Positions 1-43,652 of a DNA stretch of 43,652 nt are shown here, piece by piece. Within the stretch, counting starts at the first letter, position 1. The number at the start of each line of letters is the position of its first letter. The stretch lies in the UHGV virus genome UHGV-0201380. The stretch is one strand, 5' to 3'. The stretch is from a virus. The position numbers were made by a program, and so were the translations under genes. The notes below the pieces were generated by a model, which made no database searches, was not told where the DNA came from, and was given only the letters and a program-made list of their open reading frames with translations.

Positions 1-72
1 ATGCTGCATACCGCGGGTCTATCGGCTCAGGCCCCAGGTCCATCAACTCCACAACACTGCCAGACTTTATAC

Positions 73-2490
73 TCATTCTACCTTCTCCTTACTGTACATA
101 CTCGTACCCATCTCAGCCTCTGCTGGGAACGGGACCTCACCAATGATGCCGTAGTTAGGCCAGAGCTGGTGAATACGCTTAGGTGCATCCTCCATGCACT
201 GCTTAACCAGCAGGCTCGCCTCACGTCCAACCTCCGGGTTGGCGCTGTCCAGATACAACGCATCGTGCACGTTCGTAATCAGGCACACCTGATTGTCGAA
301 CCAGTCACGGGCCAGGAGTGCACGCAGAACCATACCGGCGGCTACCGCCATCAGGAAGAATGCTTCCCCCTGGCACCAGTAGTTAGCCATCTCTGTTTCC
401 TTGTAGTCCATTACCTTCTGCTTACGCTGCCCAGGCACAACCTCTTTCCACTGCTCTTTCTGACGGAAACTGTAGCGGGCACCGGCTGGGCTGGTCCACG
501 TCCCAATGCGGTAGATTCGGTAGCTGCCGTCGTCAGCCTGCTCCCGGTACATGCGCCCCTCCGCACCGGTACGTTCTACCTCTTCCTTGACAACAGCGCG
601 GAAGCCAATTGTTTGCGGGAACAGCGCAGCCTCGTTGTCCAAGAAAGCCTGTGCAAATTCCACCGTACATCCAGTAGCAAACGCAATCCCCTTAGCCGTA
701 GCGCCATACTGGGCTGCAAAGCTAGGAGCCTTAATACCTGTACGCATTGCCTTCCAAAGCGGATGCAGCTCGTGCTTCTTGTTGTGGCAGCGCTCATATA
801 CTTCTTCATACGGTAATCCCTCGCGGAAAGCTAGGCGGTAACAGTGCATATCCGTACCACTCTGCAGCAGTCCCAGCAGTTTCTTGTCACCCGTGTGTAC
901 ACAGGACATAACCACTTCCAGTGCCGAGTAGTCAACCTCAGTGATACGTCCGTTGTCCCCGAATCTACTGGTGAACACCTGCTTCACCTTGGATTTAGCC
1001 ACACCGTCGCCATCCTCATCCGGGCGGGGTAGGTTCTGCAGGTTCGGGTTAGAGCTACTCAAGCGCCCGGTTACGGTGGCGCAAGTATTCAGCCGGTGGT
1101 GAATGATGCCGGAACCATCGGGACGCTCCGGGATTACATACTGCAGCATCCCCTTCCGCTCTTTTACATTACCTCCTGCGTCCAGTACTTCTCGCAAATA
1201 GTAAGTGCCGGTATCCTTCTCCAGCGCCGCCAGTTCGTTCACCAACTTACAGAACTCGAACCCTTGGCGAGCCAGCGCCTCCATTGCATCAGTGCTGGTG
1301 CTATACACAGGGGTGCCATCCTGCAGGGTGCGCGCCTGTCGGAACTCCCCGCGCTCTGCGTACTTCTCCCGGATAACTTCCGGAAGCTCCTGGATGTTCA
1401 CTAGGCCCGGGCAGAAGTAAAGGTCGTCTTCCCATTTAAGTTTCTCTTCCTCGGTATCGAGGCGGAATACTTTAGGGAGCCCCTTGTTCTTACCCGCACG
1501 ATATGTCACTACACGCCACCATCCGCCTTCCGTTTGAAGTTCTTGCATGTGCGTGTCGTGTACAGGTATATAGGTGTGCGCACCATCTTCGTCCTCGTAC
1601 TTATAGTAGTCGGCCTTGACGTACTGCGGAGGGTCATAGGGGACCTTCTTGCGGTACTTTATAGGCCCGCCGTACACCAGTGCAGACATATGAAAGTCCG
1701 ACCCGAAATTGAAGTCCAGCGTCTCCGGCAAGTCCTTCGGGATGTACTGCTGCAGTTCCTGCTTAATCTCACGGATGCGCTGCTCCTGCTCCTCCTGGTT
1801 CTTGCGTGCAATTGGCATATTCACGAACAGGCCGAACCACTCGCAGTACGCCCAAGCTAGCAAGGCATCCATACGTTCCCACACGTACTGCATCTGATTG
1901 CGCTGGGCGAACGTAGCGCACTGGCCGTAGAAGCACAGGGCCGTGTTCGGGATGTCCCCGTTAACCAGGTAGTCATGCAGCAGTATCGGGTCGATCTGGG
2001 AGGTTAACACACCCTGCTCCCATAGAATCTTAACCCCGTCTACTTTGTGCGTACCACCGTACTTAGGAGCCGTCTCGTCCAGAGACGGATACATGCTCTG
2101 AAAGTCCGAGGCGATGTATTCCCCGTGCATTGTGCAGAACACCCTGCCACCGCGCTTGAGGAAGGCCTCAAACTGCTGCCGCTGGTACGTGAGAAACCAA
2201 GAAATCTCATAGGCTGCGTTGTGCGCAACAATAAGCCAGCAATCCTCGGGGATATGAAACCACCGGCAGCCTTCTGCTGCACTGTTTCCCGCCAAGAAAT
2301 CAGCTCTTGAATTGAAGCGCACCGATTGAGTCGCGCCAACAGTGGTAGTACCGTCAGCCTGTGTCGTGTCGATACGCCATGCGGACTCAACAACATAGTT
2401 GTCAGGGCAGTATGGGCTTGCTTTAGAGCCGTAATATTCATGGTTCTCCGTCTCCAGGTCAAGGTGCATTATGCTGGTTGTCATTTCCAC
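73..2490 (-). CDS. Family A DNA polymerase (T7 gp5-like) with N-terminal 3'-5' exonuclease domain
   Basis: 805-aa track ORF. N-terminal MHLDLETEN resembles the exonuclease DxE motif; C-terminal VHDALYLD resembles Pol A motif C. Track start codon is GTG; an ATG two codons in (about 2484) follows a GGAGGG Shine-Dalgarno and is the likelier start. Position after primase and helicase matches phiKMV-like synteny. Confidence 0.9.
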   Translation of the reverse strand: MEMTTSIMHLDLETENHEYYGSKASPYCPDNYVVESAWRIDTTQADGTTTVGATQSVRFNSRADFLAGNSAAEGCRWFHIPEDCWLIVAHNAAYEISWFLTYQRQQFEAFLKRGGRVFCTMHGEYIASDFQSMYPSLDETAPKYGGTHKVDGVKILWEQGVLTSQIDPILLHDYLVNGDIPNTALCFYGQCATFAQRNQMQYVWERMDALLAWAYCEWFGLFVNMPIARKNQEEQEQRIREIKQELQQYIPKDLPETLDFNFGSDFHMSALVYGGPIKYRKKVPYDPPQYVKADYYKYEDEDGAHTYIPVHDTHMQELQTEGGWWRVVTYRAGKNKGLPKVFRLDTEEEKLKWEDDLYFCPGLVNIQELPEVIREKYAERGEFRQARTLQDGTPVYSTSTDAMEALARQGFEFCKLVNELAALEKDTGTYYLREVLDAGGNVKERKGMLQYVIPERPDGSGIIHHRLNTCATVTGRLSSSNPNLQNLPRPDEDGDGVAKSKVKQVFTSRFGDNGRITEVDYSALEVVMSCVHTGDKKLLGLLQSGTDMHCYRLAFREGLPYEEVYERCHNKKHELHPLWKAMRTGIKAPSFAAQYGATAKGIAFATGCTVEFAQAFLDNEAALFPQTIGFRAVVKEEVERTGAEGRMYREQADDGSYRIYRIGTWTSPAGARYSFRQKEQWKEVVPGQRKQKVMDYKETEMANYWCQGEAFFLMAVAAGMVLRALLARDWFDNQVCLITNVHDALYLDSANPEVGREASLLVKQCMEDAPKRIHQLWPNYGIIGEVPFPAEAEMGTSMYSKEKVE

Positions 2491-2688
2491 TTAGCCCTCC
2501 GAGCTTTATTGATAGCTAGATGCACAATCAGCTGGCTGCTGTCCAGCGCGAATCGTTTACGGAAAGTACCTGCAGACGCAGCGTACGCCTTGATTACCTC
2601 TTCGTCGAGGTAGTTAATGTCTGACGGTTTAAGCATAGTAGCCTCCTAGTGTACCTACATAGCGCCCTCATAGAAGGCGCTAGGGAAG

Positions 2689-3969
2689 TCACCGGTTAAT
2701 CTGGCCCTCGTCAAAGCGGCAACGACCCGGCTCGAATCCCACCTCGAATTGCAGTAGCGACTCTTTACCAGACAGTGCCATCTTGTTCTTCGGAGTACTG
2801 ATACCACGGACGTTTTGCATGTGCGGCTGCTCGTTCCTGTCCAAGCATCCCATCATAATCGCCAAGTCCAAGGCACCCTGTACACCAATCTTGCTCTGCT
2901 TCATAGCGGTGAGCGGCGGGAACAACATGTTGTAACCTTCGAGTGAAAGCTGCATAGTCCCTACGATAGCGCAGTCGTTCTCGCACCCAAGGATGCGCAG
3001 CTCCTGCCATTTCGCCTCTAGGTTCTGGTGCTCACTCTCCATAGTACCGCCACGGATATTCGCCACCATATCAATGATGATTACCGCGGGGCGCATCTCC
3101 TCCATGAGCGTGGATATCTGCGCCATCGTCAAGGAGTGCGCAGCCTTAACGCGAATCCGGTCAGCCCTGCCTACTTTCTTGAGGTAGGCTGGCACGAACT
3201 CTTGCTTACTGTGCCGGTCCTTAATCTCCGCCAGAGTCCAGTGCAGCGCCGCTTGATATACCCTCGGCACTGTACGCGTCGCCGGACCCTCGTTAACCAG
3301 CCAGAGAATCGGGCGGTCCCCGTATACTTCCGGCTGCTGCTGCATCTGCTCAGCAAAGTCCACAGCAATAGCAGCAAGCAGGCTAGTTTTACCAGAGTCC
3401 ACAGGAGCAGCCACTGCGATGCAGTCCCCGCCACGTAGACCTCGGATGTTGCTAGCGAGTTGCTCGAACACGCCCAGTTTAAGACCGCCGCTCTCATCAG
3501 TCGCGGCAAGTATCTCGTCAACACTACCGCTCTCCCATTCAAGCAGCGAATCATGCACCGCAGCGCCATCACCGTACTTGCGCTGTAGGTGCTTCATTTC
3601 CAGCAGGTAATCAATCTCCTCGCCGTCTTGATAGCGCTGCGTCAGCGCTGCTACCTCCCCGCTGTAGGCCAGCTCGTTCAGGGTCTGGACAATCCCCACC
3701 ACAGAATCCTGTGGCACGGCTTGTACTCCCCGCATAAGCTCGTCCATGATTACCCGCTCTTCCCGGGACAGGTGCCCCGCCCGGAGGTTTAGCATGCTCT
3801 GCATTGCATCCCACTGAACCTCCTGGTGCTCCGGGTACGTGTTCCAGTACAACCCCACCCAGTCTAGTAGGTTAGCTGTGTCCGGCGCTAGCATGGATTT
3901 GGGTATCTGTTCACGCAGTCGGTTCCATACCTTCTGCGTGCACATTGCCTTAACTACTATTAGGTCCAA
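2689..3969 (-). CDS. DnaB-like replicative DNA helicase (T7 gp4 helicase-domain homolog), encoded separately from primase
   Basis: 426-aa ORF. Walker A AAPVDSGKTSLL and Walker B-like PAVIIIDMV. Start is TTG, preceded by a strong AAGGAGG Shine-Dalgarno 5 nt upstream. Confidence 0.85.
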   Translation of the reverse strand: MDLIVVKAMCTQKVWNRLREQIPKSMLAPDTANLLDWVGLYWNTYPEHQEVQWDAMQSMLNLRAGHLSREERVIMDELMRGVQAVPQDSVVGIVQTLNELAYSGEVAALTQRYQDGEEIDYLLEMKHLQRKYGDGAAVHDSLLEWESGSVDEILAATDESGGLKLGVFEQLASNIRGLRGGDCIAVAAPVDSGKTSLLAAIAVDFAEQMQQQPEVYGDRPILWLVNEGPATRTVPRVYQAALHWTLAEIKDRHSKQEFVPAYLKKVGRADRIRVKAAHSLTMAQISTLMEEMRPAVIIIDMVANIRGGTMESEHQNLEAKWQELRILGCENDCAIVGTMQLSLEGYNMLFPPLTAMKQSKIGVQGALDLAIMMGCLDRNEQPHMQNVRGISTPKNKMALSGKESLLQFEVGFEPGRCRFDEGQINR

Positions 3970-4164
3970 TTAAACCTCCTTAGGAACACAGATTGCTTTA
4001 GCGGTATACACCCTGAATGTGTCAAACTTCTCTTCGAACGCCTTGGCCGCCTTGTTGCAGGCGGCCCCCGTTGTGAACTCTTGAGTGGTTAGCGCAGCGA
4101 AGTCTGTGTCGCTAACCGCACTGCCATTAATCGCCATGATTAAAACCCAGATACCCATACTCAT
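3970..4164 (-). CDS. Hypothetical small protein with hydrophobic N-terminus, translationally coupled between primase and helicase
   Basis: 64-aa ORF. N-terminal MSMGIWVLIMAINGSAVS looks like a signal peptide or TM segment. Its start overlaps the primase stop and its stop abuts the helicase start. Confidence 0.45.
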   Translation of the reverse strand: MSMGIWVLIMAINGSAVSDTDFAALTTQEFTTGAACNKAAKAFEEKFDTFRVYTAKAICVPKEV

Positions 4165-4946
4165 TGTAAAGCCTCCAGAATCTCTTTGATTTCTGCATCC
4201 TTCGGGTCCGCAGCGAAGTAATGCTCACGGCACTGCATGAACGGACGCAGTGCTCGGCGCGCCGCTGCTACCCCAGCATGTCCAGCCGGGTCATTATCCA
4301 GCATCAGAATCACTTCCGGGCGATTCTGAATCAGCCAAGCCCTCAGCGGCGTGGGCAAGCGTGTACCCAGCATAGCTATAGCCTGCACGTTCAATGCACT
4401 GTAACTCGTAACTGCGTGCTGTATCTTCCGGGCTGAGAGTAAGTCCTCGGTGAGCACGACCTTTAGAGGCGCGGCCGCAGCTACAGCCGGTGCTACGGCA
4501 GGTGCCGCGACAGCGAAAGCTATTGGCTGGCCGTACATTACCCACTTCGGTTGCTGCCGAGCATGCACTGCACGGCCCAGAGCAGCGCTTCCGACACGGA
4601 AGATTATCCGCTGTTTCTCTTTGCTCCATTCTGCATCCTCCACCATTTCAGGCATGATTCCCTTTGTGGTCAGGAATCCGTAAATAAAACTCTGCGTTTC
4701 CGCAGGCGCTTGGCTAATGCAAATTGCATCTGCAGGTGCAGCGGGCTGCACCCTCGGCTCTTCCTGTAACTGTATGCGCTGGTACTGCTTGTGCTCCTTG
4801 CCCACCTGTTTGCAGCGGTGGCAATAATATTCCCAGGCATCCGGGTTATTGTAGAGCACCCCGGCGGCGTCCCTGCCGCAGCACCGAAAGCGCGCCCTCT
4901 GCCCAACGGCCAGGCGCTTGCACGCTCTAAGCCAGGGCTGGTCCAT
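4161..4946 (-). CDS. DNA primase (zinc-ribbon plus TOPRIM domain)
   Basis: 261 aa. Cys-rich N-terminus (RFRCCGRD ... YYCHRCKQ) consistent with a zinc ribbon; ILMLDNDPAGHAG matches the TOPRIM DxD motif. ATG overlaps the stop of the upstream ORF by 1 nt. Confidence 0.75.
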   Translation of the reverse strand: MDQPWLRACKRLAVGQRARFRCCGRDAAGVLYNNPDAWEYYCHRCKQVGKEHKQYQRIQLQEEPRVQPAAPADAICISQAPAETQSFIYGFLTTKGIMPEMVEDAEWSKEKQRIIFRVGSAALGRAVHARQQPKWVMYGQPIAFAVAAPAVAPAVAAAAPLKVVLTEDLLSARKIQHAVTSYSALNVQAIAMLGTRLPTPLRAWLIQNRPEVILMLDNDPAGHAGVAAARRALRPFMQCREHYFAADPKDAEIKEILEALQ

Positions 4947-5398
4947 TACTGAATCTCTCGCTTAACTTTCATAGCCATTCGACGAATGTCATGTGCCAAC
5001 TGCAGGGCTGAATCGGGGCTCATATTAATACCAATCTCTCGCTCTGCCCGGGTGCTGCCTTTTCTAGGCACTATTCCGATGTATAGTAGTCCTTCGTTAG
5101 TCTCGCTGTCCTTTTCTAATACCAGCCGCTGGTCGTTTCCTGGGTCTCGTTTAGTGTTTAAATATGCTACACTAGACGGAACCGGTGGCAGCTCGTCCGC
5201 CTCCTCGATTAGCTGCCAGAAGTCGGCAGAGCCGCCATAGATATCCCCGGCATAATGAATCCCTGCGCCTTCGGTTAGCTTGATGTCTATATAGAGGCCA
5301 GGCCCCTTAGTGACTATCTCGCCGCGCACGGTCTTACCTTCAATCTTATTGATGCGCTGAACCTTATCACCTACTTTAAAAAGTTTAGACATAATCAA
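4946..5398 (-). CDS. Hypothetical protein
   Basis: 150-aa ORF tightly packed between the peptidase-like gene and primase, with 4-nt overlaps at both ends. No motif recognised. Confidence 0.5.
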   Translation of the reverse strand: MIMSKLFKVGDKVQRINKIEGKTVRGEIVTKGPGLYIDIKLTEGAGIHYAGDIYGGSADFWQLIEEADELPPVPSSVAYLNTKRDPGNDQRLVLEKDSETNEGLLYIGIVPRKGSTRAEREIGINMSPDSALQLAHDIRRMAMKVKREIQ

Positions 5399-6456
5399 CC
5401 CTCCACAATATTATCGTATCCGCCCCAGTCTTCTACGACTCGGGTGCCTAGTTCAATCAGTTCTTCTTTAAAGCCGTAATCGGAGAACACCATTATGTAC
5501 TCCGCCGCCTTCTCTGGATTCTCCTGTACCCAGCTAACCAGTTGTTGTTTAGAAAGCTGCGATACTTCCCGGAACGCGGCCAGTAACTGCGGGTCCTCGT
5601 CCGGCGGCATATCCCACGGCTGCCGTAAACTGAGCGTCGATGCAGCGAGCCACTGGCATAGGTCTGGCTCTGCTACTGCCGGGTCCCGCTCAATAGGGAG
5701 GTGCGAGAACGTGCCGTCTTGTAGTACCCGCTCAAGCACCTGGCCCAGTATGTTCAGGTCCAGCACCTCATCCGGGGTGTGCTCGTGCATGTACCCTACA
5801 CCGACGTTGGTGCACTCAGGAATGATGCCAACGAACTCAGCCGAGTCAGTATAAACACCCTTCTGCAAGTGCTGCTCCGTGCGTCCCAGGCGCTCTGCTA
5901 GGGTCTTGGCAAAGGTGTCAGAGCAGCAGCGCATATACCTTTGATGCGTAATGATACCGTCGCCGCGGCGGTCGAAGCTAATCATCGCCTTGACCCCAGT
6001 CCAAAATCCAGAGTCATCCTTGACCGATGCAGCGCTACCCTCGCAGCCTACCTCTTCATCCACGAAGAAGCAGTAGCGTCCGTGCACGCCGCGCCGCAGC
6101 ATCTCCAGCATCAGGTAGATACCGGCGCCGCAGTCGGCGCCCAAGCAGTCAGCTTGTTGCGGATTCTTTACGAACAGCACGCCCTTGTTAGTGCAGCCGA
6201 CGTCCGGCGCAGCGCTGGTTGGTCGTGCCACTGTGTCGAGATGAGACGTAAACGCTACGTCACTTTGCTCTGAGTCCCCCACCAGCACGAAGTAGTTCCC
6301 GTGCTTGTCCTTTACGTAGTGCATACCACTACCCAGCGCCTGTAGCGACTGCATAAGCAGCGGCTCGAACCACTTAGTGCTACCCCAGCTAGGCCGGTGC
6401 GTTTGCAGTATCTGCAAGAGCAGCTGCATATCAATCCCGTGCGGATTCAAGAACAT
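5395..6456 (-). CDS. Predicted dinuclear-zinc peptidase-fold protein (M20/M28/M42-like motif pattern)
   Basis: 353 aa. Ordered motifs SHLDTV (HxD), GADCGAG (D), VDEEVGCEG (EE), GYMHEHTPDE (H) match the metal-ligand pattern of M20/M28/M42 peptidases. ATG is preceded by GAGGAGG and overlaps the stop of the upstream acidic protein. Function inferred from motif pattern only. Confidence 0.55.
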   Translation of the reverse strand: MFLNPHGIDMQLLLQILQTHRPSWGSTKWFEPLLMQSLQALGSGMHYVKDKHGNYFVLVGDSEQSDVAFTSHLDTVARPTSAAPDVGCTNKGVLFVKNPQQADCLGADCGAGIYLMLEMLRRGVHGRYCFFVDEEVGCEGSAASVKDDSGFWTGVKAMISFDRRGDGIITHQRYMRCCSDTFAKTLAERLGRTEQHLQKGVYTDSAEFVGIIPECTNVGVGYMHEHTPDEVLDLNILGQVLERVLQDGTFSHLPIERDPAVAEPDLCQWLAASTLSLRQPWDMPPDEDPQLLAAFREVSQLSKQQLVSWVQENPEKAAEYIMVFSDYGFKEELIELGTRVVEDWGGYDNIVEG

Positions 6457-8138
6457 TAAGCTGCCTCCTCTGCTTCTTCTTCATCTTCATCGTTGCCCAG
6501 GTACTTCTCTCCCAAGCAATCAGCTGCATGCTCAGTGAGAATTAACCCGTGCACTGGGTGTTCTTCTGCGTGCTCAATAAGCACTTGCCGGTCCTGTGCA
6601 AACACCAGTTCCTCTTGGTCGTGCACTACACCCTCTACTTCGCAGCGCTCTATGTCCTCGTCGTATACATAGGCGTCGTGGTAATCAGACCAGGTGCAGC
6701 TCCAGCGATTATGCAGACCATCACGCCCAACTACGTACACAAAATCCCCTTCTTCTACGCAGCCGTCGCAGACCATATCACCATCTGCGGTCTCCTGCAT
6801 GTCATCTACAGAGTAGCGACATTCACAGCAGCAGCACCGAGCAGACTCAGTGCCTACGTAGATGTATCCTTCTGAGTCTTGTGCCTCGTACTCATAAGCA
6901 TCACGGATTACAAAGGCATCATCCCCATACTCATCTACGCCGCACTGGCTGCTATCTAGGTATGGCATCAGCACTGCGCCGTTGTATGTTGGGTGCGGTA
7001 TTCGCGCCAGCATTACCCCTTCGAGACATTCAATGTTTTTGGTGTACCCATGCCCCCGCAGGATTGCATCCGCAGCGTTGCCGTAAGCGCGGACGTACTC
7101 GTTAGTTTCTGTGTTAACGATTGCCCGTGCCTGCACTTCGAAATCGTCGCCGAACAGCTCCCCGGTGTACTGGATGAACAGGCGCAGCCCATTATCCGGC
7201 AACCCGTGGCTGGTGGTAGCGTACGTCCGCACAGAGCTATGCTCAAATGAGTACCCGCTCATGCAGCTACCCGGGCCATTCTCGTAGGCGTCGTACCATT
7301 CCTGCTCGGTCTTGCACAGGTACGTTGTAGGGTCTACGTTCATAGCCTTGAGGTCTTCGATAGCATCGCGGAAGTCCACACCATTTCCGTAGTAGTTAGC
7401 GAGCCACTTACCTACGCGCATCTCTACGCAGCGGTACTCAGTAACTGCTGCGAAGTCCTTGTGCATCCGCGGCTGCCCCAGCATCACGATAGGTTCGCCG
7501 TTGCGGAAACCAAAGCCCAAAGGCACGGCGAATCTAGACACTACGAAGCCGTGCAACTTCATGAGCAGCGCAGCTAAGTTGCCATCGCGGGTGTGGCGGC
7601 CGTAATCGTAGCCAGTGTATAAGCGGCGCTGCTGCTCTTCTGGTGCAAGCATGATGCGCTCAAATAACTGCACGGCCTGCTTGTGCACCTTGTAACCTGT
7701 GAATTCTTCGACGCAAGCAACTACGCGCTCAACCACTACATCCTCGCCCTCATAGAAGTCGCGGCGGCGTTCCCAGAACTTGCTGTCTATGGTGATTCGC
7801 ACCGGTTCAAAGAGTTCGCAGAAAGTTCCGGACCGGTACAGGTCCACCTTTTGCAACGGGCCGAGCGTCATCGTTGATTCGCGATACTCTGGGTGCAGTG
7901 CCCCGCCTATAGTCACCTCTAAGCCTGGAGTGTGCGCACTGACAGTGCGGAGACCCATAAGCACCTGCAGCGGACCCTCAGTGTGGGGATGGTCCTCCCC
8001 TTGCATTTGCAAGTCCTGGAACGGGGTCCAGTAATCACCGCTGGAATACATTGATTCTTTAATCGGCAGTGCGTTTGCACCTTCCGGTAACACTACTTTC
8101 CATTCGATAGGTGCTGTGTTAGTTTCTTGCATTTTCAT
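6456..8138 (-). CDS. Large early/middle protein of unknown function with Cys cluster and polyacidic C-terminal tail
   Basis: Track ORF is 6456..8426 (656 aa), but its 5' end overlaps the upstream 114-aa gene. ATG codons at about 8138 and 8132 follow a GGGAG Shine-Dalgarno, giving about 560 aa. Contains CCCCECRYSVDDMQETADGDMVCDGC and ends DEDEEEAEEAA. Confidence 0.6.
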   Translation of the reverse strand: MKMQETNTAPIEWKVVLPEGANALPIKESMYSSGDYWTPFQDLQMQGEDHPHTEGPLQVLMGLRTVSAHTPGLEVTIGGALHPEYRESTMTLGPLQKVDLYRSGTFCELFEPVRITIDSKFWERRRDFYEGEDVVVERVVACVEEFTGYKVHKQAVQLFERIMLAPEEQQRRLYTGYDYGRHTRDGNLAALLMKLHGFVVSRFAVPLGFGFRNGEPIVMLGQPRMHKDFAAVTEYRCVEMRVGKWLANYYGNGVDFRDAIEDLKAMNVDPTTYLCKTEQEWYDAYENGPGSCMSGYSFEHSSVRTYATTSHGLPDNGLRLFIQYTGELFGDDFEVQARAIVNTETNEYVRAYGNAADAILRGHGYTKNIECLEGVMLARIPHPTYNGAVLMPYLDSSQCGVDEYGDDAFVIRDAYEYEAQDSEGYIYVGTESARCCCCECRYSVDDMQETADGDMVCDGCVEEGDFVYVVGRDGLHNRWSCTWSDYHDAYVYDEDIERCEVEGVVHDQEELVFAQDRQVLIEHAEEHPVHGLILTEHAADCLGEKYLGNDEDEEEAEEAA

Positions 8139-8178
8139 TTGCTCCCGAGTTAATAGAACTTCGTCATGCACTAAGAGT

Positions 8179-8523
8179 TCAGCGTGCGTACCACGCGGAG
8201 AGTTGTTGCTGCTTATAATAGGCGCGGACTGCGGCTCTAAATTGCTTAAAAGCTCCGCGGTATCCATTCCGCCGTAGTGCTGCAACCACATCGAATGCAA
8301 TGTGCTCTTGCAGCTTCCGCGCGGCAGACTCAGTGTACTCTCGATAGGTTGTGAGAACAGTGCCAATATCCTCTTTTCTAACTCGGAGTAATCGACGCTC
8401 AACTGGCACGATTTGCTTGAGTTCATTAGGAACCTCTTTGAATGTTTCCCAAGTGCAACCGCACTTGCCCTGCGTTTCCAGCAGACGCCAGCACAGCAGC
8501 GCTGTTTCGTCTACTGTGAGCAT
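8179..8523 (-). CDS. Hypothetical early protein
   Basis: 114-aa ORF; ATG preceded by AAGGA with about 6-nt spacing. No recognisable domain. Confidence 0.55.
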   Translation of the reverse strand: MLTVDETALLCWRLLETQGKCGCTWETFKEVPNELKQIVPVERRLLRVRKEDIGTVLTTYREYTESAARKLQEHIAFDVVAALRRNGYRGAFKQFRAAVRAYYKQQQLSAWYAR

Positions 8524-8729
8524 GCGCTATCCTTGAATACCACGTTGCGGGCCACAAGGGTGCTACAACTTAGCATTACCACCCCGCCAACTGTGTGACT
8601 GGACGGCAACCACAGTCTAGTCTCCTCTGCATAGAATTCTGCGAGGGCGTGCAGTGGACTAAATAGAGGTACCCGGTAAAGAAACCCATTAGGGCGCTTA
8701 TATACGTCATAAATGTCCTGCTTGCTCAT
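8511..8729 (-). CDS. Hypothetical early protein
   Basis: 72-aa track ORF in the early gene string, overlapping the next gene by 13 nt. A further 58-aa ORF (about 8730..8905, below the track cutoff) appears coupled upstream. Confidence 0.4.
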   Translation of the reverse strand: MSKQDIYDVYKRPNGFLYRVPLFSPLHALAEFYAEETRLWLPSSHTVGGVVMLSCSTLVARNVVFKDSACSQ

Positions 8730-8914
8730 ACTACACCCCGCACATTAAACCGGAAGCAGTAGCCGCGCAGGGTCATACCCAGGCGCTTTGCTTGTTTCTC
8801 ATAGTGCTGGCGCAGCGCTGCCTTCGCGTTGTACTCCCGCGCCAGCCCGTCGATTGTTGGTTGCTGCTTACGCATCAGCAGCGTTTCAGGATTCTTTCCG
8901 TGCATGCCCCCACC

Positions 8915-9178
8915 TCAAATTTCGTTATTGCTCTTACCATCCACCGTGAGCGTTACCGCAGCGTCCTGGTACTGCTCCTGCACCGCCGCAAGGATACGTG
9001 CGCCCAGCTCTTTGCAACCACCCTCGGGGTCTTCAAATAGGTCGTACTCAGGGCGCGGCTGCGGCTCCTGCGTTGCCGGTTGCTGCAACTGCACAGTGCA
9101 GTATGGGATTGGGTTGTTTATGTCGTTGCCCAGCACCAGCATAGCGCTGGTCACAATGATGTTGAATACATTAACCAT
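8915..9178 (-). CDS. Hypothetical early protein with hydrophobic N-terminus and acidic C-terminal half
   Basis: Track ORF 8915..9208. An internal ATG (MVNVFNIIVTSAMLVLG...) follows GGAGA and overlaps the upstream stop, so about 87 aa. Confidence 0.5.
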   Translation of the reverse strand: MVNVFNIIVTSAMLVLGNDINNPIPYCTVQLQQPATQEPQPRPEYDLFEDPEGGCKELGARILAAVQEQYQDAAVTLTVDGKSNNEI

Positions 9179-9404
9179 AAAGTTGTCTCCAGTCGTTGAT
9201 AATGCCAAGATTCACGGCGTCCAGCACAGTGCGGGCAGCCATTTCGGTGTAGGTATCCACAAATTCTAAAGGGGATTCCTGATTAGTGTCTTTGTCAGAG
9301 AATATGACCACAGTGTAGTTGTATTCTGCGTATACCCGATTGCACCACACGGGCCAGAGTTCATGGCCCGGATAGACCAGTATTGCTTTCATATGAAACC
9401 CCAT
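9171..9404 (-). CDS. Hypothetical early protein
   Basis: 77-aa track ORF; the likelier start is the ATG about 12 nt in (MKAILVYPGHELW), which follows a G-rich Shine-Dalgarno. The conserved 30-bp hairpin element lies just upstream. Confidence 0.5.
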   Translation of the reverse strand: MGFHMKAILVYPGHELWPVWCNRVYAEYNYTVVIFSDKDTNQESPLEFVDTYTEMAARTVLDAVNLGIINDWRQLYG

Positions 9405-9418
9405 ACGCCAGTTGCATT

Positions 9419-9448
9419 CACATAGCGCCCCGCAGGACGCTATAGGCT
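9419..9448 (-). promoter_or_regulatory. Conserved early-region hairpin element, copy 2
   Basis: 30-bp element, 27 of 30 identical to the copy at 10135..10164. Contains a 6-bp inverted repeat ATAGCG/CGCTAT whose stem positions covary with copy 1 (ATAGCA/TGCTAT). Lies 15-45 nt upstream of an early gene start. Confidence 0.4.
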
Positions 9449-9521
9449 TGCTACTAGAGATATTCGCCCGCCACTACAAATAACAGCACCACCGCCGTTA
9501 TGATAACCATGAATTCTACGC

Positions 9522-10097
9522 TCATGCCGCCGCCTTCAAAGTTGCGTCCAGTACAGCGCGTACATCCACGCCCTGCGATACCAGCATATACACGAGGTCA
9601 GCGTCGCTTACACCAGTCTCTTTTGCCTTCTTGATAGCGTTTTTAACGCGCCCCAGCGCTTGCAAGCGCACTGCATCGGCATCCAGCGCGTCATTCTTTA
9701 CCTGCTCCGCTTCGGCAGCGTACAGGGCCATACAGGAGCTATAGAAGCTGGCTACAATTACTTCGCGCTCCTGCTTGTCAGCTTGTTTATAGTCCAGACG
9801 CATAGTGTCCAGTTCGATGCCCAGCTTCTCAGCAGACGCATAGCACTTCTTCGCGTTGAATTCGTATTTGCCGGACTCCTTGTTGAACTTGATAGGCAGC
9901 AGCGTACGCAGCACCATATCGAAGTCCGCGGCATCGCTGCGCTGCATATCCATAGCCCAGGAAACGTTGCTGCTAATCAGGCCGTGGAAGAGCGCGCTAA
10001 TAGTGATGTTGCGCTTTGCTTCCACTACGTCGCCCAGCGCTTTACGAATGCTGCCCGCAGCGGTGAGCTTGAATACTTTACCAGTTGAATGGGTCAT
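9522..10097 (-). CDS. Hypothetical early protein (first sizeable early gene)
   Basis: 191-aa ORF. ATG is preceded by AAAGAGGTG; it lies downstream of the putative host-promoter region and the conserved hairpin element. No recognisable domain. Confidence 0.6.
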   Translation of the reverse strand: MTHSTGKVFKLTAAGSIRKALGDVVEAKRNITISALFHGLISSNVSWAMDMQRSDAADFDMVLRTLLPIKFNKESGKYEFNAKKCYASAEKLGIELDTMRLDYKQADKQEREVIVASFYSSCMALYAAEAEQVKNDALDADAVRLQALGRVKNAIKKAKETGVSDADLVYMLVSQGVDVRAVLDATLKAAA

Positions 10098-10134
10098 AAT
10101 GCACCTCTTTGATTGGTTGTTTAGGTAATTACTT

Positions 10135-10164
10135 CACATAGCACCCCGTAGGATGCTATAGGCT
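10135..10164 (-). promoter_or_regulatory. Conserved early-region hairpin element, copy 1
   Basis: Same 30-bp element as 9419..9448, here with stem ATAGCA/TGCTAT. Sits about 40 nt upstream of the 191-aa early gene. Confidence 0.4.
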
Positions 10165-10168
10165 GTAA

Positions 10169-10366
10169 TTATCGACCAAATTGGGAGTTAACAGTAGGCC
10201 ATCCAGATGGCTGCCTGCTACTGCCCTTTTGTTTTTGCTTTCCCCTCACCCTGTGCTCACTGCTCAACCCTTGTTTGCTAGGCTTCACAGTAAGCGGCAC
10301 GTCGTCGGTGGGATTCAGTGATAATTGCATATTCCGCCGTAATGCTAAACGCTTTGATTTGCGCAT
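10169..10366 (-). CDS. Hypothetical small highly basic protein
   Basis: 65-aa track ORF rich in Arg/Lys (MRKSKRLALRR ... KQKQKG). ATG is preceded by GAGAGGTAAG. It is the first ORF downstream of the candidate sigma70-like promoters. Confidence 0.35.
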   Translation of the reverse strand: MRKSKRLALRRNMQLSLNPTDDVPLTVKPSKQGLSSEHRVRGKQKQKGSSRQPSGWPTVNSQFGR

Positions 10367-10716
10367 ACTCTTACCTCTCAGAGAACATAATCTAGCGCAA
10401 CCTTGTTACTGCTGCGCTATGTTATATGCTCTTTGCGGGATACACTCCGCGCCTTGTTCCCTCGATTCAGAGGAGCGAGCTGCTCTCGCCTCGACAGTGT
10501 GGTTTGTCTCAGAACCCCGGTGATAACGTCCGGCACGTTTACTCTTTAACTGATTGTCTAGGGGTGGGTCGTCAACGTACCAGTCAAGGTACTGGGCCTC
10601 CCCGCAAACCAGCTTACTACTAAACCTTTAAGAGGTCATTTTTAACGTCTAGCCTAATCCGACGGGACACACATCCTTGCGCCCTAGAGTGGTTATCCTT
10701 GCCTTGTTCGCTATCT

Positions 10717-10745
10717 AAGTTACTCAGTGAATCAGAACTTGTCAA
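10717..10745 (-). promoter_or_regulatory. Candidate host sigma70-type early promoter
   Basis: Minus strand reads TTGACA - 17 nt - TAACTT. The -35 is perfect, the -10 is weak. Located in the lower-GC non-coding region upstream of the early genes. Confidence 0.25.
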
Positions 10746-10785
10746 GCGTTTATTTCTTACTGCCTTACTGCTTACTTCGGGATTC

Positions 10786-10814
10786 AATCTAGCTTATGTT
10801 CTTCGCGGTGTCAA
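10786..10814 (-). promoter_or_regulatory. Candidate host sigma70-type early promoter
   Basis: Minus strand reads TTGACA - 17 nt - TAGATT, in the same non-coding early leader. Confidence 0.3.
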
Positions 10815-10966
10815 CTCTTTTTATTGAGTGTCTAACCCTTCACACTATCTAGCTTTAATCCGGCTGAATCTCCCGACTCTGCCCCGGTTAGCGCCTCAGT
10901 GCCTCCCGGTGATTGAACTATAGCCCTATTGAACCAAAAGAAGCAAGTACTTTTTTAAACTTTTTA

Positions 10967-11383
10967 TCACTGGGAGCAAAAAGAGTAAGCAGACCCCCAA
11001 AGGTCTGCGTGCAGTAAACTATTGTAGTCCCCATAAGTCACGTCGAACTCTCGCCAGTTAGTATCGTACTCAGGACTAGCCAATAACTCATCCTTTGTGA
11101 AGCATCTCCCTTCCTGAATCTGTGCTAAGTGTATGGCCCGGTGAGTGTCAGCGCTAACCAGTATCAGGTTATTGAAGTCACAGTTAAGGCGGTTACTGTC
11201 ACAGTGATGTACGTGATAGCCAGAACCGTAGCTAGTGATTCCCAGAGCATCCATAACCACGGCCCTATGCAGCGCCACAGTCTTATAGTCTCTCTTACCT
11301 CGCTTATTCACATACTCAGGCCCAGCACCATTAATCACTGGATAACCTTCCTTATCAACCACAATCTTAAATGTTCTAGCCAC
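10967..11383 (-). CDS. HNH homing endonuclease
   Basis: 138 aa with HVHHCDSNRLNCDFNNLILVSADTHRAIH (HNH core). Free-standing, between the terminus repeat region and the early promoters. A GC hairpin plus T-run overlaps its last codons (about 10975..11008). Confidence 0.8.
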   Translation of the reverse strand: MARTFKIVVDKEGYPVINGAGPEYVNKRGKRDYKTVALHRAVVMDALGITSYGSGYHVHHCDSNRLNCDFNNLILVSADTHRAIHLAQIQEGRCFTKDELLASPEYDTNWREFDVTYGDYNSLLHADLWGSAYSFCSQ

Positions 11384-12205
11384 AACAATATCTCCTTACA
11401 TAGTGATTAGTAGCGTAACCATAGCGACGATATCCCGGAGGGATAGGAGCGGAGGTTACAAGATTCTAGGTAATGCTTCCCTCCCTACGGTCAGTCATAC
11501 AGGGCATTACTAGGGGATACTAGTGACTACTAGTGAGTAGTAGTAAGTAGTGTGTATATAGTGCCCTAAAACCCTCCTACTCCTGTAACATCATTTCATG
11601 ACAGCTTTCGAATGAAAGTAAGAGCAAGGGGATAGCAAAGAGATAGCGCCGGGATAGTGTTGGGTGAGGATGTGCGCCCTAGTGGGGAGCGCGCAGCGTA
11701 GCATATAATCGGCACAATGTAAAGCACTAGGGATAGCCAGTGGATAGCCTAGTGCATACTAGGGATAGCACCGTGACGCACTACAGCGCACTAGGCAGGC
11801 CCACTATGGCCCCACAATGCAGGCACTAGGCGGGCCCACTATGGACGCGCAAAATAAGCAAGGCAGAGCGCACCCCTACGGCCCACAGGGAGCGCACAGG
11901 GATAGCCCCTAGTGCCCCGTAGAGCGCACAGGAGCCACTCAGTGCCACGCACAGGCCAAGCCGTGGGGCAGCACTAGCGATAGCCCCAGCGCAGCGCAGG
12001 GAGCCACTGAGGCCCTCTGAGGCTTCCGCTATAGCCACGGTCTTAGCTGCCGTGGCGCTCCACACCTCAGAGAGCGCCCTAGGGCCGTCTAGACGTCTAG
12101 GCACCCACCCCACCCCTCCTTTTATGCGCTAGGCACCCCCTATGGGGGCAATTGGCGTCGTTGAGGGTGAGGGAGGCTCAAGGGCGAGTATAATAATTTT
12201 TGGTT
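11384..12205. repeat. Non-coding repeat-rich region, probable physical genome terminus or terminal-repeat neighbourhood
   Basis: About 820 bp with no ORF of 60 aa or more on the coding strand. Dense short direct repeats (GGGATAGC about 8 times, CACTAG/CTAGTG about 9 times), a 21-bp direct repeat CACTAGGC(A/G)GGCCCACTATGG twice about 39 bp apart, and tagt-type microrepeats at 11521-11560. Lies between the last late gene and the early region. Confidence 0.5.
11575..11591 (-). promoter_or_regulatory. Candidate phage-RNAP promoter-like motif, copy A
   Basis: Exact 17-mer TCCTACTCCTGTAACAT (minus strand ATGTTACAGGAGTAGGA), one of three identical copies in the window, here within the terminus region. 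Confidence 0.35.
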
Positions 12206-12667
12206 TCAGATATACACCTGCCCCGGGGTGAAGGCCTTGTGTTGCTCTTGACGTTTCTCTAGTACCCACTTGCAGATAACTTCGTAGGAGCTGTGCTTCT
12301 TCATGTAACGCTTACCGTCCTTCCAGAACTCCCCGCGCCAGCAGGTGCCAGTGTAGTATACACCCCTAGGATGTTCCCGCTTAGACCTGCGTGCGTTACA
12401 GTTGTTTTCGCTAACCGTAGCTAAGCGCAGGTTCTCTAATCTGTTGTCACCGGGGTTTTGGTTGATGTGGTCCACCACATATCCGTCTGGAATAGGCCCG
12501 TTGTGTAGTTCCCAGATGAGGCGGTGTGCCTGTATCTTTCTACCAGATACCTGTACCACCCAGTAGCCACGAGTGTTGCGGGTACCCGCTGGAGCACCGG
12601 CGCGCCTACCCTTGAGCCACACCAAGCAGCTAGGGGATGTTGTGTCATATTTGATGTTCATAGACAT
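12206..12667 (-). CDS. HNH homing endonuclease (HNH plus AP2-like DNA-binding region)
   Basis: 153 aa with HRLIWELHNGPIPDGYVVDHINQNPGDNRLENLRLATVSENNCNA. Last gene before the terminus region. The upstream intergenic region carries GTATCTCTA direct repeats. Confidence 0.85.
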   Translation of the reverse strand: MSMNIKYDTTSPSCLVWLKGRRAGAPAGTRNTRGYWVVQVSGRKIQAHRLIWELHNGPIPDGYVVDHINQNPGDNRLENLRLATVSENNCNARRSKREHPRGVYYTGTCWRGEFWKDGKRYMKKHSSYEVICKWVLEKRQEQHKAFTPGQVYI

Positions 12668-12763
12668 ATCCTCATTTTAAAGTCTAATAAATTTCAGGTC
12701 CAGGTATAGACGTGCACCCCAAGTAGTGCCCCGGGATACCATAGAGATACCCCAGGGAGCTAC

Positions 12764-14719
12764 TTAGAGATACACCTCCCAGGCTACCTGGGATACATCC
12801 GCTGCGTTACTACTCCTAATCACGAAGCTGTTTAGGTCCGGATTAGGTGTAGGTACATCCTGGTTCTGTGCTACGCCAGTAACCGTCAAGGCCCCAGCAC
12901 TAGAAGGAAAGGTTAACCGCGTCAACTTGACCTCAGACACCCACTTGAAGGAGTTAGCTACGCTGCCAAAGTTTCCGCGTACACGAGCGTTGACCGTAGC
13001 CTCACCCGCAACCAGTGTTGCCACTCCGCGAATGCTTGTGTCGTCCAGTAAGTTCCTGGACATGCGCGGAGGCGTAGGCTGCACAGTATAACCACTCAGT
13101 AATGCCCAAGACACACCGTGACCGGTCATGTCATTATTGGACATAGATACCATGGTAGGGTTAATGCCCATAGTCCCGTGGAAGTACACAGCTCTTCCGG
13201 TACCGTCGTAGCGCATGCTCACGTCATCAATCTCCAGGGATGTCTGCGCTGTCTCAGCCACATCCTTAGTGACGAAGATGTGAGAGCTGGAGTTGCGCGT
13301 GTACCGACCGCCTTTAACACGGCCCCCGTTGATTCGCACACCATTCTGGCTACCGTGAGCCTCGCAGTCATAAACGTAGCCACCACCGTACGAACAGTTA
13401 AAGCCAGAGCGTACGTTGTCATAAGCTAGGCACTCCCTATAGATAGGGAAGGCTACACCGGTGTTGGAGGCGAACCCGTCCAGAGCTGCACGGTAAGCTC
13501 GACAGTTCAAGTACTCTACCCCGTTAGTGCGCGCTTGGAACCCATCGTCAGCACTGTCGTACGAAACGCAGCGAACGAACTTCACACGCTTACCAATGTC
13601 GTGAGTATCAAATCCAGCATGGGTTGTGCTGTAGGCTTCGCAGTTAACGCCTAAGAACTCGATAGGCTCTCCCCACTTGTCCCCGTCTGCAGTGCTCTGC
13701 CAGTTCAAAGAGATTGCGTGGCGTACGTCCATAGCGTGGATATCGTGTACTTCCGTGTCCTCTGAGCAGCCGAGCACCTCTACCCCGTACCATCCGATGT
13801 TGTAGAAGTACGTACCCTTAACGGTGCTGTCTACGCAGTTATTGAACTTGATAGCGCTACGCCCTTCTATATCAGAAGCCCCTGGGCGTTTGTTGCCAAT
13901 AATAACCCCGTCCTGGATGTGCAAGTCCGCGGCAAAGTTGGCAGAGATACCGATAGTAAAGAACCGGTTCAAATCGTCGTAGCCGAACTCGTTGATGTAC
14001 GGGGATACTAAGGTTACGTTCTCCACCATTGTCGGGATACCTACTTCCGCAGCATCAGACAGGTAGTAGTTATAGTGCAGCGCTTTATCCAGCCGAATGC
14101 TGGTGACGCCACCGGAGGTGCTAACACCCACCACTTTCCTAATCTGGGAAATCTTTACCCCGTAGGTGTTAGGCCCACCGTCGCATAGCTTGTTAGAGCG
14201 AAGATACAAGTACGTACCTTTTACCACAGACAAAGCACCAGCAGCCACCGTAATGACTTTGCTGCCCGCCGCAGCGTCCGCCGCTAACGGTACGAACGCC
14301 GATGGTGCCGCGCCGATAATATTAAGCACCTGACGCGCAACCGCAGCGTCCGGTAGGATTCTTCCGGTATCGGTAAACTCTAGCGTAGAGTTGCTTTTGA
14401 TGTTGAGCACACTCGTGGCCTGCAGGACTGTGTCCACAACCAGGTGCCTATTAGGCGCGCTCATGAACGTGACTATGCCTGCCCAATTGCTGAACCAGGA
14501 GCTGTATGCCGGGCCCGTGAATTTACGGAGCAGATACCCACCGGGCACAGCAAACACAGTCCCGTTATCTACTACCGACGCAGCAGTAGTAAAGGTGAAA
14601 TCCCCACCACCACTGCCCAGTAGGATAATCTTGTCCTGCACCTGAAAGTTTGGATATGCTACCATGCTCGCCAAGTCGGAGAATACCCGCTCTGGAGCTA
14701 CTAATCTAATTAACGCCAT
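12764..14719 (-). CDS. Tailspike protein, probable polysaccharide depolymerase (beta-helix)
   Basis: 651 aa, Gly/Asn/Thr/Ser/Val-rich composition typical of parallel beta-helix tailspikes. Encoded after the lysis cassette at the genome end, as in KP34-like phages. Substrate unknown. Confidence 0.7.
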   Translation of the reverse strand: MALIRLVAPERVFSDLASMVAYPNFQVQDKIILLGSGGGDFTFTTAASVVDNGTVFAVPGGYLLRKFTGPAYSSWFSNWAGIVTFMSAPNRHLVVDTVLQATSVLNIKSNSTLEFTDTGRILPDAAVARQVLNIIGAAPSAFVPLAADAAAGSKVITVAAGALSVVKGTYLYLRSNKLCDGGPNTYGVKISQIRKVVGVSTSGGVTSIRLDKALHYNYYLSDAAEVGIPTMVENVTLVSPYINEFGYDDLNRFFTIGISANFAADLHIQDGVIIGNKRPGASDIEGRSAIKFNNCVDSTVKGTYFYNIGWYGVEVLGCSEDTEVHDIHAMDVRHAISLNWQSTADGDKWGEPIEFLGVNCEAYSTTHAGFDTHDIGKRVKFVRCVSYDSADDGFQARTNGVEYLNCRAYRAALDGFASNTGVAFPIYRECLAYDNVRSGFNCSYGGGYVYDCEAHGSQNGVRINGGRVKGGRYTRNSSSHIFVTKDVAETAQTSLEIDDVSMRYDGTGRAVYFHGTMGINPTMVSMSNNDMTGHGVSWALLSGYTVQPTPPRMSRNLLDDTSIRGVATLVAGEATVNARVRGNFGSVANSFKWVSEVKLTRLTFPSSAGALTVTGVAQNQDVPTPNPDLNSFVIRSSNAADVSQVAWEVYL

Positions 14720-15328
14720 TTATCCTCCGGTCTTAGTAAGAGCTGCCACCGCAGCATTTACATTCTTATACTGATTCCCAATGGCCTTGCTCTGCCACTG
14801 TCTGCGCCCCCATAGGCCCCAGCACACTTTATTGCGCTGCCCGTTAATATACTGAGAACAGTCGAAGGTCCAGCGGTTGCTACCCTTGTACACCCAACCG
14901 ATGCCCGGGGATTTCTGCTGGTACTTGCTAATATAGCGCCAGTCCAGTACGGCCTTTCCAGCTGCTGCGTAATCCAGGTTCTTGAGATGCCGCTTCACGG
15001 AGCTGCCGTTGAAGCCAGCTACTCCTACGTTATAAATAAAGTCTATAGACCCAACCAGAGCTACATCAGAGAGCTGCATAGGAAGCCCGTCAAGGGCTTT
15101 TGCGTGTTCCCCTGCTGATTGTATCAGTTGCTTCTGACAATCGCTCAGCGTGGCTCTCTGGCCCATCTTGACGCCCTTTGTCTCGCCATAGCAGATGGTA
15201 GGGACACCGGCACTGTCCCTATAGGCGGGGAGGCTTAGACCTTCGTTATGCTTAATCACTCCAGTGATAGCGCCGCCGAGCATGGTGGCCCCCGTAAGGG
15301 CCGCCACAACCTTAGTCCTTAAACTCAT
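14720..15328 (-). CDS. SAR endolysin (T4 lysozyme-like, GH24 muramidase)
   Basis: 202 aa. N-terminal weakly hydrophobic Gly/Ala-rich segment (VVAALTGATMLGGAITGV) is a signal-anchor-release domain. EGLSLPAYRDSAGVPTICYGET matches the T4 lysozyme Glu/Asp/Thr catalytic region, and GVAGF is the conserved later motif. Confidence 0.85.
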   Translation of the reverse strand: MSLRTKVVAALTGATMLGGAITGVIKHNEGLSLPAYRDSAGVPTICYGETKGVKMGQRATLSDCQKQLIQSAGEHAKALDGLPMQLSDVALVGSIDFIYNVGVAGFNGSSVKRHLKNLDYAAAGKAVLDWRYISKYQQKSPGIGWVYKGSNRWTFDCSQYINGQRNKVCWGLWGRRQWQSKAIGNQYKNVNAAVAALTKTGG

Positions 15329-15563
15329 ATTTAATAGTCCCCTTACGTGCCTGCTCCTCTAGGAGCTTGAATGTACGTCGCTTGTAATACGCATTCCACG
15401 CCAGGGTTAACACTGCGCACACCGTCGCAGTGATGAAGCTGATAGTGCTCCAGTTCCAGCTCATTAACTCTGCCAACCAACCTCCTGATACCGTAGCGCC
15501 GGTAACTGCTGCACCTGCCCGGGTAGCGATGTCTGCTCCAACCATGTCTCCCACCTTAATCAT
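15312..15563 (-). CDS. Holin (pinholin-like, two TMDs)
   Basis: 83 aa with two hydrophobic segments (the first Gly/Ala-rich, the second WSTISFITATVCAVLTLAW) and a charged C-terminus. Overlaps the endolysin start. Confidence 0.6.
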   Translation of the reverse strand: MIKVGDMVGADIATRAGAAVTGATVSGGWLAELMSWNWSTISFITATVCAVLTLAWNAYYKRRTFKLLEEQARKGTIKYEFKD

Positions 15564-15960
15564 CCTGCTGCCCCTTCTTCCTGAACAGCTTACGAATCAC
15601 CAGAATGACCACTAGGAAGACCAGAGGAATACTGGCCCCAGCTAATCCGGCGAGGATAAGACTGTAACTATCATTGTTAACCACCTGCAGGCGTTCTGCC
15701 TGGATTGTCCCGGTGCTAATAGTTTGCACCTGCTTCTTACTGGACGTGTCCAAAGTGCCTACGTTAGAATCCTGTACATCAGTTTTGTTGGTGGTGCTGG
15801 AGTCCACCTTGTTATTCAAGCCAACGGTTTGTTTGGTGTTCTCGGCACCAACCTGAGCAGATACATCCGGCTTAGAACCAACTAAGCCGGTGAGTGCAGA
15901 GGTCGCCGAGCAACCAGTCAGAGTAACCGCGAGCAGCAACCCAGCGACCAGTTTACGCAT
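15556..15960 (-). CDS. Spanin, unimolecular-type topology (lipoprotein with C-terminal TMD)
   Basis: 134 aa. N-terminal signal with lipobox LTGC (MRKLVAGLLLAVTLTGCS) and C-terminal TM segment (LILAGLAGASIPLVFLVVILVI) followed by basic residues. No separate i-spanin or embedded o-spanin seen. Confidence 0.5.
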   Translation of the reverse strand: MRKLVAGLLLAVTLTGCSATSALTGLVGSKPDVSAQVGAENTKQTVGLNNKVDSSTTNKTDVQDSNVGTLDTSSKKQVQTISTGTIQAERLQVVNNDSYSLILAGLAGASIPLVFLVVILVIRKLFRKKGQQDD

Positions 15961-16142
15961 TAGCTAGCAGCCTCCACTGCGGCCACCGCGGCTTCAAGCG
16001 CAGCAATCTTGGTATCGAAGGCAGCACCAGTCTGGGCCACGTTCTGCGGCTGCGTAAGGATAGCATACAGGTCCTTACCGAGAATGTTCAGCTGACGCAA
16101 CAGCTCCTGCTGTTGCGCTGAGGTTGCTTTTGCAATTGCCAT
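15960..16142 (-). CDS. Hypothetical small Ala/Gln-rich protein
   Basis: 60-aa ORF between the terminase module and the lysis cassette; translationally coupled to the spanin gene. Confidence 0.4.
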   Translation of the reverse strand: MAIAKATSAQQQELLRQLNILGKDLYAILTQPQNVAQTGAAFDTKIAALEAAVAAVEAAS

Positions 16143-16153
16143 GTGTACTCTCC

Positions 16154-16528
16154 TTATTCTGCCGCATCAGTGGCGGCTACGAATGCACTCTGCAGTGCAG
16201 TGAACGAATCATCAAACGCTGTACCGGAGCCCTCACCGAGCGGCATACCTGTACCTGTAAGGGCAACGTAGCCGGTCTTAGAGAGCTGTGACAGCATGCT
16301 GAACAGGCGCGCCTGCAGCGTACCGTCATCCTTAAAGGCTGTACCGGCACGGGTAGCCGTATAGCCCTGGGACTGCATGTACGTGAAGAACGCGTTCAGC
16401 TTAGTCAGGGCAGTCGTACCTACGAAGCCTACGTTGTAGTCCGGCTGCACCTGCTTCTCCAGGTTCTGGCACGTGCCTACAATGGCGTACTGGACGTCCG
16501 CAGTTTTAGCTGCGATGATTGATGCCAT
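16154..16528 (-). CDS. Hypothetical protein
   Basis: 124-aa ORF immediately downstream of the large terminase. No recognised domain. Confidence 0.5.
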   Translation of the reverse strand: MASIIAAKTADVQYAIVGTCQNLEKQVQPDYNVGFVGTTALTKLNAFFTYMQSQGYTATRAGTAFKDDGTLQARLFSMLSQLSKTGYVALTGTGMPLGEGSGTAFDDSFTALQSAFVAATDAAE

Positions 16529-18384
16529 TATCTTCTTCCTCTATGTTGTTTACCTCTGCCCCGGTTATGTAGCCGAGCAGCTACACCACGAAGGCCCTTA
16601 GACACTTTGCTCTGTGCCCAATCCAGTGGGTTCTCAATGAAGGCCCGAGCCATCTTCTCAGACTCACGCTCAGCCACCACTTTCTCATCTTCCACCAGAT
16701 GCCCATTCAGCGTAGCCACCATCATGGCGATTGCGTCTGCCCGGTCATCCTTCGCAAGGCTACCGCGGTCGTACGTGATACCGGACAACTGCGCGAACGC
16801 AGAGTACAGCCAACGCCTATCGCGGGAATATGCCATACAGGTACTGATATCGTCGTGAATAGCACGCTCATGCACTATCAGGCGATGGCGACGAGTAACT
16901 GGGCTGATTGTGTCGATGATACGACGCTCTTTCTGCGTGGAGTTATTCAGGTCCCTTACACCGATACCGGCGAGACGCCGCTCACGTAATCGGTTCAGGA
17001 TAAGCATAGACACGGTACCGTGCCCCATATTGCTCTCCACCACCATATCCGGGATGTCCAACTCTACACACAGGTCAATCAGTTTATCAATGTTCTCTTC
17101 GCTGATACCTCCTTGGAATCCGCCTACGGAGAATAGGTGAATGTACGAGTTCGCAGCACCTCCAGCAGCGTAGGACACTTCGTCCCCACCACAACCAGCC
17201 GGGTCCACCACCAGTACCTTATGCTGGTACGGCAGGTGCATGTCCCCGTAGAATGCCGGGAAGTACATCTGCTGACCCATAATCCCCTCATGCTCGTGCT
17301 GGTACAGGTACCTGCGGTCCGCAATGTAGGAGAACGTCTCCGGGGAGGAATCCTGGCTGCCAGAGTAAACCAGCATATCCGATAGCTTGATGCGCGTACG
17401 CATTTGGTCGGACAGGGTGGTGTCGAGCATGTACTGCAGCTGGAAGCCTTCCGGACCAAAGTCCAGCTCCTTCTCAATCAGCGCATCCTCGTCATAGCGC
17501 CCGGTGTCCGTGCTCTCGCCTAGCGTTCCGTCGACTCCGAAGCCGGTGCGTTTATAGCCGCGCTCAATAAGCTCCAGGATATAAGGAGCAAGTGTACTTC
17601 CATATCGCTCTTCCATTTCAACAGACGGAATGCGCCCGGGCCACACGCGGACCTCGAAGCCACGTCCCGGCAGGGTTTTATAGATACTGTCCTTGGTCTG
17701 TGGTGTACCCAGGTACAGCGTATCCCCGTGCGTACAGATAGCCGCGAAGTCTTTAGAAATCATCAGCAGCTGCTCACGCTGGGTTTGCGTTAAACCATTC
17801 TTGGTGGTCTCGATATCATCCGGAATCAGCAGGTCCGCGCGCTTACCCTGCAGGGATGCAGTGATACCTACACAGGCTACGCTGGCGGATTTCTCCAGCG
17901 GCTTGAGGTCACAGTGTACGTCATAACCTTCGAATGAAGTACGGTCCCCACGAGTAGGATCAGCCTTCAAATAGCACAGCAGCGGCCATGTCTCAATCAT
18001 ACGAATGATTAAGTTCGCTACGTCGGACGCCTGCTTCTCTGCACCGGACACAATCAGGATACGGCAGGATTGGTCCTGGATGAGCCTCCAGACGGCGTAC
18101 AGTGCAGCTAGTGTAGACTTAGCCTCACCACGCTGCGCGGCCACCATGCGCTTCCGGGGGCCCTTCTGCATGTACTCTGCAATGTCGGCCTGCATGTCCG
18201 TGAGCGTAAAGCCCAGGAACCGCATACCGATGTACGCGAATTCCCGGAAGTCGCTTAGCGCCGCGGCCATCATCATCGCGATATCCTCGCGCTCCTCTTT
18301 GGGAATACTGCGCGGATTCGCACTATAACCAGTAAGTTTCTGGTTGAGCATGCGCAGTCTTCGCGCAGTCTTCACCGATACCAT
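16528..18384 (-). CDS. Terminase large subunit (T7 gp19-like DNA maturase B)
   Basis: 618 aa, Walker A-like QRGEAKS near the N-terminus, size and position after the small terminase as in T7-like phages. Confidence 0.9.
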   Translation of the reverse strand: MVSVKTARRLRMLNQKLTGYSANPRSIPKEEREDIAMMMAAALSDFREFAYIGMRFLGFTLTDMQADIAEYMQKGPRKRMVAAQRGEAKSTLAALYAVWRLIQDQSCRILIVSGAEKQASDVANLIIRMIETWPLLCYLKADPTRGDRTSFEGYDVHCDLKPLEKSASVACVGITASLQGKRADLLIPDDIETTKNGLTQTQREQLLMISKDFAAICTHGDTLYLGTPQTKDSIYKTLPGRGFEVRVWPGRIPSVEMEERYGSTLAPYILELIERGYKRTGFGVDGTLGESTDTGRYDEDALIEKELDFGPEGFQLQYMLDTTLSDQMRTRIKLSDMLVYSGSQDSSPETFSYIADRRYLYQHEHEGIMGQQMYFPAFYGDMHLPYQHKVLVVDPAGCGGDEVSYAAGGAANSYIHLFSVGGFQGGISEENIDKLIDLCVELDIPDMVVESNMGHGTVSMLILNRLRERRLAGIGVRDLNNSTQKERRIIDTISPVTRRHRLIVHERAIHDDISTCMAYSRDRRWLYSAFAQLSGITYDRGSLAKDDRADAIAMMVATLNGHLVEDEKVVAERESEKMARAFIENPLDWAQSKVSKGLRGVAARLHNRGRGKQHRGRR

Positions 18385-18686
18385 TAGACAATTCCTTCTA
18401 GTAAGTCCTCAGAGTCTGAACCACCAACTTTATTTAGAATCTCTTGCTTACGCGCCTCTCTGCGCGCCGCTAGCTCGTCATCGAATTCGTCACGAAGGTC
18501 CTGCATCTCCTCGGAATCTGCGTCCGCGGTGATGTCGTTATCCTTCAAGAACTTAGCAATGACCGATTTATCTGCTGCGGGGAGCGGCACCTCATCTTCC
18601 TTAGACTGCTTGATTTCTTCAATCAAGGCCTCGGTGAACATACGGTGCAGCTCCGAGAGGCGACTGCGTTTAGCTGCCCCTGCCAT
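18384..18686 (-). CDS. Terminase small subunit (T7 gp18-like DNA maturase A)
   Basis: 100 aa, acidic C-terminal half, stop overlaps the large terminase start by 1 nt. Called by position and composition. Confidence 0.6.
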   Translation of the reverse strand: MAGAAKRSRLSELHRMFTEALIEEIKQSKEDEVPLPAADKSVIAKFLKDNDITADADSEEMQDLRDEFDDELAARREARKQEILNKVGGSDSEDLLEGIV

Positions 18687-18698
18687 GCTCTTCTCCTA

Positions 18699-19655
18699 TC
18701 ATGTAGACAGCACCCCACTGGTGCGTAGCGCTGCCAGCAGTGCGTTAAATTTAGCCACTACATCCCCGGTGCCGGTTGCGTTGGATACAGCTGCAGCCTT
18801 GTCCAGATACGCCAAATCTCCCAAAGAGTCGGCTAAGTAATCTAGGGATGCTTGCGTAGCAAAACCGTCCCCCGCAGTTACATCAACCCCCAGCCGAGCG
18901 GCTACAATAGTGCCTGCAGGTAAGGTCTCTGCAAACAGTATGGTATTATCTACAATATCGAAACTGTAGCCACGAATCTGCCCAACCCCGTTAACCTCTA
19001 CTACAGCCTTAGTGAAGGCTAAGCCTGGAGTTACTTCGTCCGTATCAGTGGCCAGGACCGTGCTCCACGGGTAGCTTACCGTCTCTACACCGCTTATAAA
19101 GGTGTTCTCCAAGGCGGAGGTACGGGCACTCAGCGCGTCATCTGCTGCCTTCCGTGTAACGGCTTCGGCCTGTACAGCGGATACCCACCCCGAATGCTCT
19201 GCGTCAATGCGCTGTCCTAGTAAGGCATCGGCGGCATCTACATAAGCCTTAGTGGCGGCATCTTGGGCACTGATTGGGTTGGCTAAGTTGGTTATCCGGT
19301 ACCCGTTCATGCTGATAGCGCCATAGAATCCGGGTATAGCCCGGCCCTCCACTAGTTCCTGCGCAAGGTGCAGGAACTGCGTGTTTTGGGAGTCTACGTT
19401 TACCTCAATGAACGGAGAACCACTGGCGAACTCAATGTACAGATACTCTCGCTCTGTCTTACGGATTAGTAGCACAGTAGTGCTTGCCGCTAAGGCCGAA
19501 TTAAGCCTGATATTAGTAGAGCTGGTCCAGGTGTACCCAGTGGTTTCCACACCGTCTAGGTATACATGAATATAGGACTTGTCCAAATATTCAATATCGC
19601 ACTGGATATCCTGGGTACCAGCTGGCTTGATTTGTTCTTGCCAGCTGTATGCCAT
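18699..19655 (-). CDS. Tail fibre / tailspike adaptor protein (T7 gp17 N-terminal domain-like)
   Basis: 318 aa. The N-terminal region resembles the T7 gp17 tail-attachment domain (motif RITNLANPISAQDAATKAYVDAA versus T7 RIVNLANAVDDRDAVPFGQLK). Short length suggests an adaptor for a separately encoded tailspike. Confidence 0.8.
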   Translation of the reverse strand: MAYSWQEQIKPAGTQDIQCDIEYLDKSYIHVYLDGVETTGYTWTSSTNIRLNSALAASTTVLLIRKTEREYLYIEFASGSPFIEVNVDSQNTQFLHLAQELVEGRAIPGFYGAISMNGYRITNLANPISAQDAATKAYVDAADALLGQRIDAEHSGWVSAVQAEAVTRKAADDALSARTSALENTFISGVETVSYPWSTVLATDTDEVTPGLAFTKAVVEVNGVGQIRGYSFDIVDNTILFAETLPAGTIVAARLGVDVTAGDGFATQASLDYLADSLGDLAYLDKAAAVSNATGTGDVVAKFNALLAALRTSGVLST

Positions 19656-19656
19656 A

Positions 19657-22600
19657 TTAATCGTCTCCGAAGTTATTGATGATAGCTCGCGTAGGTGCGA
19701 ATTCCTGGATTAACGGCACCTGCTTAGTGAAGGTCTTGATATCCATATTACCGGTAGCCAGGTCCTGCACAGCCCCAAGTAGTCCTGTGACGTAACCCAT
19801 AGATGCCAATGAGTGACGGGGAGAATCCCCCAGGAAGATATCCTGTAGTAAGGATACACCGCCAATGGCACTCATACCCATCACGGACTCACCGATGAGT
19901 TTCTGGGTGTCTACGTCCTTCCCATCCATACCGTGCTTAGCCATAGTAGCCAGTAGCATCAGCGGGAATTGATACGCCATAATATGGGCTACGCCAATCC
20001 ACCCAGCGTCGCTCAGCTCCCTACGCAGAATCTTGTTAGTGGCGGCCAGTGCGAAGCTCTGGTACCCTACAATGACTTTGCCGATAGGGTTGAACTGTGC
20101 AAAGTGTGAGGTCTCTCCAGTACGAACCTGCTGTACCAGGTAGTCCATCATACGCGTCCCTACAACCTCAACTTGCATTTGCAGGTCCGGCTGGAACATG
20201 GCGCCCGGGTTGGCTTTGTTGGCAGCGATGGCACGGTCAGCAACGTCGCGGGTAAGCCCGAAACGCTCCAGACGCTTAAACGCCGCAGCATCACCCTTGA
20301 ACATCTGGGTAAGCTCATCCGCCACAATGCCGGAGTTCAGGTTAACCTGCAGCCGGTGCACCATGCTCATACCGTTGACGTGACGCGCAGCCTGCCCAAC
20401 GTTCTGGGTTACATTGAACCAAGAGGCCTGACGGGTCAGGTCCAGGTTATCGTCGGCGTACGTATTCAACCAGCGGAAGCGCATCTCCTTCTGGATATTA
20501 CCTCGCAGTACAGTGTCTAGACGGGTAGCCATATCCGGAGTCTTGATAGCTACGGCACCTTCCTTGAACCAAGGCTGGTCACGCATACTACGCAGCACTC
20601 TAGCCATACCGAACTCCTTCATAGCCAGGGCAGTGTCAGTCAGCTGATACAGGCCGGAGTTCTTAAGCATGGTGGCGTTAGCCATGTTCCCGGCTGCACG
20701 CAGCAAATCCGGAAGCTGTCCGGCGTCAGCAGGCGCCCCACCCAGGATAAAGTCGATGGTGTCATTGACTGTCTTCTCCCACTTAGCGGAATCCGCCAGT
20801 GCGTGCTTAGACTCATCAATCATCTTAGCTAGCTGGCCCAGGTCCTGTACGCCTGCATAGGCCATGCCTACACGCCCAGACATACGGTTAGTGTACCCGT
20901 GCATAACCTTGGCTACATCAGTATCCATCAGGTCCTGCATGCGCATGCTCTTACCGTTCACCAGATACTCTTTGTCCATGTTGAACCGAGTACGCTGACG
21001 CAGGTTCCGCGCAGGGGATGTGCTACCGGATTCGCGTACGTTACCAGCCAGGAAACTCTGGATTGCAGATTCATCTACACCAGCGCTACGCATAGCCATA
21101 ACGACCTCGTCGTTACCCATGCCGTTAATCAGCTGCTTCCACATCGGGCCGGACTGCCCTGCACGGCCGTTGTAGATACCGTCAACCATCTCCTTTGCAA
21201 CACGCTGCACTACCTCTGACTCCATGCTCGGGTACACGTCCCGCAGGGCGGACCTGAACAGGGCGCGGTAGTCGTCCAGAGTGTTACCCTGCGCAATACC
21301 TTGGCGCATCTTGTCGTAGCTGTACTGACGCGGGAAGTAGTAATCGGATTTAACCAACGCACCATCATCCACTAGACCAGCATTGAGCATATGCTCGTGC
21401 CACTTGCCTGCCCAGCCAGAGCGGCGATAGGCGTCAACCAGTGGGGCAATCTCTGCATCCGGTACGGGAACAGCTCGGCCGTTTACATCAGCACTGTAGG
21501 CAGCATCCAGGTACTTGCTCAGGCGGTCTTCCAGTGCAGCCCGCTCAGCGCGGAACTTGCTCCGATGGAAGAAGCGCTCAGAGAAACCTACACCCTTATC
21601 CTTCAACGCGCCCAGGATAGCGTCTTCCACTACGCTAGCGCTGGCGTCCATCTCCAAAGTGAGGTTGCGCTTGAAGTCCACTACAGACGGGCGACGGCCG
21701 CCTACTGCGGACGCATCCGACACTAGCAGTTTAGCCAAGTCTTCATTGCCTTGAGCGATGTTATCGTACAGGGCAAACATAGTAGAGAGCTTCTTCTTAG
21801 CGCCATCCAGCATAGCTTGGGCACCCTTAGCCTCGTTTAGGGTAGTGCTGCCCGCCAGGTCCTGGAAGGCTTCACTACGGAAGCCCTGGGCTTGGTCTGC
21901 ATAATCCTTAGCTGTCCACTTAACGGCGTCCTCGTACGCATCCAAGACATCTTCCAAGGCAGAACCTTTGGCCTTGATGCCCAGGGCATTCATGATGTAC
22001 TCGCCCAGTTGGCGGAGCATGCTCTTACCGGTTGGGGATTTCGTCCGCGCCAGATGCTCAACCCACTCAGGGCTGTCACCTAAGCCTGCCAGCATCTCGT
22101 GCACATTACTAGCGTAATACCGCATACGCGGCGTCAAGGTGGAGTCCGCTGCAATAACAGCGCGCACTTCATCCAGGCGCTTAGCAATCTCTGGGTTACT
22201 GTCAACGGCGCGCGCAGTGGCGGCATGAATCAGTTCGTGCACGGCTACCCTGCTTGTGTCTGCATCCATAGCACGCAGTGCGTCCCCTGCTGTAGTCCAT
22301 GTGCTGCCATTAGCTCGCTTAGGTGCGCGTAGAGACACCTCTCCACGCTTAGCTAAATCTTGCTGTGCGTAAGTGTAGCGGCTGCGGTTTGCGGAGCCTG
22401 CTACCAGTTTAAAATCAATGTCATTTACAGCATCGCCCAGCGTGTCCAGAATAGCCTTCTGGCCTGCTGTTAAGTGTTCGGACTTCTTCAAGAACTGAAC
22501 TACGTGCTGTGCTTTCATGTTCACGGAGGCGGTATTGTTTCTAGATACTTGGATGCTTTCATCCAGTGTCTTAGTAAGGATTTCCTCTCCCTCTCCTACT

Positions 22601-23355
22601 CCTGTAACATTAGCGTCCCTCGCTGTACGAGTTGTAGGCGCTTCTGGGTCGAACATAGGCTCACGCCCAGTACGAGCCTTAGCAGCAGCTTTAGCAGCCC
22701 TAGACATATCCCAGAGCTGGTCCAACCCAGCTACGCCCGCTACCAGTGCAGTTACCGCAGCAGACTGGCCCAGTTGGTCCTGCGCATAGAATGCGGAGCC
22801 TACGTCAGCAGCGCGGATAGCAGTCCGTGCAGCTAAGCCTGCGCGGCCAGCAATACCAGCGGCAGACATCGGGGCCAGGATGAACGGAGAATCACCCACC
22901 AACATACCCGCGAACCCGGCTACCGTGTTGTCAGCCATTAAGCGGTCACGGTTGCGTTGCTCAAGCATCTGCTGCATGCGGTAGTTGTAATCCTCGACCG
23001 ATACAGAGTCGTGCAGGTACTCAATCTCTTCCTGATTCGGAGCATACAGCTTAGCCCTGGTATCGCTGCTCAGAGTCTGCTTGGCGTTAAAGTTCTGGTC
23101 CCGGTCAAATGCCGGGGCAGAGGCCTTACGGATAGCTGCGGCGATGATGCTGTTACCCATACCAGACGCAAAGCTCTCCCCGGCTGTAGTAGCTGGGGTC
23201 TTGGCCTGCGCCAGTAAGGAGGCACGCTCCAGTGCGTTTAAGCCGTTGTCTCCGGCATCGTTCCAATCTACGCGCTCAGGCGCAGGTTTAAGTGTTGCGC
23301 CCTTAGCAGAATCCTTTTCCTGTGGATTCGGTTCTTGGTTCAGAAACTGAGCCAT
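19657..23355 (-). CDS. Internal virion protein (T7 gp16-like ejection/core protein)
   Basis: 1232 aa; largest ORF, last of three consecutive internal virion protein genes between tail tubular B and the tail fibre. Confidence 0.75.
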   Translation of the reverse strand: MAQFLNQEPNPQEKDSAKGATLKPAPERVDWNDAGDNGLNALERASLLAQAKTPATTAGESFASGMGNSIIAAAIRKASAPAFDRDQNFNAKQTLSSDTRAKLYAPNQEEIEYLHDSVSVEDYNYRMQQMLEQRNRDRLMADNTVAGFAGMLVGDSPFILAPMSAAGIAGRAGLAARTAIRAADVGSAFYAQDQLGQSAAVTALVAGVAGLDQLWDMSRAAKAAAKARTGREPMFDPEAPTTRTARDANVTGVGEGEEILTKTLDESIQVSRNNTASVNMKAQHVVQFLKKSEHLTAGQKAILDTLGDAVNDIDFKLVAGSANRSRYTYAQQDLAKRGEVSLRAPKRANGSTWTTAGDALRAMDADTSRVAVHELIHAATARAVDSNPEIAKRLDEVRAVIAADSTLTPRMRYYASNVHEMLAGLGDSPEWVEHLARTKSPTGKSMLRQLGEYIMNALGIKAKGSALEDVLDAYEDAVKWTAKDYADQAQGFRSEAFQDLAGSTTLNEAKGAQAMLDGAKKKLSTMFALYDNIAQGNEDLAKLLVSDASAVGGRRPSVVDFKRNLTLEMDASASVVEDAILGALKDKGVGFSERFFHRSKFRAERAALEDRLSKYLDAAYSADVNGRAVPVPDAEIAPLVDAYRRSGWAGKWHEHMLNAGLVDDGALVKSDYYFPRQYSYDKMRQGIAQGNTLDDYRALFRSALRDVYPSMESEVVQRVAKEMVDGIYNGRAGQSGPMWKQLINGMGNDEVVMAMRSAGVDESAIQSFLAGNVRESGSTSPARNLRQRTRFNMDKEYLVNGKSMRMQDLMDTDVAKVMHGYTNRMSGRVGMAYAGVQDLGQLAKMIDESKHALADSAKWEKTVNDTIDFILGGAPADAGQLPDLLRAAGNMANATMLKNSGLYQLTDTALAMKEFGMARVLRSMRDQPWFKEGAVAIKTPDMATRLDTVLRGNIQKEMRFRWLNTYADDNLDLTRQASWFNVTQNVGQAARHVNGMSMVHRLQVNLNSGIVADELTQMFKGDAAAFKRLERFGLTRDVADRAIAANKANPGAMFQPDLQMQVEVVGTRMMDYLVQQVRTGETSHFAQFNPIGKVIVGYQSFALAATNKILRRELSDAGWIGVAHIMAYQFPLMLLATMAKHGMDGKDVDTQKLIGESVMGMSAIGGVSLLQDIFLGDSPRHSLASMGYVTGLLGAVQDLATGNMDIKTFTKQVPLIQEFAPTRAIINNFGDD
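22594..22610 (-). promoter_or_regulatory. Candidate phage-RNAP promoter-like motif, copy B (intragenic)
   Basis: Exact 17-mer TCCTACTCCTGTAACAT inside the gp16-like gene, about 760 nt from its start. Confidence 0.3.
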
Positions 23356-23405
23356 AATATCTCCTAAAAGAATTTTGATAAGGGGAGGCCCCGGAGGGCC
23401 TCTAG

Positions 23406-26090
23406 TTAGTGTGTTGCCTCAAAGAGCCAATCACGTAGGTTTTGTTCCAGGTACTTCTTACGCTCAGGTTGGGCCTGCTTGTACGCCGGGGTATTCCTCA
23501 GCGCTTGCCAAGCCCTACCCTGGGCCTCAGATACAGGATACTGATACGCCCCCACCGGGGACTTGGCAGCCTTACGTACCTGTGCCATCGCCTCTGCTAC
23601 AGGACCAGAGCTACCGTTACCACCGTGATAGTTCAGGTCCACCATAACCTTTAACGCCTCATCGGAGGCATTCAAACCCTGCCCCTTGAGTTGCTTCTGC
23701 ACGTTCGGAACGTACTGCCTCTCCATAGAGGATTTAAGGATACTGATACCGTCGTCAATGGTTACTTTCTGAGGGACAGGCATGCCCGAGTTAACGTGCA
23801 GACCGAAGCCTACGCTACCCTTGCCCTTGCCTTCTCGGAACCCTTCGAACTTCATAGTGGTGGCGAGGATGTCACTAAACAGCGATGGTTCCAGCCCCAC
23901 CGCGTTACGACCGTTGACCTGTACGCTGACAGCGCGCCCATTGTCGTGGTCGTAGAAGGTGGCAGGACGTACGCCCACTTGCTCGCTGCCAATCTTCATA
24001 TCCCCAGCCAGTGCCGAATCGTACGCAGCCTGCGCAGTAGCCTGAACGTCACGGAGGTTCACAGACATAGTCTGGAATGTGCCCTTCTTGTCGAACACGG
24101 TTACGGTCATGTTCTGACCCGCGTTGCCCGCTGTGGCAGCCTGCACCACTACACGTTCCATGTTGCTGGGGTCGGTGATGGCCTGGACTTGGTTTTGAAT
24201 CTGCTGTTGCAGAGTAGCCTTGAACTGCTCCTGGTCGCCCTTGTAGTCGCCCATGATAGACTGCAGAGAGGTTCCGGCAGGCAGATACACGTGCCTCGGC
24301 GTACCGGCAATTTCCAGCTCTAGCTTACGGGCTTGGATGTTACCCTTTAGCATCGTGTTGATGTCCTCGGCATCTTTACCCACCAGAGATTCTGGGTTGC
24401 GGCTGTACGTATAACGGTACTCCTCCTCCATAGCAGCGCGCGCTTCCTGGCGCTGAGCGTCGGCATCGCCAAAGAAACTGAACCAGTTGCTGGTACCGCT
24501 AGGGTCTACCATCTTGTCCGTGGGGTTACTCTGGATATTGCTGTAGCGCCCACTGGCCTTGTTACGCGCCTGGCGGCGCAGGTCGTCCAAGATAGTATTG
24601 CTGGCATTGCTTGGGTTTTGTGCAATAGCTTTCTGCACCACCCCCTGCCACTCGGACGGGACCTCAGACAGCAGGGCCATCTTACCTAAGTCCGTACTGG
24701 TGCTATAAGCCTGTGCCCACAAGTTGATGCTGTTGACGTTCTCGCGGGAAACCTCGCCATCCTCACCGAGCTGGTCCAGCGTAGTCAGCGTACGTGCCAT
24801 GTCCGAAGACATACGCTTGTGCGCCTCGTTGACTGCCCACGCATCCTTGCTGTTGCTCCCGTATGCCAGCAACTGCAGGTTCCCTTCCGGGGTGTCCGGA
24901 AAGCTCTTGAGCAGCTGAGTACGCGCCTTATCTAAGTCCCCTTTGAACATGCCTGCTAAAGTAGAGCTTGGCATATTCCCAGTGATTGCTGTGCGCAATG
25001 CCTGGGTGTCCGCTGCCTTCTCGCGGATGGTCTGGGCCTTGTTCCAGAACTCCATACTGGTGCCAGCGCTGAGCACATCAGATGCAGACAGCTCAATGAC
25101 ACGACTACGAATATGCGCCATAGTCTGTTCCTGCTGCTCTGGGGTCTGCCCTTCAAGGGACTGGATTGCATCAGAGATTTCGAAACGGGCTTGGGTCTCA
25201 ATCTGAGCACCAGCACGCTTGAACTCCTGATATAGCGCCGCGTTGACATCTACGGAGTTGACACCAAGTTCCTTAGTGGCCATTTCTTGCAGCTGGTTGA
25301 TTACCAGCGGGTCCTGCGTCTGCTGCGCTACGCTGACCAAATACTGCTTGGCCCGGTCAAGCTTTTTGCTCTTATCCAGGTGCTCAGCAGCCAGGATGCT
25401 GTCTAAGCCGGTCTTGATAGACATCTGCGCAGCGGCACCCTGCCCTGCTTGTAGGCGCTGATAGAACTCATCACTGGACGAGCTAAGGCCGCGGTCTAGG
25501 GCACGGTCAGCCTGCGCCAGGGCAAACGCAGCTCGACCTTTCTGGAAGGCTGTATAGTTCGCCATGCTGGTAGCACGGAGCTGCTGCAGTATGGTGGTAG
25601 CGGACTGCTTGGACATATCCGGTAGATACATACCGAGCTTGTCCGACATAGACTGGACGTGCTCTTGCTCCTGCTGCTGGAACTCCTCGTCAGTCAACCC
25701 GGACTCGGCAGCTTTCTTAGCCCGGGCGATACTGTCTGTGCGCCACTTGGCTAGCGAGTCGTATGCAGCAGCGGATACGTAGCCATCCTGGTAGGCTTCA
25801 CGTACGAAGATGTTCTGCTTCTGTACAGCCTCGTCCTTGGAGGCCATCGCGTCCACCGCACCCTGAGCATCCATCGCGCCGCGCACTGTGGCGGCTGCGG
25901 CGTTCTCTTTTACTGCCTCGTCAAAGCCTACGCCGAAGTCCTGCACAAACCCAGACAGGGCGGCTAGACGTTTTGCTTTGGAGGTATCAACAGATACCTC
26001 ACTCACCGTTGACGGCAAGCTAACATCGTTGGCCTGCAATTGTACGCCACCGACATTTAGCCCCTGTCTATTGGGTTGAATCACAGGCAT
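23406..26090 (-). CDS. Internal virion protein (T7 gp15-like)
   Basis: 894 aa, Ala/Gln-rich and probably alpha-helical, middle of the internal virion protein trio. Called by synteny. Confidence 0.7.
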   Translation of the reverse strand: MPVIQPNRQGLNVGGVQLQANDVSLPSTVSEVSVDTSKAKRLAALSGFVQDFGVGFDEAVKENAAAATVRGAMDAQGAVDAMASKDEAVQKQNIFVREAYQDGYVSAAAYDSLAKWRTDSIARAKKAAESGLTDEEFQQQEQEHVQSMSDKLGMYLPDMSKQSATTILQQLRATSMANYTAFQKGRAAFALAQADRALDRGLSSSSDEFYQRLQAGQGAAAQMSIKTGLDSILAAEHLDKSKKLDRAKQYLVSVAQQTQDPLVINQLQEMATKELGVNSVDVNAALYQEFKRAGAQIETQARFEISDAIQSLEGQTPEQQEQTMAHIRSRVIELSASDVLSAGTSMEFWNKAQTIREKAADTQALRTAITGNMPSSTLAGMFKGDLDKARTQLLKSFPDTPEGNLQLLAYGSNSKDAWAVNEAHKRMSSDMARTLTTLDQLGEDGEVSRENVNSINLWAQAYSTSTDLGKMALLSEVPSEWQGVVQKAIAQNPSNASNTILDDLRRQARNKASGRYSNIQSNPTDKMVDPSGTSNWFSFFGDADAQRQEARAAMEEEYRYTYSRNPESLVGKDAEDINTMLKGNIQARKLELEIAGTPRHVYLPAGTSLQSIMGDYKGDQEQFKATLQQQIQNQVQAITDPSNMERVVVQAATAGNAGQNMTVTVFDKKGTFQTMSVNLRDVQATAQAAYDSALAGDMKIGSEQVGVRPATFYDHDNGRAVSVQVNGRNAVGLEPSLFSDILATTMKFEGFREGKGKGSVGFGLHVNSGMPVPQKVTIDDGISILKSSMERQYVPNVQKQLKGQGLNASDEALKVMVDLNYHGGNGSSGPVAEAMAQVRKAAKSPVGAYQYPVSEAQGRAWQALRNTPAYKQAQPERKKYLEQNLRDWLFEATH

Positions 26091-26107
26091 TTAATATTCC
26101 TCTTAAG

Positions 26108-26695
26108 TTACCAGGTATGAACTGAGCTGTTACCCTTACTCCCCCATAAGTCATAGGAGGATGCCGTGTTCTGTGTAGCCGACGCACCGCTACCAGGGGA
26201 TGAGCCGCCAGAGTCAGAAGATGACGCAGCGTTACCGGCGTACTGCCCAACGGCAGATGCCCCAACACTTAGCAACGAGTTAAACATGTTATCGTACGGG
26301 TCCTCCATGTCCATGTTAGCCAGACCACTATCCACAGCCTTGTCCGTCATTAGCCGGAAGCCCTCTTCCTGGGTTGCCTGCTGGTCCCGTACGCTAGCCT
26401 CTTGTCGCCCTGCTACTGTGTTCACGGTGGCTACGGCGTCTTTAACAGAGGCCCCCATAGTGCCAGAGGCTGCTGCCTGCAGTACTACTTGGCTCTGCGC
26501 CTGCAGTTTCTGCTGCTGGATGTTAAACAGGGATACCTCAGTCCTGTCCCTGGACTGTGCACGCTGCAGCGCTATATCGTTTAACTGTTTGGCTGTCTGT
26601 TGAATCACAGCCTTGTTCCTGGCCTTGGACACTTCAATCTGAGCACTCTGCCCCAGAACGGCCTTAGCGGCCATGGCCGCAACCATCCACCACAT
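26108..26695 (-). CDS. Internal virion protein (T7 gp14-like)
   Basis: 195 aa, first ORF after tail tubular B. Called by synteny. Confidence 0.55.
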   Translation of the reverse strand: MWWMVAAMAAKAVLGQSAQIEVSKARNKAVIQQTAKQLNDIALQRAQSRDRTEVSLFNIQQQKLQAQSQVVLQAAASGTMGASVKDAVATVNTVAGRQEASVRDQQATQEEGFRLMTDKAVDSGLANMDMEDPYDNMFNSLLSVGASAVGQYAGNAASSSDSGGSSPGSGASATQNTASSYDLWGSKGNSSVHTW

Positions 26696-26696
26696 A

Positions 26697-29057
26697 TTAA
26701 ATTCTCCGTCTGCGTTGGTTGTAGCGCAGGATATACGAGATATCCAGCACGTTCAGTTCCATAGAACCCTCAGTAAATAACGTCACCTCGGTTGTGTCTG
26801 CGTTAGTACGGCACGGCACGGTAATCGTAGCCAAGTCCATACGCAGGGCCTGCCCAAGCGTTAGCTCCTTTGAGTTCATCAAGATACCGGTTAGTTCCCC
26901 ACCCCAGTTGACGTCCCGTGGGGTGTCTAGTACCTGTACATCGAAGTGCCCAGAGTTACGTACTGCTACGTCCAGGCGCAGCAGGCGCACGTGCCCACTT
27001 CCCACTAGCTTGTCATTCTGGTCCCGTAGAATAGGCGTAGTTAGAGTGAACGTACTGCGGTAGCGTCTCCCAATTACGTAGGTGCCATCAGGTACACCAC
27101 GCACAACCCGCAGGGTGTTCTCCCCGGCAATCTCCTTGATGCCAACCTCAGTAGGCCCCATAGGGTTGCTGGGCAAGTACGTTAGGATAAGCTCTTCCTT
27201 GTAGTTGTCAGCCCACCCGACGGGGCGCAGTACCGCCGGAACAGTAAACACCCCATCCTGCACTTGAACTTGCTTCTGCAAATCCGAGTAGGCTTCGCGG
27301 TACTCCGAACCCAGCTGATAACCTTCACGCGGGTCCATAGACACAATCAAAAGCTTGTTGCTGGGACTGGGCCCTTGCATATACAAGAACACCTCATCCT
27401 CCAGCGCCTGCACGCTCAGGATTGGATATGGGAACGTCCATTTATGCCACGACGCTTGCATCTTAGTACCATCACTCCCACCCCACATAAACTCATAGAC
27501 CAGCAGGTTATTTCGCTCTCCGGACATTCGTGAGAAGGCCATATTGGTGACACTGGAGTTTTGCATCTGCAATACCCTGCCGGGAATGTACCGCGGCAGG
27601 TGCACCGTGGCGTCCTGCGTAGTGTACTGCGCCGCAGTATATGGTGATGGGATTAGCTCCAGTATACCCGCGTAGCTGTTGTTGCGCTTATTCGGGTAGA
27701 TTACCGTCTGCCCCGCCATTACCGGAGTCACACGGCTATCACACTCGTAGGTGCTGGTGATGCTAATACTTGCGTTAGTGGGGGTGAGTACCGCTGAACC
27801 CGGCACAACCGCCTGCATGCTGTTAGCAAACAGGACCAAGTCCCGGTTGAACTGCACAGCGGTACGATACACAGAATCCTGTGCAGACGCAGAGCTAATG
27901 CTGATACGGTCCGTATCCAGCAGAGACGTCACAGTGGAGCGGTAGAAGCGCTGGTACAGACCTGAGGCAGACATATCCACGGAGCTACCACTAAGCAGAA
28001 CCAAGCGGCCCTGGAAAGCTGCAATGCCGGTGATGTATCCATTCTCCACGAATCCGGGGTCGCTGTTATTGTCGTCGTTACCAGCTAAACGCCCCTCCCA
28101 ATCCCGCGCAATAATGTTGTCATCTGCAGCAAGCTCTCGGGGCATGTTCGTAATCTTGGTGATGCTGCCGTACGCTCCCACCTCAGACCAGGTGCGGGTG
28201 CTGTAGCTGAACTGGTACCACGCTGTCTCAGACGAGGCTGTACCTACACGACACATCGCCCCGTCAGCTTGCGCTGGGAGCTGTGCAGGTAGGTCCTGCT
28301 CCTGGTCTACACGAGACTGGTTGGATACCCCAGCATAAGTATCGCCAGCGTCGGAGGATACCACACAGTTGCTCAACCCATAGAAGAACAAGTATGCGCC
28401 GCGTACGCTAACGTTCCCAGCTGGCAATCCATTCGCTACAAGAGAGTCTCGCAGCTGCTGAGCAACGTAGGCACCTGATACCTCCTCAGCGTTACCACTG
28501 GTACTGCCAGCAGCTGGGGCGGTGTAGTCCCCGGAGTAATCTACCCCGGCAGATGTAACAGTGACGTTCCAGCGTTTCTGGAATGCTGCAGATTTAACGT
28601 AGAAGAACCCAGTGGTGCCTGGGTCAATACGCCCCGTATTGTCCACGGTTGTGTTCGGGGCCATCTCCGTATTCAGGATATAAGTCAGTCCAGCAATACT
28701 CGCGGTCTGCAAAGAGGTCTGACCCACGGCGGTAATAAAGTACGGGTCGTTTCCGGAGTTAAGGATGGTCTTTCCATTCTTAGCCAGTAACCACCAGTTA
28801 CCGTTGCTGGTGTTAATCAGCAGGTGCCTACCGTCAGTTCCACGCTCTACGTATTCAGTGAACAGGGAATCAAGCCCTGGATTATCAATCGTGCTTTCCC
28901 AGACAATCTCACCCGGGGGTCTGCGGCGGATACCGGAAACCGGGTCGCTGAGCATGTTCAGCTGCGCCCCCAGTTGTCCTGGTTGGCGCTCTCTCGGAAC
29001 CTGCTGGGAAACGCCCTGCAGCAAGCTCTGAATAGTACCTTCTAATGATTGCGCCAT
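26697..29057 (-). CDS. Tail tubular protein B (T7 gp12-like)
   Basis: 786 aa, directly downstream of tail tubular A; size and position typical. Confidence 0.85.
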   Translation of the reverse strand: MAQSLEGTIQSLLQGVSQQVPRERQPGQLGAQLNMLSDPVSGIRRRPPGEIVWESTIDNPGLDSLFTEYVERGTDGRHLLINTSNGNWWLLAKNGKTILNSGNDPYFITAVGQTSLQTASIAGLTYILNTEMAPNTTVDNTGRIDPGTTGFFYVKSAAFQKRWNVTVTSAGVDYSGDYTAPAAGSTSGNAEEVSGAYVAQQLRDSLVANGLPAGNVSVRGAYLFFYGLSNCVVSSDAGDTYAGVSNQSRVDQEQDLPAQLPAQADGAMCRVGTASSETAWYQFSYSTRTWSEVGAYGSITKITNMPRELAADDNIIARDWEGRLAGNDDNNSDPGFVENGYITGIAAFQGRLVLLSGSSVDMSASGLYQRFYRSTVTSLLDTDRISISSASAQDSVYRTAVQFNRDLVLFANSMQAVVPGSAVLTPTNASISITSTYECDSRVTPVMAGQTVIYPNKRNNSYAGILELIPSPYTAAQYTTQDATVHLPRYIPGRVLQMQNSSVTNMAFSRMSGERNNLLVYEFMWGGSDGTKMQASWHKWTFPYPILSVQALEDEVFLYMQGPSPSNKLLIVSMDPREGYQLGSEYREAYSDLQKQVQVQDGVFTVPAVLRPVGWADNYKEELILTYLPSNPMGPTEVGIKEIAGENTLRVVRGVPDGTYVIGRRYRSTFTLTTPILRDQNDKLVGSGHVRLLRLDVAVRNSGHFDVQVLDTPRDVNWGGELTGILMNSKELTLGQALRMDLATITVPCRTNADTTEVTLFTEGSMELNVLDISYILRYNQRRRRI

Positions 29058-29066
29058 AACCTCTCC

Positions 29067-29627
29067 TTAAACCATAAAACGAGCGCGGCGGATTCTACGA
29101 GCAAAGCGGGTCTTGCTGGTGCTGAATCTCTGGTTGCGCAGATGCTCACGCAGCACCATGCTCTTGTAGCGCTCAGCTTCCTGTGCGTAATTAGCGTAGT
29201 TACTGTCGCCGCCCAGGTCGTTTAGATACACCTGTGCAGTGGTGTAGTTAGCCACCCACATAGCCGCATGCTCCGGCAGGTCCTCAAAGTCCAAGTCCAG
29301 GACTATTTTGAGCTTAACGGAGCTGTCGAAGTACTGGTTCTGCTCCATAAGGTCGTACAGGTTCCCATCACGGACCCCGTATTTGGAGTCAGAGCCAGCA
29401 TCGTACACGGCCAGTTGGTTCCACGGCACTTTAATAAAGCCGTCAGCAGTAGGGGCAACTTCACGCTCGACCACGTTAAACCAGAACCCTGTGCTGAGCA
29501 GCCCGCGCCGATTGCGCGCAAGCGCAGAGCGAGCTAACCCAGCGCTTGGGTTGCTGGTGTTGATGTCCATAACGCGGGACTCCCCCAGGGCTTCCAGCGT
29601 CAGGTTCACAGCGTCTAATTCTCTCAT
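29067..29627 (-). CDS. Tail tubular protein A (T7 gp11-like)
   Basis: Track ORF extends to 29702 through the terminator. The ATG at about 29627 (MRELDAVNLTLEALGE) follows an AGAGGAA Shine-Dalgarno, giving about 186 aa, comparable to T7 gp11 (196 aa). Confidence 0.85.
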   Translation of the reverse strand: MRELDAVNLTLEALGESRVMDINTSNPSAGLARSALARNRRGLLSTGFWFNVVEREVAPTADGFIKVPWNQLAVYDAGSDSKYGVRDGNLYDLMEQNQYFDSSVKLKIVLDLDFEDLPEHAAMWVANYTTAQVYLNDLGGDSNYANYAQEAERYKSMVLREHLRNQRFSTSKTRFARRIRRARFMV

Positions 29628-29672
29628 ATTTGTTCCTCTATTAAAGACCCCTTGGACCCTTAAGACAGGGAC

Positions 29673-29709
29673 AAAAAAAAAGCCCCTGGCACCCGAAGGC
29701 ACCAGGGGC
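29673..29709 (-). terminator. Intrinsic (rho-independent) terminator, T7 Tphi-like, minus-strand specific
   Basis: Minus-strand RNA forms GCCCCUGGUGCC-UUCG-GGUGCCAGGGGC: a 12-bp stem with two G-U wobbles and a UUCG tetraloop, followed by U9. On the plus strand the wobbles are C/A mismatches. Sits 6 nt after the stop of the 115-aa ORF. Confidence 0.8.
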
Positions 29710-29714
29710 GCGTA

Positions 29715-30062
29715 TTACTGTTTGTTAACAGGCTCGAACACGTTACACTCAACAGTTCTAGCTGCTGCGTTAAACGTAAAACCCCGAAGACCCATAACAT
29801 CCACCAGATATCGGCACAAATCAAACACGTGCTTAGGTTCCCGGGTGTGGGTGCCGCTTACTACGTACTGCTCAACCCTAACAGGTACAGCCTGCTTTAA
29901 CATGGCCTCTGAGATGATGCGCAGAGCATTGGCTGTACTGTCCCCAGTGCAGCGTTTGTGCCACACCTCTGTGCCGTACTCTACACCACCTTGGGTTATG
30001 GCCTCCATGCGGGTCATACCGGTTATAATGTTACGGATATCTTTCATAGGTTTCCTCATCAA
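29715..30062 (-). CDS. Hypothetical protein encoded between capsid gene and terminator
   Basis: 115-aa ORF (MMRKPMKDIRNIITG...), no recognised motif. Co-transcribed with the capsid gene upstream of the terminator. Confidence 0.55.
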   Translation of the reverse strand: MMRKPMKDIRNIITGMTRMEAITQGGVEYGTEVWHKRCTGDSTANALRIISEAMLKQAVPVRVEQYVVSGTHTREPKHVFDLCRYLVDVMGLRGFTFNAAARTVECNVFEPVNKQ

Positions 30063-30096
30063 ACGGAACTAGGCAGGTTCAATTGCCGTTAACTGT

Positions 30097-30279
30097 TTAC
30101 TCTTCCGTAGTATCAGCGGCTGCGTCAGCCGCCTTACGGGTTTTCTTGGTAGCCTTGCGGCCAGATTCAACCGAAGCCACCTGGATGTTCTTCGCTACAT
30201 CGGTGGCGGCCTTAACCGCCTCCCGCTGAGCTGCATTGGCCTGGAGAGTCTCCAGACCGAACGTAGCGATTACTGCCAT
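30097..30279 (-). CDS. Hypothetical small Ala/Lys-rich protein downstream of capsid gene
   Basis: 60-aa ORF starting 12 nt after the capsid stop. Confidence 0.45.
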   Translation of the reverse strand: MAVIATFGLETLQANAAQREAVKAATDVAKNIQVASVESGRKATKKTRKAADAAADTTEE

Positions 30280-30290
30280 TGAACCTCCAA

Positions 30291-31310
30291 TTAGGACTTG
30301 GTGGTGAGGGTGAACTTGGTCACTGCAGCGGTGTCTGGACGACGCAGGCCGATGTTGTACATCGCGTAGCAGTCCAGTACGTTGCTGAACTCGCGCGTAT
30401 CGTCCCAGATACGGGAGGTGAACGGCTTGGCCTCAACAGTCACCAGGGTCTTGGACTTGCTGAAAGTCACCATACGGCACAGCGCGTCGTCAGGGGTGAC
30501 GGTGTAAGCAGAGCCCAGCGGGTGCGTACCAGCAGCGGTCGGGAACTCAGTGCACTCTACTACAGGCACTCCGTTCATCTTCACTACACGGCGGTCTTTG
30601 TAACCGTCGTTGTTGGATGCACCAAAGTCCAGGTTCAGGAGCTTCGGATGCTCCAGCAGACGCGAATAGGTATCGACATCCACCAGGGTAATCATGTCCG
30701 CCAGCGGAGTCTTACGCTTGATGAGCTCATCAATACCAGCCTTGTGGGCCAGGTTGATGTTCATGGCGTTCGCTTCCATCTCAGCCTGGGTCAGCTGCGT
30801 GGCGGTAGTGGTGCCCGGAACCAGGATAGAGGCACCCACTTCGATACCGTCGTTGAATGCCGGTTTAAGGTGCTCCGGAGCAACCCAGGAGCGGCCCTTG
30901 ATGAGCTGAATCAGGTGCGCCTGGTCGAAGGTCTCCGCGAACTCCGAGCCGTTGTTCTGGCCCATCTCAGTCAGGAAGTCCGGACCGGTCCAGTCATCCT
31001 GGTAGTCAATCGGGTTACGGATATACAGCACCGTATCCACCACGATAATCATCTTATCGTTACGGACCGGGGTGCTATCCAGCGCCTCGCCAGAGCGACG
31101 ACCCTTCACCGAAGAGGTGTTCAGGCGGTCAATACGGTAGGTATTGGAACCGCTGATAGAGCGCTGGCTGGATAGGCCCAGGAACAGAGCCTGGTACTGG
31201 AAGCGGGTGTCTACTTCATTCTGATACACTTCCAGGTGAATGTCTACATCAGATGCCGCGCCGCCCCAATGGGCTCGGGTCAGGGCGCTTTTATAGATAG
31301 TATCTGCCAT
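30291..31310 (-). CDS. Major capsid protein (T7 gp10-like)
   Basis: 339 aa. C-terminal CYAMYNIGLRRPDTAAV resembles T7 gp10 AKYAMGHGGLRPEAAGAV. Position after the scaffolding gene. Confidence 0.9.
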   Translation of the reverse strand: MADTIYKSALTRAHWGGAASDVDIHLEVYQNEVDTRFQYQALFLGLSSQRSISGSNTYRIDRLNTSSVKGRRSGEALDSTPVRNDKMIIVVDTVLYIRNPIDYQDDWTGPDFLTEMGQNNGSEFAETFDQAHLIQLIKGRSWVAPEHLKPAFNDGIEVGASILVPGTTTATQLTQAEMEANAMNINLAHKAGIDELIKRKTPLADMITLVDVDTYSRLLEHPKLLNLDFGASNNDGYKDRRVVKMNGVPVVECTEFPTAAGTHPLGSAYTVTPDDALCRMVTFSKSKTLVTVEAKPFTSRIWDDTREFSNVLDCYAMYNIGLRRPDTAAVTKFTLTTKS

Positions 31311-31335
31311 ATCTTACTTTTCCTTTTAAATGAGA

Positions 31336-32178
31336 TTAAAGACCTACGCGCTTACCGGCTTCACGGCGTGCGAGCAAATCGTTATAACGTTGACTGAACT
31401 GTGGGGATGCCAAGCTACGGTTGCCCGCTTCCTGACGGAGTTTGGTGTACTCTGCGCGGAATTCCGCAGCAGATAGTGCATTGTTGCTGGCTACACCGCG
31501 TACCATTGGGTTCTGTGTCTTGATAAGACCCATATCCCGGCAGAAGCTTGCTACCAACTCAGCGGCCTGCTTGAGCTCACCCGAGTTAGCGAGTACACGA
31601 GCTGCGTTACGCAGAGGTTCAGGGGCCTTGGAATTAAACAGCTGCGCTGCTACCTCCCAGTTCTCCTTACCACCCACGATATCGTAAGCTTCCTGTACTG
31701 CTTTGGTGGCTTGGCCAACCTGGTCTTCCAGGTACGCCTTGGCCAGCAGCTCTGCATAAGCAGCGTGCTCGCCGAAACGTTCCTTAATGAAGGCCGTATC
31801 GATTAGGTTAGGGTCCTGGTACTCCAGGGCCTTACCAAGTGCCCGCACCATATCAGAGTCAGTTAACCCAGAGACTTTCTGCAACATAGCTACACCGGCG
31901 TCAATCGTCGGGTTGCCAGTCTTAGCCAGCTCCTGGGGCTGCTCTTTAGCGCTATCGCCACCCTTATCCAGGGCCGCTTTTAGGGCTTCGATATCCAGAG
32001 GAATCTTAGCAGGGTCAGGGGAATCTTTGCCCTGTTGCTGCTGGGTAGGTGTCTGTGCATCCTGCACGCCTTGATTGTTCGGGGCGCTAAGGGGAGCACC
32101 TAGGCCCGGAATCTTAGGACCACCTTGGTTCTCTACCTGTGTAGTTTCTACGTTTTGACCGTTTTCTACGTTATCCAT
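31336..32178 (-). CDS. Capsid assembly scaffolding protein (T7 gp9-like)
   Basis: 280 aa, Gln/Ala/Glu-rich, between portal and capsid genes. Confidence 0.75.
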   Translation of the reverse strand: MDNVENGQNVETTQVENQGGPKIPGLGAPLSAPNNQGVQDAQTPTQQQQGKDSPDPAKIPLDIEALKAALDKGGDSAKEQPQELAKTGNPTIDAGVAMLQKVSGLTDSDMVRALGKALEYQDPNLIDTAFIKERFGEHAAYAELLAKAYLEDQVGQATKAVQEAYDIVGGKENWEVAAQLFNSKAPEPLRNAARVLANSGELKQAAELVASFCRDMGLIKTQNPMVRGVASNNALSAAEFRAEYTKLRQEAGNRSLASPQFSQRYNDLLARREAGKRVGL

Positions 32179-32192
32179 CTATGCCTCTGTTG

Positions 32193-33788
32193 TTAACTTG
32201 GTAATAAGCCCAGCTGCTTACCTGCTACTGTCGGGTCCGCTGCTGTCAAGCCCTGGAGTTGGTCCTGTGCTGCACCTGCGGATACATCGGCAGACGCATC
32301 TTGAACCTGTTGCTTCTGCTGCAGCTGCTCTTCGGTGTACATGAACGGCTCGCTGACGATACCATAGGCGTCGAAGTACCAGTCTACACACGCATCCTTG
32401 TTGAAGCGCGGAGTAATCTGCTCAAGCACCGGGATAGCCAGCTGCATGGACTGTGCCGCCTCTAACAGCTTGTCCGCTGCTGCGGCCTTAGCCAGCGCAG
32501 AGGTACCTACTGTAACGTTGATGCTCACCACGCCTTCGCTGAGGTACAACTTAAAGCGAGGGTACACCAGTGCAGTGTACAGGTACGCCAGCTTACGCAG
32601 CCAGGTGTCGCTCAGGATACTGAACCCACCACCCATAGCGGCTTCCGCCTCTTTGGCGTTCTGGCGAATCTCATAAGCCGTGACACGCTCACCCTGCCGG
32701 GAGTTGCCGGTGTACATAAACGCACGAGACAGTTTCTGTTCGAGCATCTGGATGTTGCTGGCAATCCACTGAATCTTCTGGGCAGAGCCGCCCTCGTAAG
32801 CAGTGACAGGAGACTTAGTGTTTCCGTTGGAACCACCGCCGCCCACCTGCACGGCCTCCCCGGTCTCCGCCGTAGAGAACTCGTCCACATCCAGGCCAGA
32901 ACTAGAATCTACTAGTGGAATCAGCCGAGAGGCTTCGACCTCGTAGTTAGTCAGTGCTTCCGACAGTACCGATAATCGGGCAAAGTCCCCAGCGTAGTCC
33001 TCTACCAAGCCGCGCCCGTAGTGCTCGCCACTAACAAGGTTCCACACCAGCACGTTGTAGGGGAGCTCCAGCTCCGGATAGGTGCTGCTGTCCCCGATAC
33101 GGTGTCCATCGGCTTCTTGATACACCTCGTAGCTTACTACCTCTACGCCTTCCTCTGTCCGCTTAACTTTGCGACAAGCGGCAGTGTAGATATCAACGTC
33201 GCCGTATGGGTCTTTGTCACGGTAGAAGGTGTTCTGGAAATCCTCTGGCAGGTCCTGGACGCTTGTGCGCTCTCTGATAATGAGTCGCAGGACGTTCCCG
33301 CTGCCATCCCTTCGAACGGTAAAGTTACGAACTGAGTAGACGATGGATTTACCTGTCCGCTCATCAATATACTCCAACGCGTTACCTGTAACCAGCAGCA
33401 GCTTCACAGCTTGCAACTTCGCAGCATAACCGTCTTTCTCAAATACTTTCTGTGACGCTGTGTTCTCAACCTCAGCCAGCTTAGATTCTGCCGTAGCTGC
33501 ACTGCCCAGCGAACTAATGAACTCGTCCAGGTCCGAACTCTTGGAGAACCGGAAGAAGCTAGTGCCCTGAGGGAACAGTGCCCCTACAATCTTAGTGGCT
33601 GCAGTGTTGACCAGCTGCGCGCCGGTGCTCTGGTAGTCACGCTCTAGCGGTCTGCGTCTACCGTCCAGGGAATCGTCCCGGGTAAAGATAGTGCTGAGCG
33701 TCCACTGCGCGAACTTCTCGGAGGCATCCAATACACCTGCGTCCTGGTCCTTCTTAAAGAGTTCTGCTAATGTTGCTTTTTGTTCCAA
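32193..33788 (-). CDS. Portal (head-tail connector) protein (T7 gp8-like)
   Basis: 531 aa. Motif GERVTAYEIRQNAKEAEAAMGGGFSILS resembles T7 gp8 GERVTAEEIRYVASELEDTLGGVYSILS. Confidence 0.9.
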   Translation of the reverse strand: MEQKATLAELFKKDQDAGVLDASEKFAQWTLSTIFTRDDSLDGRRRPLERDYQSTGAQLVNTAATKIVGALFPQGTSFFRFSKSSDLDEFISSLGSAATAESKLAEVENTASQKVFEKDGYAAKLQAVKLLLVTGNALEYIDERTGKSIVYSVRNFTVRRDGSGNVLRLIIRERTSVQDLPEDFQNTFYRDKDPYGDVDIYTAACRKVKRTEEGVEVVSYEVYQEADGHRIGDSSTYPELELPYNVLVWNLVSGEHYGRGLVEDYAGDFARLSVLSEALTNYEVEASRLIPLVDSSSGLDVDEFSTAETGEAVQVGGGGSNGNTKSPVTAYEGGSAQKIQWIASNIQMLEQKLSRAFMYTGNSRQGERVTAYEIRQNAKEAEAAMGGGFSILSDTWLRKLAYLYTALVYPRFKLYLSEGVVSINVTVGTSALAKAAAADKLLEAAQSMQLAIPVLEQITPRFNKDACVDWYFDAYGIVSEPFMYTEEQLQQKQQVQDASADVSAGAAQDQLQGLTAADPTVAGKQLGLLPS

Positions 33789-33797
33789 GCTACCCCC

Positions 33798-34064
33798 TTA
33801 CAGGCCCAGAGGATTGCTCTGCCCTGCTTGTCGCCGTTTCTTCTGCTCAGACGTAATTGCATCTGCAGATTCAGAGGCAGCCCCTGCGGGGTCAATCTCA
33901 GCAATGTTATCTGCGGCGCTATTAGCCTCTAAGGCAGCCTGTTGTTTAGCTGCACTGGCCTGCTGCTCTGCCAAGCGCTGCTGCGCCTCTAATCCTGCGT
34001 TGTCAGTAAGGCCGAGCATGTCCGTGGCCTTACCTAACAGCTTACCTAAATTACCACCACTCAT
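33798..34064 (-). CDS. Small hypothetical protein upstream of portal (T7 gp6.7/gp7.3-like by position and composition)
   Basis: 88 aa, Ala/Gln-rich with basic C-terminus (KKRRQAGQ). Confidence 0.4.
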   Translation of the reverse strand: MSGGNLGKLLGKATDMLGLTDNAGLEAQQRLAEQQASAAKQQAALEANSAADNIAEIDPAGAASESADAITSEQKKRRQAGQSNPLGL

Positions 34065-34501
34065 TCTGACCTCACTAAATGATAAGTTGTCTTGTACGTG
34101 TTATCCGATGTACTCCGGCTAATGGCTATACGCCCAGCGCGCATGCATTTGGCTATTGCGCGCAGGCCTTGCATAATCACAGACACTGCCGCGCCGTTGT
34201 CCGGTTTCAATACGAAGAAGTCTGTATACAGCACAGGCTCTACGTAATGACAGTCCTCTACAGCCTCTGGGTAGTAGCTGACAGCACCGACTAAGTCGCC
34301 TTGGGAGTCATAGACCCCTAGTATATACTGTTTACCCAGTATACTTCCCAGCACCCTCCAGTAGTGCTGCTCTGGAGCCAGGCCCCGACTAATGCCGTGG
34401 CCCAGTTCATGCAGTTGCTTCACTGCGTCCGTAATGTCGTCAGACTTATACAGAACTCTGAGAGTGTAGTCGGAAGTTTTACTAGTGTGTTTTAACTTCA
34501 T
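34061..34501 (-). CDS. Hypothetical protein, first gene downstream of RNAP
   Basis: 146-aa ORF. Its ATG immediately follows promoter-like motif copy C, whose GGAGTAGGA end doubles as a Shine-Dalgarno-like sequence. Confidence 0.5.
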   Translation of the reverse strand: MKLKHTSKTSDYTLRVLYKSDDITDAVKQLHELGHGISRGLAPEQHYWRVLGSILGKQYILGVYDSQGDLVGAVSYYPEAVEDCHYVEPVLYTDFFVLKPDNGAAVSVIMQGLRAIAKCMRAGRIAISRSTSDNTYKTTYHLVRSE

Positions 34502-34518
34502 TCCTACTCCTGTAACAT
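34502..34518 (-). promoter_or_regulatory. Candidate phage-RNAP promoter-like motif, copy C
   Basis: Exact 17-mer TCCTACTCCTGTAACAT (minus TTAATGTTACAGGAGTAGGA), immediately after the RNAP stop and before the structural module. Loosely reminiscent of T7-group promoters in length and the TAAT-start/purine-rich-end layout. Confidence 0.4.
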
Positions 34519-34526
34519 TAAATTTT

Positions 34527-36995
34527 TTAGCAGAAGAAGAACGGGGATTCTAGCACTTGCCGGATGTCCAAAGTGCCCACTTCCGGCATGTCCAGGTCCG
34601 TCAAGTCTGCCCCGGCTGCTGCTGCTGCGCGAGTAATGTCGCCAAGCAGGTCATTCTCTTCATACAGGCGCACAAACTGCTCACGGATGTGCCTATGCAT
34701 AGCGTCAACGTCAGCTGCGTGAGTAGCCAGCGAGTCGTGAATAGGCACAATATCCAGACCCTCCGCAGCGCAGAGCACCATCATCAAGTGCGTACTGTCC
34801 AGGCTATGCACAAAGTTCGGGGCAATCCCGGAGGCTGCCTTGCGCTTGTTGCAAGTTTTGAAGTCCCGGTTGTGTACCAGTACCGCTGATAGGTTCATGC
34901 AGTCAATACGTACGCGCACTTCTTCACGCTGCGTGTAGCGGTTCATTACGAGCCCACCCAGCGGCGTATACCACTGCAGATGCTGGCTTGCCGGTACACG
35001 CCTAGCGAGGTTCTGCAAGTACCCCATAACTGCGGCTGCGGCTGGGTTTGCCTCCTCGATAGCAGTGCGCATACGCGGAGCCAGGTAGCATGACAAGTTC
35101 CACAGACTGTTAGTCTCAGTACCCTCGTACCCCTCAGCGCAAGCGCCTTCGAAGATGTAGTCGCTGCAGCTGCGCACAGTGGCGCTGTAGAAGTAGGTCA
35201 TACTAGGGCGCTTGGTCATGCTGCGGGTGATTTCGTTCTCTCTCCAGTACGTGCTCTGGATAACGAAATCCTCCTTGTCCAGGTCCAGTATCACCTTCTC
35301 GTCCGTACGGCGCTTCACGTCCATGTACAGGTCCGCTTTCTTATCATTACCCTCCCAGTACAGGTTCGTCAAGCGTCCGCCCACAGGGTCTCTCAGGAGC
35401 GCTGAGAGATGCTGTCCACCTGAGTTTGTAGCGTCCATAGCAACTGGGATTCGGCTAATATGCTCTTCTGGGCATCCAGAACGAACCGCATTAACCAAGT
35501 CGATAGCGGCGGCCAGCAGGCACCAGGGGCTATCCGCAGAGGAAAAAGCAGGGGCATCAAGAGGAGAATCCGCGAGCCTCTCAATCTCTGCATAGTTCGC
35601 ATCAACCCAAGCTGCACGGTCTTCGAATAGGGTTTTGTCATAACCAAAGCAAGTGGCGACGTGCACTTTAAGCCAGAAAAGTCCGCGCTCTCCCAGAGGC
35701 TTGCCACGTCCGAATTCAAGAAGGGCTTTCTGCAAATCAGAACCTTGGGGATGCAGCGAGGACTTGAAGTACAGGCGGTAGCGCCAGTCCACACAAGTCG
35801 GGAAGTACAGGGCTTTCTCATCTTTGAATTCCTCCGCCATTTCCAGCGTGGTCAACAGGCTGCGTAGTTGTGACACACGCTTACGGTCTGCGCTGTACCA
35901 TAGGGACATGCGCGTCTTCCACTCACCGAAGCGGTCCAGTTCTTCTTCGGTGTAGTTCTCTTTTGGTACTCCATCCAAGTACCACTCCGGTTTAGGCTCT
36001 GGTACTGAGCGGGGCATGCCCACCCCAATACCCAGGGCCCGTGCTTCTTGCACCAGTTCCAGTATGCGCTTATTAATACGGTATGGGGTTTCCTGCGCCT
36101 TATTAAGCGCCTTTTTGATGCCGTCCGCGGACTTGAATGCTTCTGCTACTTCACGGAGTCGCGCGCGGTCGATGTGCGAGTTGTGATAGGTCCCGCGATT
36201 GTCGATGGGGGTAAGGTACCCGCCATCCCACATAGTGGTGTGCTGTACCGGTGGCACCAGCATAGGCGGCTTCATGGTTACGGTATCAGCGGACTCTACC
36301 AGTTTCTGGAAGGCCTCCATAACATCGTCAGCCGGGTAGAGCATGCTCAGGTTCCCACTACAGTTCTTCCATTGGAACAGGCCAGTCTCAAACACCGCGG
36401 CACATAGCAGCCGACCTACTGAGATATTCTGGGAGTTGGTCCATGGCTCGTGCCCATAGTGCACGTTCTCAGCACTGGCCCGCAGCGTACGCAGGATGTG
36501 CGTGGGAGACTTGGTCTTACGCTCCGTAAGGTACTCGTACACACGGTCCATGTACGCCGGAGCCACGTTGCGTAACTGCAGGGCCAGCAGTTCCGATTGT
36601 ACGTTCCGGCCCAGCGCGGACATTACCGCCTGTGCAGTCTGGCGGCGGCTAGCGGACTCGCCAGGAGCTACGCTAAATGCCTCAAACATTGTGCATAGGC
36701 TCAGGGTGGTCAGGACATCCAAGGGGACTAAGCGCAGGAACCGGCGGTACTTACCGCCAATGCCCGGGGCTTTTACATTTCGCATCTCATCGATAGCGGC
36801 GGCGGCCACCTCATATGCCGAGGTGAGCATACGCTGCGTCATCGGCAGGTTCATAATCCCACCGTTCTGCAATGCGTCCGTAATCAGCTTACGTGCCCGC
36901 TCGATTCCGCGAATCTTATAGGTCTCTTCAAGCTCCAGCTGGCGTTTCACCAGTGCTTCCTCTGGTACTACAACCGTATTCAGGGCGCTAATCAT
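34527..36995 (-). CDS. Single-subunit DNA-directed RNA polymerase (T7 RNAP family), located next to the structural module
   Basis: 822 aa. Motif A-like PVAMDATNSGGQH, motif B-like RSMTKRPSMTYFYSAT, motif C-like PIHDSLATHAAD. AAGGAGA Shine-Dalgarno. Placement directly upstream of portal is the phiKMV-like hallmark. Confidence 0.95.
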   Translation of the reverse strand: MISALNTVVVPEEALVKRQLELEETYKIRGIERARKLITDALQNGGIMNLPMTQRMLTSAYEVAAAAIDEMRNVKAPGIGGKYRRFLRLVPLDVLTTLSLCTMFEAFSVAPGESASRRQTAQAVMSALGRNVQSELLALQLRNVAPAYMDRVYEYLTERKTKSPTHILRTLRASAENVHYGHEPWTNSQNISVGRLLCAAVFETGLFQWKNCSGNLSMLYPADDVMEAFQKLVESADTVTMKPPMLVPPVQHTTMWDGGYLTPIDNRGTYHNSHIDRARLREVAEAFKSADGIKKALNKAQETPYRINKRILELVQEARALGIGVGMPRSVPEPKPEWYLDGVPKENYTEEELDRFGEWKTRMSLWYSADRKRVSQLRSLLTTLEMAEEFKDEKALYFPTCVDWRYRLYFKSSLHPQGSDLQKALLEFGRGKPLGERGLFWLKVHVATCFGYDKTLFEDRAAWVDANYAEIERLADSPLDAPAFSSADSPWCLLAAAIDLVNAVRSGCPEEHISRIPVAMDATNSGGQHLSALLRDPVGGRLTNLYWEGNDKKADLYMDVKRRTDEKVILDLDKEDFVIQSTYWRENEITRSMTKRPSMTYFYSATVRSCSDYIFEGACAEGYEGTETNSLWNLSCYLAPRMRTAIEEANPAAAAVMGYLQNLARRVPASQHLQWYTPLGGLVMNRYTQREEVRVRIDCMNLSAVLVHNRDFKTCNKRKAASGIAPNFVHSLDSTHLMMVLCAAEGLDIVPIHDSLATHAADVDAMHRHIREQFVRLYEENDLLGDITRAAAAAGADLTDLDMPEVGTLDIRQVLESPFFFC

Positions 36996-37136
36996 AGGCG
37001 CTTAGTCTCCTTGGTTATGTCCGGTACTTCTAACTACTGATTGCGACTTACCCAGAGATTGTACATCTCCAGGTAGTCTTTAGCGGCGCGTTCGTCTCCC
37101 CGCTCTACTGCTTTCTGCCACATCCCGTGGCACCAC

Positions 37137-37592
37137 TCACTTGGCGTCAATGCACTTACCTCTGTGTTGCTCGTATAGTTCTGAGTACTTGTCGGACTTG
37201 GCAATGTCTTGTTCCAGCTTATCCTTGTTCCCGGCGCGCAGTCTGTACTTGAGCCGGTTCCCCAGGCAGTATCCGTAGAACTGCTCTTTCGTCATACTGC
37301 GTGCAATCACCTCAATTGCCTCCAGGTCCGGGAAGAACTGGTAGTGCTTGGGTGAGTTCACTGCGTCGGGCGCTTGTGTGCTGGTTATGGGGACTTCCCC
37401 CACTACATGGAAGTAGTCCGCGCGCCAACCGCCAGCTAGGTCTCCGCTTAGTGTAATTGTGGTGCCACTAACCTCAAGCACCCCCCTGGAGGCGTATGGG
37501 GAGATATGAAGAGACTCGCAGATTCGAGACCAGTCACCCGACACGTGCGTAGCTTTACGAACTACCACATCACCAACTTTAATATTACTCAT
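37137..37592 (-). CDS. Hypothetical protein, DUF3310-like conserved T7-group protein
   Basis: 151 aa; C-terminal region NSPKHYQF ... EAIEVIA ... GNRLKYRLRAGNK resembles the DUF3310 pattern. Start overlaps the endonuclease VII stop (ATGA). Confidence 0.55.
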   Translation of the reverse strand: MSNIKVGDVVVRKATHVSGDWSRICESLHISPYASRGVLEVSGTTITLSGDLAGGWRADYFHVVGEVPITSTQAPDAVNSPKHYQFFPDLEAIEVIARSMTKEQFYGYCLGNRLKYRLRAGNKDKLEQDIAKSDKYSELYEQHRGKCIDAK

Positions 37593-38032
37593 TTAATAGT
37601 CTCCCGTGCTTTACGTCGTGCCCGGGCCTTGCGGGCCTTGAGCTTCTGTGCCTGCGCCAATTCTTCCGGCGTCTTGTGCGTATAGTATAGCATATCCGTA
37701 GGTTCGCGGTCTAAGTAATCGGCGACCCTACGTAGAGATTCAGCAATAGCCCCAGAAGATTGCATGCTACCAACAATCCAGCGCCCAGCGGCAGATGCCA
37801 CTTTGCCTTCCCCTCCATTGCACGAGCGATGAAGAGCACCCCGAATACGCCCAGTAATATGATCGTGGTCAACGACAACAGAATCACCAGTTACCCCCTT
37901 GATTGTGAAGTCCAAAGGTTTGCCACAAAGGAGGCAGATACCTCCCTGGTCTTTGGCAAGCTTAATTGCCACGGAGCGAATCTGTGCCCGTGTAATCTTC
38001 CGCAGACTCATACGTATATGAACCCCCACCAT
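37589..38032 (-). CDS. Endonuclease VII-type Holliday junction resolvase
   Basis: 147 aa with CLLCGKPLD ... VVDHDHITGRIRGALHRSCNGGEGK (zinc-binding and DHDH motifs of the T4 endo VII family); basic C-terminal tail. Confidence 0.85.
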   Translation of the reverse strand: MVGVHIRMSLRKITRAQIRSVAIKLAKDQGGICLLCGKPLDFTIKGVTGDSVVVDHDHITGRIRGALHRSCNGGEGKVASAAGRWIVGSMQSSGAIAESLRRVADYLDREPTDMLYYTHKTPEELAQAQKLKARKARARRKARETIK

Positions 38033-38180
38033 AAATGCGCGGAGCGTATGTGAGCTACGGTCAGTGCCGGAGACATCACCTCTCCGGTGTTAGTGCACCT
38101 AACCTGAACCCCTTGCTGTGGGGCGGGTTCCAATATATACACGTCTTGTGTATCCTCAAAAGTATATTCTCTACCCATTT

Positions 38181-38381
38181 CTAACATAGTTCAATCTCCC
38201 CCACTACATCCAGCAGAGCATTGTCGTGAATGAGAGAATCCAAATGCTCAACCGTTCTTCGATGTGTTTTGGGTGCTCGTTCACGCAGCGCAACCAGAAT
38301 AGTTTCAAGTTCATCATGTTTCCCCTCGTAGTATAACTCAATCGCCCGCAGGCTCATTTCCTTCGCAGACATCTTCGCCAT
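38181..38381 (-). CDS. Hypothetical small protein
   Basis: Track ORF 38181..38450 overlaps the exonuclease 3' end. An internal ATG at about 38381 (MAKMSAKEM...) follows AGGAG, giving about 66 aa. Confidence 0.4.
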   Translation of the reverse strand: MAKMSAKEMSLRAIELYYEGKHDELETILVALRERAPKTHRRTVEHLDSLIHDNALLDVVGEIELC

Positions 38382-39306
38382 TGTCTGGGTGCTCCTGTAT
38401 CCACTGTATATGCTGTTTATGGTACTCGTGCAGCGAATGCACCCAGTCACGCAGACTGGGAGTAGTCAACAGTGACATCAGATACAGGTACGCTGAATCT
38501 GACGGGGAGCGCCGCAGGAACAGGCATTCTGCCTCTGCGAGTACATCTTGGTTGTTTCGAGCGTAAGCCGCTACAACGAATTCTGCGGCGTCCTGCTCTG
38601 AGGTAATAGGGTAGATAGCATCAAAGGCCGTTCGCTTCCCACAGAGCTTCCCATCAAGCAATGTGATGCCTTTGACGTTATCTGCGTCATCTCCTGCTAG
38701 CATCTGCCACCAGAAGAACTTAGTGCCATGCGCTCGTACCGGCATAGCCTGGGTATCATCCCACTTAATCCATCCGAAGGGGTTATCCAAGGCAGGCCAT
38801 ACGGTTCCGGTTGGGATATCGAACCGGGCCATAGGGCTGAGCCAGGAGTCCTTGTCCTGAGACATCAGGATTCCACGGTCCCCGAAGCTGTACGAATCCA
38901 TTATGAACAGGTCATCCGCCTCGAAGTAGTCACTGCTTACCACTTGTATGCCATGCTCAGAATACTGGTCCGGGTTCTCAATCAGGTGCCGCTTCAACGG
39001 TGCCTTGAGTGGCAGCTCCTGACGCTTATTGCGGTTCCCTTGGTACGGCTTAGCCGTAGGCAGGTGCCAGCGCAGGCACTTAGCACACCCCGTAGGCGTC
39101 AGATACGCCACTGCTTCTGAGCAGCCGACCAGGAACATGTCCTCAAGCACCAGCTGATAGAAGCGGCGTATCGCGGTATCCAAACGTTTCACTGTAGCAG
39201 CAGATTTATAAACTGTGAAATCCGCGTCGTACAGCAGAATCTTCCCAGAGTTCTGCGGAGCTAACTGCTCCCCGAGCTGGGACAAGTCAACCCCGTTGAT
39301 AATCAT
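38338..39306 (-). CDS. 5'-3' exonuclease (FEN-like, T7 gp6-like)
   Basis: 322 aa, with LLYDADFTVYKS near the N-terminus and GDDADNVKGI later, a pattern typical of 5'-3' exonuclease/FEN family proteins. Confidence 0.85.
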   Translation of the reverse strand: MIINGVDLSQLGEQLAPQNSGKILLYDADFTVYKSAATVKRLDTAIRRFYQLVLEDMFLVGCSEAVAYLTPTGCAKCLRWHLPTAKPYQGNRNKRQELPLKAPLKRHLIENPDQYSEHGIQVVSSDYFEADDLFIMDSYSFGDRGILMSQDKDSWLSPMARFDIPTGTVWPALDNPFGWIKWDDTQAMPVRAHGTKFFWWQMLAGDDADNVKGITLLDGKLCGKRTAFDAIYPITSEQDAAEFVVAAYARNNQDVLAEAECLFLRRSPSDSAYLYLMSLLTTPSLRDWVHSLHEYHKQHIQWIQEHPDNGEDVCEGNEPAGD

Positions 39307-39467
39307 CAGACCCCCGTAACCTTCTTGGTCAACTTACGCGCCCAGGATTCCCAGGCGGTCGGCGCCTGACTGTTTTCTACCTTCTCAAATGCCCAGCACA
39401 GGATAGCTACAGGCACTAGCGGGGCTACTAACAGGAAGTAAAATGATTTTGCAAAGAAGTTACGCAT
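39306..39467 (-). CDS. Small predicted membrane protein (below track size cutoff)
   Basis: Hand translation gives about 53 aa (MRNFFAKSFYFLLVAPLVPVAILCWAF...) with one hydrophobic segment. Stop overlaps the exonuclease ATG by 1 nt. Coordinates approximate. Confidence 0.4.
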   Translation of the reverse strand: MRNFFAKSFYFLLVAPLVPVAILCWAFEKVENSQAPTAWESWARKLTKKVTGV

Positions 39468-39470
39468 TCT

Positions 39471-39632
39471 CTACACCTTTAAGTGGTCAGTAAAAGCATG
39501 GATTGCACGGCCCAGCATAGCCACGCCCTTAGAGCCTCCGGCTACACTGAGCGCCAGCGCCATTAGCATCAAGCTGATTGCAAGTAGTACCAGTGCTGGG
39601 ACTGAAATTATGTAGGATATAAATTTACGCAT
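39471..39632 (-). CDS. Small predicted membrane protein (below track size cutoff)
   Basis: Hand translation gives about 53 aa (MRKFISYIISVPALVLLAISLMLMALALSVAG...). ATG overlaps the upstream stop (TAATG) and is preceded by GGAGGG. Coordinates approximate. Confidence 0.4.
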   Translation of the reverse strand: MRKFISYIISVPALVLLAISLMLMALALSVAGGSKGVAMLGRAIHAFTDHLKV

Positions 39633-40006
39633 TATATACCCTCCAGTTCAGATAGCACCAACACGGTGCCAAGCATGTCCCCGATTACTTCCGTGGTACG
39701 CAGGCTCTGGTCTACGTCGTAGATGCAGGAACCAATCTCCGCCAGCCCGATGCTTAGGGTACCCACAATGCGGATAAGCACTAGGTCATCACCCCGTAAC
39801 TTATCGGCATGTGCCGCCAGGTCATTGTGCTCCTTGAAGGCGGTAGCAGCCAACTCCAGGTCCATGCCGTACAGGGCCGCCAGCTTGTCCAGAGCATCGT
39901 ACACAGCGCCGAGCTGGTCACCATTGTCGAAACCTTGAACGGCGCTACAGTTCACGTAACCTACAGCCAGAACCAGTTTCTTGTATGCGTCTAGTACTTT
40001 GTCCAT
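39632..40006 (-). CDS. Hypothetical protein
   Basis: 124-aa ORF in a translationally coupled string of middle genes. Confidence 0.5.
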   Translation of the reverse strand: MDKVLDAYKKLVLAVGYVNCSAVQGFDNGDQLGAVYDALDKLAALYGMDLELAATAFKEHNDLAAHADKLRGDDLVLIRIVGTLSIGLAEIGSCIYDVDQSLRTTEVIGDMLGTVLVLSELEGI

Positions 40007-40284
40007 TAGTCAAATCCTTTCAATTTGTGTTTTGAAATGAAATTGTGGGCTTTGGTCTCAGTGGCCGTAGCCTCTGCACCCAGGGCGTATGCACGGCGTC
40101 GGGACTTGGCGCACTGGCGAGTCAAGTGATAGCGGTGTGCGCTAATCTCGGCACCCAGAAGGCTTGCCCTGTGTGCGTGAGAATTAGCTGCCCGGTGCCA
40201 GTCATTTGCTCGCTTCTGCAAACGCTGTGCACGCAGAAGCAGAAACACAGCGTACTGTTCTTTGGCCCATGTGATTATGCGCAT
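40006..40284 (-). CDS. Hypothetical basic protein
   Basis: 92-aa ORF, Arg/His-rich. Confidence 0.5.
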   Translation of the reverse strand: MRIITWAKEQYAVFLLLRAQRLQKRANDWHRAANSHAHRASLLGAEISAHRYHLTRQCAKSRRRAYALGAEATATETKAHNFISKHKLKGFD

Positions 40285-40539
40285 TTATACCTCCAGGAAG
40301 TTAGCTACTTCATCACGCTTAGCGCGCAGGTTATCAGCATGGCAAGCGCACGCCTCGGCTAACTCTTTGCTATGCTTGGATGCCTCTACGCGCGCCTCGG
40401 ATTGAGCGGCCAGACGCACTGCGTCGTCTGCGAATTTAACTGACAACTGCTCGTTAAACTGCGCTTTGGCATCGGCGCGTTTAGCTTCTGCTGTGTAGGC
40501 TGCGCTCAGGAGTTTGATGAGAATCTTGATGATGTTCAT
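40285..40539 (-). CDS. Hypothetical protein
   Basis: 84-aa ORF, Ala/Lys/Glu-rich and probably helical. Preceded by a GC hairpin and a GAGGAAG Shine-Dalgarno. Confidence 0.5.
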   Translation of the reverse strand: MNIIKILIKLLSAAYTAEAKRADAKAQFNEQLSVKFADDAVRLAAQSEARVEASKHSKELAEACACHADNLRAKRDEVANFLEV

Positions 40540-40548
40540 AGGCTTCCT

Positions 40549-40567
40549 CTAAGGCCCCTAGGAGGGG
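40549..40567 (-). promoter_or_regulatory. Intergenic GC-rich hairpin (possible RNA processing or stability element)
   Basis: Minus strand GGCCCCT-CCT-AGGGGCC: 7-bp perfect stem with 3-nt loop, between the 262-aa gene stop and the next Shine-Dalgarno. No U-tract, so not a canonical terminator. Confidence 0.3.
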
Positions 40568-40592
40568 CCGTATTAGTTTAGGTTAGGGTTGA

Positions 40593-41381
40593 TTAGGCTT
40601 GAGGTGCGGCGGGTGCTGCTGGCGCCACAGGGGCTGCAGGGGCCACTGGTGCAGCCGGGGCTGCGGGTGCCTGCATAGCTGCCGGACTAGGAACCGAGCC
40701 AGCGTTCAGCAGAATATCCAGAGCACTGCCAGGGAAGTCTACAGCCTTGTACATATCCTCCTGAATCCAGTTCTTGCTCTTACCATCGTCGAAGGTGCCT
40801 TCGATGTGCAGGCTATCCCAGGTCTCTTTGGTTGGGTTGTTCCACAGGAACAGCTTAATCTCAGAGGCATCCATGGCAGGCATCTTGATAGGCTCGCCAG
40901 TGTTCGGGTCGAATTTCGGAATCGGGCGGATACCGGACAGGTCCACGATGTTGGACTTCTTGCCCGCGGCGCTGGTGTGCTCATCAATCGGGAAGGTGAA
41001 GGCCTGGCCCAGACGCTGTGCTGCATGCTTAATGCTATTGTCGTAGTTGAGCTTGTCGAAGAACTTCTTGAAGCCTGCGCGCTCAAAGTTACTGATAGCC
41101 ATCGGGAACGGGCGGATACGCTTCACTTCGCCGTTAGGACCGAACACTACAATGCCGATGCGTACGTTAGCTACTGCGGGCTTACCGGTCGGCTTGCCAC
41201 CCTTAGTCGGCAGGCGCTTACCGATTTCTACGTACTCGGTGAAGTAGCCGTAGTATTCACCCTTCGGCAGCAGCACGTCCTCATATGCGCCGCCCTGTGC
41301 GGTTTCCCGCATATCTACATCTTGGGTTCCGATTGCTGCGTCTACCAGAGCGTTCAGGGATGCCAATACATTCGTAGTCAT
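40593..41381 (-). CDS. Hypothetical protein with Pro/Ala-repeat C-terminal tail
   Basis: 262 aa; C-terminus PAAMQAPAAPAAPVAPAAPVAPAAPAAPQA is low-complexity. Lys/Gly-rich central region. No catalytic motif recognised. Confidence 0.55.
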   Translation of the reverse strand: MTTNVLASLNALVDAAIGTQDVDMRETAQGGAYEDVLLPKGEYYGYFTEYVEIGKRLPTKGGKPTGKPAVANVRIGIVVFGPNGEVKRIRPFPMAISNFERAGFKKFFDKLNYDNSIKHAAQRLGQAFTFPIDEHTSAAGKKSNIVDLSGIRPIPKFDPNTGEPIKMPAMDASEIKLFLWNNPTKETWDSLHIEGTFDDGKSKNWIQEDMYKAVDFPGSALDILLNAGSVPSPAAMQAPAAPAAPVAPAAPVAPAAPAAPQA

Positions 41382-41402
41382 ATAATTACGTCCTCGTTTA
41401 GT

Positions 41403-41972
41403 TTAAATGATATTTACGTGCAGATGCAGGGCTATGCGTTTGCACAGTCCTACGAAGTCATCGTGGTGCATGTCAGACTTCATATAGTTGCAGGTAGGGC
41501 AGCATGGCACACAGTTGTCTAAATGGTACCCAATGCGTGAATCCTTCCGGTCTATCCCGTTAGTGGGTACTGTGGATTTACGCGCCCATCTCCCACTGCC
41601 GAGTTCCCGGTAGGTACTGGGTGGCGCGCCGCAGTAATAACAATCTGCGCTTACTAAGGCCTTGGCGTCTTCCTTAGTAATACTCCTACCTAACTTAGTG
41701 CTAAAGGCCCATACCTTATTCGCCGATACTGTTAAGTCGTCCAGCTTATTAGGCGGAGTTCGTCCAGTATTCTTCTCACTTTGCCTGAGTTTAGTTTGAC
41801 ATCCGCAGTGACCAAGGCCGCCGCGCTTACTGGTATTGAATAGCTTAGTGCGTATCGCCTCAAACTCCTCGCCACAGTAAGGGCAGTCCCAGGTATAAAC
41901 AACCATACCGCGGAATCTCTTTCCTGTATCAGTCTTTGGTTTTATCTCTTGCACACCACCTTCCGGAATCAT
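41403..41972 (-). CDS. Zinc-finger protein with degenerate HNH-like nuclease motif
   Basis: Track ORF starts at TTG 41975, with an ATG at about 41972; an alternative ATG at about 41906 avoids overlap with the phosphoesterase gene. CPYCGEEF and HCGCQ Cys pairs; C-terminal NGIDRKDSRIGYHLDNCVPCCPTCNYMK resembles an HNH core with His replaced. Confidence 0.45.
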   Translation of the reverse strand: MIPEGGVQEIKPKTDTGKRFRGMVVYTWDCPYCGEEFEAIRTKLFNTSKRGGLGHCGCQTKLRQSEKNTGRTPPNKLDDLTVSANKVWAFSTKLGRSITKEDAKALVSADCYYCGAPPSTYRELGSGRWARKSTVPTNGIDRKDSRIGYHLDNCVPCCPTCNYMKSDMHHDDFVGLCKRIALHLHVNII

Positions 41973-42918
41973 CAAGCAGCATCGGGATTAACTGCGGACA
42001 GCCCTCGGTGATTACCATCACACCCAGGATTGGTTTCTTGCGGGTGAGTCTGCCGTAAGCAAAGGCCATGCTCTTACGGTCAATCAGACACCCAGCATAC
42101 GCACCAAAGTACAAAGCTGTTGAGCTAGCTGCATATTGCACCTCAAAGCGACCATGTTCGTGACCAAGGACAAGGCTGGTTCTTTCGTGGCTAGCGTTGA
42201 GCATGAAGTCACCCGACACTTGATGCTGGAATCTAACCGGGCCAAGTGGGGTATTGAGTACCCATGCGTCAGCCCAAGACCACGCCGGGGCACCATGCTC
42301 AGGGAAAAGTATATCTCGGTACTTCTTGATGAATTGCACTGGTAGCCCGTGAGCTTTCGCCCTGCGGTAAACCAGACTGCCGTGATTGGAATCGCAAACC
42401 AGTAGGTTCGGGAATAGTTCATGCAGCTCCTCCAGTACGAGCTTGGCTTTCTCCAGCTCCACCCCGGCGCTATCTAGGTTCGGGTTACTTTCGTGGAATG
42501 ATATAGCGTGGCCGTCCGTCTCGTCGCCTACCTGTACAACCATGTCCGGACAGTAGGCGTCTCGCACAGATTCTAAGAAGGCCATAGCATCTACGTGCGT
42601 ATAGGGGGCATGCAAATCCCCAACTACGAGAATACGGTGGCACACTTCCGGCACGAAGGTTTTGCCGATGTCATCAGTGGGACTGGGCTGTATGAGCTTT
42701 AGTGCCTCCTTCATGTGGGATATTGCCTTACCCTTGCTCCCAGCGTGGTCTAGGAATATGCTGCGCCAGTACTTCACCATCTGTCGATACACCACTGGCT
42801 CGTCCAGTCCCGCCAGATTATTATAGGCGGCAGCAGCATCCACGTTAGAGCTGTGCTTGCTCAAGATATCTATGTGTTGCTCTTTGGTGAATAGCTTTAT
42901 TGTGTTTAACTTAGGCAT
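41929..42918 (-). CDS. Calcineurin-like metallophosphoesterase (Ser/Thr protein phosphatase / phosphodiesterase superfamily)
   Basis: 329 aa with the ordered motifs VVGDLHAPY (GDxH), VQVGDETDGH (GDxxD), CDSNHGS (GNH[DE]-like) and LGHEHGRF (GH-x-H). Substrate cannot be assigned. Confidence 0.8.
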   Translation of the reverse strand: MPKLNTIKLFTKEQHIDILSKHSSNVDAAAAYNNLAGLDEPVVYRQMVKYWRSIFLDHAGSKGKAISHMKEALKLIQPSPTDDIGKTFVPEVCHRILVVGDLHAPYTHVDAMAFLESVRDAYCPDMVVQVGDETDGHAISFHESNPNLDSAGVELEKAKLVLEELHELFPNLLVCDSNHGSLVYRRAKAHGLPVQFIKKYRDILFPEHGAPAWSWADAWVLNTPLGPVRFQHQVSGDFMLNASHERTSLVLGHEHGRFEVQYAASSTALYFGAYAGCLIDRKSMAFAYGRLTRKKPILGVMVITEGCPQLIPMLLDDSGRWCARDKTKD

Positions 42919-43345
42919 TCCAGCTCCTGTTACTTATTACGTCACTAATTACATGTACACCTACACCGTACTTATTAGCAAAGTGTTGCCGCATACCTTT
43001 CTTGTATGGGATATAGTTATCCCTGATATCCTGCACAGCATCCCAAGTTAACTGCGCTTTTGGGTTCCTATCCCCACGCACATCTGGGTTCCTTCCGCGC
43101 TCTGCACGGTCCCGCATATTATCCATATGCGTTCCCAATACTAAGTGCTTAGGGTTAATGCACCTGGGGTTATCGCAGGTATGTCTAACAGACAGGCCAG
43201 CCAGCGCCCTTATATCCAGCCCGTTATGCTCAGCATACACCACCCGATGCAGCAGCTCCAATCGCCTGGTCGGCTTATACCATGCCCGGCGGTATCCGTT
43301 CTTGTTAAGGCATTTGTTATACCCGTGGTCAATACACATCGACAT
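42911..43345 (-). CDS. HNH homing endonuclease
   Basis: 144 aa with HRVVYAEHNG ... HTCDNPRCINPKHLVLGTHMDNM. Overlaps the phosphoesterase start by 8 nt. Confidence 0.85.
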   Translation of the reverse strand: MSMCIDHGYNKCLNKNGYRRAWYKPTRRLELLHRVVYAEHNGLDIRALAGLSVRHTCDNPRCINPKHLVLGTHMDNMRDRAERGRNPDVRGDRNPKAQLTWDAVQDIRDNYIPYKKGMRQHFANKYGVGVHVISDVISNRSWNA

Positions 43346-43506
43346 TCGGTATCCTCTTGTGTTGTTCCTACTCGTATCACATTAATTCTCTGTGAATCAC
43401 AGAATCAAGCTAGAGTCAACAAATAATTTTATTTAATTATTTAGTTGACCCCAGTGTATTTCCATGCTACCCTAACCCCCTACACCACCCAAGGGTCCAC
43501 CTATCA

Positions 43507-43652
43507 CTATTCCACGATAAGCTTGTACTCCCCCGGGAAGAAGGTAACACCATCCCCCGGTCTACTTACTACTAGTCCAGGATAACTTAGTTCTATCTCC
43601 CCAGTAACCGGGTCGAAGAACATGACCGTGTGCCTCGTACCCGGGGCGAAGT
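43507..43652 (-). CDS. 3' portion of a small ORF truncated at the window edge (continues at 1..43 if the sequence is circular)
   Basis: The minus-strand frame is open from the window end to a TAG at about 43507. The same frame continues through the revcomp of positions 1..72 to an ATG at about 43..41 (GGAG upstream), giving a 65-aa ORF directly downstream of the DNA polymerase stop. Confidence 0.3.
   Translation of the reverse strand, partial: FAPGTRHTVMFFDPVTGEIELSYPGLVVSRPGDGVTFFPGEYKLIVE

Follow-up and report, generated by a model that had tools for sequence, protein, structure and literature searches.

A K1 lyase-like tailspike and its short tail adaptor in a Drulisvirus genome from human gut metagenomes

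What is the product of the 651-aa open reading frame (ORF) encoded behind the lysis genes of this phage genome, and how would it be carried by a virion with a tail-fibre gene of only 318 aa? The initial annotation of the window (i.e. the whole 43,652-nt stretch of virus genome UHGV-0201380 analysed here) had proposed a beta-helix tailspike, probably a depolymerase, combined with a short T7 gp17-like adaptor. The explanation that best fits the data as a whole, and which we consider highly probable, is a single functional receptor-binding protein (RBP), namely a K1-lyase tailspike docked on the 318-aa adaptor.

Genome context and gene order

The window aligned colinearly with Klebsiella phage NTUH-K2044-K1-1 at ~ 90% nucleotide identity over ~ 39.6 kb, and many Drulisvirus records matched it at 89–92% identity over 77–91% of its first 25 kb. 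The RNA polymerase gene (34527-36995) lies upstream of the portal gene, in line with its usual place just ahead of the structural genes in Drulisvirus. The window is a complete, circularly permuted genome of a Drulisvirus (KP34-like) Klebsiella phage (Autographiviridae, Slopekvirinae). The exact tailspike protein was found on four ~ 44-kb human-gut metagenome contigs. The genes and regions surrounding the locus are the following:

18699..19655, minus strand: adaptor, or truncated first RBP ("tail fiber"), 318 aa (ORF, Pfam, PHROG)
18384-18686, minus strand: terminase small subunit (PHROG 891)
16528-18384, minus strand: terminase large subunit (PHROG 38)
16154-16528, minus strand: 124-aa hypothetical protein (ORF)
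15960-16142, minus strand: 60-aa hypothetical protein (ORF)
15556-15960, minus strand: Rz-like/U-spanin (lipobox; PHROG Rz-like spanin)
15312-15563, minus strand: holin (Pfam Phage_holin_2_1; PHROG holin)
14720-15328, minus strand: endolysin (Pfam Phage_lysozyme; PHROG endolysin)
14720..15960, minus strand: lysis cassette (spanin, holin, endolysin), directly upstream of the tailspike
12764..14719, minus strand: tailspike, or second RBP, predicted K1 capsule-specific polysaccharide lyase, 651 aa
12206..12667, minus strand: HNH homing endonuclease (Pfam HNH_3, E 4e-22; PHROG 99)
11866..12172, no strand: homologous counterpart of the direct terminal repeats in relatives (mapping of related phage repeats)

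Seven genes (terS, terL, the 124-aa and 60-aa ORFs, spanin, holin and endolysin) separate the adaptor from the tailspike. The tailspike ORF starts with an ATG located 5 nt downstream of a GGAGGA Shine-Dalgarno motif, its start codon abutting the TAA stop of the endolysin, and it directly follows the spanin–holin–endolysin genes as initially annotated. Its placement at the genome end, also claimed at first, held only in part. The terminal repeats of NTUH-K2044-K1-1 (234 bp), KpV41, KpV71 and VKV295 mapped to window positions ~ 11866–12172. This gene is however the penultimate one, since the HNH endonuclease, which comes last, separates it from the terminal repeat, and the physical genome ends probably lie at ~ 11866–12172 (approximate boundaries), inside the permuted window rather than at its edge. 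The HNH gene is present in NTUH-K2044-K1-1, KpV71 and BUCT712, and unannotated in the KpV41 and Cap62 records. Between positions 11400 and 20000, a consensus scan returned 5 promoter-like sites for a shuffled expectation of 6.9, i.e. no excess, and a terminator scan found no convincing candidate on the minus strand directly after the tailspike. The phage encodes its own RNA polymerase.

Assignment of the tailspike to the K1 lyases

Three Pfam families, K1-lyase_N, K1-lyase_Rider and K1-lyase_C, matched the tailspike in this order (131.5, 129.6 and 60.5 bits, for a gathering cut-off of 27 each), and PHROG 18512 matched it end to end (1333 bits). The homology search for a beta-helix, originally suggested with a pectate-lyase-like fold in mind, retrieved the crystallised trimeric beta-helix K1 lyase: PDB 7W1C was colinear over residues 1–651, with 1426 bits, 96.5% identity and 23 substitutions. 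The generic Pfam Beta_helix match fell marginally short of its cut-off, with 24.1 against 25.9 bits. The corresponding gene product of NTUH-K2044-K1-1, ORF34 (BAP15746/YP_009098385; PDB 7W1C/7W1D/7W1E), shares with the tailspike its length of 651 aa, a colinear sequence (96.5–96.8% identity, 96.8% for the ORF34 protein), the same three Pfam domains and the catalytic and binding residues. In alignments with seven related Klebsiella phages, among them KpV41, KpV71 and Cap62, which are K1 phages, amino acid identity was 95.5–97.8%, and tblastn retrieved 51 phage records at 95–99% identity. The domains and key residues were located as follows:

14507..14719, minus strand: MALIRLV heptapeptide and collagen-XVIII-like trimerisation, or putative particle-binding, domain, residues 1-71 (PF24145, E 1e-38)
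14030..14296, minus strand: "Rider" domain, residues 142-230 (PF24149, E 6e-38)
13529..13789, minus strand: predicted catalytic centre in the central beta-helix, with Tyr311 at 13787-13789, His373 at 13601-13603 and Arg397 at 13529-13531 (codons verified)
13304..13306, minus strand: Arg472, conserved residue of a second, non-catalytic inter-subunit carbohydrate-binding site
12773..13033, minus strand: C-terminal beta-sandwich domain, residues 563-649 (PF24146, E 2e-16)

These elements correspond to those described for the K1 lyase, i.e. an N-terminal domain (Glu10-Pro70) with a putative role in particle binding, a Rider that protrudes from the beta-helix and stabilises the trimer, and a C-terminal beta-sandwich (PMC8822698). 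Mutagenesis identified Tyr311, His373 and Arg397 as catalytic in this enzyme, and the R472A substitution lowered enzyme activity, plaque size and adsorption (PMC8822698). Every catalytic, sugar-contact and second-site residue named in that structure paper is kept in the tailspike: Q130, Y186, T255, I256, N261, E285, G286, R287, K291, N293, W310, Y311, E314, R333, H334, N339, W340, H373, R378, R397 and R472. Within the Rider, K154, K167 and H215 are conserved and residue 213 is an alanine, matching the RefSeq ORF34. Y311, H373 and R397 are invariant even in homologues sharing only 36–39% identity, from K64-1 (S2-4) and the Webervirus vB_LZ2044.

Judged by sequence, the 651-aa protein is a near-identical copy of the crystallised and tested K1 lyase of NTUH-K2044-K1-1. 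Its 96.5% full-length identity to the solved structure 7W1C predicts a trimeric right-handed parallel beta-helix, and the depolymerase initially suspected, now assigned to the K1 capsule lyases by homology to 7W1C/D/E with catalytic and sugar-binding residues intact, is predicted to be a lyase acting by beta-elimination and not a hydrolase. Homologues and literature suggest that K1 specificity, lyase chemistry and trimer formation probably extend to the tailspike of the window. Among hypervirulent K. pneumoniae causing liver abscesses, K1 is the predominant serotype. The K1 lyase identity makes the predicted host type readable straight from the sequence and marks the window as a Klebsiella phage that targets the K1 capsule. 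Publications already cover the enzyme with its structure and mechanism, as well as the split layout of adaptor and tailspike, and the feature is ordinary for this phage genus. The window therefore brings no new biology, its new information being limited to one more natural sequence variant, from human gut metagenomes.

Natural variation of the lyase and capsule specificity

Fourteen to 29 substitutions distinguish the tailspike from each of the seven aligned relatives, five of which (V68T, S137A, G499D, L523M and S615G) are unique to the window among the relatives compared. Two others, C304Y and Q367H, are located close to W310/Y311 and H373, respectively, only a few residues away, and the host of this gut-metagenome phage is a predicted one. 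Such observations could be read as those of a K1-lyase family member whose substitutions inactivated the enzyme, or shifted or broadened its specificity toward a different capsule type or modification state. We consider this very unlikely, as none of the published catalytic, contact and second-site residues has changed, and Y304 and H367 are polymorphisms common to other phages (Y304 in RCIP0104, BUCT712, Cap62 and vB_AbaA_LLY; H367 in BUCT712 and vB_AbaA_LLY), Cap62 having itself been isolated on K1 NCTC5054. Moreover, the phages encoding homologues of only 36–39% identity were isolated on K1 hosts. Relative to the NTUH-K2044-K1-1 lyase, none of the 21–23 substitutions falls at a residue of known function, for genomes only ~ 90% identical at the nucleotide level. 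There is a slim chance that the five unique substitutions alter the tolerance to K1 O-acetylation or pyruvylation, or allow action on a K1-like capsule made by a different Klebsiella species. If the specificity had indeed changed, the tailspike would represent a naturally occurring variant, with altered specificity, of an enzyme in therapeutic use.

The short adaptor and the proposed docking of the tailspike

The description of the 318-aa protein as an adaptor resembling the N-terminus of T7 gp17 was borne out by its domain content. PF03906 (Phage_T7_tail) covers residues 13-141 (E 6e-20) and is its sole Pfam domain above the gathering score, with no enzymatic domain. The protein comprises, in order, the anchor, a helical stretch and a proposed branching module:

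19233..19619, minus strand: T7 gp17-type N-terminal anchor (tail-binding), adaptor residues 13-141 (PF03906)
18861..19124, minus strand: proposed branching (T4 gp10-like) module, adaptor residues ~ 178-265 (assignment from PMC6872550 and PMC13352976)

Its closest solved chains are a 307-aa "tail fiber gp9" (PDB 23sh_r, E 2e-175) and gp44 of the Shigella phage HRP29, called a tailspike adapter in the literature, which aligned to residues 1-141 (E 3e-74). The N-terminus matches those of HRP29 gp44, phiM1 gp47 and other podophage fibres or tailspikes. The adaptor is 92% identical to ORF28 of NTUH-K2044-K1-1 and has hundreds of homologues of 307–318 aa. In two of them, P0001 and P0003, the module at residues ~ 178-265 is tandemly duplicated and so behaves as a discrete unit. 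A PDB profile search with the adaptor alignment (E <= 10) matched only N-termini of podophage fibres, adaptors and tailspikes, the T4 gp10 chain being absent. The AlphaFold2 model was poor (mean pLDDT 51.9, pTM 0.27, from a 21-sequence alignment), an outcome probably explained by the low diversity of the homologues, none of which falls below 77% identity. PHROG tail-fibre profiles of 538–793 positions matched the adaptor only over their first ~ 245–346 positions. A full-length T7 gp17-type tail fibre was rejected as an identity for this protein, which ends at 318 aa and carries neither shaft nor C-terminal receptor-binding tip.

The tailspike opens with MALIRLV, an instance of the N-terminal heptapeptide MALxxLV shared by the second RBPs of KP34viruses (PMC6872550). 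By tblastn, the domain spanning residues 1-71 was found only in K1-lyase relatives and in a truncated VKV295 protein (residues 1-171), which fits the report of Latka et al. that the heptapeptide alone is common to second RBPs (PMC6872550). The idea that the whole N-terminal domain is common to all Drulisvirus second RBPs was ruled out by this distribution. In scaffold engineering of KP32, with parts of the K11 and KP34 RBPs as donors, incorporation of the second RBP required the branching domain as well as the conserved peptide (PMC13352976).

From these homologues and published data, we infer the following docking. The T7 gp17-type domain at its N-terminus would hold the adaptor on the tail, and the tailspike, lacking a tail anchor of its own, would dock through MALIRLV and its small trimerisation domain on the branching module in the C-terminal part of the adaptor. 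As the single functional RBP, the homotrimeric beta-helix tailspike would then bind the K1 capsular polysaccharide of Klebsiella pneumoniae and cut it by beta-elimination into pieces of 1–3 repeat units, with Tyr311 acting as the base, His373 as the acid and Arg397 neutralising the uronate. The second, non-catalytic site around Arg472 would hold the pyruvylated polymer.

That the tailspike instead binds the tail directly or is freed as a soluble enzyme, with the 318-aa protein reduced to a vestigial fibre stub that plays no part in carrying it, is slightly less probable still than a change of specificity: docking of the pair is deduced rather than observed, the adaptor searches gave no T4 gp10-like match and the K1-lyase paper goes no further than a putative particle-binding role for the N-terminal domain (PMC8822698), but the PF03906 anchor is absent from the tailspike (Pfam) and present in the adaptor, the high conservation of the latter at 307–318 aa in hundreds of genomes argues against decay, both the branching domain and the peptide are required in the KP32 scaffold (PMC13352976), a solved structure exists for another adaptor of this family, HRP29 gp44, and the R472A mutant phage adsorbs less well, which places the action of the enzyme on the virion (PMC8822698).

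The preferred arrangement, a K1-lyase tailspike docked on the short adaptor, has close counterparts. The split layout, initially annotated as typical of capsule-targeting podoviruses, matches that of group A KP34viruses, in which a truncated anchor protein accompanies a second RBP carrying MALxxLV (KP34 gp49/gp57, KpV71, KpV475), and NTUH-K2044-K1-1 and KpV71 are listed with the same pair of 318 aa and 651 aa (Latka et al. 2019, PMC6872550). As in the window, these phages encode a ~ 300-aa PF03906 anchor without enzyme domain and place the second RBP after the terminase and lysis genes. There is no architectural difference between them and the window, the enzymatic module varying between members with capsule type; KP34 gp57, for instance, is K63-specific (PMC13352976). 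Synteny with NTUH-K2044-K1-1 takes in ORF28 (318 aa), ORF34 (651 aa) and the HNH gene ORF35 behind it, with ORF34 located after the endolysin and before the HNH gene and terminal repeat. KpV41, a group B Drulisvirus, encodes a 97.1% identical K1 lyase at the same position after the endolysin, but with a full-length first RBP of 858 aa it has two candidate RBPs, and no HNH gene is annotated after its tailspike. HRP29 gp44 (PDB 8ES4) is likewise short (260 aa), has an N-terminal domain of the T7 gp17 type and connects tailspikes encoded by separate genes to a T7-like tail; it differs from the adaptor in its C-terminal half, its tailspike partner, its O-antigen target and its host.

The proposal that the distal gene sets the capsular type is supported by relatives sharing the same backbone and carrying other second RBPs, and by the recurrence of the lyase module in K1-infecting sipho- and jumbo phages. 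The lyase body (~ 36–651) is found at 34–39% identity, with Y311, H373 and R397 kept, in PDB 9K4A (922 aa), in vB_LZ2044 (838 aa), a Webervirus isolated on NTUH-K2044, and in S2-4 (888 aa) of the jumbo phage K64-1. Unlike the tailspike of the window, these proteins bear long N-terminal attachment regions for sipho- or jumbo-phage baseplates in place of the short docking peptide.

A predicted capsule K1 lyase encoded after the lysis genes

The minus strand of the window holds almost all of its long ORFs. Among them, the flagged ORF at 12764..14719 (-) is genuine, with 651 codons, an ATG start and a GGAGGA ribosome-binding site located 5 nt upstream; its start codon follows the TAA stop of the gene before it with no gap. 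The second ORF named by the initial annotation, at 18699..19655 (-), indeed yields a product of 318 aa. Pfam and PHROG scans provided the gene order.

Gene order on the minus strand, 5' to 3', from Pfam and PHROG scans
Upstream end of the order, (-): RNA polymerase, then portal, scaffold and major capsid
Before the adaptor, (-): tail tubular proteins A and B, then three internal virion proteins
19655-18699, (-): adaptor
18686-18384, (-): terminase small subunit
18384-16528, (-): terminase large subunit
Between the terminase large subunit and the spanin, (-): two small hypothetical genes
15960-15556, (-): Rz-like/U-spanin
15563-15312, (-): holin
15328-14720, (-): endolysin
14719-12764, (-): tailspike
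12667-12206, (-): HNH endonuclease

In this order, the tailspike gene immediately follows the lysis cassette, as had been claimed, with the adaptor gene seven genes upstream of it. Its proposed role as a depolymerase is supported by three Pfam domains, K1-lyase_N (residues 1-71), K1-lyase_Rider (142-230) and K1-lyase_C (563-649), all far above their gathering scores, together with a marginal match to the generic Beta_helix family (359-466). A PDB sequence search recovered the crystallised K1 lyase (7W1C/7W1D/7W1E) over its full length, gap-free and with 1426 bits, the 23 differences corresponding to 96.5% identity. Identity reached 96.8% with the RefSeq ORF34 of phage NTUH-K2044-K1-1 and 95.5-97.8% (amino acids) with seven aligned phage relatives, and 51 phage records found by tblastn share 95-99% identity. 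In every tested respect, the 651-aa protein thus reads as a member of the K1-lyase tailspike family. The exact protein was also found on four ~44-kb human-gut metagenome contigs, and the exact adaptor likewise recurs on such contigs.

Catalytic residues and lyase relatives

The K1 lyase of NTUH-K2044-K1-1 is a trimeric right-handed beta-helix tailspike that degrades the K1 capsule to fragments of 1-3 repeat units through beta-elimination, in which Tyr311 is the base, His373 the acid and Arg397 the residue that neutralises the uronate; a second, non-catalytic sugar site between subunits depends on Arg472 and matters for adsorption and plaque size (PMC8822698). These four residues are unchanged in the window tailspike, as are the named product-contact residues (Q130, Y186, T255, I256, N261, E285, G286, R287, K291, N293, W310, E314, R333, H334, N339, W340 and R378). 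By analogy with such close homologues studied experimentally, the tailspike would be a K1-specific trimeric beta-helix acting by beta-elimination and contributing to adsorption.

A shift of specificity, or inactivation of the enzyme, is unlikely given that all functional residues are conserved and that the nearby substitutions also occur in isolated relatives. Those nearest the active site relative to the crystallised enzyme, C304Y and Q367H, are shared polymorphisms of isolated phages (Y304 in RCIP0104, BUCT712, Cap62 and vB_AbaA_LLY; H367 in BUCT712 and vB_AbaA_LLY), and only five substitutions are private to the window among the seven relatives compared, none of them at a site of known function. 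Separately, the crystallised chain and ORF34 (41063-43018 in NC_025418), although from the same phage, differ at four positions (T213/A, I256/S, A391/D391 and A392/D392); with A213, I256 and D391/D392, the window protein matches RefSeq at all of these except position 256, where it has the residue of the PDB chain.

Y311, H373 and R397 are also invariant in homologues of 36-39% identity, from a Webervirus isolated on K1 strain NTUH-K2044 and as S2-4 of jumbo phage K64-1, and the same lyase body occurs in PDB 9K4A, a 922-aa "Depolymerase, capsule K1-specific". The lyase body is thus a module passing between phage morphotypes, joined to whichever attachment region each tail needs. A group of ~45-kb podophages (KPN7, ZK1, RCIP0053 and Roth32) carries a full-length homologue that is only ~58% identical to the K1 lyase; KPN7 is filed under Molineuxvirinae, and its copy (OP079918.1, 2442-4411) is annotated as two separate CDSs.

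The short adaptor and tailspike docking

The T7 tail-fibre N-terminal domain (residues 13-141) is the sole above-threshold Pfam match in the 318-aa protein, in agreement with the short gp17-N-like adaptor initially proposed. Tail-fibre PHROG profiles of 538-793 positions are matched just over their first ~245-346 positions, consistent with a fibre truncated after its anchor. The nearest solved chains are "tail fiber gp9" (23sh_r, 307 aa, E 2e-175), Shigella phage HRP29 gp44 (8ES4, E 3e-74, residues 1-141), named a tailspike adapter in the literature, and phiM1 gp47. The adaptor is strongly conserved at 307-318 aa in hundreds of genomes and contigs from metagenomes, which speaks for a working protein and against decay.

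KP34virus receptor-binding systems have been sorted into groups, group A combining a first receptor-binding protein (RBP) of ~300 aa, which joins a T7 gp17 N-terminal anchor to a T4 gp10-like fragment in its C-terminal part, with a second RBP encoded by its own gene five to eight genes downstream; second RBPs have in common only the N-terminal heptapeptide MALxxLV (Latka et al. 2019, PMC6872550). The same survey lists a 318 aa + 651 aa pair for NTUH-K2044-K1-1, KpV71 and KpV475, and flags the depolymerase activity of NTUH-K2044-K1-1 and KpV71 as experimentally verified (PMC6872550). The window tailspike begins with MALIRLV, and the window pair fits this group A Drulisvirus system in its N-terminal anchor, gene spacing and heptapeptide, so that the split architecture is typical, as first suggested. 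By contrast, KpV41 (group B) combines an 858-aa first RBP with the same K1 lyase, and VKV295 (group C-like) a long first RBP bearing a depolymerase domain with a 202-aa remnant matching the K1 lyase over residues 1-171.

The sequence itself establishes what both proteins are, how the genes are laid out, that the docking heptapeptide is present and that the residues for catalysis and binding are intact. Following the genus-level model and engineering in related phages, including a 2026 study by the groups behind that survey in which the KP32 scaffold was engineered with K11 and KP34 RBP parts as donors and incorporation of the second RBP required both the branching domain and the conserved peptide (PMC13352976), the adaptor N-terminal domain would be fixed to the tail and the tailspike N-terminus would dock on the adaptor C-terminal module. 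Attachment of the tailspike to the virion bypassing the adaptor is unlikely: no anchor domain is present in the tailspike, the adaptor is strongly conserved, and the lyase mutation R472A lowered virion adsorption (PMC8822698). The initial observation was confirmed and its interpretation supported; in architecture, position and sequence, the tailspike does not depart from published examples and was already known.

For the putative T4 gp10-like branching module, a profile search of the PDB with the adaptor alignment (E <= 10) returned no T4 gp10, and AlphaFold gave only a low-quality adaptor model (pLDDT 52). That adaptor residues ~178-265 are a discrete module is suggested indirectly by two metagenomic homologues, P0001 (446 aa) and P0003 (406 aa), in which this region is present as a tandem duplicate (RTSALENTFISGVETVSYPWSTVL...AGTIVAARLG, in the alignment of adaptor homologues). 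If the tailspike docks on this module, a single adaptor of these phages may carry two tailspikes, with no long first RBP involved.

Genome ends and closest phages

The 234-bp direct terminal repeat of NTUH-K2044-K1-1 and the annotated repeats of KpV41, KpV71 and VKV295 align with window ~11866-12172; the window is thus a complete genome in circularly permuted form, whose physical right end would lie just past the HNH gene. The claimed location of the tailspike at the genome end stands in substance, the gene being penultimate and followed by this HNH endonuclease. The trailing HNH gene, 12206-12667 (-), also occurs in NTUH-K2044-K1-1, KpV71 and BUCT712; it is absent from KpV41 and not annotated in the Cap62 record. 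Together with a second HNH homing endonuclease gene in the early region, 10967-11383 (-), it flanks the terminal-repeat region. This second gene has no counterpart in NTUH-K2044-K1-1, and the HNH ORF18 that follows the RNA polymerase gene there is absent from the window at ~34530. Inside the repeat-homologous region, ~85 bp (~12020-12105) have no match in the reference repeats of these four phages, so that the window phage would have a longer repeat (~307 bp) or one with other boundaries.

By megablast, the first 25 kb match Klebsiella Drulisvirus phages at 89-92% identity, and the genome is colinear with NTUH-K2044-K1-1 (NC_025418, genus Drulisvirus) at ~90% identity over 39.6 kb aligned. The best whole-genome GenBank matches found (BUCT-H1, phiK2044 and NTUH-K2044-K1-1) reach ~90-92% nucleotide identity over ~80-90% of the length, so the genome may fall under the usual 95% species line and perhaps represent an unnamed Drulisvirus species; such divergence is routine diversity in this heavily sampled genus. 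The phage vB_AbaA_LLY (OQ503491.1), labelled as infecting Acinetobacter baumannii, is itself a Drulisvirus ~91% identical in nucleotides to the window phage, with a K1 lyase 96.6% identical to the window tailspike; its stated host looks doubtful, or would be remarkable if true.

Follow-up and report, generated by a model that had tools for sequence, protein, structure and literature searches.

Organisation of the Lysis Locus

The window, i.e., the whole stretch of DNA analysed here (UHGV-0201380, 43,652 nucleotides), represents the complete genome of a Drulisvirus, a KP34-like Klebsiella podophage. Three minus-strand ORFs fill exactly the interval 14720-15960, in which the initial annotation had located a three-gene lysis cassette, and a further small ORF is found just upstream of them. 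As given in the ORF list, these features are:

15960-16142, minus strand: small ORF immediately upstream of the spanin gene, 60 aa
15556-15960, minus strand: putative unimolecular spanin (u-spanin) gene, 134 aa, ATG start
15312-15563, minus strand: putative holin gene, 83 aa, ATG start
14720-15328, minus strand: putative endolysin gene, 202 aa, ATG start

The order of transcription in the cassette is spanin, holin, endolysin, and the genes overlap as had been described, the spanin stop and the holin start by 8 nt (ATGATTAA), and the holin stop and the endolysin start by 17 nt. Since a 1.9-kb region comprising the cassette is conserved at 90-96% identity across about 200 phage genomes, and all three proteins match curated lysis families in Pfam and PHROG profile searches, this arrangement is not due to chance. 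The NCBIfam models gave sub-threshold matches alone on the cassette proteins, for example spanin2_3 at 22 bits vs 80. To delimit the cassette as a separate transcription unit, no suitably placed match was found in a promoter and terminator scan of the 11.5-19 kb region: the sigma-70 promoter-like matches were 5, vs 5.7 in shuffled controls, and terminator-like matches were commoner than in the shuffled controls (11 vs 4.3). At the sequence level, the comparisons reported below confirmed the cassette as a standard KP34-type lysis module, with a predicted one-piece spanin, a small holin and a membrane-tethered lysozyme.

The 134-aa Protein Is a Predicted Unimolecular Spanin

The 134-aa protein had been proposed as a u-spanin on account of an N-terminal lipobox and a C-terminal TMD. 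Both features are present. The N-terminus, MRKLVAGLLLAVTLTGC, contains the lipobox LTGC, ending in Cys17 and followed by Ser18 at the +2 position; it was recognised with the pattern [LVI][ASTVI][GAS]C and, just above threshold, by the Pfam model LPAM_1 (20.3 bits vs a cut-off of 20), and a PROSITE-like scan run from every start codon of the coding strand yielded no other credible lipobox ORF. According to the +2 rule for lipoprotein sorting, which is established for Enterobacteriaceae, a Ser in place of an Asp at this position is a predicted outer-membrane sorting signal. Besides the signal, a single other hydrophobic segment was observed, at residues 104-122 (19-residue Kyte-Doolittle mean 2.66), within a C-terminal TMD of about aa 101-122; this is followed by RKLFRKK, and the basic tail (RKLFRKKGQQDD) is predicted to be cytoplasmic. 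The intervening region, about aa 18-100 and presumably periplasmic, is rich in Ser/Thr/Asn/Gln and free of Cys, Cys17 being the sole cysteine of the protein.

Moreover, homology points in the same direction. The protein matches phrog_1804, 'Rz-like spanin', with an E value of 6e-52, and 52 of 125 residues (42%, E 3e-26) are identical to T1 gp11, with residues 12-130 of 134 covered. The T1 gp11 family has been delimited by Kongari at no less than 40% identity over at least 40% of the length, and the protein studied here lies within both limits. T1 gp11 is an experimentally validated u-spanin, which complements a lambda Rz/Rz1 defect, and lipoylation and outer-membrane disruption have been shown for T1 gp11 alone; the spanins of KP34, F19 and NTUH-K2044-K1-1 were placed in its family, whose members are nearly all found in pinholin/SAR-endolysin cassettes (Kongari et al. 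2018, PMC6139136). In our family alignment, the lipobox Cys and a TAQxGAENxKQ motif are conserved, and among the relatives, 49 cluster representatives out of 1.84 billion proteins, most of the full-length ones have a lipobox and a C-terminal TMD. An AlphaFold2 monomer built from a 37-sequence family alignment showed a helix at residues 97-127 (pLDDT 75-88), and confidence was limited to the signal and C-terminal helices; residues from about 30 to 75 were modelled as coil with pLDDT < 50 and without strands, whereas β-sheets are predicted in the periplasmic domain of T1 gp11. By topology and homology, the assignment of the 134-aa protein as a u-spanin of the T1 gp11 family is supported. The gene is already called 'U-spanin' or 'Rz-like spanin' in public records of near-identical phages.

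Search for a Two-Component Spanin

The check suggested in the initial annotation, the search for an embedded out-of-frame lipoprotein ORF, was run together with a genome-wide scan. No minus-strand ORF of at least 20 aa with a lipobox occurs inside or beside the spanin gene, and neither an i-spanin candidate nor an embedded or separate i-/o-spanin pair was found on the coding strand of the whole genome. The genome-wide lipobox scan returned, in addition to the spanin, one ORF (LVAC, 37711-37818) inside the endonuclease VII gene; having no signal-peptide character, it was rejected as an o-spanin and regarded as a chance match. N-terminal TMDs occur in just three ORFs of the coding strand, two of them for early proteins of 53 aa at a distance of about 24 kb and the third for a 97-aa protein with a TTG start (8915-9208), about 6 kb off, and none of the three adjoins the lysis genes.

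Two other readings of the 134-aa protein were weighed against the u-spanin. In the Klebsiella phage KPPK108.1 (OK583892), homologous genes are labelled 'putative lysis Rz protein' and 'putative lysis Rz1 protein', which would make the 60-aa upstream ORF the i-spanin (Rz) and the 134-aa lipoprotein the o-spanin (Rz1), and in our genome the stop of the 60-aa ORF does overlap the spanin ATG by 1 nt. The 60-aa protein, however, has neither a signal sequence nor a membrane-anchoring hydrophobic segment (its maximum KD19, 1.12, falls in the Ala-rich C-terminus), and it belongs to phrog_7375, a family of unknown function; its counterpart in KP34 has 52 aa and, instead of abutting the spanin gene, is separated from it by a gap of 22 nt. 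By contrast, the 134-aa protein has a C-terminal TMD of its own, and its homology to the one-piece T1 gp11 extends along the entire protein. We regard the Rz/Rz1 reading as extremely improbable and, as far as sequence can tell, as refuted, and consider the labels 'Rz' for the upstream ORF and 'Rz1' for the lipoprotein in the KPPK108.1 record to be wrong. The 60-aa ORF was also set aside as a lysis regulator, having no TMD and a 1-nt coupling that is not conserved in KP34. A role outside lysis could be imagined as well: exclusion functions are possible for phage lipoproteins, Llp of T5 and Cor of N15/phi80 being among the reported examples, and some automated JGI annotations call the 134-aa protein 'outer membrane lipoprotein SlyB'. 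That it acts in superinfection exclusion or receptor blocking has, nonetheless, hardly any likelihood, given its C-terminal TMD, which exclusion lipoproteins do not have, the position of its gene inside the lysis operon, with which it overlaps, among the late genes, and the fact that the genome encodes no other spanin in the lipobox and N-terminal-TMD scans; furthermore, its homologue T1 gp11 functionally replaces Rz/Rz1 (PMC6139136).

The Endolysin and the Holin

For the 202-aa endolysin, the expectation was a SAR N-terminus fused to a T4-lysozyme-like domain, and the sequence supports it. Residues R4 and K6 precede VVAALTGATMLGGAITGVI, with a KD19 of 1.82 and a Gly/Ala/Ser/Thr content of 58%, and the SAR-like domain, aa 1-25, contains no Cys, a feature that distinguishes R21-type refolding from the disulfide isomerisation of P1 Lyz. 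The lysozyme domain PF00959 was detected at 73.9 bits vs a cut-off of 22.3, and phrog_7 endolysin at E 3e-35. The best PDB matches are 3HDE (the SAR endolysin R21 of phage 21) and 4ZPU (RrrD), whose alignments start at residue 2 and run through the SAR region and the catalytic triad; the latter, E29-x8-D38-x5-T44, aligns with E35, D44 and T50 of 3HDE and is invariant among 22 endolysin homologues. The identification as a SAR-type GH24 lysozyme of the R21 type is thus supported by these alignments. AlphaFold2 run with the 22 close homologues gave an unusable model (mean pLDDT 38.7).

The alignment to RrrD and T1 gp12 delimited an insertion of about 31 aa, at about aa 139-170, which is conserved and carries the invariant Cys157 and Cys169, and the protein ends in a C-terminal tail of about 20 aa. 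The only other cysteines are 46 and 64, which lie near the catalytic Thr44. The endolysin could represent a distinct GH24 sub-lineage, in which disulfides Cys157/Cys169 and Cys46/Cys64, formed only in the periplasm, would contribute redox-dependent activation or stabilisation, or a murein-binding hairpin, on top of the R21-type SAR mechanism; we consider this improbable, but, if true, it would be a layer of control undescribed for SAR endolysins without Cys in the SAR domain.

The 83-aa protein had been described as a pinholin-like holin with a Gly/Ala-rich first TMD. Residues 16-34 (AGAAVTGATVSGGWLAELM) are in fact 63% Gly/Ala/Ser/Thr and weakly hydrophobic, and a strong TMD at about aa 38-60 is followed by a tail with 8 K/R and 4 D/E. 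The protein reaches PF04971 (phage 21 holin S) marginally, at 26.6 bits vs a gathering score of 26.0, and phrog_20 holin at E 4.7e-17; a precomputed PF04971 call is present in 26 of 31 close homologues. In BLASTP it shares 28% identity over 72 aa with the S21-like EssD (E 1e-4), both TMDs being aligned, and the hhalign probability is 56% vs EssD. Its gene is paired, through the 17-nt overlap, with a gene for a SAR-type endolysin. The description thus stands, and the protein is probably a pinholin belonging to the phage 21 S family; the sequence support for a pinholin is weak, and this call is the weakest part of our reading of the cassette. The presence of Met1 and Met7, the latter preceded by a Shine-Dalgarno-like TAAGGTGG, brought to mind a dual-start holin/antiholin motif, but this idea was dropped because Met7 is not conserved, position 7 being Val, Thr, Ile or Asn in the relatives, KP34 included.

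The number of TMDs bears on whether the 83-aa protein might rather be a canonical or class III single-TMD holin making large holes. A single TMD is reported by published predictors (TOPCONS, TMHMM and Phobius; PMC4411677, PMC10194101) and in the KP34 database record, our 19-residue scan also gave one segment > 1.0, a simple hydropathy threshold does not call the putative first TMD, and the similarity to S21/EssD is weak. The predictors, however, are expected to miss a segment of this kind, because the TMD1 of EssD itself has even lower hydropathy (KD15 of 0.6 or less, vs up to 1.0 for residues 16-34). The passing of the PF04971 gathering score, with the same call in almost all close homologues, and an EssD alignment spanning both TMD2 and the SAR-like TMD1 argue against the single-TMD holin, as does a secretory partner endolysin with no need for large holes, so that we judge it unlikely. 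With the endolysin, the question is whether it is instead exported by Sec and cleaved by signal peptidase, being periplasmic as made and otherwise restrained, the holin acting as a timer only. Its N-terminal hydrophobic core is short, Gly23 is replaced by Glu or Lys in some relatives, leaving about 16 apolar residues, G18-G19-A20 is a possible signal-peptidase site (GGA|I), and a 'signal peptide' has been predicted for the JKP2 homologue (PMC10194101). On the other hand, the first 25 residues can be aligned with the R21/RrrD SAR domain as well as with T1 gp12 (SLRxxVxAAxxG...ITG), and RrrD, at 63%, has a similar Gly/Ala/Ser/Thr content. Sun et al. 2009 reportedly found that the SAR segment of R21 stays attached and is incorporated into the active fold, which speaks against cleavage in the aligned endolysin. 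Considering also that published analyses call this endolysin SAR (PMC4411677, PMC6139136), we hold a cleaved enzyme to be quite unlikely and keep the SAR-type assignment.

Comparison with Known Lysis Cassettes

The closest known system is that of KP34, whose gp54, gp55 and gp56 are 99.3, 97.6 and 91.6% identical to the spanin, holin and endolysin described here, and differ from them by point substitutions only. Gene order (u-spanin/holin/endolysin), lengths (134, 83 and 202 aa), overlaps (8 and 17 nt) and position, with the terminase-side small ORFs on one side and the tailspike on the other, are the same. The downstream tailspike, by contrast, is unrelated to that of KP34 (21% identity) and 97% identical to that of NTUH-K2044-K1-1. 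Eriksson et al. 2015 had already described the spanin-holin-endolysin order, with a SAR endolysin, a pinholin and a u-spanin, as a hallmark of "Kp34likevirus" (PMC4411677), and the same conclusion on the lysis cassette was reached for the Drulisvirus JKP2 (PMC10194101).

In T1 (gp13-gp12-gp11) the u-spanin gp11 is homologous and has the same length and topology. The endolysin gp12 is also homologous, including the N-terminal SLK/R...V..A..GA segment (28% identity, E 5e-14), although our endolysin has in addition the insertion and the tail described above, and the holin gp13 resembles ours weakly over the TMD and the tail (E 5e-6, hhalign 72%). The order in T1 is holin-endolysin-spanin, whereas here the spanin comes first. 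The endolysin finds its best solved relatives in phage 21 and DLP12, the SAR domain and the E-D-T triad being aligned, but these have an embedded two-component spanin (rzpD/rzoD) in place of a u-spanin; in the holin, the inter-TMD loop has 4 residues fewer here than in S21/EssD, and there is no conservation of the S21 dual-start antiholin motif. phiKMV, which belongs to the Autographiviridae, follows by description a pinholin and SAR lysozyme strategy (gp44-gp45, Briers et al. 2011 as cited in PMC4411677), but with the order holin-endolysin-Rz/Rz1 and a two-component spanin (PMC4411677), while here a u-spanin is encoded first.

Proposed Lysis Mechanism

The cassette very probably works by the pinholin/SAR-endolysin/unimolecular-spanin route. 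Our analysis shows sequence features and homologies, and from phage 21, phiKMV and T1 we infer all the mechanistic steps, including SAR release, pinhole size and spanin lipoylation in this phage; our literature searches found in-silico descriptions, and no experiments, on Drulisvirus lysis proteins. The three genes would be co-transcribed and probably translationally coupled through their overlaps. The endolysin would be exported by Sec, and its weakly hydrophobic N-terminal SAR domain would keep it tethered to the inner membrane in an inactive state. The spanin would also be exported, lipoylated at Cys17 and, with Ser at +2, sorted with its N-terminus to the outer membrane; since its C-terminal helix would stay in the inner membrane, single molecules would bridge the periplasm through the murein meshwork. 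Meanwhile, the 83-aa holin would accumulate in the inner membrane until a timed triggering opens small holes and the proton-motive force collapses. Depolarisation would free the SAR domain, and the lysozyme would refold as in R21 and degrade the peptidoglycan; since there is no Cys in the SAR domain, refolding would presumably not involve a disulfide switch. The loss of murein may then free the spanin to collapse or oligomerise, leading to the fusion of inner and outer membranes and completing lysis.

Significance

The first reading of the cassette is supported but already known, as it corresponds to the published lysis cassette of Kp34likevirus/Drulisvirus (PMC4411677; PMC6139136), and, as a hallmark of the genus already in print, it carries little weight as a discovery. 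In this phage group, which is in clinical use, homology is still the whole basis of the pinholin and SAR assignments. The spanin, extremely conserved (98-100% identity among the best 120 database matches), would thus be a convenient second model beside T1 gp11. Finally, since T1 is a siphovirus of the Drexlerviridae and the phage studied here is a podovirus of the Autographiviridae, the lysis module is common to unrelated phage lineages, and a T1-type module is documented in both siphoviruses and T7-like podoviruses.

Organisation and context of the lysis genes

The lysis genes occupy 14720–15960 exactly, in both the ORF listing and the sequence, and are transcribed in the order spanin, holin, endolysin, with overlaps of 8 nt (ATGATTAA) between the first two and of 17 nt between the last two. 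The limits of the cassette, the gene order and the presence of overlaps are as the initial annotation had described.

Features of the window around the lysis genes and in the early region (lysis ORFs from the ORF listing)
12206–12667, minus: HNH endonuclease, downstream of the tailspike; 95 % identical to NTUH-K2044-K1-1 ORF35
12764–14719, minus: 651-aa tailspike; 97 % identical to NTUH-K2044-K1-1 ORF34
14720–15328, minus: 202-aa endolysin ORF, ATG start
15312–15563, minus: 83-aa holin ORF, ATG start
15556–15960, minus: 134-aa spanin ORF, ATG start
15960–16142, minus: 60-aa conserved protein, no assigned function (phrog_7375), between terminase and lysis genes
16154–16528, minus: 124-aa conserved protein, no assigned function (phrog_7128), between terminase and lysis genes
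39306–39467, minus: 53-aa ORF, early region, one strong N-terminal transmembrane domain (TMD; 19-residue Kyte-Doolittle mean, KD19, 2.27)
39471–39632, minus: 53-aa ORF, early region, one strong N-terminal TMD (KD19 2.67)

Every long ORF of the window lies on the minus strand. The small and large terminase subunits and the 124-aa and 60-aa ORFs precede the lysis genes, which are followed by the tailspike and then the HNH endonuclease. The stop codon of the 60-aa ORF shares 1 nt with the start codon (ATG) of the spanin gene, whereas its KP34 counterpart encodes 52 aa and is separated from the spanin gene by a 22-nt gap.

The 1.9-kb cassette region matched 252 phage records, 233 of them from Klebsiella phages, with 90–96 % identity over its full length in about 200. 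The best-annotated relatives belong to Drulisvirus (Autographiviridae, Slopekvirinae) and show an identical gene order. The spanin, holin and endolysin are 99.3, 97.6 and 91.6 % identical to KP34 gp54, gp55 and gp56, respectively, whereas the KP34 tailspike shares no more than 21 % identity with that of the window; ORF34 of NTUH-K2044-K1-1 is presumably the K1 capsule depolymerase of that phage. KpV475, which differs in having no HNH endonuclease gene after the tailspike, has a terminal direct repeat that maps to ~11866–12224 of the window (82–88 % identity), indicating that the window is a circularly permuted, reverse-complemented whole genome (~43.6 kb) and that the physical genome ends fall within it. 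In the RefSeq record of NTUH-K2044-K1-1 (NC_025418.1, 3418–3646) the holin CDS between the spanin and endolysin genes is unannotated, and in several other phage records each of the three lysis genes is given as 'hypothetical protein'; such omissions reflect the annotation, not the biology.

The 134-aa protein as a probable u-spanin

The N-terminus of the 134-aa protein (MRKLVAGLLLAVTLTGC) consists of a basic n-region, a hydrophobic core and the lipobox LTGC, and matched LPAM_1 of Pfam at 20.3 bits (cut-off 20). Cys17 is its sole cysteine and is followed by Ser, so that sorting to the outer membrane is predicted by the +2 rule. The only other hydrophobic segment, residues 104–122 (Kyte-Doolittle mean 2.66), is followed by RKLFRKK. 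The protein matched phrog_1804 'Rz-like spanin' (E 6e-52) and shares 42 % identity with gp11 of phage T1 across residues 12–130 (E 3e-26), enough for the 40 %/40 % rule by which Kongari et al. define the family (PMC6139136). The same paper assigns KP34, F19 and NTUH-K2044-K1-1 to the T1 gp11 family and reports complementation of a lambda Rz/Rz1 defect by gp11. Both features of the proposed unimolecular spanin (u-spanin) topology, a lipobox and a C-terminal TMD, are present in the sequence.

A HMMER scan of the full set of 1.84 billion cluster representatives retrieved only 49 related clusters, and most full-length representatives carry a lipobox, mostly with Ser in the +2 position, and end in a TMD plus basic tail. 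In the family alignment the lipid-attachment Cys is invariant, the motif TAQxGAENxKQxxG is conserved and a second one, IxAxxIxAE, precedes the TMD. AlphaFold2, run with this alignment, gave confident helices at the two termini only, and a low-confidence coil in the periplasmic part that did not reproduce the beta-rich structure predicted for T1 gp11.

A two-component spanin was considered as an alternative. No lipobox was found in minus-strand ORFs of at least 20 aa inside or beside the 134-aa gene, embedded out-of-frame ORFs included, and when all start codons of the six frames were scanned for a PROSITE-like lipobox, the 134-aa protein alone qualified as a credible coding-strand lipoprotein. 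Coding-strand ORFs with an N-terminal TMD were the two 53-aa early proteins, ~24 kb off, and a 97-aa TTG-start ORF (8915–9208), ~6 kb off; none adjoins the lysis genes. No i-spanin partner was found next to the lysis genes, in line with the initial claim. In one GenBank record the 60-aa ORF is labelled 'Rz' and the 134-aa lipoprotein 'Rz1'; this annotation was rejected, since the 60-aa product lacks any membrane segment and its KP34 counterpart is shorter and unlinked.

The one other lipobox candidate of the scan, at 37711–37818, lies out of frame within a gene that clearly encodes endonuclease VII (37589–38032), is without signal-peptide character and was rejected. The 58-aa ORF at this locus (37711–37887, minus), out of frame in the endonuclease VII gene and with an LVAC motif and two strong hydrophobic segments (KD19 2.73 and 1.86), was judged a chance ORF. 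The two 53-aa ORFs of the early region, which lie next to each other, may encode small early membrane proteins.

Endolysin and holin

The endolysin matched PF00959 (73.9 bits), and its best solved relatives are the signal-anchor-release (SAR) endolysin R21 of phage 21 (3HDE) and its DLP12 twin RrrD (4ZPU). Both alignments start at residue 2, so that the N-terminal domain itself is homologous, in agreement with the reading of a SAR N-terminus on a T4-lysozyme-like domain. E29/D38/T44 align with the R21 triad E35/D44/T50 and are invariant among 22 homologues. The N-terminus carries R4 and K6, followed by VVAALTGATMLGGAITGVI (58 % Gly/Ala/Ser/Thr, KD 1.82), very similar to the RrrD segment (63 %); that it is instead a cleavable signal peptide seems unlikely. 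Since the N-terminal domain is Cys-free, the disulfide mechanism of P1 Lyz is inapplicable. Unlike RrrD/R21 and T1 gp12, the endolysin has an insertion of ~31 residues (SPGIGWVYKGSNRWTFDCSQYINGQRNKVCW), flanked by the WxY motif and the GLxxRR helix, and a C-terminal tail of ~20 residues, both within residues ~139–202. Cys157 and Cys169, both in the insertion, are invariant in the 22 homologues, and the insertion is also present in endolysins from related podophages of Pectobacterium, Proteus, Providencia and Erwinia.

The holin passed PF04971 (phage 21 holin S) narrowly (26.6 vs 26.0 bits), matched phrog_20 (E 4.7e-17), and aligned over residues 7–74 with both TMDs of EssD, the S21-like holin of DLP12 (BLASTP: 28 %, E 1e-4); profile comparison, with probabilities of 56 % for EssD and 72 % for T1 gp13, was no more than suggestive. 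The putative TMD1, residues 16–34, is 63 % G/A/S/T and weakly hydrophobic, which explains the single-TMD calls by published predictors (PMC4411677, PMC10194101); in EssD the corresponding region, proven to be SAR-like, is even less hydrophobic. A dual start at Met1/Met7 was rejected because Met7 is not conserved.

Proposed lysis pathway

The initial reading is supported, but already known. In KP34, SU503, SU552A, NTUH-K2044-K1-1 and F19, Eriksson et al. 2015 described a holin of ~83 residues along with a SAR endolysin and a u-spanin, inferred that these holins are pinholins, and pointed out the spanin-holin-endolysin order, unlike that of phiKMV (PMC4411677). Kongari et al. 2018 assigned the KP34-type spanin to the family of T1 gp11, noting its association with pinholin/SAR cassettes (PMC6139136), and the same lysis description was given for Drulisvirus JKP2 (PMC10194101), whose spanin is 99 % identical to that of the window. 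A literature search for experimental tests of any Drulisvirus lysis protein found none. Only the conserved Cys-bearing endolysin insertion and the correction of the Rz/Rz1 mis-annotation in one GenBank record are mildly new.

A pinholin/SAR-endolysin/u-spanin pathway is the best explanation for the cassette. Sequence features and homologies were observed directly, and all of the dynamic steps are inferred by analogy with phage 21, phiKMV and T1: the inner membrane would hold the tethered lysozyme while the spanin bridges the periplasm; holin triggering would depolarise the membrane, and the lysozyme, set free, would refold and degrade the murein, after which the spanin would fuse the inner and outer membranes.

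Follow-up and report, generated by a model that had tools for sequence, protein, structure and literature searches.

The motif copy that lies inside the gp16-like internal virion protein gene of this phage is, with a probability of roughly 88%, a working late promoter for the T7-type single-subunit RNA polymerase that the phage itself encodes. The original prediction, that the motif would drive transcription of the distal part of the gp16-like gene, the tail fibre and the terminase genes, is supported at the level of sequence by the identity of the site to the strong promoter variant S1 of phage KP34, by a polymerase 97.4% identical to that of KP34 (protein) with a matching specificity loop, and by the co-variation of promoter base -7 with this loop. 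A copy of the promoter that the phage polymerase uses has already been reported for KP34 at the homologous position, and the sequence match identifies the site studied here, copy B, as its counterpart.

The window, i.e. the whole stretch of 43,652 nucleotides that was analysed, is the complete genome, circularly permuted, of a Klebsiella phage from the KP34-like group (Drulisvirus). All motif copies and all long open reading frames of the window are on the minus strand. According to the list of open reading frames, the gp16-like gene (19657..23355, minus strand) encodes 1232 amino acids. Its homologue in KP34 is gene 48, annotated as 'internal virion protein with endolysin domain'. A Pfam scan of the 1232-residue protein gave no match, so there are no domain boundaries to draw.

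The 17-mer ATGTTACAGGAGTAGGA was located where it had been noted, at 22594-22610 on the minus strand, inside the 1232-residue reading frame and in the coding orientation. The full promoter extends two bases further 5' than this span. It consists of TAATGTTACAGGAGTA at 22597..22612 (minus strand), corresponding to positions -16 to -1, and matches the KP34 strong promoter S1 at 16 of 16 bases. Within the gp16-like gene it overlaps codons 248-253 (gcT AAT GTT ACA GGA GTA). By homology with the KP34 start mapped by 5'-RACE at nt 22213, the predicted transcription start is the first G of GGAGAGGGAGAGG, at 22596 on the minus strand. This base is nucleotide 760 of the gene, in agreement with the distance of about 760 nt given earlier. 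Position -7 falls on 22603 (minus strand); here it is an A, in the wobble position of a Thr codon (ACA), and in relatives it is either A or C.

The 17-mer has three exact copies in the window, at 11575-11591, 22594-22610 and 34502-34518, all on the minus strand, and a fourth copy (D, TAATGTGATACGAGTA) with three mismatches at 43366-43382, also on the minus strand. In shuffled sequence the mean number of matches is 0.09, and none of 100 shuffles contained the four seen in the window. On the plus strand no copy with up to four mismatches was found. Copy A, TGATGTTACAGGAGTA (variant S2, 11578..11593, minus strand), is non-coding, lies near the left end of the genome and equals KP34 nt 475-490. 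Copy C, TAATGTTACAGGAGTA at 34505..34520 (minus strand), lies directly after the polymerase gene and equals KP34 nt 22197-22212; its predicted start is 34504, so that the leader ahead of the ATG at 34501 is 3 nt long. In each of the three exact copies, GGA directly follows the 16-mer. A variant of the motif is also named, TGAAGT(T/A)ACCGGAGTA.

Outside the window, an IMG/VR scan for ATGTTACMGGAGTAGG gave, among the matches listed, many contigs without similarity to the flanks of the window, and these were left out. They were treated as coding or chance occurrences: there is no polymerase homologue nearby, and in several of them the 16-mers are spaced in multiples of three. One example among the matches listed, contig L051, has 16-mer repeats spaced 144 and 285 nt.

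According to the accessible part of Lu et al. 2019 (PMC6834552), the strong promoter of the KP34 RNA polymerase is 5'-T(A/G)ATGTTACAGGAGTA-3', of which all 16 nt are required for full activity. Variant S1, identical to TAATGTTACAGGAGTA of the window, directs transcription by the KP34 polymerase in vitro, and variant S2 has equal activity. Two templates were assayed in this part of the paper, the 16-mer by itself and the copy that follows the polymerase gene. Only the second was the template for the in vitro 5'-RACE, which placed the start at nt 22213, the G immediately 3' of GGAGTA in the copy behind the polymerase gene. A copy at nt 33721-33736 is also listed; in the accessible text its coordinates are given without a discussion of the intragenic location and without a test in the native context.

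The copy at 33721-33736 lies 743 nt into KP34 gene 48, and copy B has the identical offset in the window. As this copy was listed by Lu et al. 2019, the intragenic promoter was already known. KP34 and the window are also alike in the 16-mer, in the following bases GGAGAGGGAGAGG, in the polymerase loop and in where the copies lie, namely behind the polymerase gene, within gp16 and close to the left end. There is no material difference between them; the window is another isolate, with about 93% nucleotide identity in the gp16-like gene segment. In a literature search we found no transcript start mapped at the intragenic copy in any phage, and no in vivo start-site map for a Drulisvirus.

The polymerase gene of the window (34527..36995, minus strand) encodes 822 amino acids and was identified by a phmmer match to T7 RNA polymerase (E = 2e-68). 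Both the window and the KP34 polymerases carry the loop sequence NLSAVLVHN. Residues 703-706 (SAVL, 34878..34889, minus strand) belong to the specificity loop and align to T7 residues 758-761. In the T7 polymerase the loop residues R746, N748, R756 and Q758 read promoter bases (PMC11880802). The relatives have one of two polymerase types, SAVL or TIMR (with the variants TILR and TIVR), and residues 703-706 are the only positions among the 822 that are perfectly diagnostic of the type. The polymerases of phiBO1E and SU503 have the TIMR loop. The SAVL loop also appears in Table 5 of PMC4411677. The dimorphism was listed by Eriksson et al. 2015, but it was paired with a sequence that has since proved to be no promoter, and our literature search found no paper that ties it to the true KP34-type promoter.

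We compared loop type and promoter base in 49 contigs of IMG/VR relatives (about 50 related genomes). In the 23 contigs with a SAVL loop, position -7 is A at copies C and B, and in the 26 contigs with a TIMR or TILR loop it is C at both copies. The -7 base of copy B is therefore concordant with the loop type in 49 of 49 contigs, with no discordant case, and the polymerase gene is 12 kb away from copy B. Copy A also has a C at -7 in three C-type genomes. An association scan over 863 common SNPs in 3971 aligned nucleotides around copy B gave r2 = 1.00 with the loop type at 22603 only. The runner-up was 22615 with an r2 of 0.81, and all remaining SNPs were below 0.5.

Linkage cannot explain this match: a tree built from the gp16 sequence that flanks the site requires 7-9 changes of the -7 state, and within the polymerase gene the mean r2 with the type is down to 0.1-0.2 by 150-300 nt from the loop codons. 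Not all motif-like sites obey the rule, as the near copy D retains an A at -7 in C-type genomes. Judging from these alignments, Drulisvirus probably comprises two natural matched polymerase/promoter classes, SAVL with -7 A and TIMR (TILR, TIVR) with -7 C, in which all copies of the strong promoter would be kept in step by selection despite pervasive recombination.

The surroundings of copy B suggest what it may be used for. A strong intrinsic terminator, with a 12-bp GC-rich stem followed by nine T, lies after the capsid gene at 29672..29709 (minus strand), between copies C and B and upstream of the latter; it is identical to the KP34 terminator at 26623-26660. Downstream of copy B about 10 kb of late genes follow with no further copy of the motif. 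Most likely the phage polymerase binds TAATGTTACAGGAGTA at 22612-22597 (minus strand), with its specificity loop reading the region around -7, and we infer that during infection it would initiate at the G at 22596. Transcripts from copy C would run into the strong terminator, and copy B would then most likely restore or boost transcription of the tail fibre, the small and large terminase, the lysis cassette and the tailspike. The promoter would have had to lie inside a gene because these tightly packed genes leave hardly any intergenic space; the stretch it occupies encodes a peptide, NVTGVG, that lacks conservation in another genus. A transcript from copy B would have about 2.9 kb of gp16 coding sequence ahead of the first complete gene. 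A search for a shorter gp16 product, taken to 400 nt from the predicted start at 22596, found no in-frame start with a Shine-Dalgarno sequence ahead of it.

The motif is present in all 42 distinct gp16 segments; five of its seven wobble bases are invariant, and 74% of the third positions of the gene are polymorphic. This conservation is only moderately unusual on its own, ranking at roughly the lowest 5% (of 914 seven-codon windows, 53 are equally or more conserved), and because the wobble test is no more informative than that when used as the sole test, the association scan took its place. The 16-mer could in principle be kept solely for the peptide ANVTGVG and have no function as DNA. The Drulisvirus relatives examined all have the peptide NVTGVGE, and one common synonymous variant, ACA/ACC, does exist within the motif. 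However, this variant is the -7 base that tracks the polymerase type, and it is the only SNP of the 863 in perfect association with a loop encoded 12 kb away. The residue before the Asn varies (Ala, Thr or Val, encoded by GCT, ACT or GTT), yet the T at -16 stays constant, the Koutsourovirus homologue does not share the peptide, and chance would not be expected to produce an exact 19-nt identity to two intergenic copies. As the -7 base of copy B matches the polymerase type in every contig and the perfect association is found at 22603 alone, we consider a coding accident very unlikely. The original prediction had taken a conserved peptide with synonymous variation in the DNA as the sign of selection on the protein only. 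Such variation was found, but it amounts to the single common variant ACA/ACC, and since this base tracks the polymerase type the criterion would have pointed the wrong way.

A true polymerase-binding promoter might also have a main role other than mRNA supply, such as replication priming, transcription-driven genome entry or concatemer processing; replication, genome-entry or concatemer roles have been proposed for some T7 promoters. The co-variation speaks for binding and selection but is silent on which downstream process is selected, and copy A lies near the genome end, like the T7 phi-OL promoter. Copy B, however, lies centrally in the late region and well away from the terminal repeats, 3' of the strong terminator and 5' of the late genes that have no other motif copy, and the DNA downstream of it is ordinary coding sequence that is not AT-rich; such a main role is unlikely here. 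Recombination offers another account, in which the 16-mer would mainly be a short homology where divergent gp16 modules recombine. The region is highly recombinant, and the ungapped nucleotide match between AltoGao-like genomes and the window stops right after the motif. But that break is an indel in a still-homologous protein and not a module swap, and a mosaic junction leaves the tracking of the polymerase loop by the -7 base unexplained, which makes this account highly improbable. The motif had also been proposed as a recognition or cleavage site of an HNH homing endonuclease or as a packaging-related site, and neither proposal found support. The motif is repeated and sequence-specific, and there are several HNH genes in this genome family. 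However, the annotated HNH or homing-endonuclease genes number four in KP34, two in phiBO1E, two in KpV48 and one in ZH5, in differing places, whereas the motif copies are constant at three or four places. Motif variation follows the polymerase loop, and the sequence has been demonstrated to act as a promoter in vitro according to the available part of the KP34 study (PMC6834552); an endonuclease site is therefore extremely improbable. As for packaging, copy B lies a long way from either end of the genome: in KP34 (43809 nt) the homologous copy starts at 33721, whereas the terminal repeats occupy 1-216 and 43594-43809.

The finding of a late promoter in the gp16-like gene adds nothing new by itself, as its sequence, its polymerase and its place in the genome have been in print for KP34 since 2019. 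A later computational catalogue of promoters of this type covers 135 genomes (PMC11880802). The perfect match between loop and -7 base, which holds over distances of up to 12 kb although the genomes recombine, is population-genetic evidence that copy B works during infection. For annotation, copy B would define a late transcription unit that begins within a gene, and it will be missed by gene callers and promoter predictors that consider intergenic regions only. If there are indeed two classes, a cassette of four residues and one base would make up a near-minimal orthogonal polymerase/promoter pair, and the fitness need for the intragenic copy would be shown by evolution and not by experiment. 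Such natural, possibly orthogonal polymerase/promoter variants are of potential use in synthetic biology.

A similar layout is found in the phiKMV-like Pseudomonas phage LUZ19, in which in vivo start-site mapping placed two phage promoters directly after the polymerase gene and one, P009, in the structural region (Putzeys et al. 2024, PMC10914365). The agreement of this layout with KP34 was remarked by the authors (PMC10914365). LUZ19 and the window are alike in being phiKMV-like, with few phage promoters of which one is in the structural region. The LUZ19 promoter sequence, GgtTATGTCACacACA, is unrelated to the motif of the window. By sequence match, a copy of the core of the LUZ19 motif lies inside gp37, the gp16-like gene of that phage, and possibly corresponds to P009. 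It is located about 3.4 kb into a 4.0-kb gene, whereas the window copy is 0.74 kb into a 3.7-kb gene, and LUZ19 has an antisense motif copy while the window has none.

In the one Koutsourovirus genome analysed, SDFMU_Pec, no KP34-type motif was found. A different 13-mer, a candidate motif in this single genome, is repeated at the left end and after the polymerase gene, with no copy in gp16. An intragenic promoter at the gp16 position thus does not appear to be universal in the subfamily.

A general parallel is T7, which also has a single-subunit polymerase and a promoter of 16-23 nt that is read by the specificity loop. In T7, too, a terminator after the capsid gene is followed by further promoters that feed the tail and packaging genes. 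The late (class III) promoters of T7 lie downstream of the T-phi terminator, and some T7 promoters lie within coding sequence. T7 differs in having about 17 promoters, compared with three or four in the KP34-like family, and its consensus is unrelated to the KP34 type except for the TAAT at its beginning and the G as start base. Among T7-like polymerases, e.g. T7 versus T3, a few loop residues change together with one or several promoter bases at -7 to -11, and the published analysis of polymerase/promoter co-variation is restricted to such polymerases (PMC11880802). The likeness to Drulisvirus lies in this co-variation of loop and promoter, here between a four-residue cassette and position -7. 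The difference is that in Drulisvirus both types coexist in one genus, in heavily recombining genomes.

The motif copy at 22594-22610 (copy B) had been described as lying about 760 nt into the gene of a gp16-like internal virion protein, in the coding orientation, and this is confirmed. On the minus strand the span reads ATGTTACAGGAGTAGGA, inside an ORF of 1232 aa at 19657..23355(-), and all long ORFs of the window are on that strand. The exact 17-mer is also found at 11575-11591 (copy A, near the left end of the genome) and at 34502-34518 (copy C, behind the polymerase gene), and a version with three mismatches at 43366-43382 (copy D); all four are on the minus strand. The mean in shuffled sequence was 0.09 matches, and four matches were reached in 0 of 100 shuffles. 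When the copies are aligned, the common block gains two bases at the 5' end, giving TAATGTTACAGGAGTA followed by GGA in copies B (22612-22594(-)) and C (34520-34502(-)), and TGATGTTACAGGAGTA followed by GGA in copy A (11593-11575(-)). Copy B begins 743 nt into its gene and overlaps codons 248-254, gcT AAT GTT ACA GGA GTA GGA (A-N-V-T-G-V-G); the predicted start base is nt 760 of the gene.

A 601-nt query around copy B matched 262 phage records at 80-96% identity, nearly all from Klebsiella phages of the genus Drulisvirus, where the gene is annotated as "internal virion protein with endolysin domain", "DNA ejectosome component" or "internal core protein". For KP34, Lu et al. 2019 (PMC6834552) report that the purified single-subunit RNA polymerase starts in vitro at nt 22213, as mapped by 5'-RACE. 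The 16-mer 5'-TAATGTTACAGGAGTA-3' lies just upstream of this position and is present at 22197-22212 and 33721-33736, with TGATGTTACAGGAGTA at nt 475-490; both 16-mers were equally strong in vitro, and the 14-mer common to them was much weaker. Gene 48 of the KP34 record (32978..36676) is homologous to the gp16-like ORF, and nt 33721 lies 743 nt into it, the same offset as for copy B. The polymerase of the window, 34527..36995(-), 822 aa, matches T7 RNA polymerase with E = 2e-68 and is 97.4% identical to that of KP34. The order and spacing of the four copies are those of KP34, provided that the window is a circularly permuted whole genome, in which case it begins 268 nt upstream of copy D. The promoter at copy B is already known, because the 16-mer, the matching polymerase and the homologous position in gene 48 are published, and KP34-like promoters were predicted genome by genome in a 2025 survey (467 in 135 genomes; PMC11880802).

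Codon and nucleotide conservation were compared in 42 distinct gp16 segments from IMG/VR, picked by protein similarity and not by the motif. The motif peptide is conserved in 42/42. Five of its seven codons are invariant, AAT has one AAC singleton, and the threonine codon is split between ACA and ACC (20:22). In the gene, about 74-79% of the comparable third positions are polymorphic, and 53 of the 914 windows of seven codons equal or exceed the motif in conservation. Taken alone, the wobble conservation is only suggestive of a constraint on the DNA. The codon before the asparagine is Ala, Thr or Val (GCT, ACT, GTT) and its last base, promoter position -16, is always T; in the Koutsourovirus homologue, the peptide at the place of copy B differs. 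The T kept under a varying codon and the non-conserved Koutsourovirus peptide point to selection on DNA.

What is added to the known promoter is its co-variation with the polymerase, which supports the function of the intragenic copy. The variable base of ACA/ACC is promoter position -7, and the copy behind the polymerase gene shows the same A/C choice among the matches listed in an IMG/VR scan. When 25 polymerases were sorted by the -7 base at that copy, the only perfectly diagnostic residues among the 822 were four consecutive ones, 703-706: polymerases with A have SAVL there, and those with C have TIMR (TILR in one case); a TIVR form was found in the larger locus set. They align to T7 758-761 in the specificity loop, a correspondence uncertain by about three positions because a three-residue gap adjoins the aligned stretch; in T7, the loop residues R746, N748, R756 and Q758 read promoter bases (PMC11880802). 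In a second locus set, picked by polymerase similarity and tabulated by contig, SAVL occurs with A at -7 of both copy C and copy B in 23 contigs, TIMR or TILR with C at both in 26, and none of the 49 is discordant. Where readable, in three C-type genomes (C at -7), the left-end copy is TGAAGTAACCGGAGTA, with C at -7 too. The copy behind the polymerase gene is altered also at -15 and -13 (TGAAGTTACC) in a subset of the C-type genomes, and copy B is unaltered there; -15 and -13 of copy B fall on bases 1 and 3 of the Asn codon, where such changes would give a different protein sequence. The co-variation suggests two natural specificity classes in the genus.

Both loop versions were listed by Eriksson et al. 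2015 (PMC4411677), KP34 and K2044 versus F19, SU503 and SU552A, and paired with a 32-nt repeat, their 'putative phage promoter', later found inactive with the KP34 polymerase by Lu et al. 2019 (PMC6834552). The window has two copies of this element, at 9417-9448 and 10133-10164 (AGCCTATAGCGTCCTGCGGGGCGCTATGTGAA on the minus strand); it is conserved genus-wide and partly self-complementary.

After masking of the motif, a neighbour-joining tree built from the gp16 flanks requires 7-9 changes of the -7 state, and one C-type relative (L040) is placed amid nearly identical A-type sequences. We scanned 3971 aligned positions around copy B in 39 genomes, with 863 common SNPs, for association with the loop type. 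Position 22603, the -7 base, is the sole site with r2 = 1.00; position 22615, 12 nt upstream, has 0.81, and all remaining SNPs are below 0.5. In the polymerase gene, the mean r2 drops to 0.1-0.2 within 150-300 nt of the loop codons, so these genomes recombine freely. A perfect match over 12 kb must therefore be kept by selection for a polymerase-compatible promoter and not by simple shared ancestry. The case for the use of copy B during infection is strong but indirect. The conserved peptide and the synonymous ACA/ACC variation, named in the original prediction as signs of selection on the protein only, are both present, but protein-only selection is very unlikely since the variable base tracks the polymerase loop. 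That copy B is a promoter, as proposed there, is supported by its identity with the KP34 16-mer active in vitro, the matching polymerase and the co-variation of -7 base and loop.

The motif had alternatively been proposed as a recognition site for an HNH endonuclease. KP34 has four annotated HNH or homing-endonuclease genes, phiBO1E and KpV48 have two each, and ZH5 has one. Their places differ, whereas the motif copies stay put, making a target site unlikely. The packaging-related site suggested at the same time is also unlikely, given the distance of copy B from the terminal repeats. That the promoter acts in concatemer processing, replication or genome entry has a low probability, and nothing points to it. 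Most economically, copy B would be a booster promoter for the distal late genes. After the capsid gene there is a strong terminator at 29709-29672(-), with a 12-bp GC-rich stem and then nine T, identical to the one annotated in KP34. Copy C, on the upstream side of this terminator, supplies the portal, scaffold and capsid genes. Copy B is 7 kb downstream of the terminator, and the late genes that come after it (what remains of gp16, tail fibre, terminase subunits, lysis cassette and tailspike) span about 10 kb with no further motif copy and no terminator of comparable strength. Its location within a gene would follow from the end-to-end packing of the genes in this region. The transcript would start GGAGAGGGAGAGG and include about 2.9 kb of gp16 sequence, with no convincing internal in-frame start found within 400 nt of the predicted start.

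In the first ~20 codons of the gp16-like gene (~23290-23355(-)), third positions are invariant in 39 related genomes, against 74% polymorphic gene-wide, which suggests a nucleotide-level constraint that could come, for instance, from translation initiation, from RNA structure or from an overlap with the upstream region's end. The gene is about 564 nt longer in ZH5 (L231, 31196-35458), KpV48 (L167, 33080-37342) and the relative L087, which keep the promoter and the sequence downstream of it. Upstream of the promoter, the proteins of ZH5 and L087 are divergent from that of the window until about 15 codons before copy B, which would place the extra segment there.

Copy C (34499-34520(-)) abuts the ATG of the next gene, and transcripts starting there would have a leader of just 3 nt (GGA-AUG). 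On read-through transcripts its AGGAG would act as a Shine-Dalgarno sequence, and copy C appears to double as promoter and ribosome-binding site. Five AltoGao-like contigs (L070, L093, L116, L134, L160) have an extra ~350-nt ORF after the stop codon of the polymerase gene and ahead of the promoter copy, which is still directly before the next conserved gene. Within the 3' end of the polymerase gene, 34555-34574(-) is homologous to the KP34 'weak promoter' ACTTTGGACATCCGTCAAGT and differs from it at one base (T to G). Two adjacent 30-nt direct repeats, 87% identical (11788-11817 and 11823-11852), lie in a GC-rich non-coding region by the inferred genome terminus, about 200 nt upstream of copy A. 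Copy D, 43369-43384(-), reads TAATGTGATACGAGTA followed by GGAACAACA, departs from the promoter at -10, -8 and -6, and is identical in KP34 (12983), phiBO1E, KpV48 and ZH5. The intergenic block around it (~43340-43446) is highly conserved, follows the region of the DNA polymerase gene, and contains an AT-rich stretch and a TTGACT hexamer. C-type genomes, too, have A at -7 of copy D, which is thus not tied to the polymerase loop. Copy D may represent a weak or middle promoter, a relic, or a piece of a host-type promoter region.

Unrelated environmental viral contigs with GATGTTACAGGAGTAGGAACTGCTA were among the matches listed in the IMG/VR scan. One, L051 (IMGVR_UViG_3300020435_000035), has it at 2432, 2576 and 2861. 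Its occurrences there are 144 and 285 nt apart, distances divisible by three, and no polymerase homologue is near it in this and related contigs; it is probably a repeated coding motif sharing the 16-mer by chance.

The copy in the gp16 gene is absent from the one Koutsourovirus genome examined, Enterobacter phage SDFMU_Pec (L230). There, the 13-mer AGAGGTTGCACGT occurs only at 741 (left end) and 22838 (just after the polymerase gene), the places of copies A and C in Drulisvirus, which makes it a candidate promoter for that polymerase. In LUZ19, phage-specific promoters were reported twice after the polymerase gene and once in the structural region (P009), and the agreement with KP34 was noted (Putzeys et al., PMC10914365). 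We find LUZ19's own promoter-motif core just after the polymerase gene, once in gp27 and once in gp37. The copy in gp37, the gp16-like gene of 4.0 kb, is a candidate for P009 and is about 3.4 kb in, whereas copy B is 743 nt in. Placing a promoter within a gene, upstream of the tail fibre genes, may therefore be a solution that recurs among phiKMV-like phages.

Follow-up and report, generated by a model that had tools for sequence, protein, structure and literature searches.

A conserved hairpin with a U9 tract as the probable late terminator of KP34-like Klebsiella phages, in the position of T7 Tphi

By analyzing a 43,652-nt stretch of phage DNA (hereafter the window), we found that positions 29673-29709 of its minus strand are, with a probability of roughly 90%, the late intrinsic terminator conserved among KP34-like (Drulisvirus) phages and the counterpart of T7 Tphi in both position and function. 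This reading is based on the anatomy, stability, uniqueness, conservation and synteny of the site and on the promoter map around it, all of which were observed directly; the sequence, its fold, a terminator scan, the annotation of KP34 and Table 3 of Eriksson et al. 2015 were brought together for its identification. The feature is real, it had been correctly located and correctly interpreted in the earlier note made from the sequence alone, and as an analogue of T7 Tphi it is a textbook case. It is also already known, since the type phage KP34 carries it as an annotated feature and it has been published for the genus as a whole.

The window is a whole Klebsiella phage genome of the KP34 type (Drulisvirus, Slopekvirinae, Autographiviridae), with 97% identity to phage RCIP0106 and ~92-93% identity to KP34 in positions 27000-33000. 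All genes throughout the window are on the minus strand, no genes were predicted on the plus strand anywhere in the genome, and the window is reverse-complemented and circularly permuted relative to KP34. Since an exact match to the S2-type promoter TGATGTTACAGGAGTA (KP34 nt 475-490) was found at 11593-11578 (minus strand), the conventional left end can be placed near 12,000. The terminator locus is syntenic with KP34 genes 42-45. Upstream of the terminator on the minus strand are the genes of the portal (32193-33788), the scaffold (31336-32178) and the major capsid protein (30291-31310, phrog_267, E 3e-94, KP34 gene 42), followed by a 60-aa homologue of KP34 gp43 (30097-30279, phrog_7403, E 7e-40, KP34 gene 43). 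The next ORF (29715-30062), which we call accessory, lies between the gp43 homologue and the stem and is the last gene before the terminator; it encodes 115 aa from a TTG codon, or 110 aa if it starts at the ATG chosen in the annotations of relatives, and its TAA stop (29715-29717) ends 5 nt before the stem. The first gene downstream, on the same strand, is that of tail tubular protein A (29067-29627, phrog_446, E 1e-61, KP34 gene 44), whose ATG (29627-29625) is reached 45 nt after the terminator, and the tail tubular protein B gene (26697-29057) follows it. The site stands after the capsid block and before tubular A, a position that fits an intrinsic terminator of the coding strand, and the description 'after the capsid block' is right as to position, with the addition that the capsid gene is separated from the terminator by two small ORFs of 60 aa and of 110-115 aa.

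When the minus strand is read from 29709 to 29673, the sequence is 5'-GCCCCUGGUGCC UUCG GGUGCCAGGGGC UUUUUUUUU-3'. The sequence and the fold together define a 5' arm (29698-29709), which was unchanged in 18 distinct relatives, a UUCG tetraloop with a C-G closing pair (29694-29697) and a 3' arm (29682-29693), and the U9 tract (29673-29681) begins with the base directly 3' of the stem. The 12 pairs of the stem comprise 9 G-C pairs, 1 U-A pair and 2 adjacent wobbles (U29701.G29690 and G29700.U29691) at the third and fourth positions counting from the loop. The earlier note, which had given a 12-bp stem, a UUCG loop and nine U at 29673-29709, was exact in coordinates as well as in anatomy, and the fold calculation that it had suggested as a check gave -26.5 kcal/mol (RNAfold, minus strand; z -3.61, none of 200 shuffles reaching this stability), the hairpin being both the MFE and the centroid structure. 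Thus, a stable GC-rich stem-loop, an adjacent 3' U-tract and a co-oriented intergenic position after a stop codon, by which intrinsic terminators are recognized, were all found at this site.

Regarding the opposite strand, it had been claimed that the two wobbles prevent the complementary strand from forming the same hairpin. This is right for the helix itself, in which both wobbles become A.C mismatches, but the complementary strand still folds at -19.9 kcal/mol (z -2.58) into a hairpin in which stretches of 8 bp and 2 bp are separated by a 2x2 A.C internal loop. This plus-strand hairpin has A9 upstream and no U-run downstream, where GCGUAUUACUG follows. On the sense strand the sequence 5' of the stem is CAGUAAUACGC, and since it holds no A-tract, the combination of an A-tract 5' and a U-tract 3' of the stem that marks a bidirectional terminator is absent at 29673-29709. 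The strand specificity of the terminator comes mainly from its one-sided U-run. The T7 class II signal ATCTGTT occurred 3 times in the window against 3.8 occurrences expected by chance, with none near 29673-29709, and a class II identity of the site was rejected on account of this chance-level count and distance. A scan of the whole window at Rfam gathering thresholds returned 0 families, which is uninformative here because terminators are not Rfam families.

In all three scans that took in the window, 29673-29709 was the top terminator-like site, and its A9/T9 run is the sole A/T homopolymer of at least 7 in 43,652 bp. An accidental inverted repeat lying beside an accidental T-run would explain the site without any function, and the weak terminator-like patterns of the window, which were not enriched (12 found vs 13.7 expected), would be in line with such an accident. 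However, only 3 of 300 dinucleotide-shuffled whole genomes yielded any comparable site on either strand (defined as a stem of 10 bp or longer with 7 or more T among the next 8 nt), the fold had a z of -3.6, and the intergenic site is kept in hundreds of genomes, whatever ORFs flank it. We consider that conservation and the shuffle test together refute this reading, which is scarcely credible. A weaker terminator-like site was seen in the early region (10989-11008, minus strand), where an 8-bp stem, GCAGACCU-UUGG-GGGUCUGC, is followed by UUACUCUUUU (-13.6 kcal/mol, z -2.3).

The terminator can be traced through the genus by annotation and by comparison. The GenBank record of KP34 (GQ413938) carries a regulatory feature at 26623-26660 described as 'rho-independent terminator; discovered using mfold'. 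Table 3 of Eriksson et al. 2015 (Viruses 7:1804; PMC4411677) gives GCCCCTGGTGCCTTCGGGTGCCAGGGGC followed by T9-10 as common to KP34, SU503, SU552A and F19, together with a wobble variant in NTUH-K2044-K1-1, and the terminator was located by these authors between KP34 genes 43 and 44. The window terminator is an exact match to GCCCCTGGTGCCTTCGGGTGCCAGGGGC of that table and to the KP34 locus in our set (L001), with the T-run after it. The hairpin was present in 55 of the 55 IMG/VR loci that reach the region, and a 116-nt query around the site matched 246 GenBank phage records (226 of them with at least 80% coverage). In relatives, the length of the T-run ranged from T5 (in locus L016) to ~T19 with a mode of T9, and the loop varied only to UUCU (NTUH-K2044-K1-1) and UUCC (2019KP1). 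In a set of 18 distinct sequences, no variation was seen in 9 of the 12 pairs of the stem, and the other 3 varied one-sidedly in the 3' arm (U-A to U.G once, G-C to G.U twice), so that 100% of the cells stay paired in the stem on the sense RNA. No double-compensatory change was found in the helix among these 18 sequences, and the covariation score of the whole structure was equalled by 28 of 500 shuffles; the relatives are close (~92-97% identical), so that the invariance of the stem taken by itself is weak evidence and the formal covariation is weak as well.

The stability of the hairpin in its different forms was compared among the natural variants. The sense hairpins ranged from -21.5 to -30.4 kcal/mol, the antisense hairpins fell to as little as -9.9 kcal/mol, and the hairpin calculated with DNA parameters, -12.2 kcal/mol in the window, dropped to -4.1 kcal/mol in variants. 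Since pairing is kept on the sense strand while the antisense and DNA hairpins weaken, this comparison of sequences points to natural selection on the minus-strand RNA of the terminator rather than on a cruciform or a plus-strand transcript. The same values bear on the idea that the site works at the DNA level, by forming a cruciform, by marking a point of nicking or replication or as an end of the genome. What speaks for such an element is that six IMG/VR contigs (L007, L013, L015, L026, L027 and L040) and several GenBank records start, at their position 1, exactly at the last stem base or in the T-run. On the other hand, the positions of the tandem G.U pairs are mismatched in DNA and on the other strand, as is every natural variant, the DNA-parameter energies are small, and KP34-type genomes have a conventional left end near the 11593 promoter, which makes a DNA-level element very improbable. 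In PP975109.1 (IK_ECO1), which also starts at this site, the first ~77 nt were found repeated at the other end (positions 1 and 43490-43567; L075/L076). This resembles the overlap that an assembler leaves when it circularises an assembly, so such contig ends appear to be assembly artefacts. We rejected the idea of a DNA terminus because of this 77-nt overlap, and the common start looks like a systematic assembly breakpoint at the hairpin or homopolymer, not a physical genome end.

The region of the terminator is an insertion hotspot on both sides, with the accessory ORF upstream and an endonuclease gene downstream, so the terminator marks a boundary beside which accessory ORFs and HNH homing endonucleases have repeatedly been inserted. 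The accessory ORF (29715-30062) was found in the window phage, in RCIP0106, in RothG/I/J and in a minority of the IMG/VR loci, and KP34 is without it; it matched only PHROGs families of unknown function and had no Pfam, NCBIfam or PDB match. The small ORF at the gp43 position of Proteus phage PM16 is annotated as 'virion protein', a likeness to the gp43 homologue by position only. Between the leader and tubular A, a gene of an HNH_3/AP2 homing endonuclease was observed in ~18 of the 55 loci (L008, at 2038-2508, also L010, L014, L016, L018, L019, L023 and others). The inserted endonuclease takes over the tubular-A leader, its ATG and its first codons (MREL), leaving tubular A with an unclear start.

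The position of the terminator relative to promoters was then read from matches to published elements. Lu et al. 2019 (PMC6834552) experimentally defined strong promoters of KP34 RNAP, T(A/G)ATGTTACAGGAGTA, at KP34 nt 475, 22197 and 33721, and also a weak promoter inside the KP34 RNAP gene. Matches to the strong promoter were present in the window at 34520, 22612 and 11593 only, all exact and on the minus strand. The first of them, S1 (34505-34520, TAATGTTACAGGAGTA), is directly behind the gene of a T7-like single-subunit RNAP (822-aa ORF, 34527-36995, minus strand), which corresponds to the KP34 RNAP gene and ends just before S1; the second (22597-22612) is inside the gene of a 1232-aa internal virion protein; and the third is the S2-type promoter described above (11578-11593). 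A copy of the weak promoter, W, with one mismatch (34555-34574, minus strand) is inside the RNAP gene. The terminator lies 4.8 kb downstream of S1, which drives the portal-scaffold-capsid unit that the terminator closes, and the next strong promoter is 7.06 kb beyond the terminator. Neither strong nor weak copies of KP34-RNAP promoters were found between 29672 and 22613. From this lack of a known promoter over ~7 kb, which takes in tubular A/B and the internal-virion genes, we infer that these genes are expressed by read-through; promoters of an unrecognised kind could also be present downstream of the terminator. By analogy with T7 Tphi, the terminator would accordingly be of a leaky type. 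The phrase 'clean late terminator' used in the earlier note is thus apt in the sense of clear-cut and inapt in the sense of complete, since ~7 kb without a promoter implies read-through.

That transcription actually terminates at 29673-29709, with what efficiency and by which polymerase, we infer along the following lines. The phage single-subunit RNAP would start late transcription at 34520, behind the RNAP gene, and the late transcript would pass a 146-aa ORF, the portal, scaffold and capsid genes, the gp43-like ORF and the accessory ORF. The nascent RNA would then fold into the 12-bp UUCG hairpin while the polymerase is transcribing U9, and the weak rU:dA hybrid together with the hairpin would release most transcripts at ~29673-29676. 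Host RNAP would probably read 29673-29709 likewise, as a canonical intrinsic terminator. The fraction that reads through would provide for a lower expression of the promoter-less tubular A/B and internal-virion genes, and the terminated capsid mRNA would carry a stable 3' hairpin. The literature searched yielded neither Term-seq or RNA-seq 3' ends nor in vitro termination results for this terminator or for Drulisvirus. The legend of Figure 2D in Lu et al. 2019 (PMC6834552) states an expectation, and an expectation only, that KP34 RNAP terminates at a class I hairpin in pUC19, and the LUZ19 ONT-cappable-seq paper confirms the same promoter layout for phiKMV-like phages and, in the text covered, describes no post-capsid terminator.

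Such a 3' hairpin could also be regarded as the main purpose of the structure, which would then serve as a 3'-end stabiliser or processing barrier, at which exonucleases stall or near which an endonuclease cuts, and would lengthen the half-life of the capsid mRNA. Capsid mRNA must be abundant, the hairpin is very stable with its cUUCGg loop, and a role in stabilisation is compatible with termination and probably accompanies it. As the main function, however, stabilisation is improbable: it can do without U9 right after the stem, whereas all relatives carry the tract (T5-T19) and the genome has no other such run, and the design matches that of T7 Tphi, a demonstrated terminator. It is more improbable still that the hairpin is an RNase III-type processing site that splits the capsid and tail messages in the manner of the T7 R sites. 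T7-like phages do use RNase III sites, and a second predicted hairpin directly follows the terminator; however, RNase III substrates are stems of ~20 bp upwards that often contain internal loops and lack a U-run signature, whereas the stem here has just 12 bp and is perfectly paired. Better candidates for processing are the long hairpins of the early region at 9405-9460 and 10121-10176. These hairpins (minus strand; -26.3 and -20.7 kcal/mol, z ~-4) are formed by the two copies of a 32-nt motif (9417-9448 and 10133-10164, minus strand), and the copies differ by a G-C vs an A-U with pairing preserved. The motif, which is conserved, was proposed as a phage promoter by Eriksson et al. 2015 (PMC4411677), but Lu et al. 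2019 (PMC6834552) showed that KP34 RNAP does not transcribe it. Judging from the predicted folds, the early-region hairpins may serve in RNase III-type processing or constitute some other RNA element.

The second hairpin after the terminator is a tentative one in the leader of tubular A (29629-29675, minus strand; 19 pairs, imperfect), with a predicted energy of -14.8 kcal/mol. It would consist of the whole 45-nt leader and the last 3 U of the U-tract and, as predicted, would sequester the SD sequence AGAGGA (29639-29634). Its energy was no better than that of shuffles (z -1.15). Among its 19 pairs we counted 5 one-sided changes that keep pairing, 1 swap of U-A to A-U (VLCpiA1c) and 2 broken cells, with further changes in the loop and bulge, and no equivalent was found in other genera, in which the leaders are short or different. 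These data hint weakly, at the level of a folding model, that the tubular-A SD is buried in this hairpin. If so, the terminator could be the first of the two parts of a dosage module, in which the leader hairpin masks the tubular-A SD on read-through RNA, an idea that we hold to be doubtful. If it were true, the output of the tail genes would be cut twice, by partial termination and then by translational masking, and such a double cut would match the ~35:1 stoichiometry of capsid to tail tube. We also considered, and rejected, antitermination in the style of T7, by which abortive G-rich transcripts would pair with the CCCCU of the 5' arm. It was not supported because the initial transcribed sequences of the three promoters (GGAAUG, GGAGAGGG and GGAGGG) give 4 nt or less of complementarity to CCCCU, and the antitermination variant of the dosage idea is less likely.

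Returning to the terminator itself, we compared the boundary between capsid and tubular A in other phages. At this boundary, where a small ORF may or may not follow the capsid gene, a hairpin ending in a U/T-rich tail was found in six other genera (Proteus phage PM16, Vibrio phage HA1, Acinetobacter phage AbpL, Pseudomonas phage MPK7, Ralstonia phage RS-PI-1 and Citrobacter phage SH3) and in T7, and it is annotated as a terminator in PM16 and, as Tphi at 24210, in T7 (NC_001604). Pectobacterium phage Clickz and E. coli phage J8-65 have a hairpin at the same site with a poor U-run. Tphi of SH3 (T7-like, Kayfunavirus), ACCCCTTGGGTGCCTTCGGGTGCTTGAGGGGTTTTTT, and the Drulisvirus terminator have in common an apex of 15 nt, GGTGCCTTCGGGTGC, and a CCCCT/AGGGG base. 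The segment GGUGCC is a palindrome in RNA only, by way of tandem U.G/G.U, and the apex GGUGCC-UUCG-GGUGCC caps many unrelated phage hairpins (the loci compared included SH3, L072, 808-849; T7, L074, 1266-1312; and ~15 IMG/VR loci such as L086, L091 and L102). Since this apex recurs in unrelated hairpins, convergence with Tphi is as plausible as homology, and on 28 nt of sequence the two would look alike.

The terminator is useful as a landmark, because it marks the end of the high-output portal-scaffold-capsid unit in Klebsiella phages of therapeutic relevance. Its compact, strand-specific, wobble-bearing design recurs in T7-like phages and is a candidate for use with KP34 RNAP, an enzyme under development for in vitro transcription.

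Compared with known systems, the terminator is closest to the one published for KP34 and Drulisvirus, with which it shares an identical 28-nt hairpin, a following T9-T10 and the gap between gene 43 and gene 44 (tubular A); the sole difference is the extra 110-115-aa ORF that precedes it in the window phage and a subset of relatives. It resembles canonical bacterial intrinsic terminators in its GC-rich hairpin, in the U-tract directly following and in its place just after a stop codon, but differs from them in that the polymerase expected in late infection is the phage single-subunit RNAP and not the host enzyme. In respect of T7 Tphi, the class I (hairpin plus U-run) terminator for single-subunit phage RNAP, two marks of that type were found, namely a T7-like RNAP with its own late promoter upstream and the position between capsid and tubular A. 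The window terminator and T7 Tphi share this position after the major capsid gene, a GC-rich stem whose 5' arm begins with CCCCU, several G.U pairs and a U-run, and the tail genes downstream have no recognised promoter of their own in the window, as those of T7 have none. In vivo, the efficiency of native T7 Tphi is only ~62% (PMC9157156), abortive transcripts add antitermination to this (Lee et al. 2010, PMC2952870), and the promoter-less T7 genes 11 and 12 are expressed past it (PMC2952870). The two differ in dimensions, T7 Tphi having a stem of ~15 bp, a loop of 6-7 nt, U6 and 17 nt before gene 11, whereas the window terminator has 12 bp, UUCG and U9, and then a 45-nt leader; and the polymerases and promoters of T7 and of the KP34 type are unrelated in sequence specificity.

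Follow-up and report, generated by a model that had tools for sequence, protein, structure and literature searches.

A conserved core gene and an optional cassette between the major capsid gene and the late terminator of a KP34-like Klebsiella phage

The 3′ end of the late capsid unit in this Klebsiella phage holds two unrelated genes. One, ORF60, encodes a 60-aa protein and is a core gene whose product we read as a head-associated factor; the other, ORF110, encodes a 110-aa protein and is optional cargo, with counter-defence as its likely role. We place the probability of this combined reading at roughly 0.6. Judged from their sequences, both ORFs are genuine genes and uncharacterised members of existing phage families. 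The arrangement between the capsid gene and the terminator is ordinary for KP34-like phages and is already annotated, and a new capsid component is not supported.

The window, that is, the whole 43.6-kb stretch of DNA analysed, represents the full genome, circularly permuted, of a Klebsiella phage in the genus Drulisvirus (KP34-like; Autographiviridae, Slopekvirinae). Over positions 29000-31400 it shares 99.8% identity with Klebsiella phage RCIP0106 and 84-94% with over 250 further records, nearly all of them from Klebsiella phages. ORF and terminator calls located the capsid gene, the two small ORFs and the terminator where the earlier note had placed them, all on the minus strand, which carries every gene in the window (Table 1).

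Table 1 Features of the capsid unit and its surroundings, with the genes of the capsid decoration proteins
Feature	Positions	Strand	Evidence or remark
Portal gene	32193-33788	-	
Scaffold gene	31336-32178	-	
Major capsid protein gene, 339 aa	30291-31310	-	phrog_267, 3e-94; PDB 23sf_I, 'major capsid protein gp17' (339 aa), 1e-219
ORF60 Shine-Dalgarno, GGAGG	30284-30288	-	read from sequence
ORF60 (KP34 gp43 family, phrog_7403)	30097-30279	-	phrog_7403, 7e-40, full length (positions 1-60 of 60)
ORF110 cassette, 382 nt (leader and ORF110)	29715-30096	-	alignment with IME337, KpV48 and Kp_Pokalde_001
Small 5′-leader hairpin of the ORF110 cassette, GGCA-ATTGAACC-TGCC	30072-30087	-	
ORF110 Shine-Dalgarno, GAGGAAA	30051-30057	-	read from sequence
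ORF110, 110 aa	29715-30047	-	optional cargo gene
Rho-independent terminator of the capsid unit, GCCCCTGGTGCC-TTCG-GGTGCCAGGGGC then T9	29672-29709	-	
Tail tubular protein A gene, 186 aa, first after the terminator	29067-29627	-	Pfam Tube, 9e-25; phrog_446, 1e-61
True capsid decoration genes, 124 aa and 60 aa	16154-16528 and 15960-16142	-	23sf gp6, 2e-71; 23sf gp5, 2e-26

The terminator hairpin (29682-29709, plus the tail) has a 12-bp stem with nine G-C pairs and is followed by the nine T residues; its minimum free energy is -27 kcal/mol (z -3.7). The identical sequence was described in 2015 between KP34 gp43 and gp44, as the terminator shared across the genus (PMC4411677). An Rfam search over the interval gave a single sub-threshold match, NsiR1, which falls on this terminator. 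In T7 the capsid gene runs directly to its terminator with nothing in between. The contrast that the earlier note drew with T7 was borne out. The phage phiKMV likewise has its capsid gene directly before the terminator with no gene between the two, and the window phage does not. As here, the capsid gene of T7 (10A/10B, with Tphi) closes a heavily transcribed late unit that ends in a strong hairpin terminator. Since both small ORFs lie within the capsid unit, 5′ of its sole strong terminator, and each has a Shine-Dalgarno sequence of its own, it is reasonable to expect that both are expressed late and at a high level.

ORF60 is KP34 gp43, also listed as KP-KP34p43, a fixed core gene of the genus that is normally the last gene before the terminator. 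Its sequence does not set it apart from the KP34 gp43 family (phrog_7403); the difference is that in the window the ORF110 cassette separates it from the terminator. In Drulisvirus the family goes by 'hypothetical protein', and the labels 'capsid and scaffold protein' and 'transcriptional regulator' that it also carries were assigned automatically. The Shine-Dalgarno sequence of ORF60 begins 2 nt past the capsid stop codon, and four nucleotides (TTCA) separate GGAGG from the ATG. Among 59 relatives from IMG/VR and GenBank the gene is intact with an ATG start in every one, preceded by TGGAGG in 57 and by TGGGGG in the other 2. Matches to ORF60 occur in 249 phage records and are nearly all 85-100% identical over aligned residues 1-40. 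The terminator begins 5 nt after the ORF60 stop codon in 49 of 53 relatives. Thus, of the two accessory ORFs that had been described as inserted here, ORF110 is indeed an insert (of 382 nt with its leader), whereas ORF60, present in 59/59 relatives and as KP34 gp43, is not.

Based on 49 distinct sequences, the pN/pS of ORF60 is 0.127 in frame, and that of the capsid gene is 0.125. Four of the five control frames give values of 1.6-3.6; the fifth, an antisense frame that has its third codon positions in common with ORF60, gives 0.20, as expected. From the low in-frame value relative to the control frames we conclude that ORF60 is a real gene and not a chance ORF, and, by this codon-level measure, purifying selection constrains it to the same degree as the capsid gene. 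ORF60 is a genus-wide conserved and probably very abundant 60-aa protein in a genus that is widely used for phage therapy.

The encoded protein has a mass of 6.2 kDa. Residues 1-40 are alanine-rich and slightly acidic, and residues 41-60 form a Lys/Arg cluster followed by an acidic end. The conserved N-terminal segment consists of MAVIATFG plus a helix. Peptides contained in the protein include MAVIATFGLETLQANAAQR, NIQVASVESGR and AADAAADTTEE. The Pfam search with ORF60 returned only a sub-threshold match to DUF6894 (E 0.22, 12.1 bits against a cutoff of 24.1 bits), and NCBIfam and PADLOC gave no informative match. No paralogue of ORF60 or of ORF110 was found elsewhere in the window, and a search of the literature on Drulisvirus virion proteomics yielded nothing covering ORF60.

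Small genes in the same position occur well outside the genus. Phages with 64-82% capsid identity have an ORF of 42-94 aa that starts 10-50 nt past the capsid stop codon, among them gp38 of Shigella phage Buco and a 46-aa ORF of Proteus phage 309, and these distant ORFs share an MA[VIL][IL] N-terminus and a Lys/Ala-rich tail. For the distant-homologue search, a profile made from Drulisvirus ORF60 sequences only was compared with 1247 six-frame ORFs of the distant loci. The top four matches were all post-capsid ORFs, and iteration added post-capsid ORFs exclusively, reaching Buco gp38 and the Proteus 46-aa ORF at 1e-4; the HRP29-type variants of 66-72 aa were borderline. Neither phiKMV nor PhiM1 has an ORF60-like gene, and, because these two phages build similar decorated capsids, capsids of this type do not generally require ORF60.

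The earlier note had suggested that the two proteins could be minor capsid or decoration proteins. A direct comparison is possible through the solved structures of a near-identical phage: 23sf is its capsid, in which the major capsid protein gp17 matches that of the window, and 23sg and 23sh are its portal-tail structures, with gp19 as the portal. The chains of 23sf correspond to window positions 30291-31310, 16154-16528 and 15960-16142 only, the second being decoration protein gp6 (124 aa) and the third gp5 (60 aa). The decoration chains of Buco/HRP29, Gp47 and Gp48 (PDB 8eld), match the same two window genes, respectively. These genes lie just after the large terminase gene. In PDB sequence and profile searches (phmmer, hmmsearch) there was no match at E ≤ 10 for ORF60 or its family profile, and no PDB chain was matched by the HRP29-type 72-aa homologue of ORF60 or by ORF110. 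Alignment of the ORF60 family to gp5 and to gp6 with hhalign gave a probability of 0.1% in both cases. With the decoration genes mapped elsewhere and no PDB or profile similarity, both ORFs were rejected as decoration proteins, and ordered capsid decoration by either of them is largely refuted.

Capsid staples of the alpha-claw type have been described for PhiM1 and Ar-KM (PMC11440229; bioRxiv 10.64898/2026.05.18.726046). The alpha-claw/alpha-paw pairs are gp44/gp43 in PhiM1, Gp48/Gp47 in Buco/HRP29, gp55/gp54 in Ar-KM and gp5/gp6 in 23sf. A hallmark of the class is a helix-turn-helix that pairs with a second copy to form a four-helix bundle spanning capsomer interfaces. These are small helical late proteins, one of them exactly as long as ORF60; their genes follow the large terminase gene, whereas ORF60 follows the capsid gene, and there is no sequence or profile similarity between them. 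That ORF60 is likewise small, helical and 60 aa long, that both ORFs lie directly past the capsid gene and before the terminator, and that gels of KP34 contain an unexplained 42-kDa band (PMC3082699) would fit a view in which both proteins coat the head at high copy number. The solved decoration chains, however, map outside the post-capsid interval, the searches with ORF60, its profile, its 72-aa homologue and ORF110 were negative, and some 93% of close relatives with the same capsid do without ORF110, so that we regard this view as very unlikely.

The authors of the KP34 paper speculated that the extra 42-kDa band might reflect frameshifting in the capsid gene (PMC3082699). ORF60 would then be a C-terminal extension of the capsid protein made by -1 ribosomal frameshifting, as in T7 10B. 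Its frame is indeed -1 with respect to the capsid gene, as for the 10B extension of T7, and in the window 51 stop-free codons of this frame precede ORF60; the likeness in frame appears to be due to chance. The capsid gene has no slippery heptamer of the form X XXY YYZ, an in-frame stop (TAA) stands directly before the ORF60 ATG in 15 of the 59 relatives, and the open stretch upstream varies from 0 to 43 codons among relatives. What is conserved instead is the strong GGAGG and the ATG. On the missing slippery site and the in-frame stops we rejected the fusion, to which we assign almost no probability, and conclude that ORF60 is a separate cistron.

ORF60 is absent from all solved virion structures of the near-identical and related phages. 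Absence from cryo-EM models does not imply that a protein is present and disordered, and ORF60 may be entirely non-structural. It could, for example, be a host-directed late protein outside the virion, such as a host shut-off factor, that rides on the abundant capsid message. Its absence from every solved virion model, the lack of such a gene in phiKMV and PhiM1, whose capsids are related, and its small size and charged disordered tail would all agree with a host-directed protein. The link to the capsid stop codon, however, is invariant across genera while the neighbouring cargo varies, and capsid-like purifying selection fits a morphogenetic partner better, host-range factors usually being sporadic. 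We consider a host-directed role unlikely on this evidence.

An abundant head-assembly or internal factor without icosahedral symmetry fits best, given the invariant linkage to the capsid gene, the capsid-like selection, the composition and the absence from ordered shells. ORF60 would then be an abundant head-associated protein that is not ordered on the icosahedral shell. Its N-terminal segment may dock on the capsid or on the scaffold, and its Lys-rich tail could contact DNA or an acidic scaffold; the protein might act as an assembly helper or as a small internal protein that is ejected. T7 gp6.7 is a small Lys-rich head protein. ORF60 is comparable to it as a small Lys-rich protein, a likeness that we offer as a lead.

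The second gene differs from ORF60 in nearly every respect. It had been read as a 115-aa ORF beginning at an upstream TTG (30062); its start is more likely the ATG at 30047, which gives 110 aa, has GAGGAAA 3 nt before it and agrees with homologues that all begin MK(D/N)I and with relatives in GenBank annotated at 333 nt. The pN/pS of ORF110 is 0.21 in frame and 1.6-2.2 in the other frames. We aligned the junctions of the minimal layout (IME337), an HNH-bearing layout (KpV48) and an ORF110-bearing layout (Kp_Pokalde_001). The insert separates the ORF60 stop (GAGTAA) from the terminator (TACGCGCCCC...) with exact boundaries, each of which carries AGTAA as a microhomology. The cassette has no terminator of its own and uses the resident one.

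ORF110 is carried by 17 of about 250 Drulisvirus records (at least 90% identity; about 7%) and by 1 of 53 IMG/VR loci, a moron-like polymorphism of presence and absence among near-identical genomes with clean junctions. A divergent Drulisvirus type with a 65-aa ORF60 variant has a 75%-identical copy in the same slot, and homologues with 47-51% identity occupy this slot in HRP29/Buco-like phages and in Proteus Novosibovirus.

The slot takes other cargo as well. Among 53 relatives, 32 have ORF60 alone, 19 have an HNH endonuclease in addition, 1 has a Tad2-like gene and 1 has ORF110. For the Tad2-like domain (PF11195) the score is 80.5 bits, the cutoff being 25 bits, and the gene occurs in about 10 Drulisvirus genomes; where coordinates were checked it directly adjoins ORF60 and lies between the capsid gene and ORF60. 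The HNH_3 homing endonuclease lies past the terminator, on the start of tail tubular A. Both genes are, like ORF110, optional within the interval from the capsid gene to tail tubular A, and ORF110 is similar to neither. The 3′ end of the capsid operon is in this sense a cargo hot spot in therapeutic Klebsiella phages, holding ORF110, Tad2-like and HNH genes, and it yields a handful of host-range or anti-defence candidates and a natural insertion-tolerant site for engineering.

Profile comparison relates ORF110 to phrog_6703, phrog_25669 and phrog_18700 (3e-15, 1e-13 and 4e-8). The proteins in these groups are of about 100-240 aa and come from Autographiviridae, for example gp12 of Vectrevirus mutPK1A2, gp4.1 of Dev2 and gp43 of Proteus phage 309. 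ORF110 aligns only to the C-terminal half of the profiles with 229-234 positions and is missing the N-terminal domain of the long members. An exhaustive profile search collected 99 family representatives, mostly of 90-120 aa, none of which has a Pfam or NCBIfam name for the domain, and Pfam, NCBIfam and PADLOC gave no informative match for ORF110 itself. The family motif is R-C-T-G-x-S/T-T ... G-F-x-F, with R32, G35, T38 and F90 invariant. In SP6-like phages the ORF110 domain makes up the C-terminal half of longer proteins (about 230 aa) encoded between the primase/helicase and DNA polymerase genes, and gp4.1 of the T7-like Cronobacter phage Dev2 is a distant homologue. The domain is thus fused and placed beside replication genes in the SP6-like phages, whereas in the window it is standalone and lies in the capsid unit.

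A model of ORF110 built from 76 sequences reached a pLDDT of 92.5, against 73 for an earlier model from a shallow alignment; the fold matches were no sharper with the better model. The modelling suggests a winged-helix-like fold for ORF110, the closest named kinds being the winged-helix DNA-binding domains of SSV1 F-112 and of OmpR/PhoB-type effectors such as CssR. Matches in BFVD are to uncharacterised Autographiviridae proteins only (TM 0.76-0.87), and a PDB profile search with ORF110 gave no match. Residues 70-85 (EPKHVFDLCRYLVDVM), the presumed recognition helix, combine hydrophobic with acidic side chains; this helix is poorly conserved and not basic, and DNA binding by ORF110 is doubtful because of this lack of basic character. 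Conserved positions, the four invariant ones among them, map instead to the hydrophobic core and to the point where helix H13-31 meets helix H36-50.

Of the two proteins for which the earlier note had raised an accessory or anti-defence role, only ORF110 is consistent with it, being sporadic and sharing its slot with Tad2-like and HNH genes in relatives. Transcribed by read-through from the capsid message, ORF110 would give a late and abundant product, which may be a dispensable accessory factor with a host component or a nucleic acid as its binding partner. As relatives put a Tad2-like anti-Thoeris gene in the same slot, counter-defence or host takeover is the most likely function; this role is plausible from position and fold, and amounts to guilt by location. 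The usual site of ORF110 relatives beside replication genes argues equally for a replication-linked role.

ORF110 might alternatively be a sequence-specific nucleic-acid-binding regulator or a replication accessory factor with no part in anti-defence. The targets of such a dimeric winged-helix protein could be the palindrome or hairpin of the ORF110 leader, or DNA of phage replication. This would suit the predicted fold, the homologous domains that in SP6-like and T7-like phages lie beside the genes for primase/helicase and DNA polymerase, and an inverted repeat with covarying arms that is conserved about 25 nt 5′ of the ORF110 start in every cassette. The putative recognition helix, however, is neither basic nor conserved, the conserved residues being those of the helix junction and core; the stem contains G-U pairs, which speak for a hairpin of RNA rather than an operator in DNA; and most Drulisviruses do without ORF110, with no second copy near the replication genes of the window. 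We regard a regulatory or replicative function as possible but rather doubtful. A more far-reaching proposal builds on the preferred reading, with ORF110 in counter-defence and ORF60 in the head. The ORF110 family would serve Autographiviridae as a new module for counter-defence or host takeover that in Slopekvirinae moved from the replication cluster into the capsid message, gaining massive late expression under control of the conserved leader hairpin, and the ORF60 family would be an unrecognised small head factor of Slopekvirinae, internal or acting in assembly only. This wider proposal is speculative, and we think it improbable as a whole.

The leader of the ORF110 cassette has no sigma-70-like site, and the late promoters used by the phage RNA polymerase are undefined for the genus (PMC4411677). 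The loop motif ATTGAACC was considered as a phage promoter consensus and rejected, as the coding strand of the window has no further copy of it. In the leader hairpin the loop is conserved and the stem covaries, with 86.7% of cells paired and compensatory changes at 4 of 6 pairs, in a set of only five distinct sequences. The sequence TTTGATGA(A/G)GA is kept in all ORF110 cassette leaders.

The small post-capsid gene represented in the window by ORF60 is specific to the Slopekvirinae-like capsid lineage, because the corresponding gaps in phiKMV and PhiM1 lack an ORF60-like gene. In phiKMV (locus L095) the capsid gene is followed by the terminator and then the tail tubular protein A gene, with no gene between them; in PhiM1 an annotated tRNA-Ile occupies the gap in place of an ORF60-like gene. 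In Klebsiella virus 2019KP1 the ORF60 region is covered by a feature named "major capsid protein", a call that may be a fusion arising from an indel or sequencing error.

About ten Drulisvirus genomes carry a Tad2-like gene (PF11195, Thoeris anti-defence 2) that is part of the capsid transcription unit: it lies between the capsid stop and ORF60, and its stop codon and the ATG of ORF60 overlap. Besides myPSH1235, the carriers include KMI6, KPPK108.1/.2, NKA196, NNA-G4, PWKp7, PWKp9B and vB_Kpn_K40PH129C1. An HRP29-like contig has an additional 71-aa ORF (phrog_3909, function unknown) between its 72-aa ORF60-type gene and its homologue of ORF110, the optional gene before the terminator; this ORF is further cargo of the ORF60/ORF110 slot. 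In Proteus phage 309, a 31-aa ORF (phrog_12503) lies between direct repeats of ~20 nt each, GATTAATCTAYACAGG(G)TGGTTGA, which comprise a stop codon and the leader start. Since the repeats flank this ORF and the sister contig L099 lacks it, recombination at the leader repeat is suggested as a route of cassette gain or loss.

Every ORF110-type cassette has a small hairpin in its 5' leader, including those upstream of the ORF110 homologues in loci L089-L092 and L097-L099. The loop, (A)TTGAAC(C), is kept across the cassettes and the stems covary (GGCA/TGCC, ACGACG/CGTTGT, GGGTGG/CCACCC), with compensatory changes in four of six pairs among only five distinct sequences. The Proteus phage 309 hairpin has a terminator-like score in a simple scan. 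Its role may be that of an attenuator, processing site or operator.

Coordinates of features in the window and in related loci
Feature	Position	Genome	Strand
Leader hairpin	30072-30087	window	minus
Decoration protein gp5 (23sf; Buco Gp48), match to solved chain	15960-16142	window	minus
Decoration protein gp6 (23sf; Buco Gp47), match to solved chain	16154-16528	window	minus
gp20 chain of 23sg, 87 aa, directly upstream of portal gene	33798-34064	window	minus
HNH_3 homing endonuclease	L002:2071-2625	KpV48	
Tad2-like gene	L022:3538-3801	Klebsiella phage myPSH1235	
Leader hairpin	L005:2957-2976	Proteus phage 309	
Region with the 31-aa ORF (phrog_12503)	L005:2830-2975	Proteus phage 309	
71-aa ORF (phrog_3909)	L089:2224-2439	HRP29-like contig	
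Region with tRNA-Ile annotation	L088:6841-6938	PhiM1	
ORF60 region, under a "major capsid protein" feature	24627-24803	2019KP1 (MT360680.2)	

Beyond the terminator, an HNH_3 homing endonuclease gene is inserted in sister phages exactly at the start of tail tubular protein A, equivalent to position 29627 of the window; the insertion recurs in about 18 loci besides that of KpV48 (for example L026, L036, L045 and L057). The inserted gene captures the SD and ATG of tail tubular protein A, leaving a frame (...W-F-I-R-E-L-D) without ATG, GTG or TTG. The sole start options are ATT or ATC, a few bases 3' of GGGGGTGG, which points to translation that either begins non-canonically or is coupled to the HNH stop. 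The GenBank entry for the protein in these loci is truncated (167 aa), begun at a downstream ATG. The window ORFs that match solved virion proteins (gp5 and gp6 of PDB 23sf, gp20 of 23sg) are labelled hypothetical in many records of GenBank relatives.

Follow-up and report, generated by a model that had tools for sequence, protein, structure and literature searches.

With high probability, three identical copies of a 17-bp motif serve the single-subunit, T7-type RNA polymerase (RNAP) that the phage itself encodes as its late ("strong") promoters; this promoter type is already known, having been described in Klebsiella phage KP34 in 2019. The copies lie in a window of 43,652 nucleotides (UHGV virus genome UHGV-0201380; "the window" is this whole stretch), which, judged by its similarity to sequenced phages, is a Drulisvirus, that is, a KP34-like Klebsiella phage. 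The window holds the whole genome, circularly permuted and carried on its minus strand. The terminal repeat of KP34 maps to window positions ~12173-11906 by blastn, the blastn segments shared with KP34 are roughly 82-98% identical, and around one of the three copies (copy C) ~250 GenBank phages match at 84-94% identity, almost all of which are KP34-like Klebsiella phages of the genus Drulisvirus. The polymerase gene is the following:

34527-36995, minus strand: single-subunit RNA polymerase gene, 822 aa, homologue of KP34 gp37

Its product matches T7 RNAP structures at E ~1e-68 (HMMER), with only ~27% identity. It shares 801 of 822 residues (97%) with KP34 gp37, and residues 661-720, spanning the specificity loop, are identical in the two proteins; within that loop, codons 703-706 encode S-A-V-L (34878-34889, minus strand).

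An exact search of the whole window reproduces what the initial annotation had claimed, namely three exact copies in one orientation: TCCTACTCCTGTAACAT occurs on the plus strand at 11575-11591, 22594-22610 and 34502-34518, and the same three copies read ATGTTACAGGAGTAGGA on the minus strand. Because all long ORFs of the window are on the minus strand, the copies point along the direction of transcription. That such a repeat is not expected by chance was borne out by dinucleotide-preserving shuffles (n=100), in which the mean was 0.11 matches at ≤3 mismatches against four observed, with 0/100 shuffles reaching four. The degenerate search that had been proposed as a check was run in the window at ≤3 and ≤4 mismatches and yielded one further site, at 43366-43382, with 3 mismatches; at the level of the 18-mer, nothing was found at ≤4 mismatches on both strands of the whole window beyond four sites, A to D, all on the minus strand. 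With two flanking bases added, the motif is T(A/G)ATGTTACAGGAGTA followed by GG, copies C (34520-34503) and B (22612-22595) reading TAATGTTACAGGAGTAGG and copy A (11593-11576) reading TGATGTTACAGGAGTAGG. The TAAT start noted earlier thus holds for B and C (TAATG..., for which the two flanking bases are needed) and not for A (TGATG...). The three sites, with starts placed at the G that corresponds to the KP34 start, are as follows:

34520-34503 (16-nt unit 34520-34505), minus strand: predicted promoter C, S1 type, TAATGTTACAGGAGTA followed by GG; predicted +1 at G 34504
22612-22595, minus strand: predicted promoter B, S1 type; predicted +1 at 22596
11593-11576, minus strand: predicted promoter A, S2 type, TGATGTTACAGGAGTA followed by GG, in the non-coding left end; predicted +1 at 11577

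Copy C does lie, as had been stated, in the short gap between the RNAP stop and the next gene: the gap is 25 nt long and ends at the ATG at 34501, and promoter C starts 6 nt past the stop and ends 3 nt short of the ATG. Promoter B is within the gene for a 1232-aa internal virion protein (19657-23355), 743 nt in, where it covers the codons A-N-V-T-G-V-G. Measured from the position that corresponds to the left terminus of KP34, promoter A is ~580 nt further in, upstream of a sigma70-like early promoter at 10814-10786. Between the RNAP stop and promoter C, roughly one relative in five carries an inserted gene 350-490 nt long with an HNH endonuclease annotation; examples are the IMG/VR loci L026, L059, L065 and L102 and the GenBank phages SU503 (KP708985) and NTUH-K2044-K1-1 (NC_025418). 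In these genomes promoter C still adjoins the homologue of gp38, the first gene downstream, and the motif is intact.

The strong promoter of KP34 RNAP was defined as the 16-nt sequence 5'-T(A/G)ATGTTACAGGAGTA-3' (Lu et al. 2019, Front Microbiol 10:2487, PMC6834552). Purified KP34 RNAP alone initiates at it, as seen by in vitro transcription and 5'-RACE, and also transcribes a genomic fragment containing the RNAP gene and the gap that follows; most 5' ends map to KP34 nt 22213, with the G directly after GAGTA as +1 (PMC6834552). Strong promoters were placed at nt 475-490 (S2, TGATG) and at nt 22197-22212 and 33721-33736 (S1, TAATG); S1 and S2 are of equal activity on synthetic templates, the 14-mer common to both is much weaker, and the 16-mer suffices on a plasmid (PMC6834552). 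This evidence is from in vitro work, with RACE on a genomic fragment for the site after the RNAP gene only, S2 assayed on oligonucleotide templates, and the internal copy (the equivalent of B) found by sequence only (PMC6834552). Copies B and C are identical to KP34 S1 at 18/18 positions, and copy A is the S2 variant, with G at position 2, as in KP34. A scan of KP34 places A, C and B opposite KP34 nt 475-492, 22197-22214 and 33721-33738, respectively, in the same order, on the same strand and with the same flanks. Both phages have strong promoters at the left end, behind the RNAP gene and within the gene for the internal virion protein, and the promoter sequences are identical at all three sites although the two phage genomes are different. 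The earlier suggestion that the motif is a promoter of the phage's own RNAP is in this way upheld by a letter-for-letter match to the KP34 strong promoter at syntenic places, with an RNAP 97% identical. Its premise, that phiKMV-like promoters are poorly defined, has been overtaken by the work on KP34 (2019, PMC6834552) and on phiKMV/LUZ19 (2024, PMC10914365). In the phage studied here, activity is inferred by homology to KP34, and the transcription units are predictions.

KP34 has in addition a weak promoter, W, with a homologue in the window:

34574-34555, minus strand: homologue of KP34 weak promoter W (ACTTTGGACATCCGTCAAGT), located in the RNAP gene at its 3' end

The window sequence has one mismatch to that of KP34 (T to G), at a synonymous position of an Arg codon where relatives have G, T or A. 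This variability is consistent with the view of Lu et al. that W is a weakly constrained relic.

According to the mechanism proposed here, the unit read would be the 16-nt T(A/G)ATGTTACAGGAGTA on the minus strand, with transcription beginning at the next G. The RNAP, encoded just upstream of copy C, would bind the duplex in the manner of T7 RNAP, melt the last few bases and start with GG. T7 RNAP recognizes the AT-rich 5' end of its promoter through an N-terminal loop and the central bases through the C-terminal specificity loop; by analogy, the window RNAP would use the same two elements. The specificity loop of T7 RNAP reportedly contacts bases -7 to -11. By HMMER alignment, residues 703-706 of the window RNAP correspond to T7 RNAP Q758-I761, and R694 and R696 to T7 R746 and N748.

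Whether the motif is absent at syntenic positions in related phages had been put forward as a check. A first survey of IMG/VR was biased, as it searched by the motif itself, and the survey was repeated with IMG/VR loci picked by similarity to DNA polymerase or tail tubular protein B, giving 63 contigs. Every contig that covers the region of A, B or C has the site, in each case on the coding strand and never on the opposite one, so the proposed refutation fails. Within a genome the three sites agree at base -7, which is position 10 of the 18-mer: all have A or all have C, and mixed genomes do not occur. For comparison of the polymerases, 53 RNAP sequences were used (23 and 29 distinct in the two -7 classes), and among their 162 variable columns only residues 703, 704 and 706 split perfectly with base -7. 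Genomes with -7 A have N-L-S-A-V-L and those with -7 C have N-L-T-I-M/V/L-R (loci L107-L222), overall RNAP identity within classes overlaps with that between classes, and the window and KP34 both combine SAVL with -7 A. In the coding copy B, third codon positions vary at 2/7 inside the motif versus 53/59 in the flanks, and the common change there is the synonymous ACA/ACC, which matches the -7 base of the other sites. In the pattern of variation among relatives, the -7 switch, the loop residues that follow it and the frozen synonymous sites show selection on the DNA sequence itself together with co-evolution with the polymerase, as a promoter predicts.

These data also bear on the idea of a repeat that arose by chance or is neutral, such as functionless remnants of duplication. 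The small copy number speaks for it and nothing else does, and it is contradicted by the shuffle expectation and by the invariance of the motif in 63 relatives while flanks vary, synonymous sites included; its probability is practically nil, and we take it to be refuted by the conservation data. Equally, a sigma70 promoter (-35/-10 with 16-18 nt spacing) was considered and rejected, as no such site overlaps any of the four copies.

The exact 18-mer was found elsewhere in IMG/VR, in unrelated AT-rich viral contigs (L004, L010, L020, L034, L037, L044, L047, L057, L062, L085, L086, L088 and L100), where it is inside repeats encoding ..(D/N)VTGVGTAR... Copy B of the window likewise encodes N-V-T-G-V-G. 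About 30 such other exact IMG/VR matches were discarded as promoters, being coding sequence for ..DVTGVG.. and hence a coding coincidence; for one further exact IMG/VR match (L073), no phage match was found.

At copy C, the motif overlaps the start region of the first downstream gene:

34061-34501, minus strand: gp38 homologue, 146 aa, first gene downstream of promoter C

Its Shine-Dalgarno sequence, AGGAG, is inside promoter C (-9 to -5), 5 nt before the ATG. With +1 at 34504, the leader would be 3 nt only (GGA-AUG) and AGGAG would be upstream of +1, so that the Shine-Dalgarno sequence would be present only on read-through or W-initiated transcripts. Such a leader is awkward for translating the first late gene and counts against the promoter reading. 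On promoter-C transcripts the gp38 homologue would be nearly leaderless, and this layout (34499-34512, minus strand) is invariant among relatives. It may be asked, then, whether the motif is a translation-initiation region, AGGAG and spacer being repeated before genes. The position of AGGAG before the 146-aa ORF is in line with this, as is a ribosome_binding_site annotated around copy C in phage Putnam, a GenBank relative. However, no start codon follows copy A, and copy B is in frame inside the 1232-aa gene, so that AGGAG 5-9 nt before a start is found at C only; moreover, the conserved block reaches 9 nt upstream of AGGAG (TRATGTTAC; TAATGTTAC), which would be superfluous for ribosome binding, and base -7 tracks the RNAP, not the rRNA. 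This explanation is very unlikely for the motif as a whole, and at copy C only a dual role is possible, the promoter serving also as a ribosome-binding site on read-through transcripts.

It has also been considered that the motif is the site of some other sequence-specific protein (for replication, packaging or repression) or a target of recombination or homing. Copy A is near the genome end, and the HNH endonuclease gene found in some relatives between the RNAP gene and copy C could be seen as fitting a homing site. Yet those insertions are upstream of the motif and leave it intact, the motif variant goes with only one protein change, which is located in the specificity loop of the RNAP, and purified KP34 RNAP by itself initiates at the motif (PMC6834552), which together make this explanation scarcely credible. 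The reading as late promoters of the phage RNAP is retained in what follows.

From copy C, transcription would run through the gp38 homologue, portal, scaffold and capsid genes as far as an intrinsic terminator:

29709-29682, minus strand: strong intrinsic terminator that follows the block of capsid genes and separates promoter C from promoter B

The terminator has a 12-bp stem, a UUCG loop and 9 U (-26.5 kcal/mol, z = -5.5), and the KP34 annotation has a terminator at the equivalent place. Copy B would then re-supply transcription to the distal late genes, encoding tail fibre, terminase, lysis proteins and tail spike. In T7, the phiOL promoter is near the left genome end; copy A is positioned in the same manner, and its candidate roles are late read-through of early genes, DNA entry and replication.

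In T7, promoters directly follow the RNAP gene, others are in the late region and one is near the left end. The window has a T7-like arrangement, copy C coming right after the RNAP gene, copy B falling among the late genes and copy A being close to the left end. The number of promoters is 3 or 4 here versus 17 in T7, and the RNAP gene closes the DNA-metabolism block here but opens it in T7. The T7 class III promoter (TAATACGACTCACTATA followed by GGGAGA) shares with the motif its layout, consisting of a TAAT 5' end, a central block for the specificity loop and a start at a TA-GG junction, with 16 upstream bases here and 17 in T7. Compared with the T7-group promoter (TAATACGACTCACTATAGGGAGA), only the TAAT start and the TA-GG junction are in common, and the central sequence is unrelated. 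The motif, as far as can be read from its sequence, works like a T7 promoter and is no member of the T7 sequence family.

A closer comparison is provided by Phikmvvirus, in which the LUZ19/phiKMV phage promoter is 5'-GgtTATGTCACacACAnnGG-3' and ONT-cappable-seq of LUZ19 located such promoters directly behind the RNAP gene and among the structural genes (Putzeys et al. 2024, PMC10914365), a layout that the window shares. The LUZ19 and window motifs have the same ATGT(C/T)AC-N7-GG spacing and occur in few copies per genome. They differ in the 3' half, which is ACACAnn in LUZ19 and AGGAGTA in the window, and in the early region, where the LUZ19 copy is antisense and window copy A is sense.

The fourth site of the window, D, deviates from the other three:

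43384-43367, minus strand: site D, TAATGTGATACGAGTAGG, with mismatches at -10, -8 and -6

Site D falls between genes, past the DNA polymerase gene and ~20 nt before the ribosome-binding site of a 144-aa ORF (42911-43345). With its 3 mismatches it departs from the 16-nt consensus, and it ignores the -7 A/C switch. It is identical in KP34 (nt 12983-13000) and in 54/55 relatives, within a conserved intergenic block, and in relatives a variable stretch of 8-10 nt ends exactly at its TAAT. A sigma70 promoter at D was rejected: the scans list none, and by hand TTGATT-N18-TAATGT has only 3/6 in the -10 element, with a TTGACT 29 nt upstream. The promoter-identification section of Lu et al. deals with two genomic fragments (early and RNAP region) and leaves site D unmentioned (PMC6834552).

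Erwinia phage Micant offers a comparison for site D. Its promoter-like consensus, TTTAGAGTAACACGCTTAGGAG, is found in two tandem copies after the RNAP gene, and the site after its DNA polymerase gene is ATTAGAAGTACACGCTTAGAAG, with the same TTGACT 29 nt upstream. Because the Micant equivalent resembles Micant's own consensus, site D appears to track the genus-specific promoter. Five TTTAGAGTAACACGCTTAGGAG-related sites were seen in Micant (L256), at 463 (minus strand) and at 12536, 14014, 20429 and 20513 (plus strand); the left-end site is antisense, like LUZ19 P001, and the Drulisvirus site A is sense. Koutsourovirus was also tried as a comparison and was uninformative, the guessed promoter being present in only a single copy per genome. 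It is about an even chance that D is a weak, class-II-like phage promoter, and it is listed as a candidate. If this were true, D, as a fourth promoter, would drive the later half of the DNA-metabolism genes along with the RNAP gene itself, which would amount to positive feedback.

The early region contains another repeat that had been a promoter candidate:

10133-10164 and 9417-9448, minus strand: 32-mer AGCCTATAGC(A/G)TCCT(A/G)CGGGG(T/C)GCTATGTGAA

This 32-mer was predicted to be a phage promoter (Eriksson 2015), but Lu et al. (2019, PMC6834552) found it inactive when KP34 RNAP was used. The two copies fold as 10-bp hairpins (-20.6 and -23 kcal/mol, z = -5.2 and -3.9) and differ by a compensatory A-U to G-C change; the repeat is probably an RNA hairpin or a terminator of the early region.

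Outside the window, and to be taken as a lead, not a finding, promoters of the KP34 type were encountered in prophages. Of the exact IMG/VR matches that do not belong to Drulisvirus, two (L012 and L045) are identical to site C over 23-24 nt, the common stretch being AATT-TAATGTTACAGGAGTAGG-A(A), and are temperate lambdoid phages. The locus concerned, here called a cassette, is found in five temperate Klebsiella phages from GenBank, in 23 IMG/VR contigs (L012 and L045 included), which are those that match a dual-promoter pattern, and in 5/5,426 E. coli genomes; the loci aligned (alignment A1) are L045:586-870, L012:5085-5330, L223-L227, L228-L248 and L251-L253. Flanked by the Rz1 spanin gene on one side and the terminase genes on the other, it runs antisense to the late genes and consists of five parts:

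part 1: palindrome of 16-20 nt, GTCTCTTATAAGAGAC
part 2: T7-like promoter (..GACTCACTATAG..), ATTAAGACTCACTAT(T)AGGAAGG or TAATGCGACTCACTATAGAGAG
part 3: KP34-type promoter ~70 nt further, ..TTACAGGAGTAGG, ..TTACCGGAGTAGG, ..TTACACGAGTAGG or ..TTAAACGAGTAGG
part 4: AACCAAGGAGG, a strong ribosome-binding site after the KP34-type promoter
part 5: ORF of 36-38 aa with one hydrophobic helix, 17-residue Kyte-Doolittle maximum 1.6-2.45

Among the prophage copies, -7 A and -7 C are both represented, as in Drulisvirus. The cassette contains no polymerase gene, and its peptides have no significant match in Pfam, PHROGs or PADLOC. The dual-promoter cassette had 0 matches in species-representative bacterial genomes; a looser pattern gave 2 matches there, in unrelated taxa, which were set aside as probably due to chance. 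A TATWAGG pattern was mis-specified and retrieved prophage cassettes only, so it is uninformative on the T7-like variant in lytic phages.

One tentative reading, which we hold to be possible and on balance somewhat doubtful, is that the cassette is a promoter trap, the membrane peptide being transcribed only by the RNAP of an invading Autographiviridae phage, so that lysogens would detect the phage. The outcome, if the trap is real, would be abortive infection or exclusion, and the -7/specificity-loop switch of Drulisvirus might then belong to an arms race. Tandem T7-like promoters lacking an RNAP gene were reportedly described in 2006 in prophage-like islands of enterobacteria, in a report said to predate knowledge of the KP34-type promoter. 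Those islands reportedly resemble the cassettes in having two tandem phage-RNAP promoters and no polymerase gene nearby. Literature searches on Drulisvirus transcriptomes and on promoter-trap defence returned nothing relevant.

For the window, what is gained in annotation is three phage-RNAP promoters with inferred starts, a homologue of W and a terminator that splits the late region. This may be of use for engineering KP34-like therapeutic Klebsiella phages and for RNA synthesis with RNAPs of the KP34 type. The three promoters as such are a matter of annotation only, without new biology, and the by-products could matter more, namely the RNAP/promoter variant pair, the conserved site D and the prophage cassettes. 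In particular, SAVL with -7 A and TI(M)R with -7 C form a natural pair that points to the residues that read -7, and these natural RNAP/promoter variants suggest an orthogonal enzyme/promoter pair.

Follow-up and report, generated by a model that had tools for sequence, protein, structure and literature searches.

Two very short open reading frames lying directly upstream of a phage exonuclease gene raise the questions of whether they are genes at all, whether their expression is tied to that of the exonuclease, and what their products might do in the host membrane. The window, by which we mean the whole stretch analysed (43,652 nucleotides, UHGV-0201380), is the genome of a KP34-like Klebsiella podophage, a Drulisvirus, and its genes lie on the minus strand. 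The region shares 98.5% identity with the Klebsiella phage RCIP0106, and almost all of its 259 matching records are Klebsiella phages; those examined for taxonomy are placed in Autographiviridae, Slopekvirinae, Drulisvirus. An earlier note on this DNA had described two ORFs of roughly 53 aa, and both were found, on the minus strand, started by ATG and 53 aa long. Very probably these two ORFs, here called orfA and orfB, belong to the DNA-metabolism (middle) gene block of the phage. The features of the locus, in order along the minus strand, are as follows.

39632..40006, minus strand: 124-aa gene, upstream neighbour (phrog_6607 match, E=2.5e-64; dN/dS 0.15)
39639..39644, minus strand: GGAGGG, Shine-Dalgarno sequence of orfA, 6 nt before its ATG and within the last codons of the 124-aa gene (..LEG..)
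39630..39634, minus strand: TAATG, stop of the 124-aa gene over the start of orfA, a junction type that recurs in related loci carrying orfA
39471..39632, minus strand: orfA, MRKFISYIISVPALVLLAISLMLMALALSVAGGSKGVAMLGRAIHAFTDHLKV, 53 aa, ATG start, predicted accessory small membrane protein
39468..39479, minus strand: orfA/orfB junction, made up of the AAGGTG Shine-Dalgarno sequence (39474-39479), the TAG stop (39471-39473) and an AGA spacer (39468-39470)
39306..39467, minus strand: orfB, MRNFFAKSFYFLLVAPLVPVAILCWAFEKVENSQAPTAWESWARKLTKKVTGV, 53 aa, ATG start, predicted near-core small membrane protein
39304..39308, minus strand: TGATG, stop of orfB over the start of the exonuclease gene, as read from the sequence
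38338..39306, minus strand: 5'-3' exonuclease gene, 322 aa, downstream neighbour (phrog_107 match, E=2.5e-70), called 5'-3' exonuclease in relatives as well (dN/dS 0.07)

Both frames could in principle be open by chance, in spacer DNA that separates real genes. Chance ORFs of similar size are abundant, the six frames of the window holding 139 ATG-initiated ORFs of at least 53 aa. Such an origin is opposed, however, by purifying selection and codon usage that are specific to the frame, by the presence of Shine-Dalgarno sites, by the gap-free fit of both ORFs among genes of the same strand, and by a hydrophobicity that is exceptional for small ORFs of the window. Codon-usage log-odds are positive in the annotated frame only, at 0.14 for orfA and 0.24 for orfB, and range from -0.14 to -1.5 in the other five frames. 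orfA has a median dN/dS of 0.17 and orfB one of 0.32, with off-frame pN/pS controls at 0.7-2.0; inside each of the two orfB allele types pN/pS is 0.21-0.24. By these substitution patterns both genes are under purifying selection, and in the annotated frame only. Family lengths hold steady at 51-55 aa without internal indels, length and frame are kept among relatives down to 38-50% identity, and the frequent frameshifts or stop codons expected of chance frames were not seen in relatives. The earlier note had proposed conservation in related phages as a check, and the conserved reading frames, the purifying selection and the full-length PHROG matches bear the two ORFs out: orfA aligns with phrog_17815 (E=1.2e-32) and orfB with phrog_7652 (E=1.2e-29), in each case residues 1-53 on profile positions 1-53 of 53. 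We consider it extremely improbable that these are chance frames, an explanation already effectively refuted. It is very likely that orfA and orfB are real, mutually unrelated protein-coding genes and that their products are 53-residue bitopic membrane proteins.

Both genes are already known, having been called in GenBank and grouped in PHROGs. Their annotated members include RCIP0036_00033, CPT_Pone_028, CPT_Pone_030, fHeKpn01_gp30, SU552A gp26 and gp28, and JKP2 ORF32 and ORF34. The PHROG and GenBank members match over the full length (53/53 positions, E=1e-29 to 1e-32) and occupy the same genomic position as orfA and orfB; orfA is 100% identical to hypothetical proteins of the RCIP0036, RCIP0044 and RCIP0106 phages, and orfB 98%. 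The Pone, JKP2 and RCIP0106 records call both genes hypothetical or putative membrane proteins, and the curated Pone record carries a membrane-protein annotation on both homologs. The window differs in residue 36 of orfB, which is Pro here and Leu in 24/24 aligned relatives, and in lacking a 65-aa gene that stands between orfA and orfB in many relatives. Nothing of substance separates the two genes from their known relatives, and with annotations already in place across many related phages the finding, though correct, is an ordinary one.

The two genes were said to be in tandem, which is true of their position and not of their ancestry: they are adjacent, and comparison by sequence or profile gives no paralogy. 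Duplication was rejected as the origin of the pair, BLASTP yielding no alignment at E<=100 and hhalign a probability of 8% over 11 columns. Searches of Pfam, NCBIfam and PADLOC with both proteins returned no family match, save one chance 12-bit match, and no PDB relatives of either emerged from a sequence-profile search. For orfB, an exhaustive profile search of 1.84 billion cluster representatives recovered only 4 real representatives, all of them 51-55 aa long. A 649-aa repeat protein (P0027) returned by profile search was set aside as a spurious match.

We are confident that orfB is restricted to the genus Drulisvirus, where it is nearly core, and that orfA is accessory. Among 65 related loci, orfB is present in 63 and orfA in 15. 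Roughly one in four to one in three relatives carries orfA, which appears in 78 phage records; the two orfB allele types appear in 83 and 165. A variable cassette slot of small genes holds orfA and/or a gene for a 65-aa soluble protein, and orfB adjoins the exonuclease gene, downstream of these accessory genes, in every locus that carries it. The divergent contigs L074 and L076, whose exonuclease is only 65% identical, show the same arrangement, with orfB directly upstream of the exonuclease gene and overlapping it. In distant loci with a homologous exonuclease (L066-L069 and L072; 46-53% identity) no orfB-like gene was found upstream of it, the position being taken by a 77-aa protein without TM character or by a 262-aa-type gene. 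The two orfB allele types are deeply diverged and reassort with the flanking genes, each being found with all cassette architectures. Pooled pN is 0.30 for orfB and 0.03 for the exonuclease. At a single locus, L057, the ORF from ATG to stop is 14 codons shorter at its 5' end, the lone anomaly among the loci.

The earlier note had further described the two ORFs as chained into the exonuclease gene by overlapping stop and start codons. Both outer links of this chain are present, TAATG between the 124-aa gene and orfA and TGATG between orfB and the exonuclease gene; the link between orfA and orfB is instead a 3-nt gap without overlap. Initiation of orfB is served by the AAGGTG sequence 6 nt before its ATG, and both Shine-Dalgarno sites fall within the final codons of the gene before. 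The form taken by the orfA/orfB junction in the window recurs in 3 related loci only, and the orfB/exonuclease junction is TAATG, TGATG or TAGTG in 57 of 63 related loci. Such packing is widespread in these phages. The curated relative Pone has overlaps at 24 of its 55 gene junctions, 11 of them by exactly 1 nt, and a gap of at most 2 nt at 9 further junctions, which brings overlap or abutment to 33/55. The stop/start overlaps of orfA and orfB are real but usual in a Drulisvirus genome, and nothing special. Abutting and overlapping gene ends of this kind would favour the hand-over of ribosomes along the gene block.

Whether orfB is translationally coupled to the exonuclease in particular is a narrower matter. 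Head-to-tail packing and the TGATG overlap agree with the coupling that had been claimed; the claim is weakened by 6 of the 63 related loci, in which orfB and the exonuclease gene are parted by an insertion of 414-486 nt. In JKP2 this insertion is an HNH (homing-endonuclease) gene. Because the insertion separates the two genes in these loci, coupling of orfB specifically to the exonuclease is not obligatory. We looked for RNA structure that might enforce coupling and found local folds that were non-significant (z-scores +0.36, -0.59 and -1.25), and a hairpin over the orfA Shine-Dalgarno sequence and AUG that is present in the window is not kept in relatives. Counts of promoters and terminators that might mark the small genes as a separate unit were the same as in shuffled sequence.

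The membrane character ascribed to the two products is clearer. Each ORF has the single hydrophobic segment that had been described, with best 19-residue Kyte-Doolittle windows of 2.67 (orfA) and 2.27 (orfB); only 3 of the 99 ATG-initiated ORFs of 40-80 aa in the six frames of the window reach 2.2 or more, and two of these are orfA and orfB. Transmembrane prediction, which the earlier note had suggested, is in agreement, giving one TMHMM helix for each JKP2 homolog and AlphaFold models with a TM helix and an amphipathic helix. In the JKP2 table ORF32 and ORF34 have one TMHMM helix each and no SignalP entry (PMC10194101 supplement). The orfA model (pLDDT 84) has helices at residues 2-32 and 34-52, predicting a TM helix some 30 residues long followed by a GG break; the C-terminal helix beyond is amphipathic, its hydrophobic moment of 0.52 lying in the top 0.3% of shuffles. 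The orfB model (pLDDT 82), with helices at 2-14, 17-32 and 35-51, predicts a Pro-kinked TM helix followed by a Trp-rich amphipathic C-terminal helix; this last helix is basic. Both proteins are thus predicted to share a plan of short basic N-terminus, TM helix of about 25-30 residues, short break and amphipathic helix of 17-19 residues, the last of which presumably lies along the surface of the membrane. Basic residues counted on the two flanks give conflicting answers from one allele type to the other, and since both flanks are net positive in part of the family the positive-inside rule gives no orientation. A lipoprotein, of the type of the T5 Llp exclusion protein or an o-spanin, was considered and rejected: the lipobox [LVI][ASTVI][GAS]C is absent, Leu standing at -1 before Cys24. 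The residues up to this conserved Cys24 read A-I-L-C or A-G-L-C, and Val or Ser replaces the Cys in several members.

These features would also admit other assignments. The N-terminus of orfA might be a cleavable Sec signal, cut at A-L-A (residues 25-27) to release a 26-residue amphipathic peptide into the periplasm; the annotators of Pone labelled their orfA homolog a 'putative secreted protein', and in the aligned family members the hydrophobic stretch is followed by a small-x-small motif, which is ALA except in one relative with ALS. The stretch itself, however, runs to about 21-27 residues, a length more in keeping with a TM anchor than with a signal h-region, the JKP2 table gives the orfA homolog ORF32 one TMHMM helix and no SignalP signal, and the same Pone note also cites TMHMM for a 'potential transmembrane protein'. 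We regard secretion as quite unlikely. Less likely still is that one or both proteins set the time of lysis, as the earlier note had suggested, by acting as a holin, a pinholin-like protein or an antiholin. Small holins and antiholins, such as T7 gp17.5 and the Drulisvirus class II holin, resemble orfA and orfB in their small size, single TM segment and charged C-terminus, a likeness of size and shape only; there is no sequence similarity, and orfA and orfB lie outside the lysis cassette, in the earlier DNA-metabolism block. In Pone that cassette (u-spanin, class II holin and SAR endolysin) is at 41.0-42.3 kb and the small genes are at 16.1-16.6 kb, and in JKP2 it is likewise annotated in the late region. 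Moreover, orfA is missing from about 70% of relatives, which lyse normally. The orfB homolog fHe-Kpn01 gp30 was non-toxic in E. coli, with relative CFU of 1.03 +/- 0.21, far above the cut-off of 0.4, in a screen that used E. coli rather than Klebsiella, crude ligation mixes and orfB type II only (PMC7291057 supplement). The non-toxicity of this homolog, and a late-region lysis cassette some 25 kb distant, speak against the suggested part in lysis timing.

The position of orfB invites yet another reading, in which orfB, made together with the exonuclease, would anchor that enzyme, or the machinery of replication or host-DNA degradation, at the inner membrane. orfB adjoins the exonuclease gene everywhere, its stop overlaps the exonuclease start in 57/63 loci and in the most divergent members, it is near-core, and its C-terminal helix is basic. 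The adjacency says little about function, however, because gene order is wholly collinear across the whole module. Such a tether also has to accommodate the 414-486-nt insertion tolerated in 6/63 loci (the HNH gene in JKP2), the distant phages that have a homologous exonuclease (46-53% identity) and no orfB-like gene upstream of it, and a non-synonymous divergence of orfB about ten times that of the exonuclease, with no sign of co-variation. Known systems offer partial parallels. The phi29 protein p16.7, encoded among early replication genes, is a membrane anchor for phage DNA replication with an N-terminal TM helix, as in orfB; it has about 130 aa and a folded DNA-binding domain, whereas the extramembrane part of orfB comprises only about 20 residues, and no similarity between the two was detected. 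T7 gp5.9, a 52-aa acidic, soluble RecBCD inhibitor encoded immediately upstream of the gene 6 exonuclease, is a positional analogue: it too has about 52 codons and lies directly before a 5'-3' exonuclease, among small host-interaction genes. Unlike gp5.9, orfB is hydrophobic, basic and predicted to be embedded in the membrane, and the two have no sequence relationship. A tether of this kind appears improbable.

The reading we prefer is that orfA and orfB act in conflict at the level of the membrane, and even this we hold only tentatively, as a possibility with the odds against it; superinfection exclusion, as the earlier note had proposed, or any other membrane-level conflict role is a guess. 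In the middle phase of infection both proteins would take their place in the inner membrane of the host and act there as non-lethal modulators of conflict rather than as factors of lysis or its timing. They might block the entry of DNA from competing phages or neutralise a membrane-associated host function. The pointers that we count in favour are the fast evolution of orfB, the occurrence of its allele types across architectures, the presence/absence polymorphism of orfA, the non-toxicity of the orfB homolog, the failure to detect that homolog in virions, and the location of the lysis cassette elsewhere. Against these, a 53-aa TM protein may diverge strongly simply because a helix that faces lipid is weakly constrained, and a housekeeping function in the phage cycle would likewise suit a near-core orfB. 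Searches of Pfam, PADLOC and NCBIfam showed no similarity to known exclusion, anti-defence or defence families. The literature on Drulisvirus transcriptomics, core and accessory genes, T7-like small membrane proteins and exclusion yielded no functional study, and what turned up for these families in Drulisvirus was the fHe-Kpn01 toxicity screen together with routine TMHMM tables, and nothing else.

Precedent for such a role comes from outside the T7-type phages, among which we know of no such exclusion factor. T4 Imm and Sp are small phage-encoded inner-membrane exclusion proteins, made before the late phase and non-lethal to the cell, and the non-toxicity of the orfB homolog fits this pattern. 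Both T4 proteins are larger than orfA and orfB, which match no Pfam or NCBIfam family. It is tempting to imagine orfB as a Drulisvirus-specific effector of the middle phase that either bars the DNA of competing phages or recruits nuclease or replication functions to the membrane, with orfA as a second, horizontally exchanged effector. This fuller scenario is a long shot; if it were true, the two ancient orfB allele types would be the mark of an arms race still under way.

In its present state the finding is of little consequence and holds nothing surprising for the specialist. Drulisvirus phages are, however, widely used candidates for Klebsiella phage therapy, and because of this use the role of the near-core orfB would help to judge interference between phages in cocktails. 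Its relevance for cocktails would be greatest if orfB turned out to cause exclusion or to interact with the envelope of the host. The variable cassette slot, in which orfA, the 65-aa gene and HNH genes come and go, offers a convenient natural experiment on such interference.

The region of the window that holds the two small ORFs, orfA and orfB (38300-40600), shares 98.5% identity with Klebsiella phage RCIP0106 and matches 259 phage records, nearly all of them Klebsiella phages. The matching records whose classification we examined belong to Autographiviridae, Slopekvirinae, Drulisvirus, and are KP34-like phages. The local genes run as follows.

Genes around orfA and orfB, in order of transcription
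40593-41381, minus strand: 262-aa gene (phrog_862)
between the 262-aa gene and orfA, minus strand: genes of 84, 92 and 124 aa, in that order
39471-39632, minus strand: orfA, 53 codons, ATG start
39306-39467, minus strand: orfB, 53 codons, ATG start
38338-39306, minus strand: 5'-3' exonuclease gene, directly after orfB
downstream of the exonuclease gene: a small gene, then the endonuclease VII gene

Because the window contains 139 ATG-initiated ORFs of at least 53 aa in its six frames, ORF length says little, and we therefore tested coding status directly. Both ORFs match a PHROG family of the 'unknown function' category over their full length (orfA, phrog_17815, E=1.2e-32; orfB, phrog_7652, E=1.2e-29). 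Under a codon-usage model whose training set was the window's 17 long genes, the log-odds are positive in the annotated frame only (orfA 0.14, orfB 0.24, compared with 0.23 for the exonuclease and 0.16 for the 92-aa gene) and negative in the five other frames. For comparison among relatives, the exonuclease served as query and recovered 69 related loci from viral metagenomes; with the window and three GenBank loci added, both flanking genes were present in 65. The reading frames are conserved: median dN/dS from codon alignments is 0.17 for orfA and 0.32 for orfB (exonuclease 0.07, 124-aa gene 0.15), the two shifted frames give a pooled pN/pS of 0.7-2.0, and family lengths hold steady at 51-55 aa, free of internal indels. 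The PHROG matches, codon usage, dN/dS and constant length together establish that orfA and orfB are genes.

They are also already known, since PHROG families exist, homologs are annotated and deposited proteins match orfA at 100% identity. Homologs are labelled hypothetical proteins in RCIP0106, SU552A and fHe-Kpn01. The curated record of phage Pone names the orfA homolog a 'putative secreted protein / TMHMM potential transmembrane protein' and the orfB homolog a 'putative membrane protein', with an annotated ribosome-binding site for each.

The prediction of small membrane proteins with a single hydrophobic segment, made from the sequence alone, is supported. Each protein has one strongly hydrophobic stretch (best 19-residue Kyte-Doolittle window 2.67 in orfA, 2.27 in orfB); only three of the 99 six-frame ATG-ORFs of 40-80 aa in the window reach 2.2, and orfA and orfB are two of them. 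The homologs in phage JKP2, ORF32 and ORF34, have one TMHMM helix each and no SignalP entry (PMC10194101). AlphaFold models built on family alignments are helical, with helices at 2-32 and 34-52 separated at a conserved GG in orfA (pLDDT 84), and at 2-14, 17-32 (kinked at conserved P16) and 35-51 in orfB (pLDDT 82). The C-terminal helices are strongly amphipathic (hydrophobic moment 0.50-0.67, top 0.3-1.1% of shuffles), and that of orfB carries conserved Trp residues at periodic spacing. Basic residues flank the transmembrane segment on both sides in a balance that differs between allele types, leaving the orientation ambiguous. We rejected a lipoprotein lipobox for orfB, whose conserved Cys lies outside a lipobox and is replaced in some members, and a paralogous origin of the pair (no BLASTP match; hhalign probability 8%). 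Residue 36 of orfB, which caps the C-terminal helix at its N-terminal end, is Pro in the window (39360-39362) and Leu in 24 of 24 aligned relatives; the Pro may reflect a sequencing error or a variant private to the window.

The earlier note had described the two ORFs as chained by stop/start overlaps into the exonuclease gene. Overlaps do occur at the outer junctions, where the TAA of the 124-aa gene shares bases with the orfA ATG (TAATG, 39634-39630) and the TGA of orfB with the exonuclease ATG (TGATG, 39308-39304); orfA and orfB themselves, however, are separated by a 3-nt gap (TAG-AGA-ATG). Shine-Dalgarno sequences lie 6 nt upstream of each ATG (GGAGGG for orfA, AAGGTG for orfB). These overlaps are real, and the one between the orfB stop and the exonuclease start recurs in 57 of 63 loci, but the genome as a whole is packed in this way: Pone has overlaps at 24 of its 55 junctions (a single base in 11 cases) and a gap of at most 2 nt at a further 9. 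Moreover, coupling specifically to the exonuclease is dispensable, since 6 of the 63 loci, with longer versions of the slot, carry a 414-486-nt insertion between the two genes; in JKP2 the insertion at this position is an HNH endonuclease gene (PMC10194101). Local RNA folds at the three junctions were not significant, a hairpin that spans the orfA start site in the window lacks conservation in relatives, and no promoter-like or terminator-like signals exceeded shuffled expectation.

In the window (39304-39325, 39468-39479, 39633-39644) and in related loci, the Shine-Dalgarno sequence of the next gene is encoded by the last codons of the preceding one. The C-terminus is ...LE(I/G), coded CTGGAG, in the 124-aa protein, in the 65-aa protein of related loci and in many orfA proteins; in orfB it is ...TG(V/R), coded ACnGGGGG or GGGAGG. 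This double duty probably explains part of the C-terminal conservation, and the sequences common to these junctions might also serve as microhomology when cassettes are swapped.

Further observations concern the neighbouring genes. The small downstream gene at 38181-38450 (minus strand) overlaps the 3' end of the exonuclease gene (38338-39306, minus strand) by 113 nt in its longest ORF and by 44 nt in the shorter 204-nt version annotated in relatives. The 262-aa protein, whose family phrog_862 is also in the 'unknown function' category, has a C-terminal Pro/Ala repeat tail, PAAPAAPVAPAAPVAPAAPAAPQA, and is variously named 'large tegument protein', 'single strand DNA binding protein' or 'structural protein' among relatives. 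The 53-nt gap between its gene and the 84-aa gene, the sole sizeable intergenic gap nearby, holds a perfect GC-rich hairpin (coding strand GGCCCCTCCTAGGGGCC, 40553-40569) that may act in RNA processing or as an attenuator. A 190-aa endonuclease gene (41403-41975, minus strand; phrog_1035, E=1.5e-26; no Pfam match) sits between the metallophosphoesterase and 262-aa genes. In the nearest relative, RCIP0106, this position is occupied by a gene for a hydrophobic protein of 55 aa (locus L002, 4634-4801); a search of the window with a 29-base stretch of that gene, allowing up to 3 mismatches, gave no match. A further mobile endonuclease gene of the DNA-metabolism block, encoding an HNH_3-type homing endonuclease of 144 aa (42911-43345, minus strand; PF13392, E=2e-9), is located upstream of the metallophosphoesterase gene.

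A variable slot of 157-936 nt, filled with small genes, separates the 124-aa gene from the exonuclease gene. It contains orfB only in 33 of the 65 loci, a 65-aa soluble-protein gene and orfB in 15, orfA, the 65-aa gene and orfB in 12, and orfA and orfB in 3, among them the window, whose slot lacks the 65-aa gene. OrfA is an accessory gene, carried by 15 of the 65 loci and present in 78 phage records. OrfB is present in 63 of the 65. When 1.84 billion representative proteins were searched exhaustively with its profile, only four true representatives emerged, all of 51-55 aa. On the contigs of two divergent ones the gene again immediately precedes and overlaps an exonuclease gene, which shares 65% or 89% identity with the window's. 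Phages with an exonuclease 46-53% identical have no orfB-like gene. OrfB is therefore a genus-restricted, near-core gene. It falls into two deep allele types, type I (MLYVSR...KWAERW; 165 phage records by tblastn) and type II (MRNFFAK...AWESWARKL; 83 records, and the window), which together roughly cover the 259 matching records. Between types pN is 0.52 and pS 0.64, while inside each type pN is 0.08-0.10 and pN/pS 0.21-0.24. Each type is found in all slot architectures and beside both allele groups of the 124-aa gene, a sign that the genes often recombine at their boundaries.

Literature searches yielded only two items relevant to function, the JKP2 TMHMM/SignalP tables and a toxicity screen of 22 hypothetical proteins of fHe-Kpn01 in E. 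coli, in which gp30, the orfB homolog, was non-toxic (relative CFU 1.03 +/- 0.21) and was not detected in virions (PMC7291057 supplement). The earlier note had proposed superinfection exclusion or lysis timing. The latter is disfavoured: the u-spanin, class II holin and SAR endolysin of Pone form a lysis cassette some 25 kb away in the late region, which makes a holin or antiholin role unlikely and any part in lysis very improbable. A membrane tether for the exonuclease or replication is also improbable, if less so; the conserved overlap joins orfB to the exonuclease gene, and six loci separate them. That orfA is a cleaved secreted peptide, in line with the first half of its Pone label, is likewise very unlikely. 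The reading that fits best is a membrane-level conflict function, because these would be middle-phase, non-lethal, non-virion membrane proteins with fast divergence, allelic replacement and presence/absence polymorphism of orfA. We tentatively suggest that they may exclude competing phage DNA or neutralise a membrane-associated host function.
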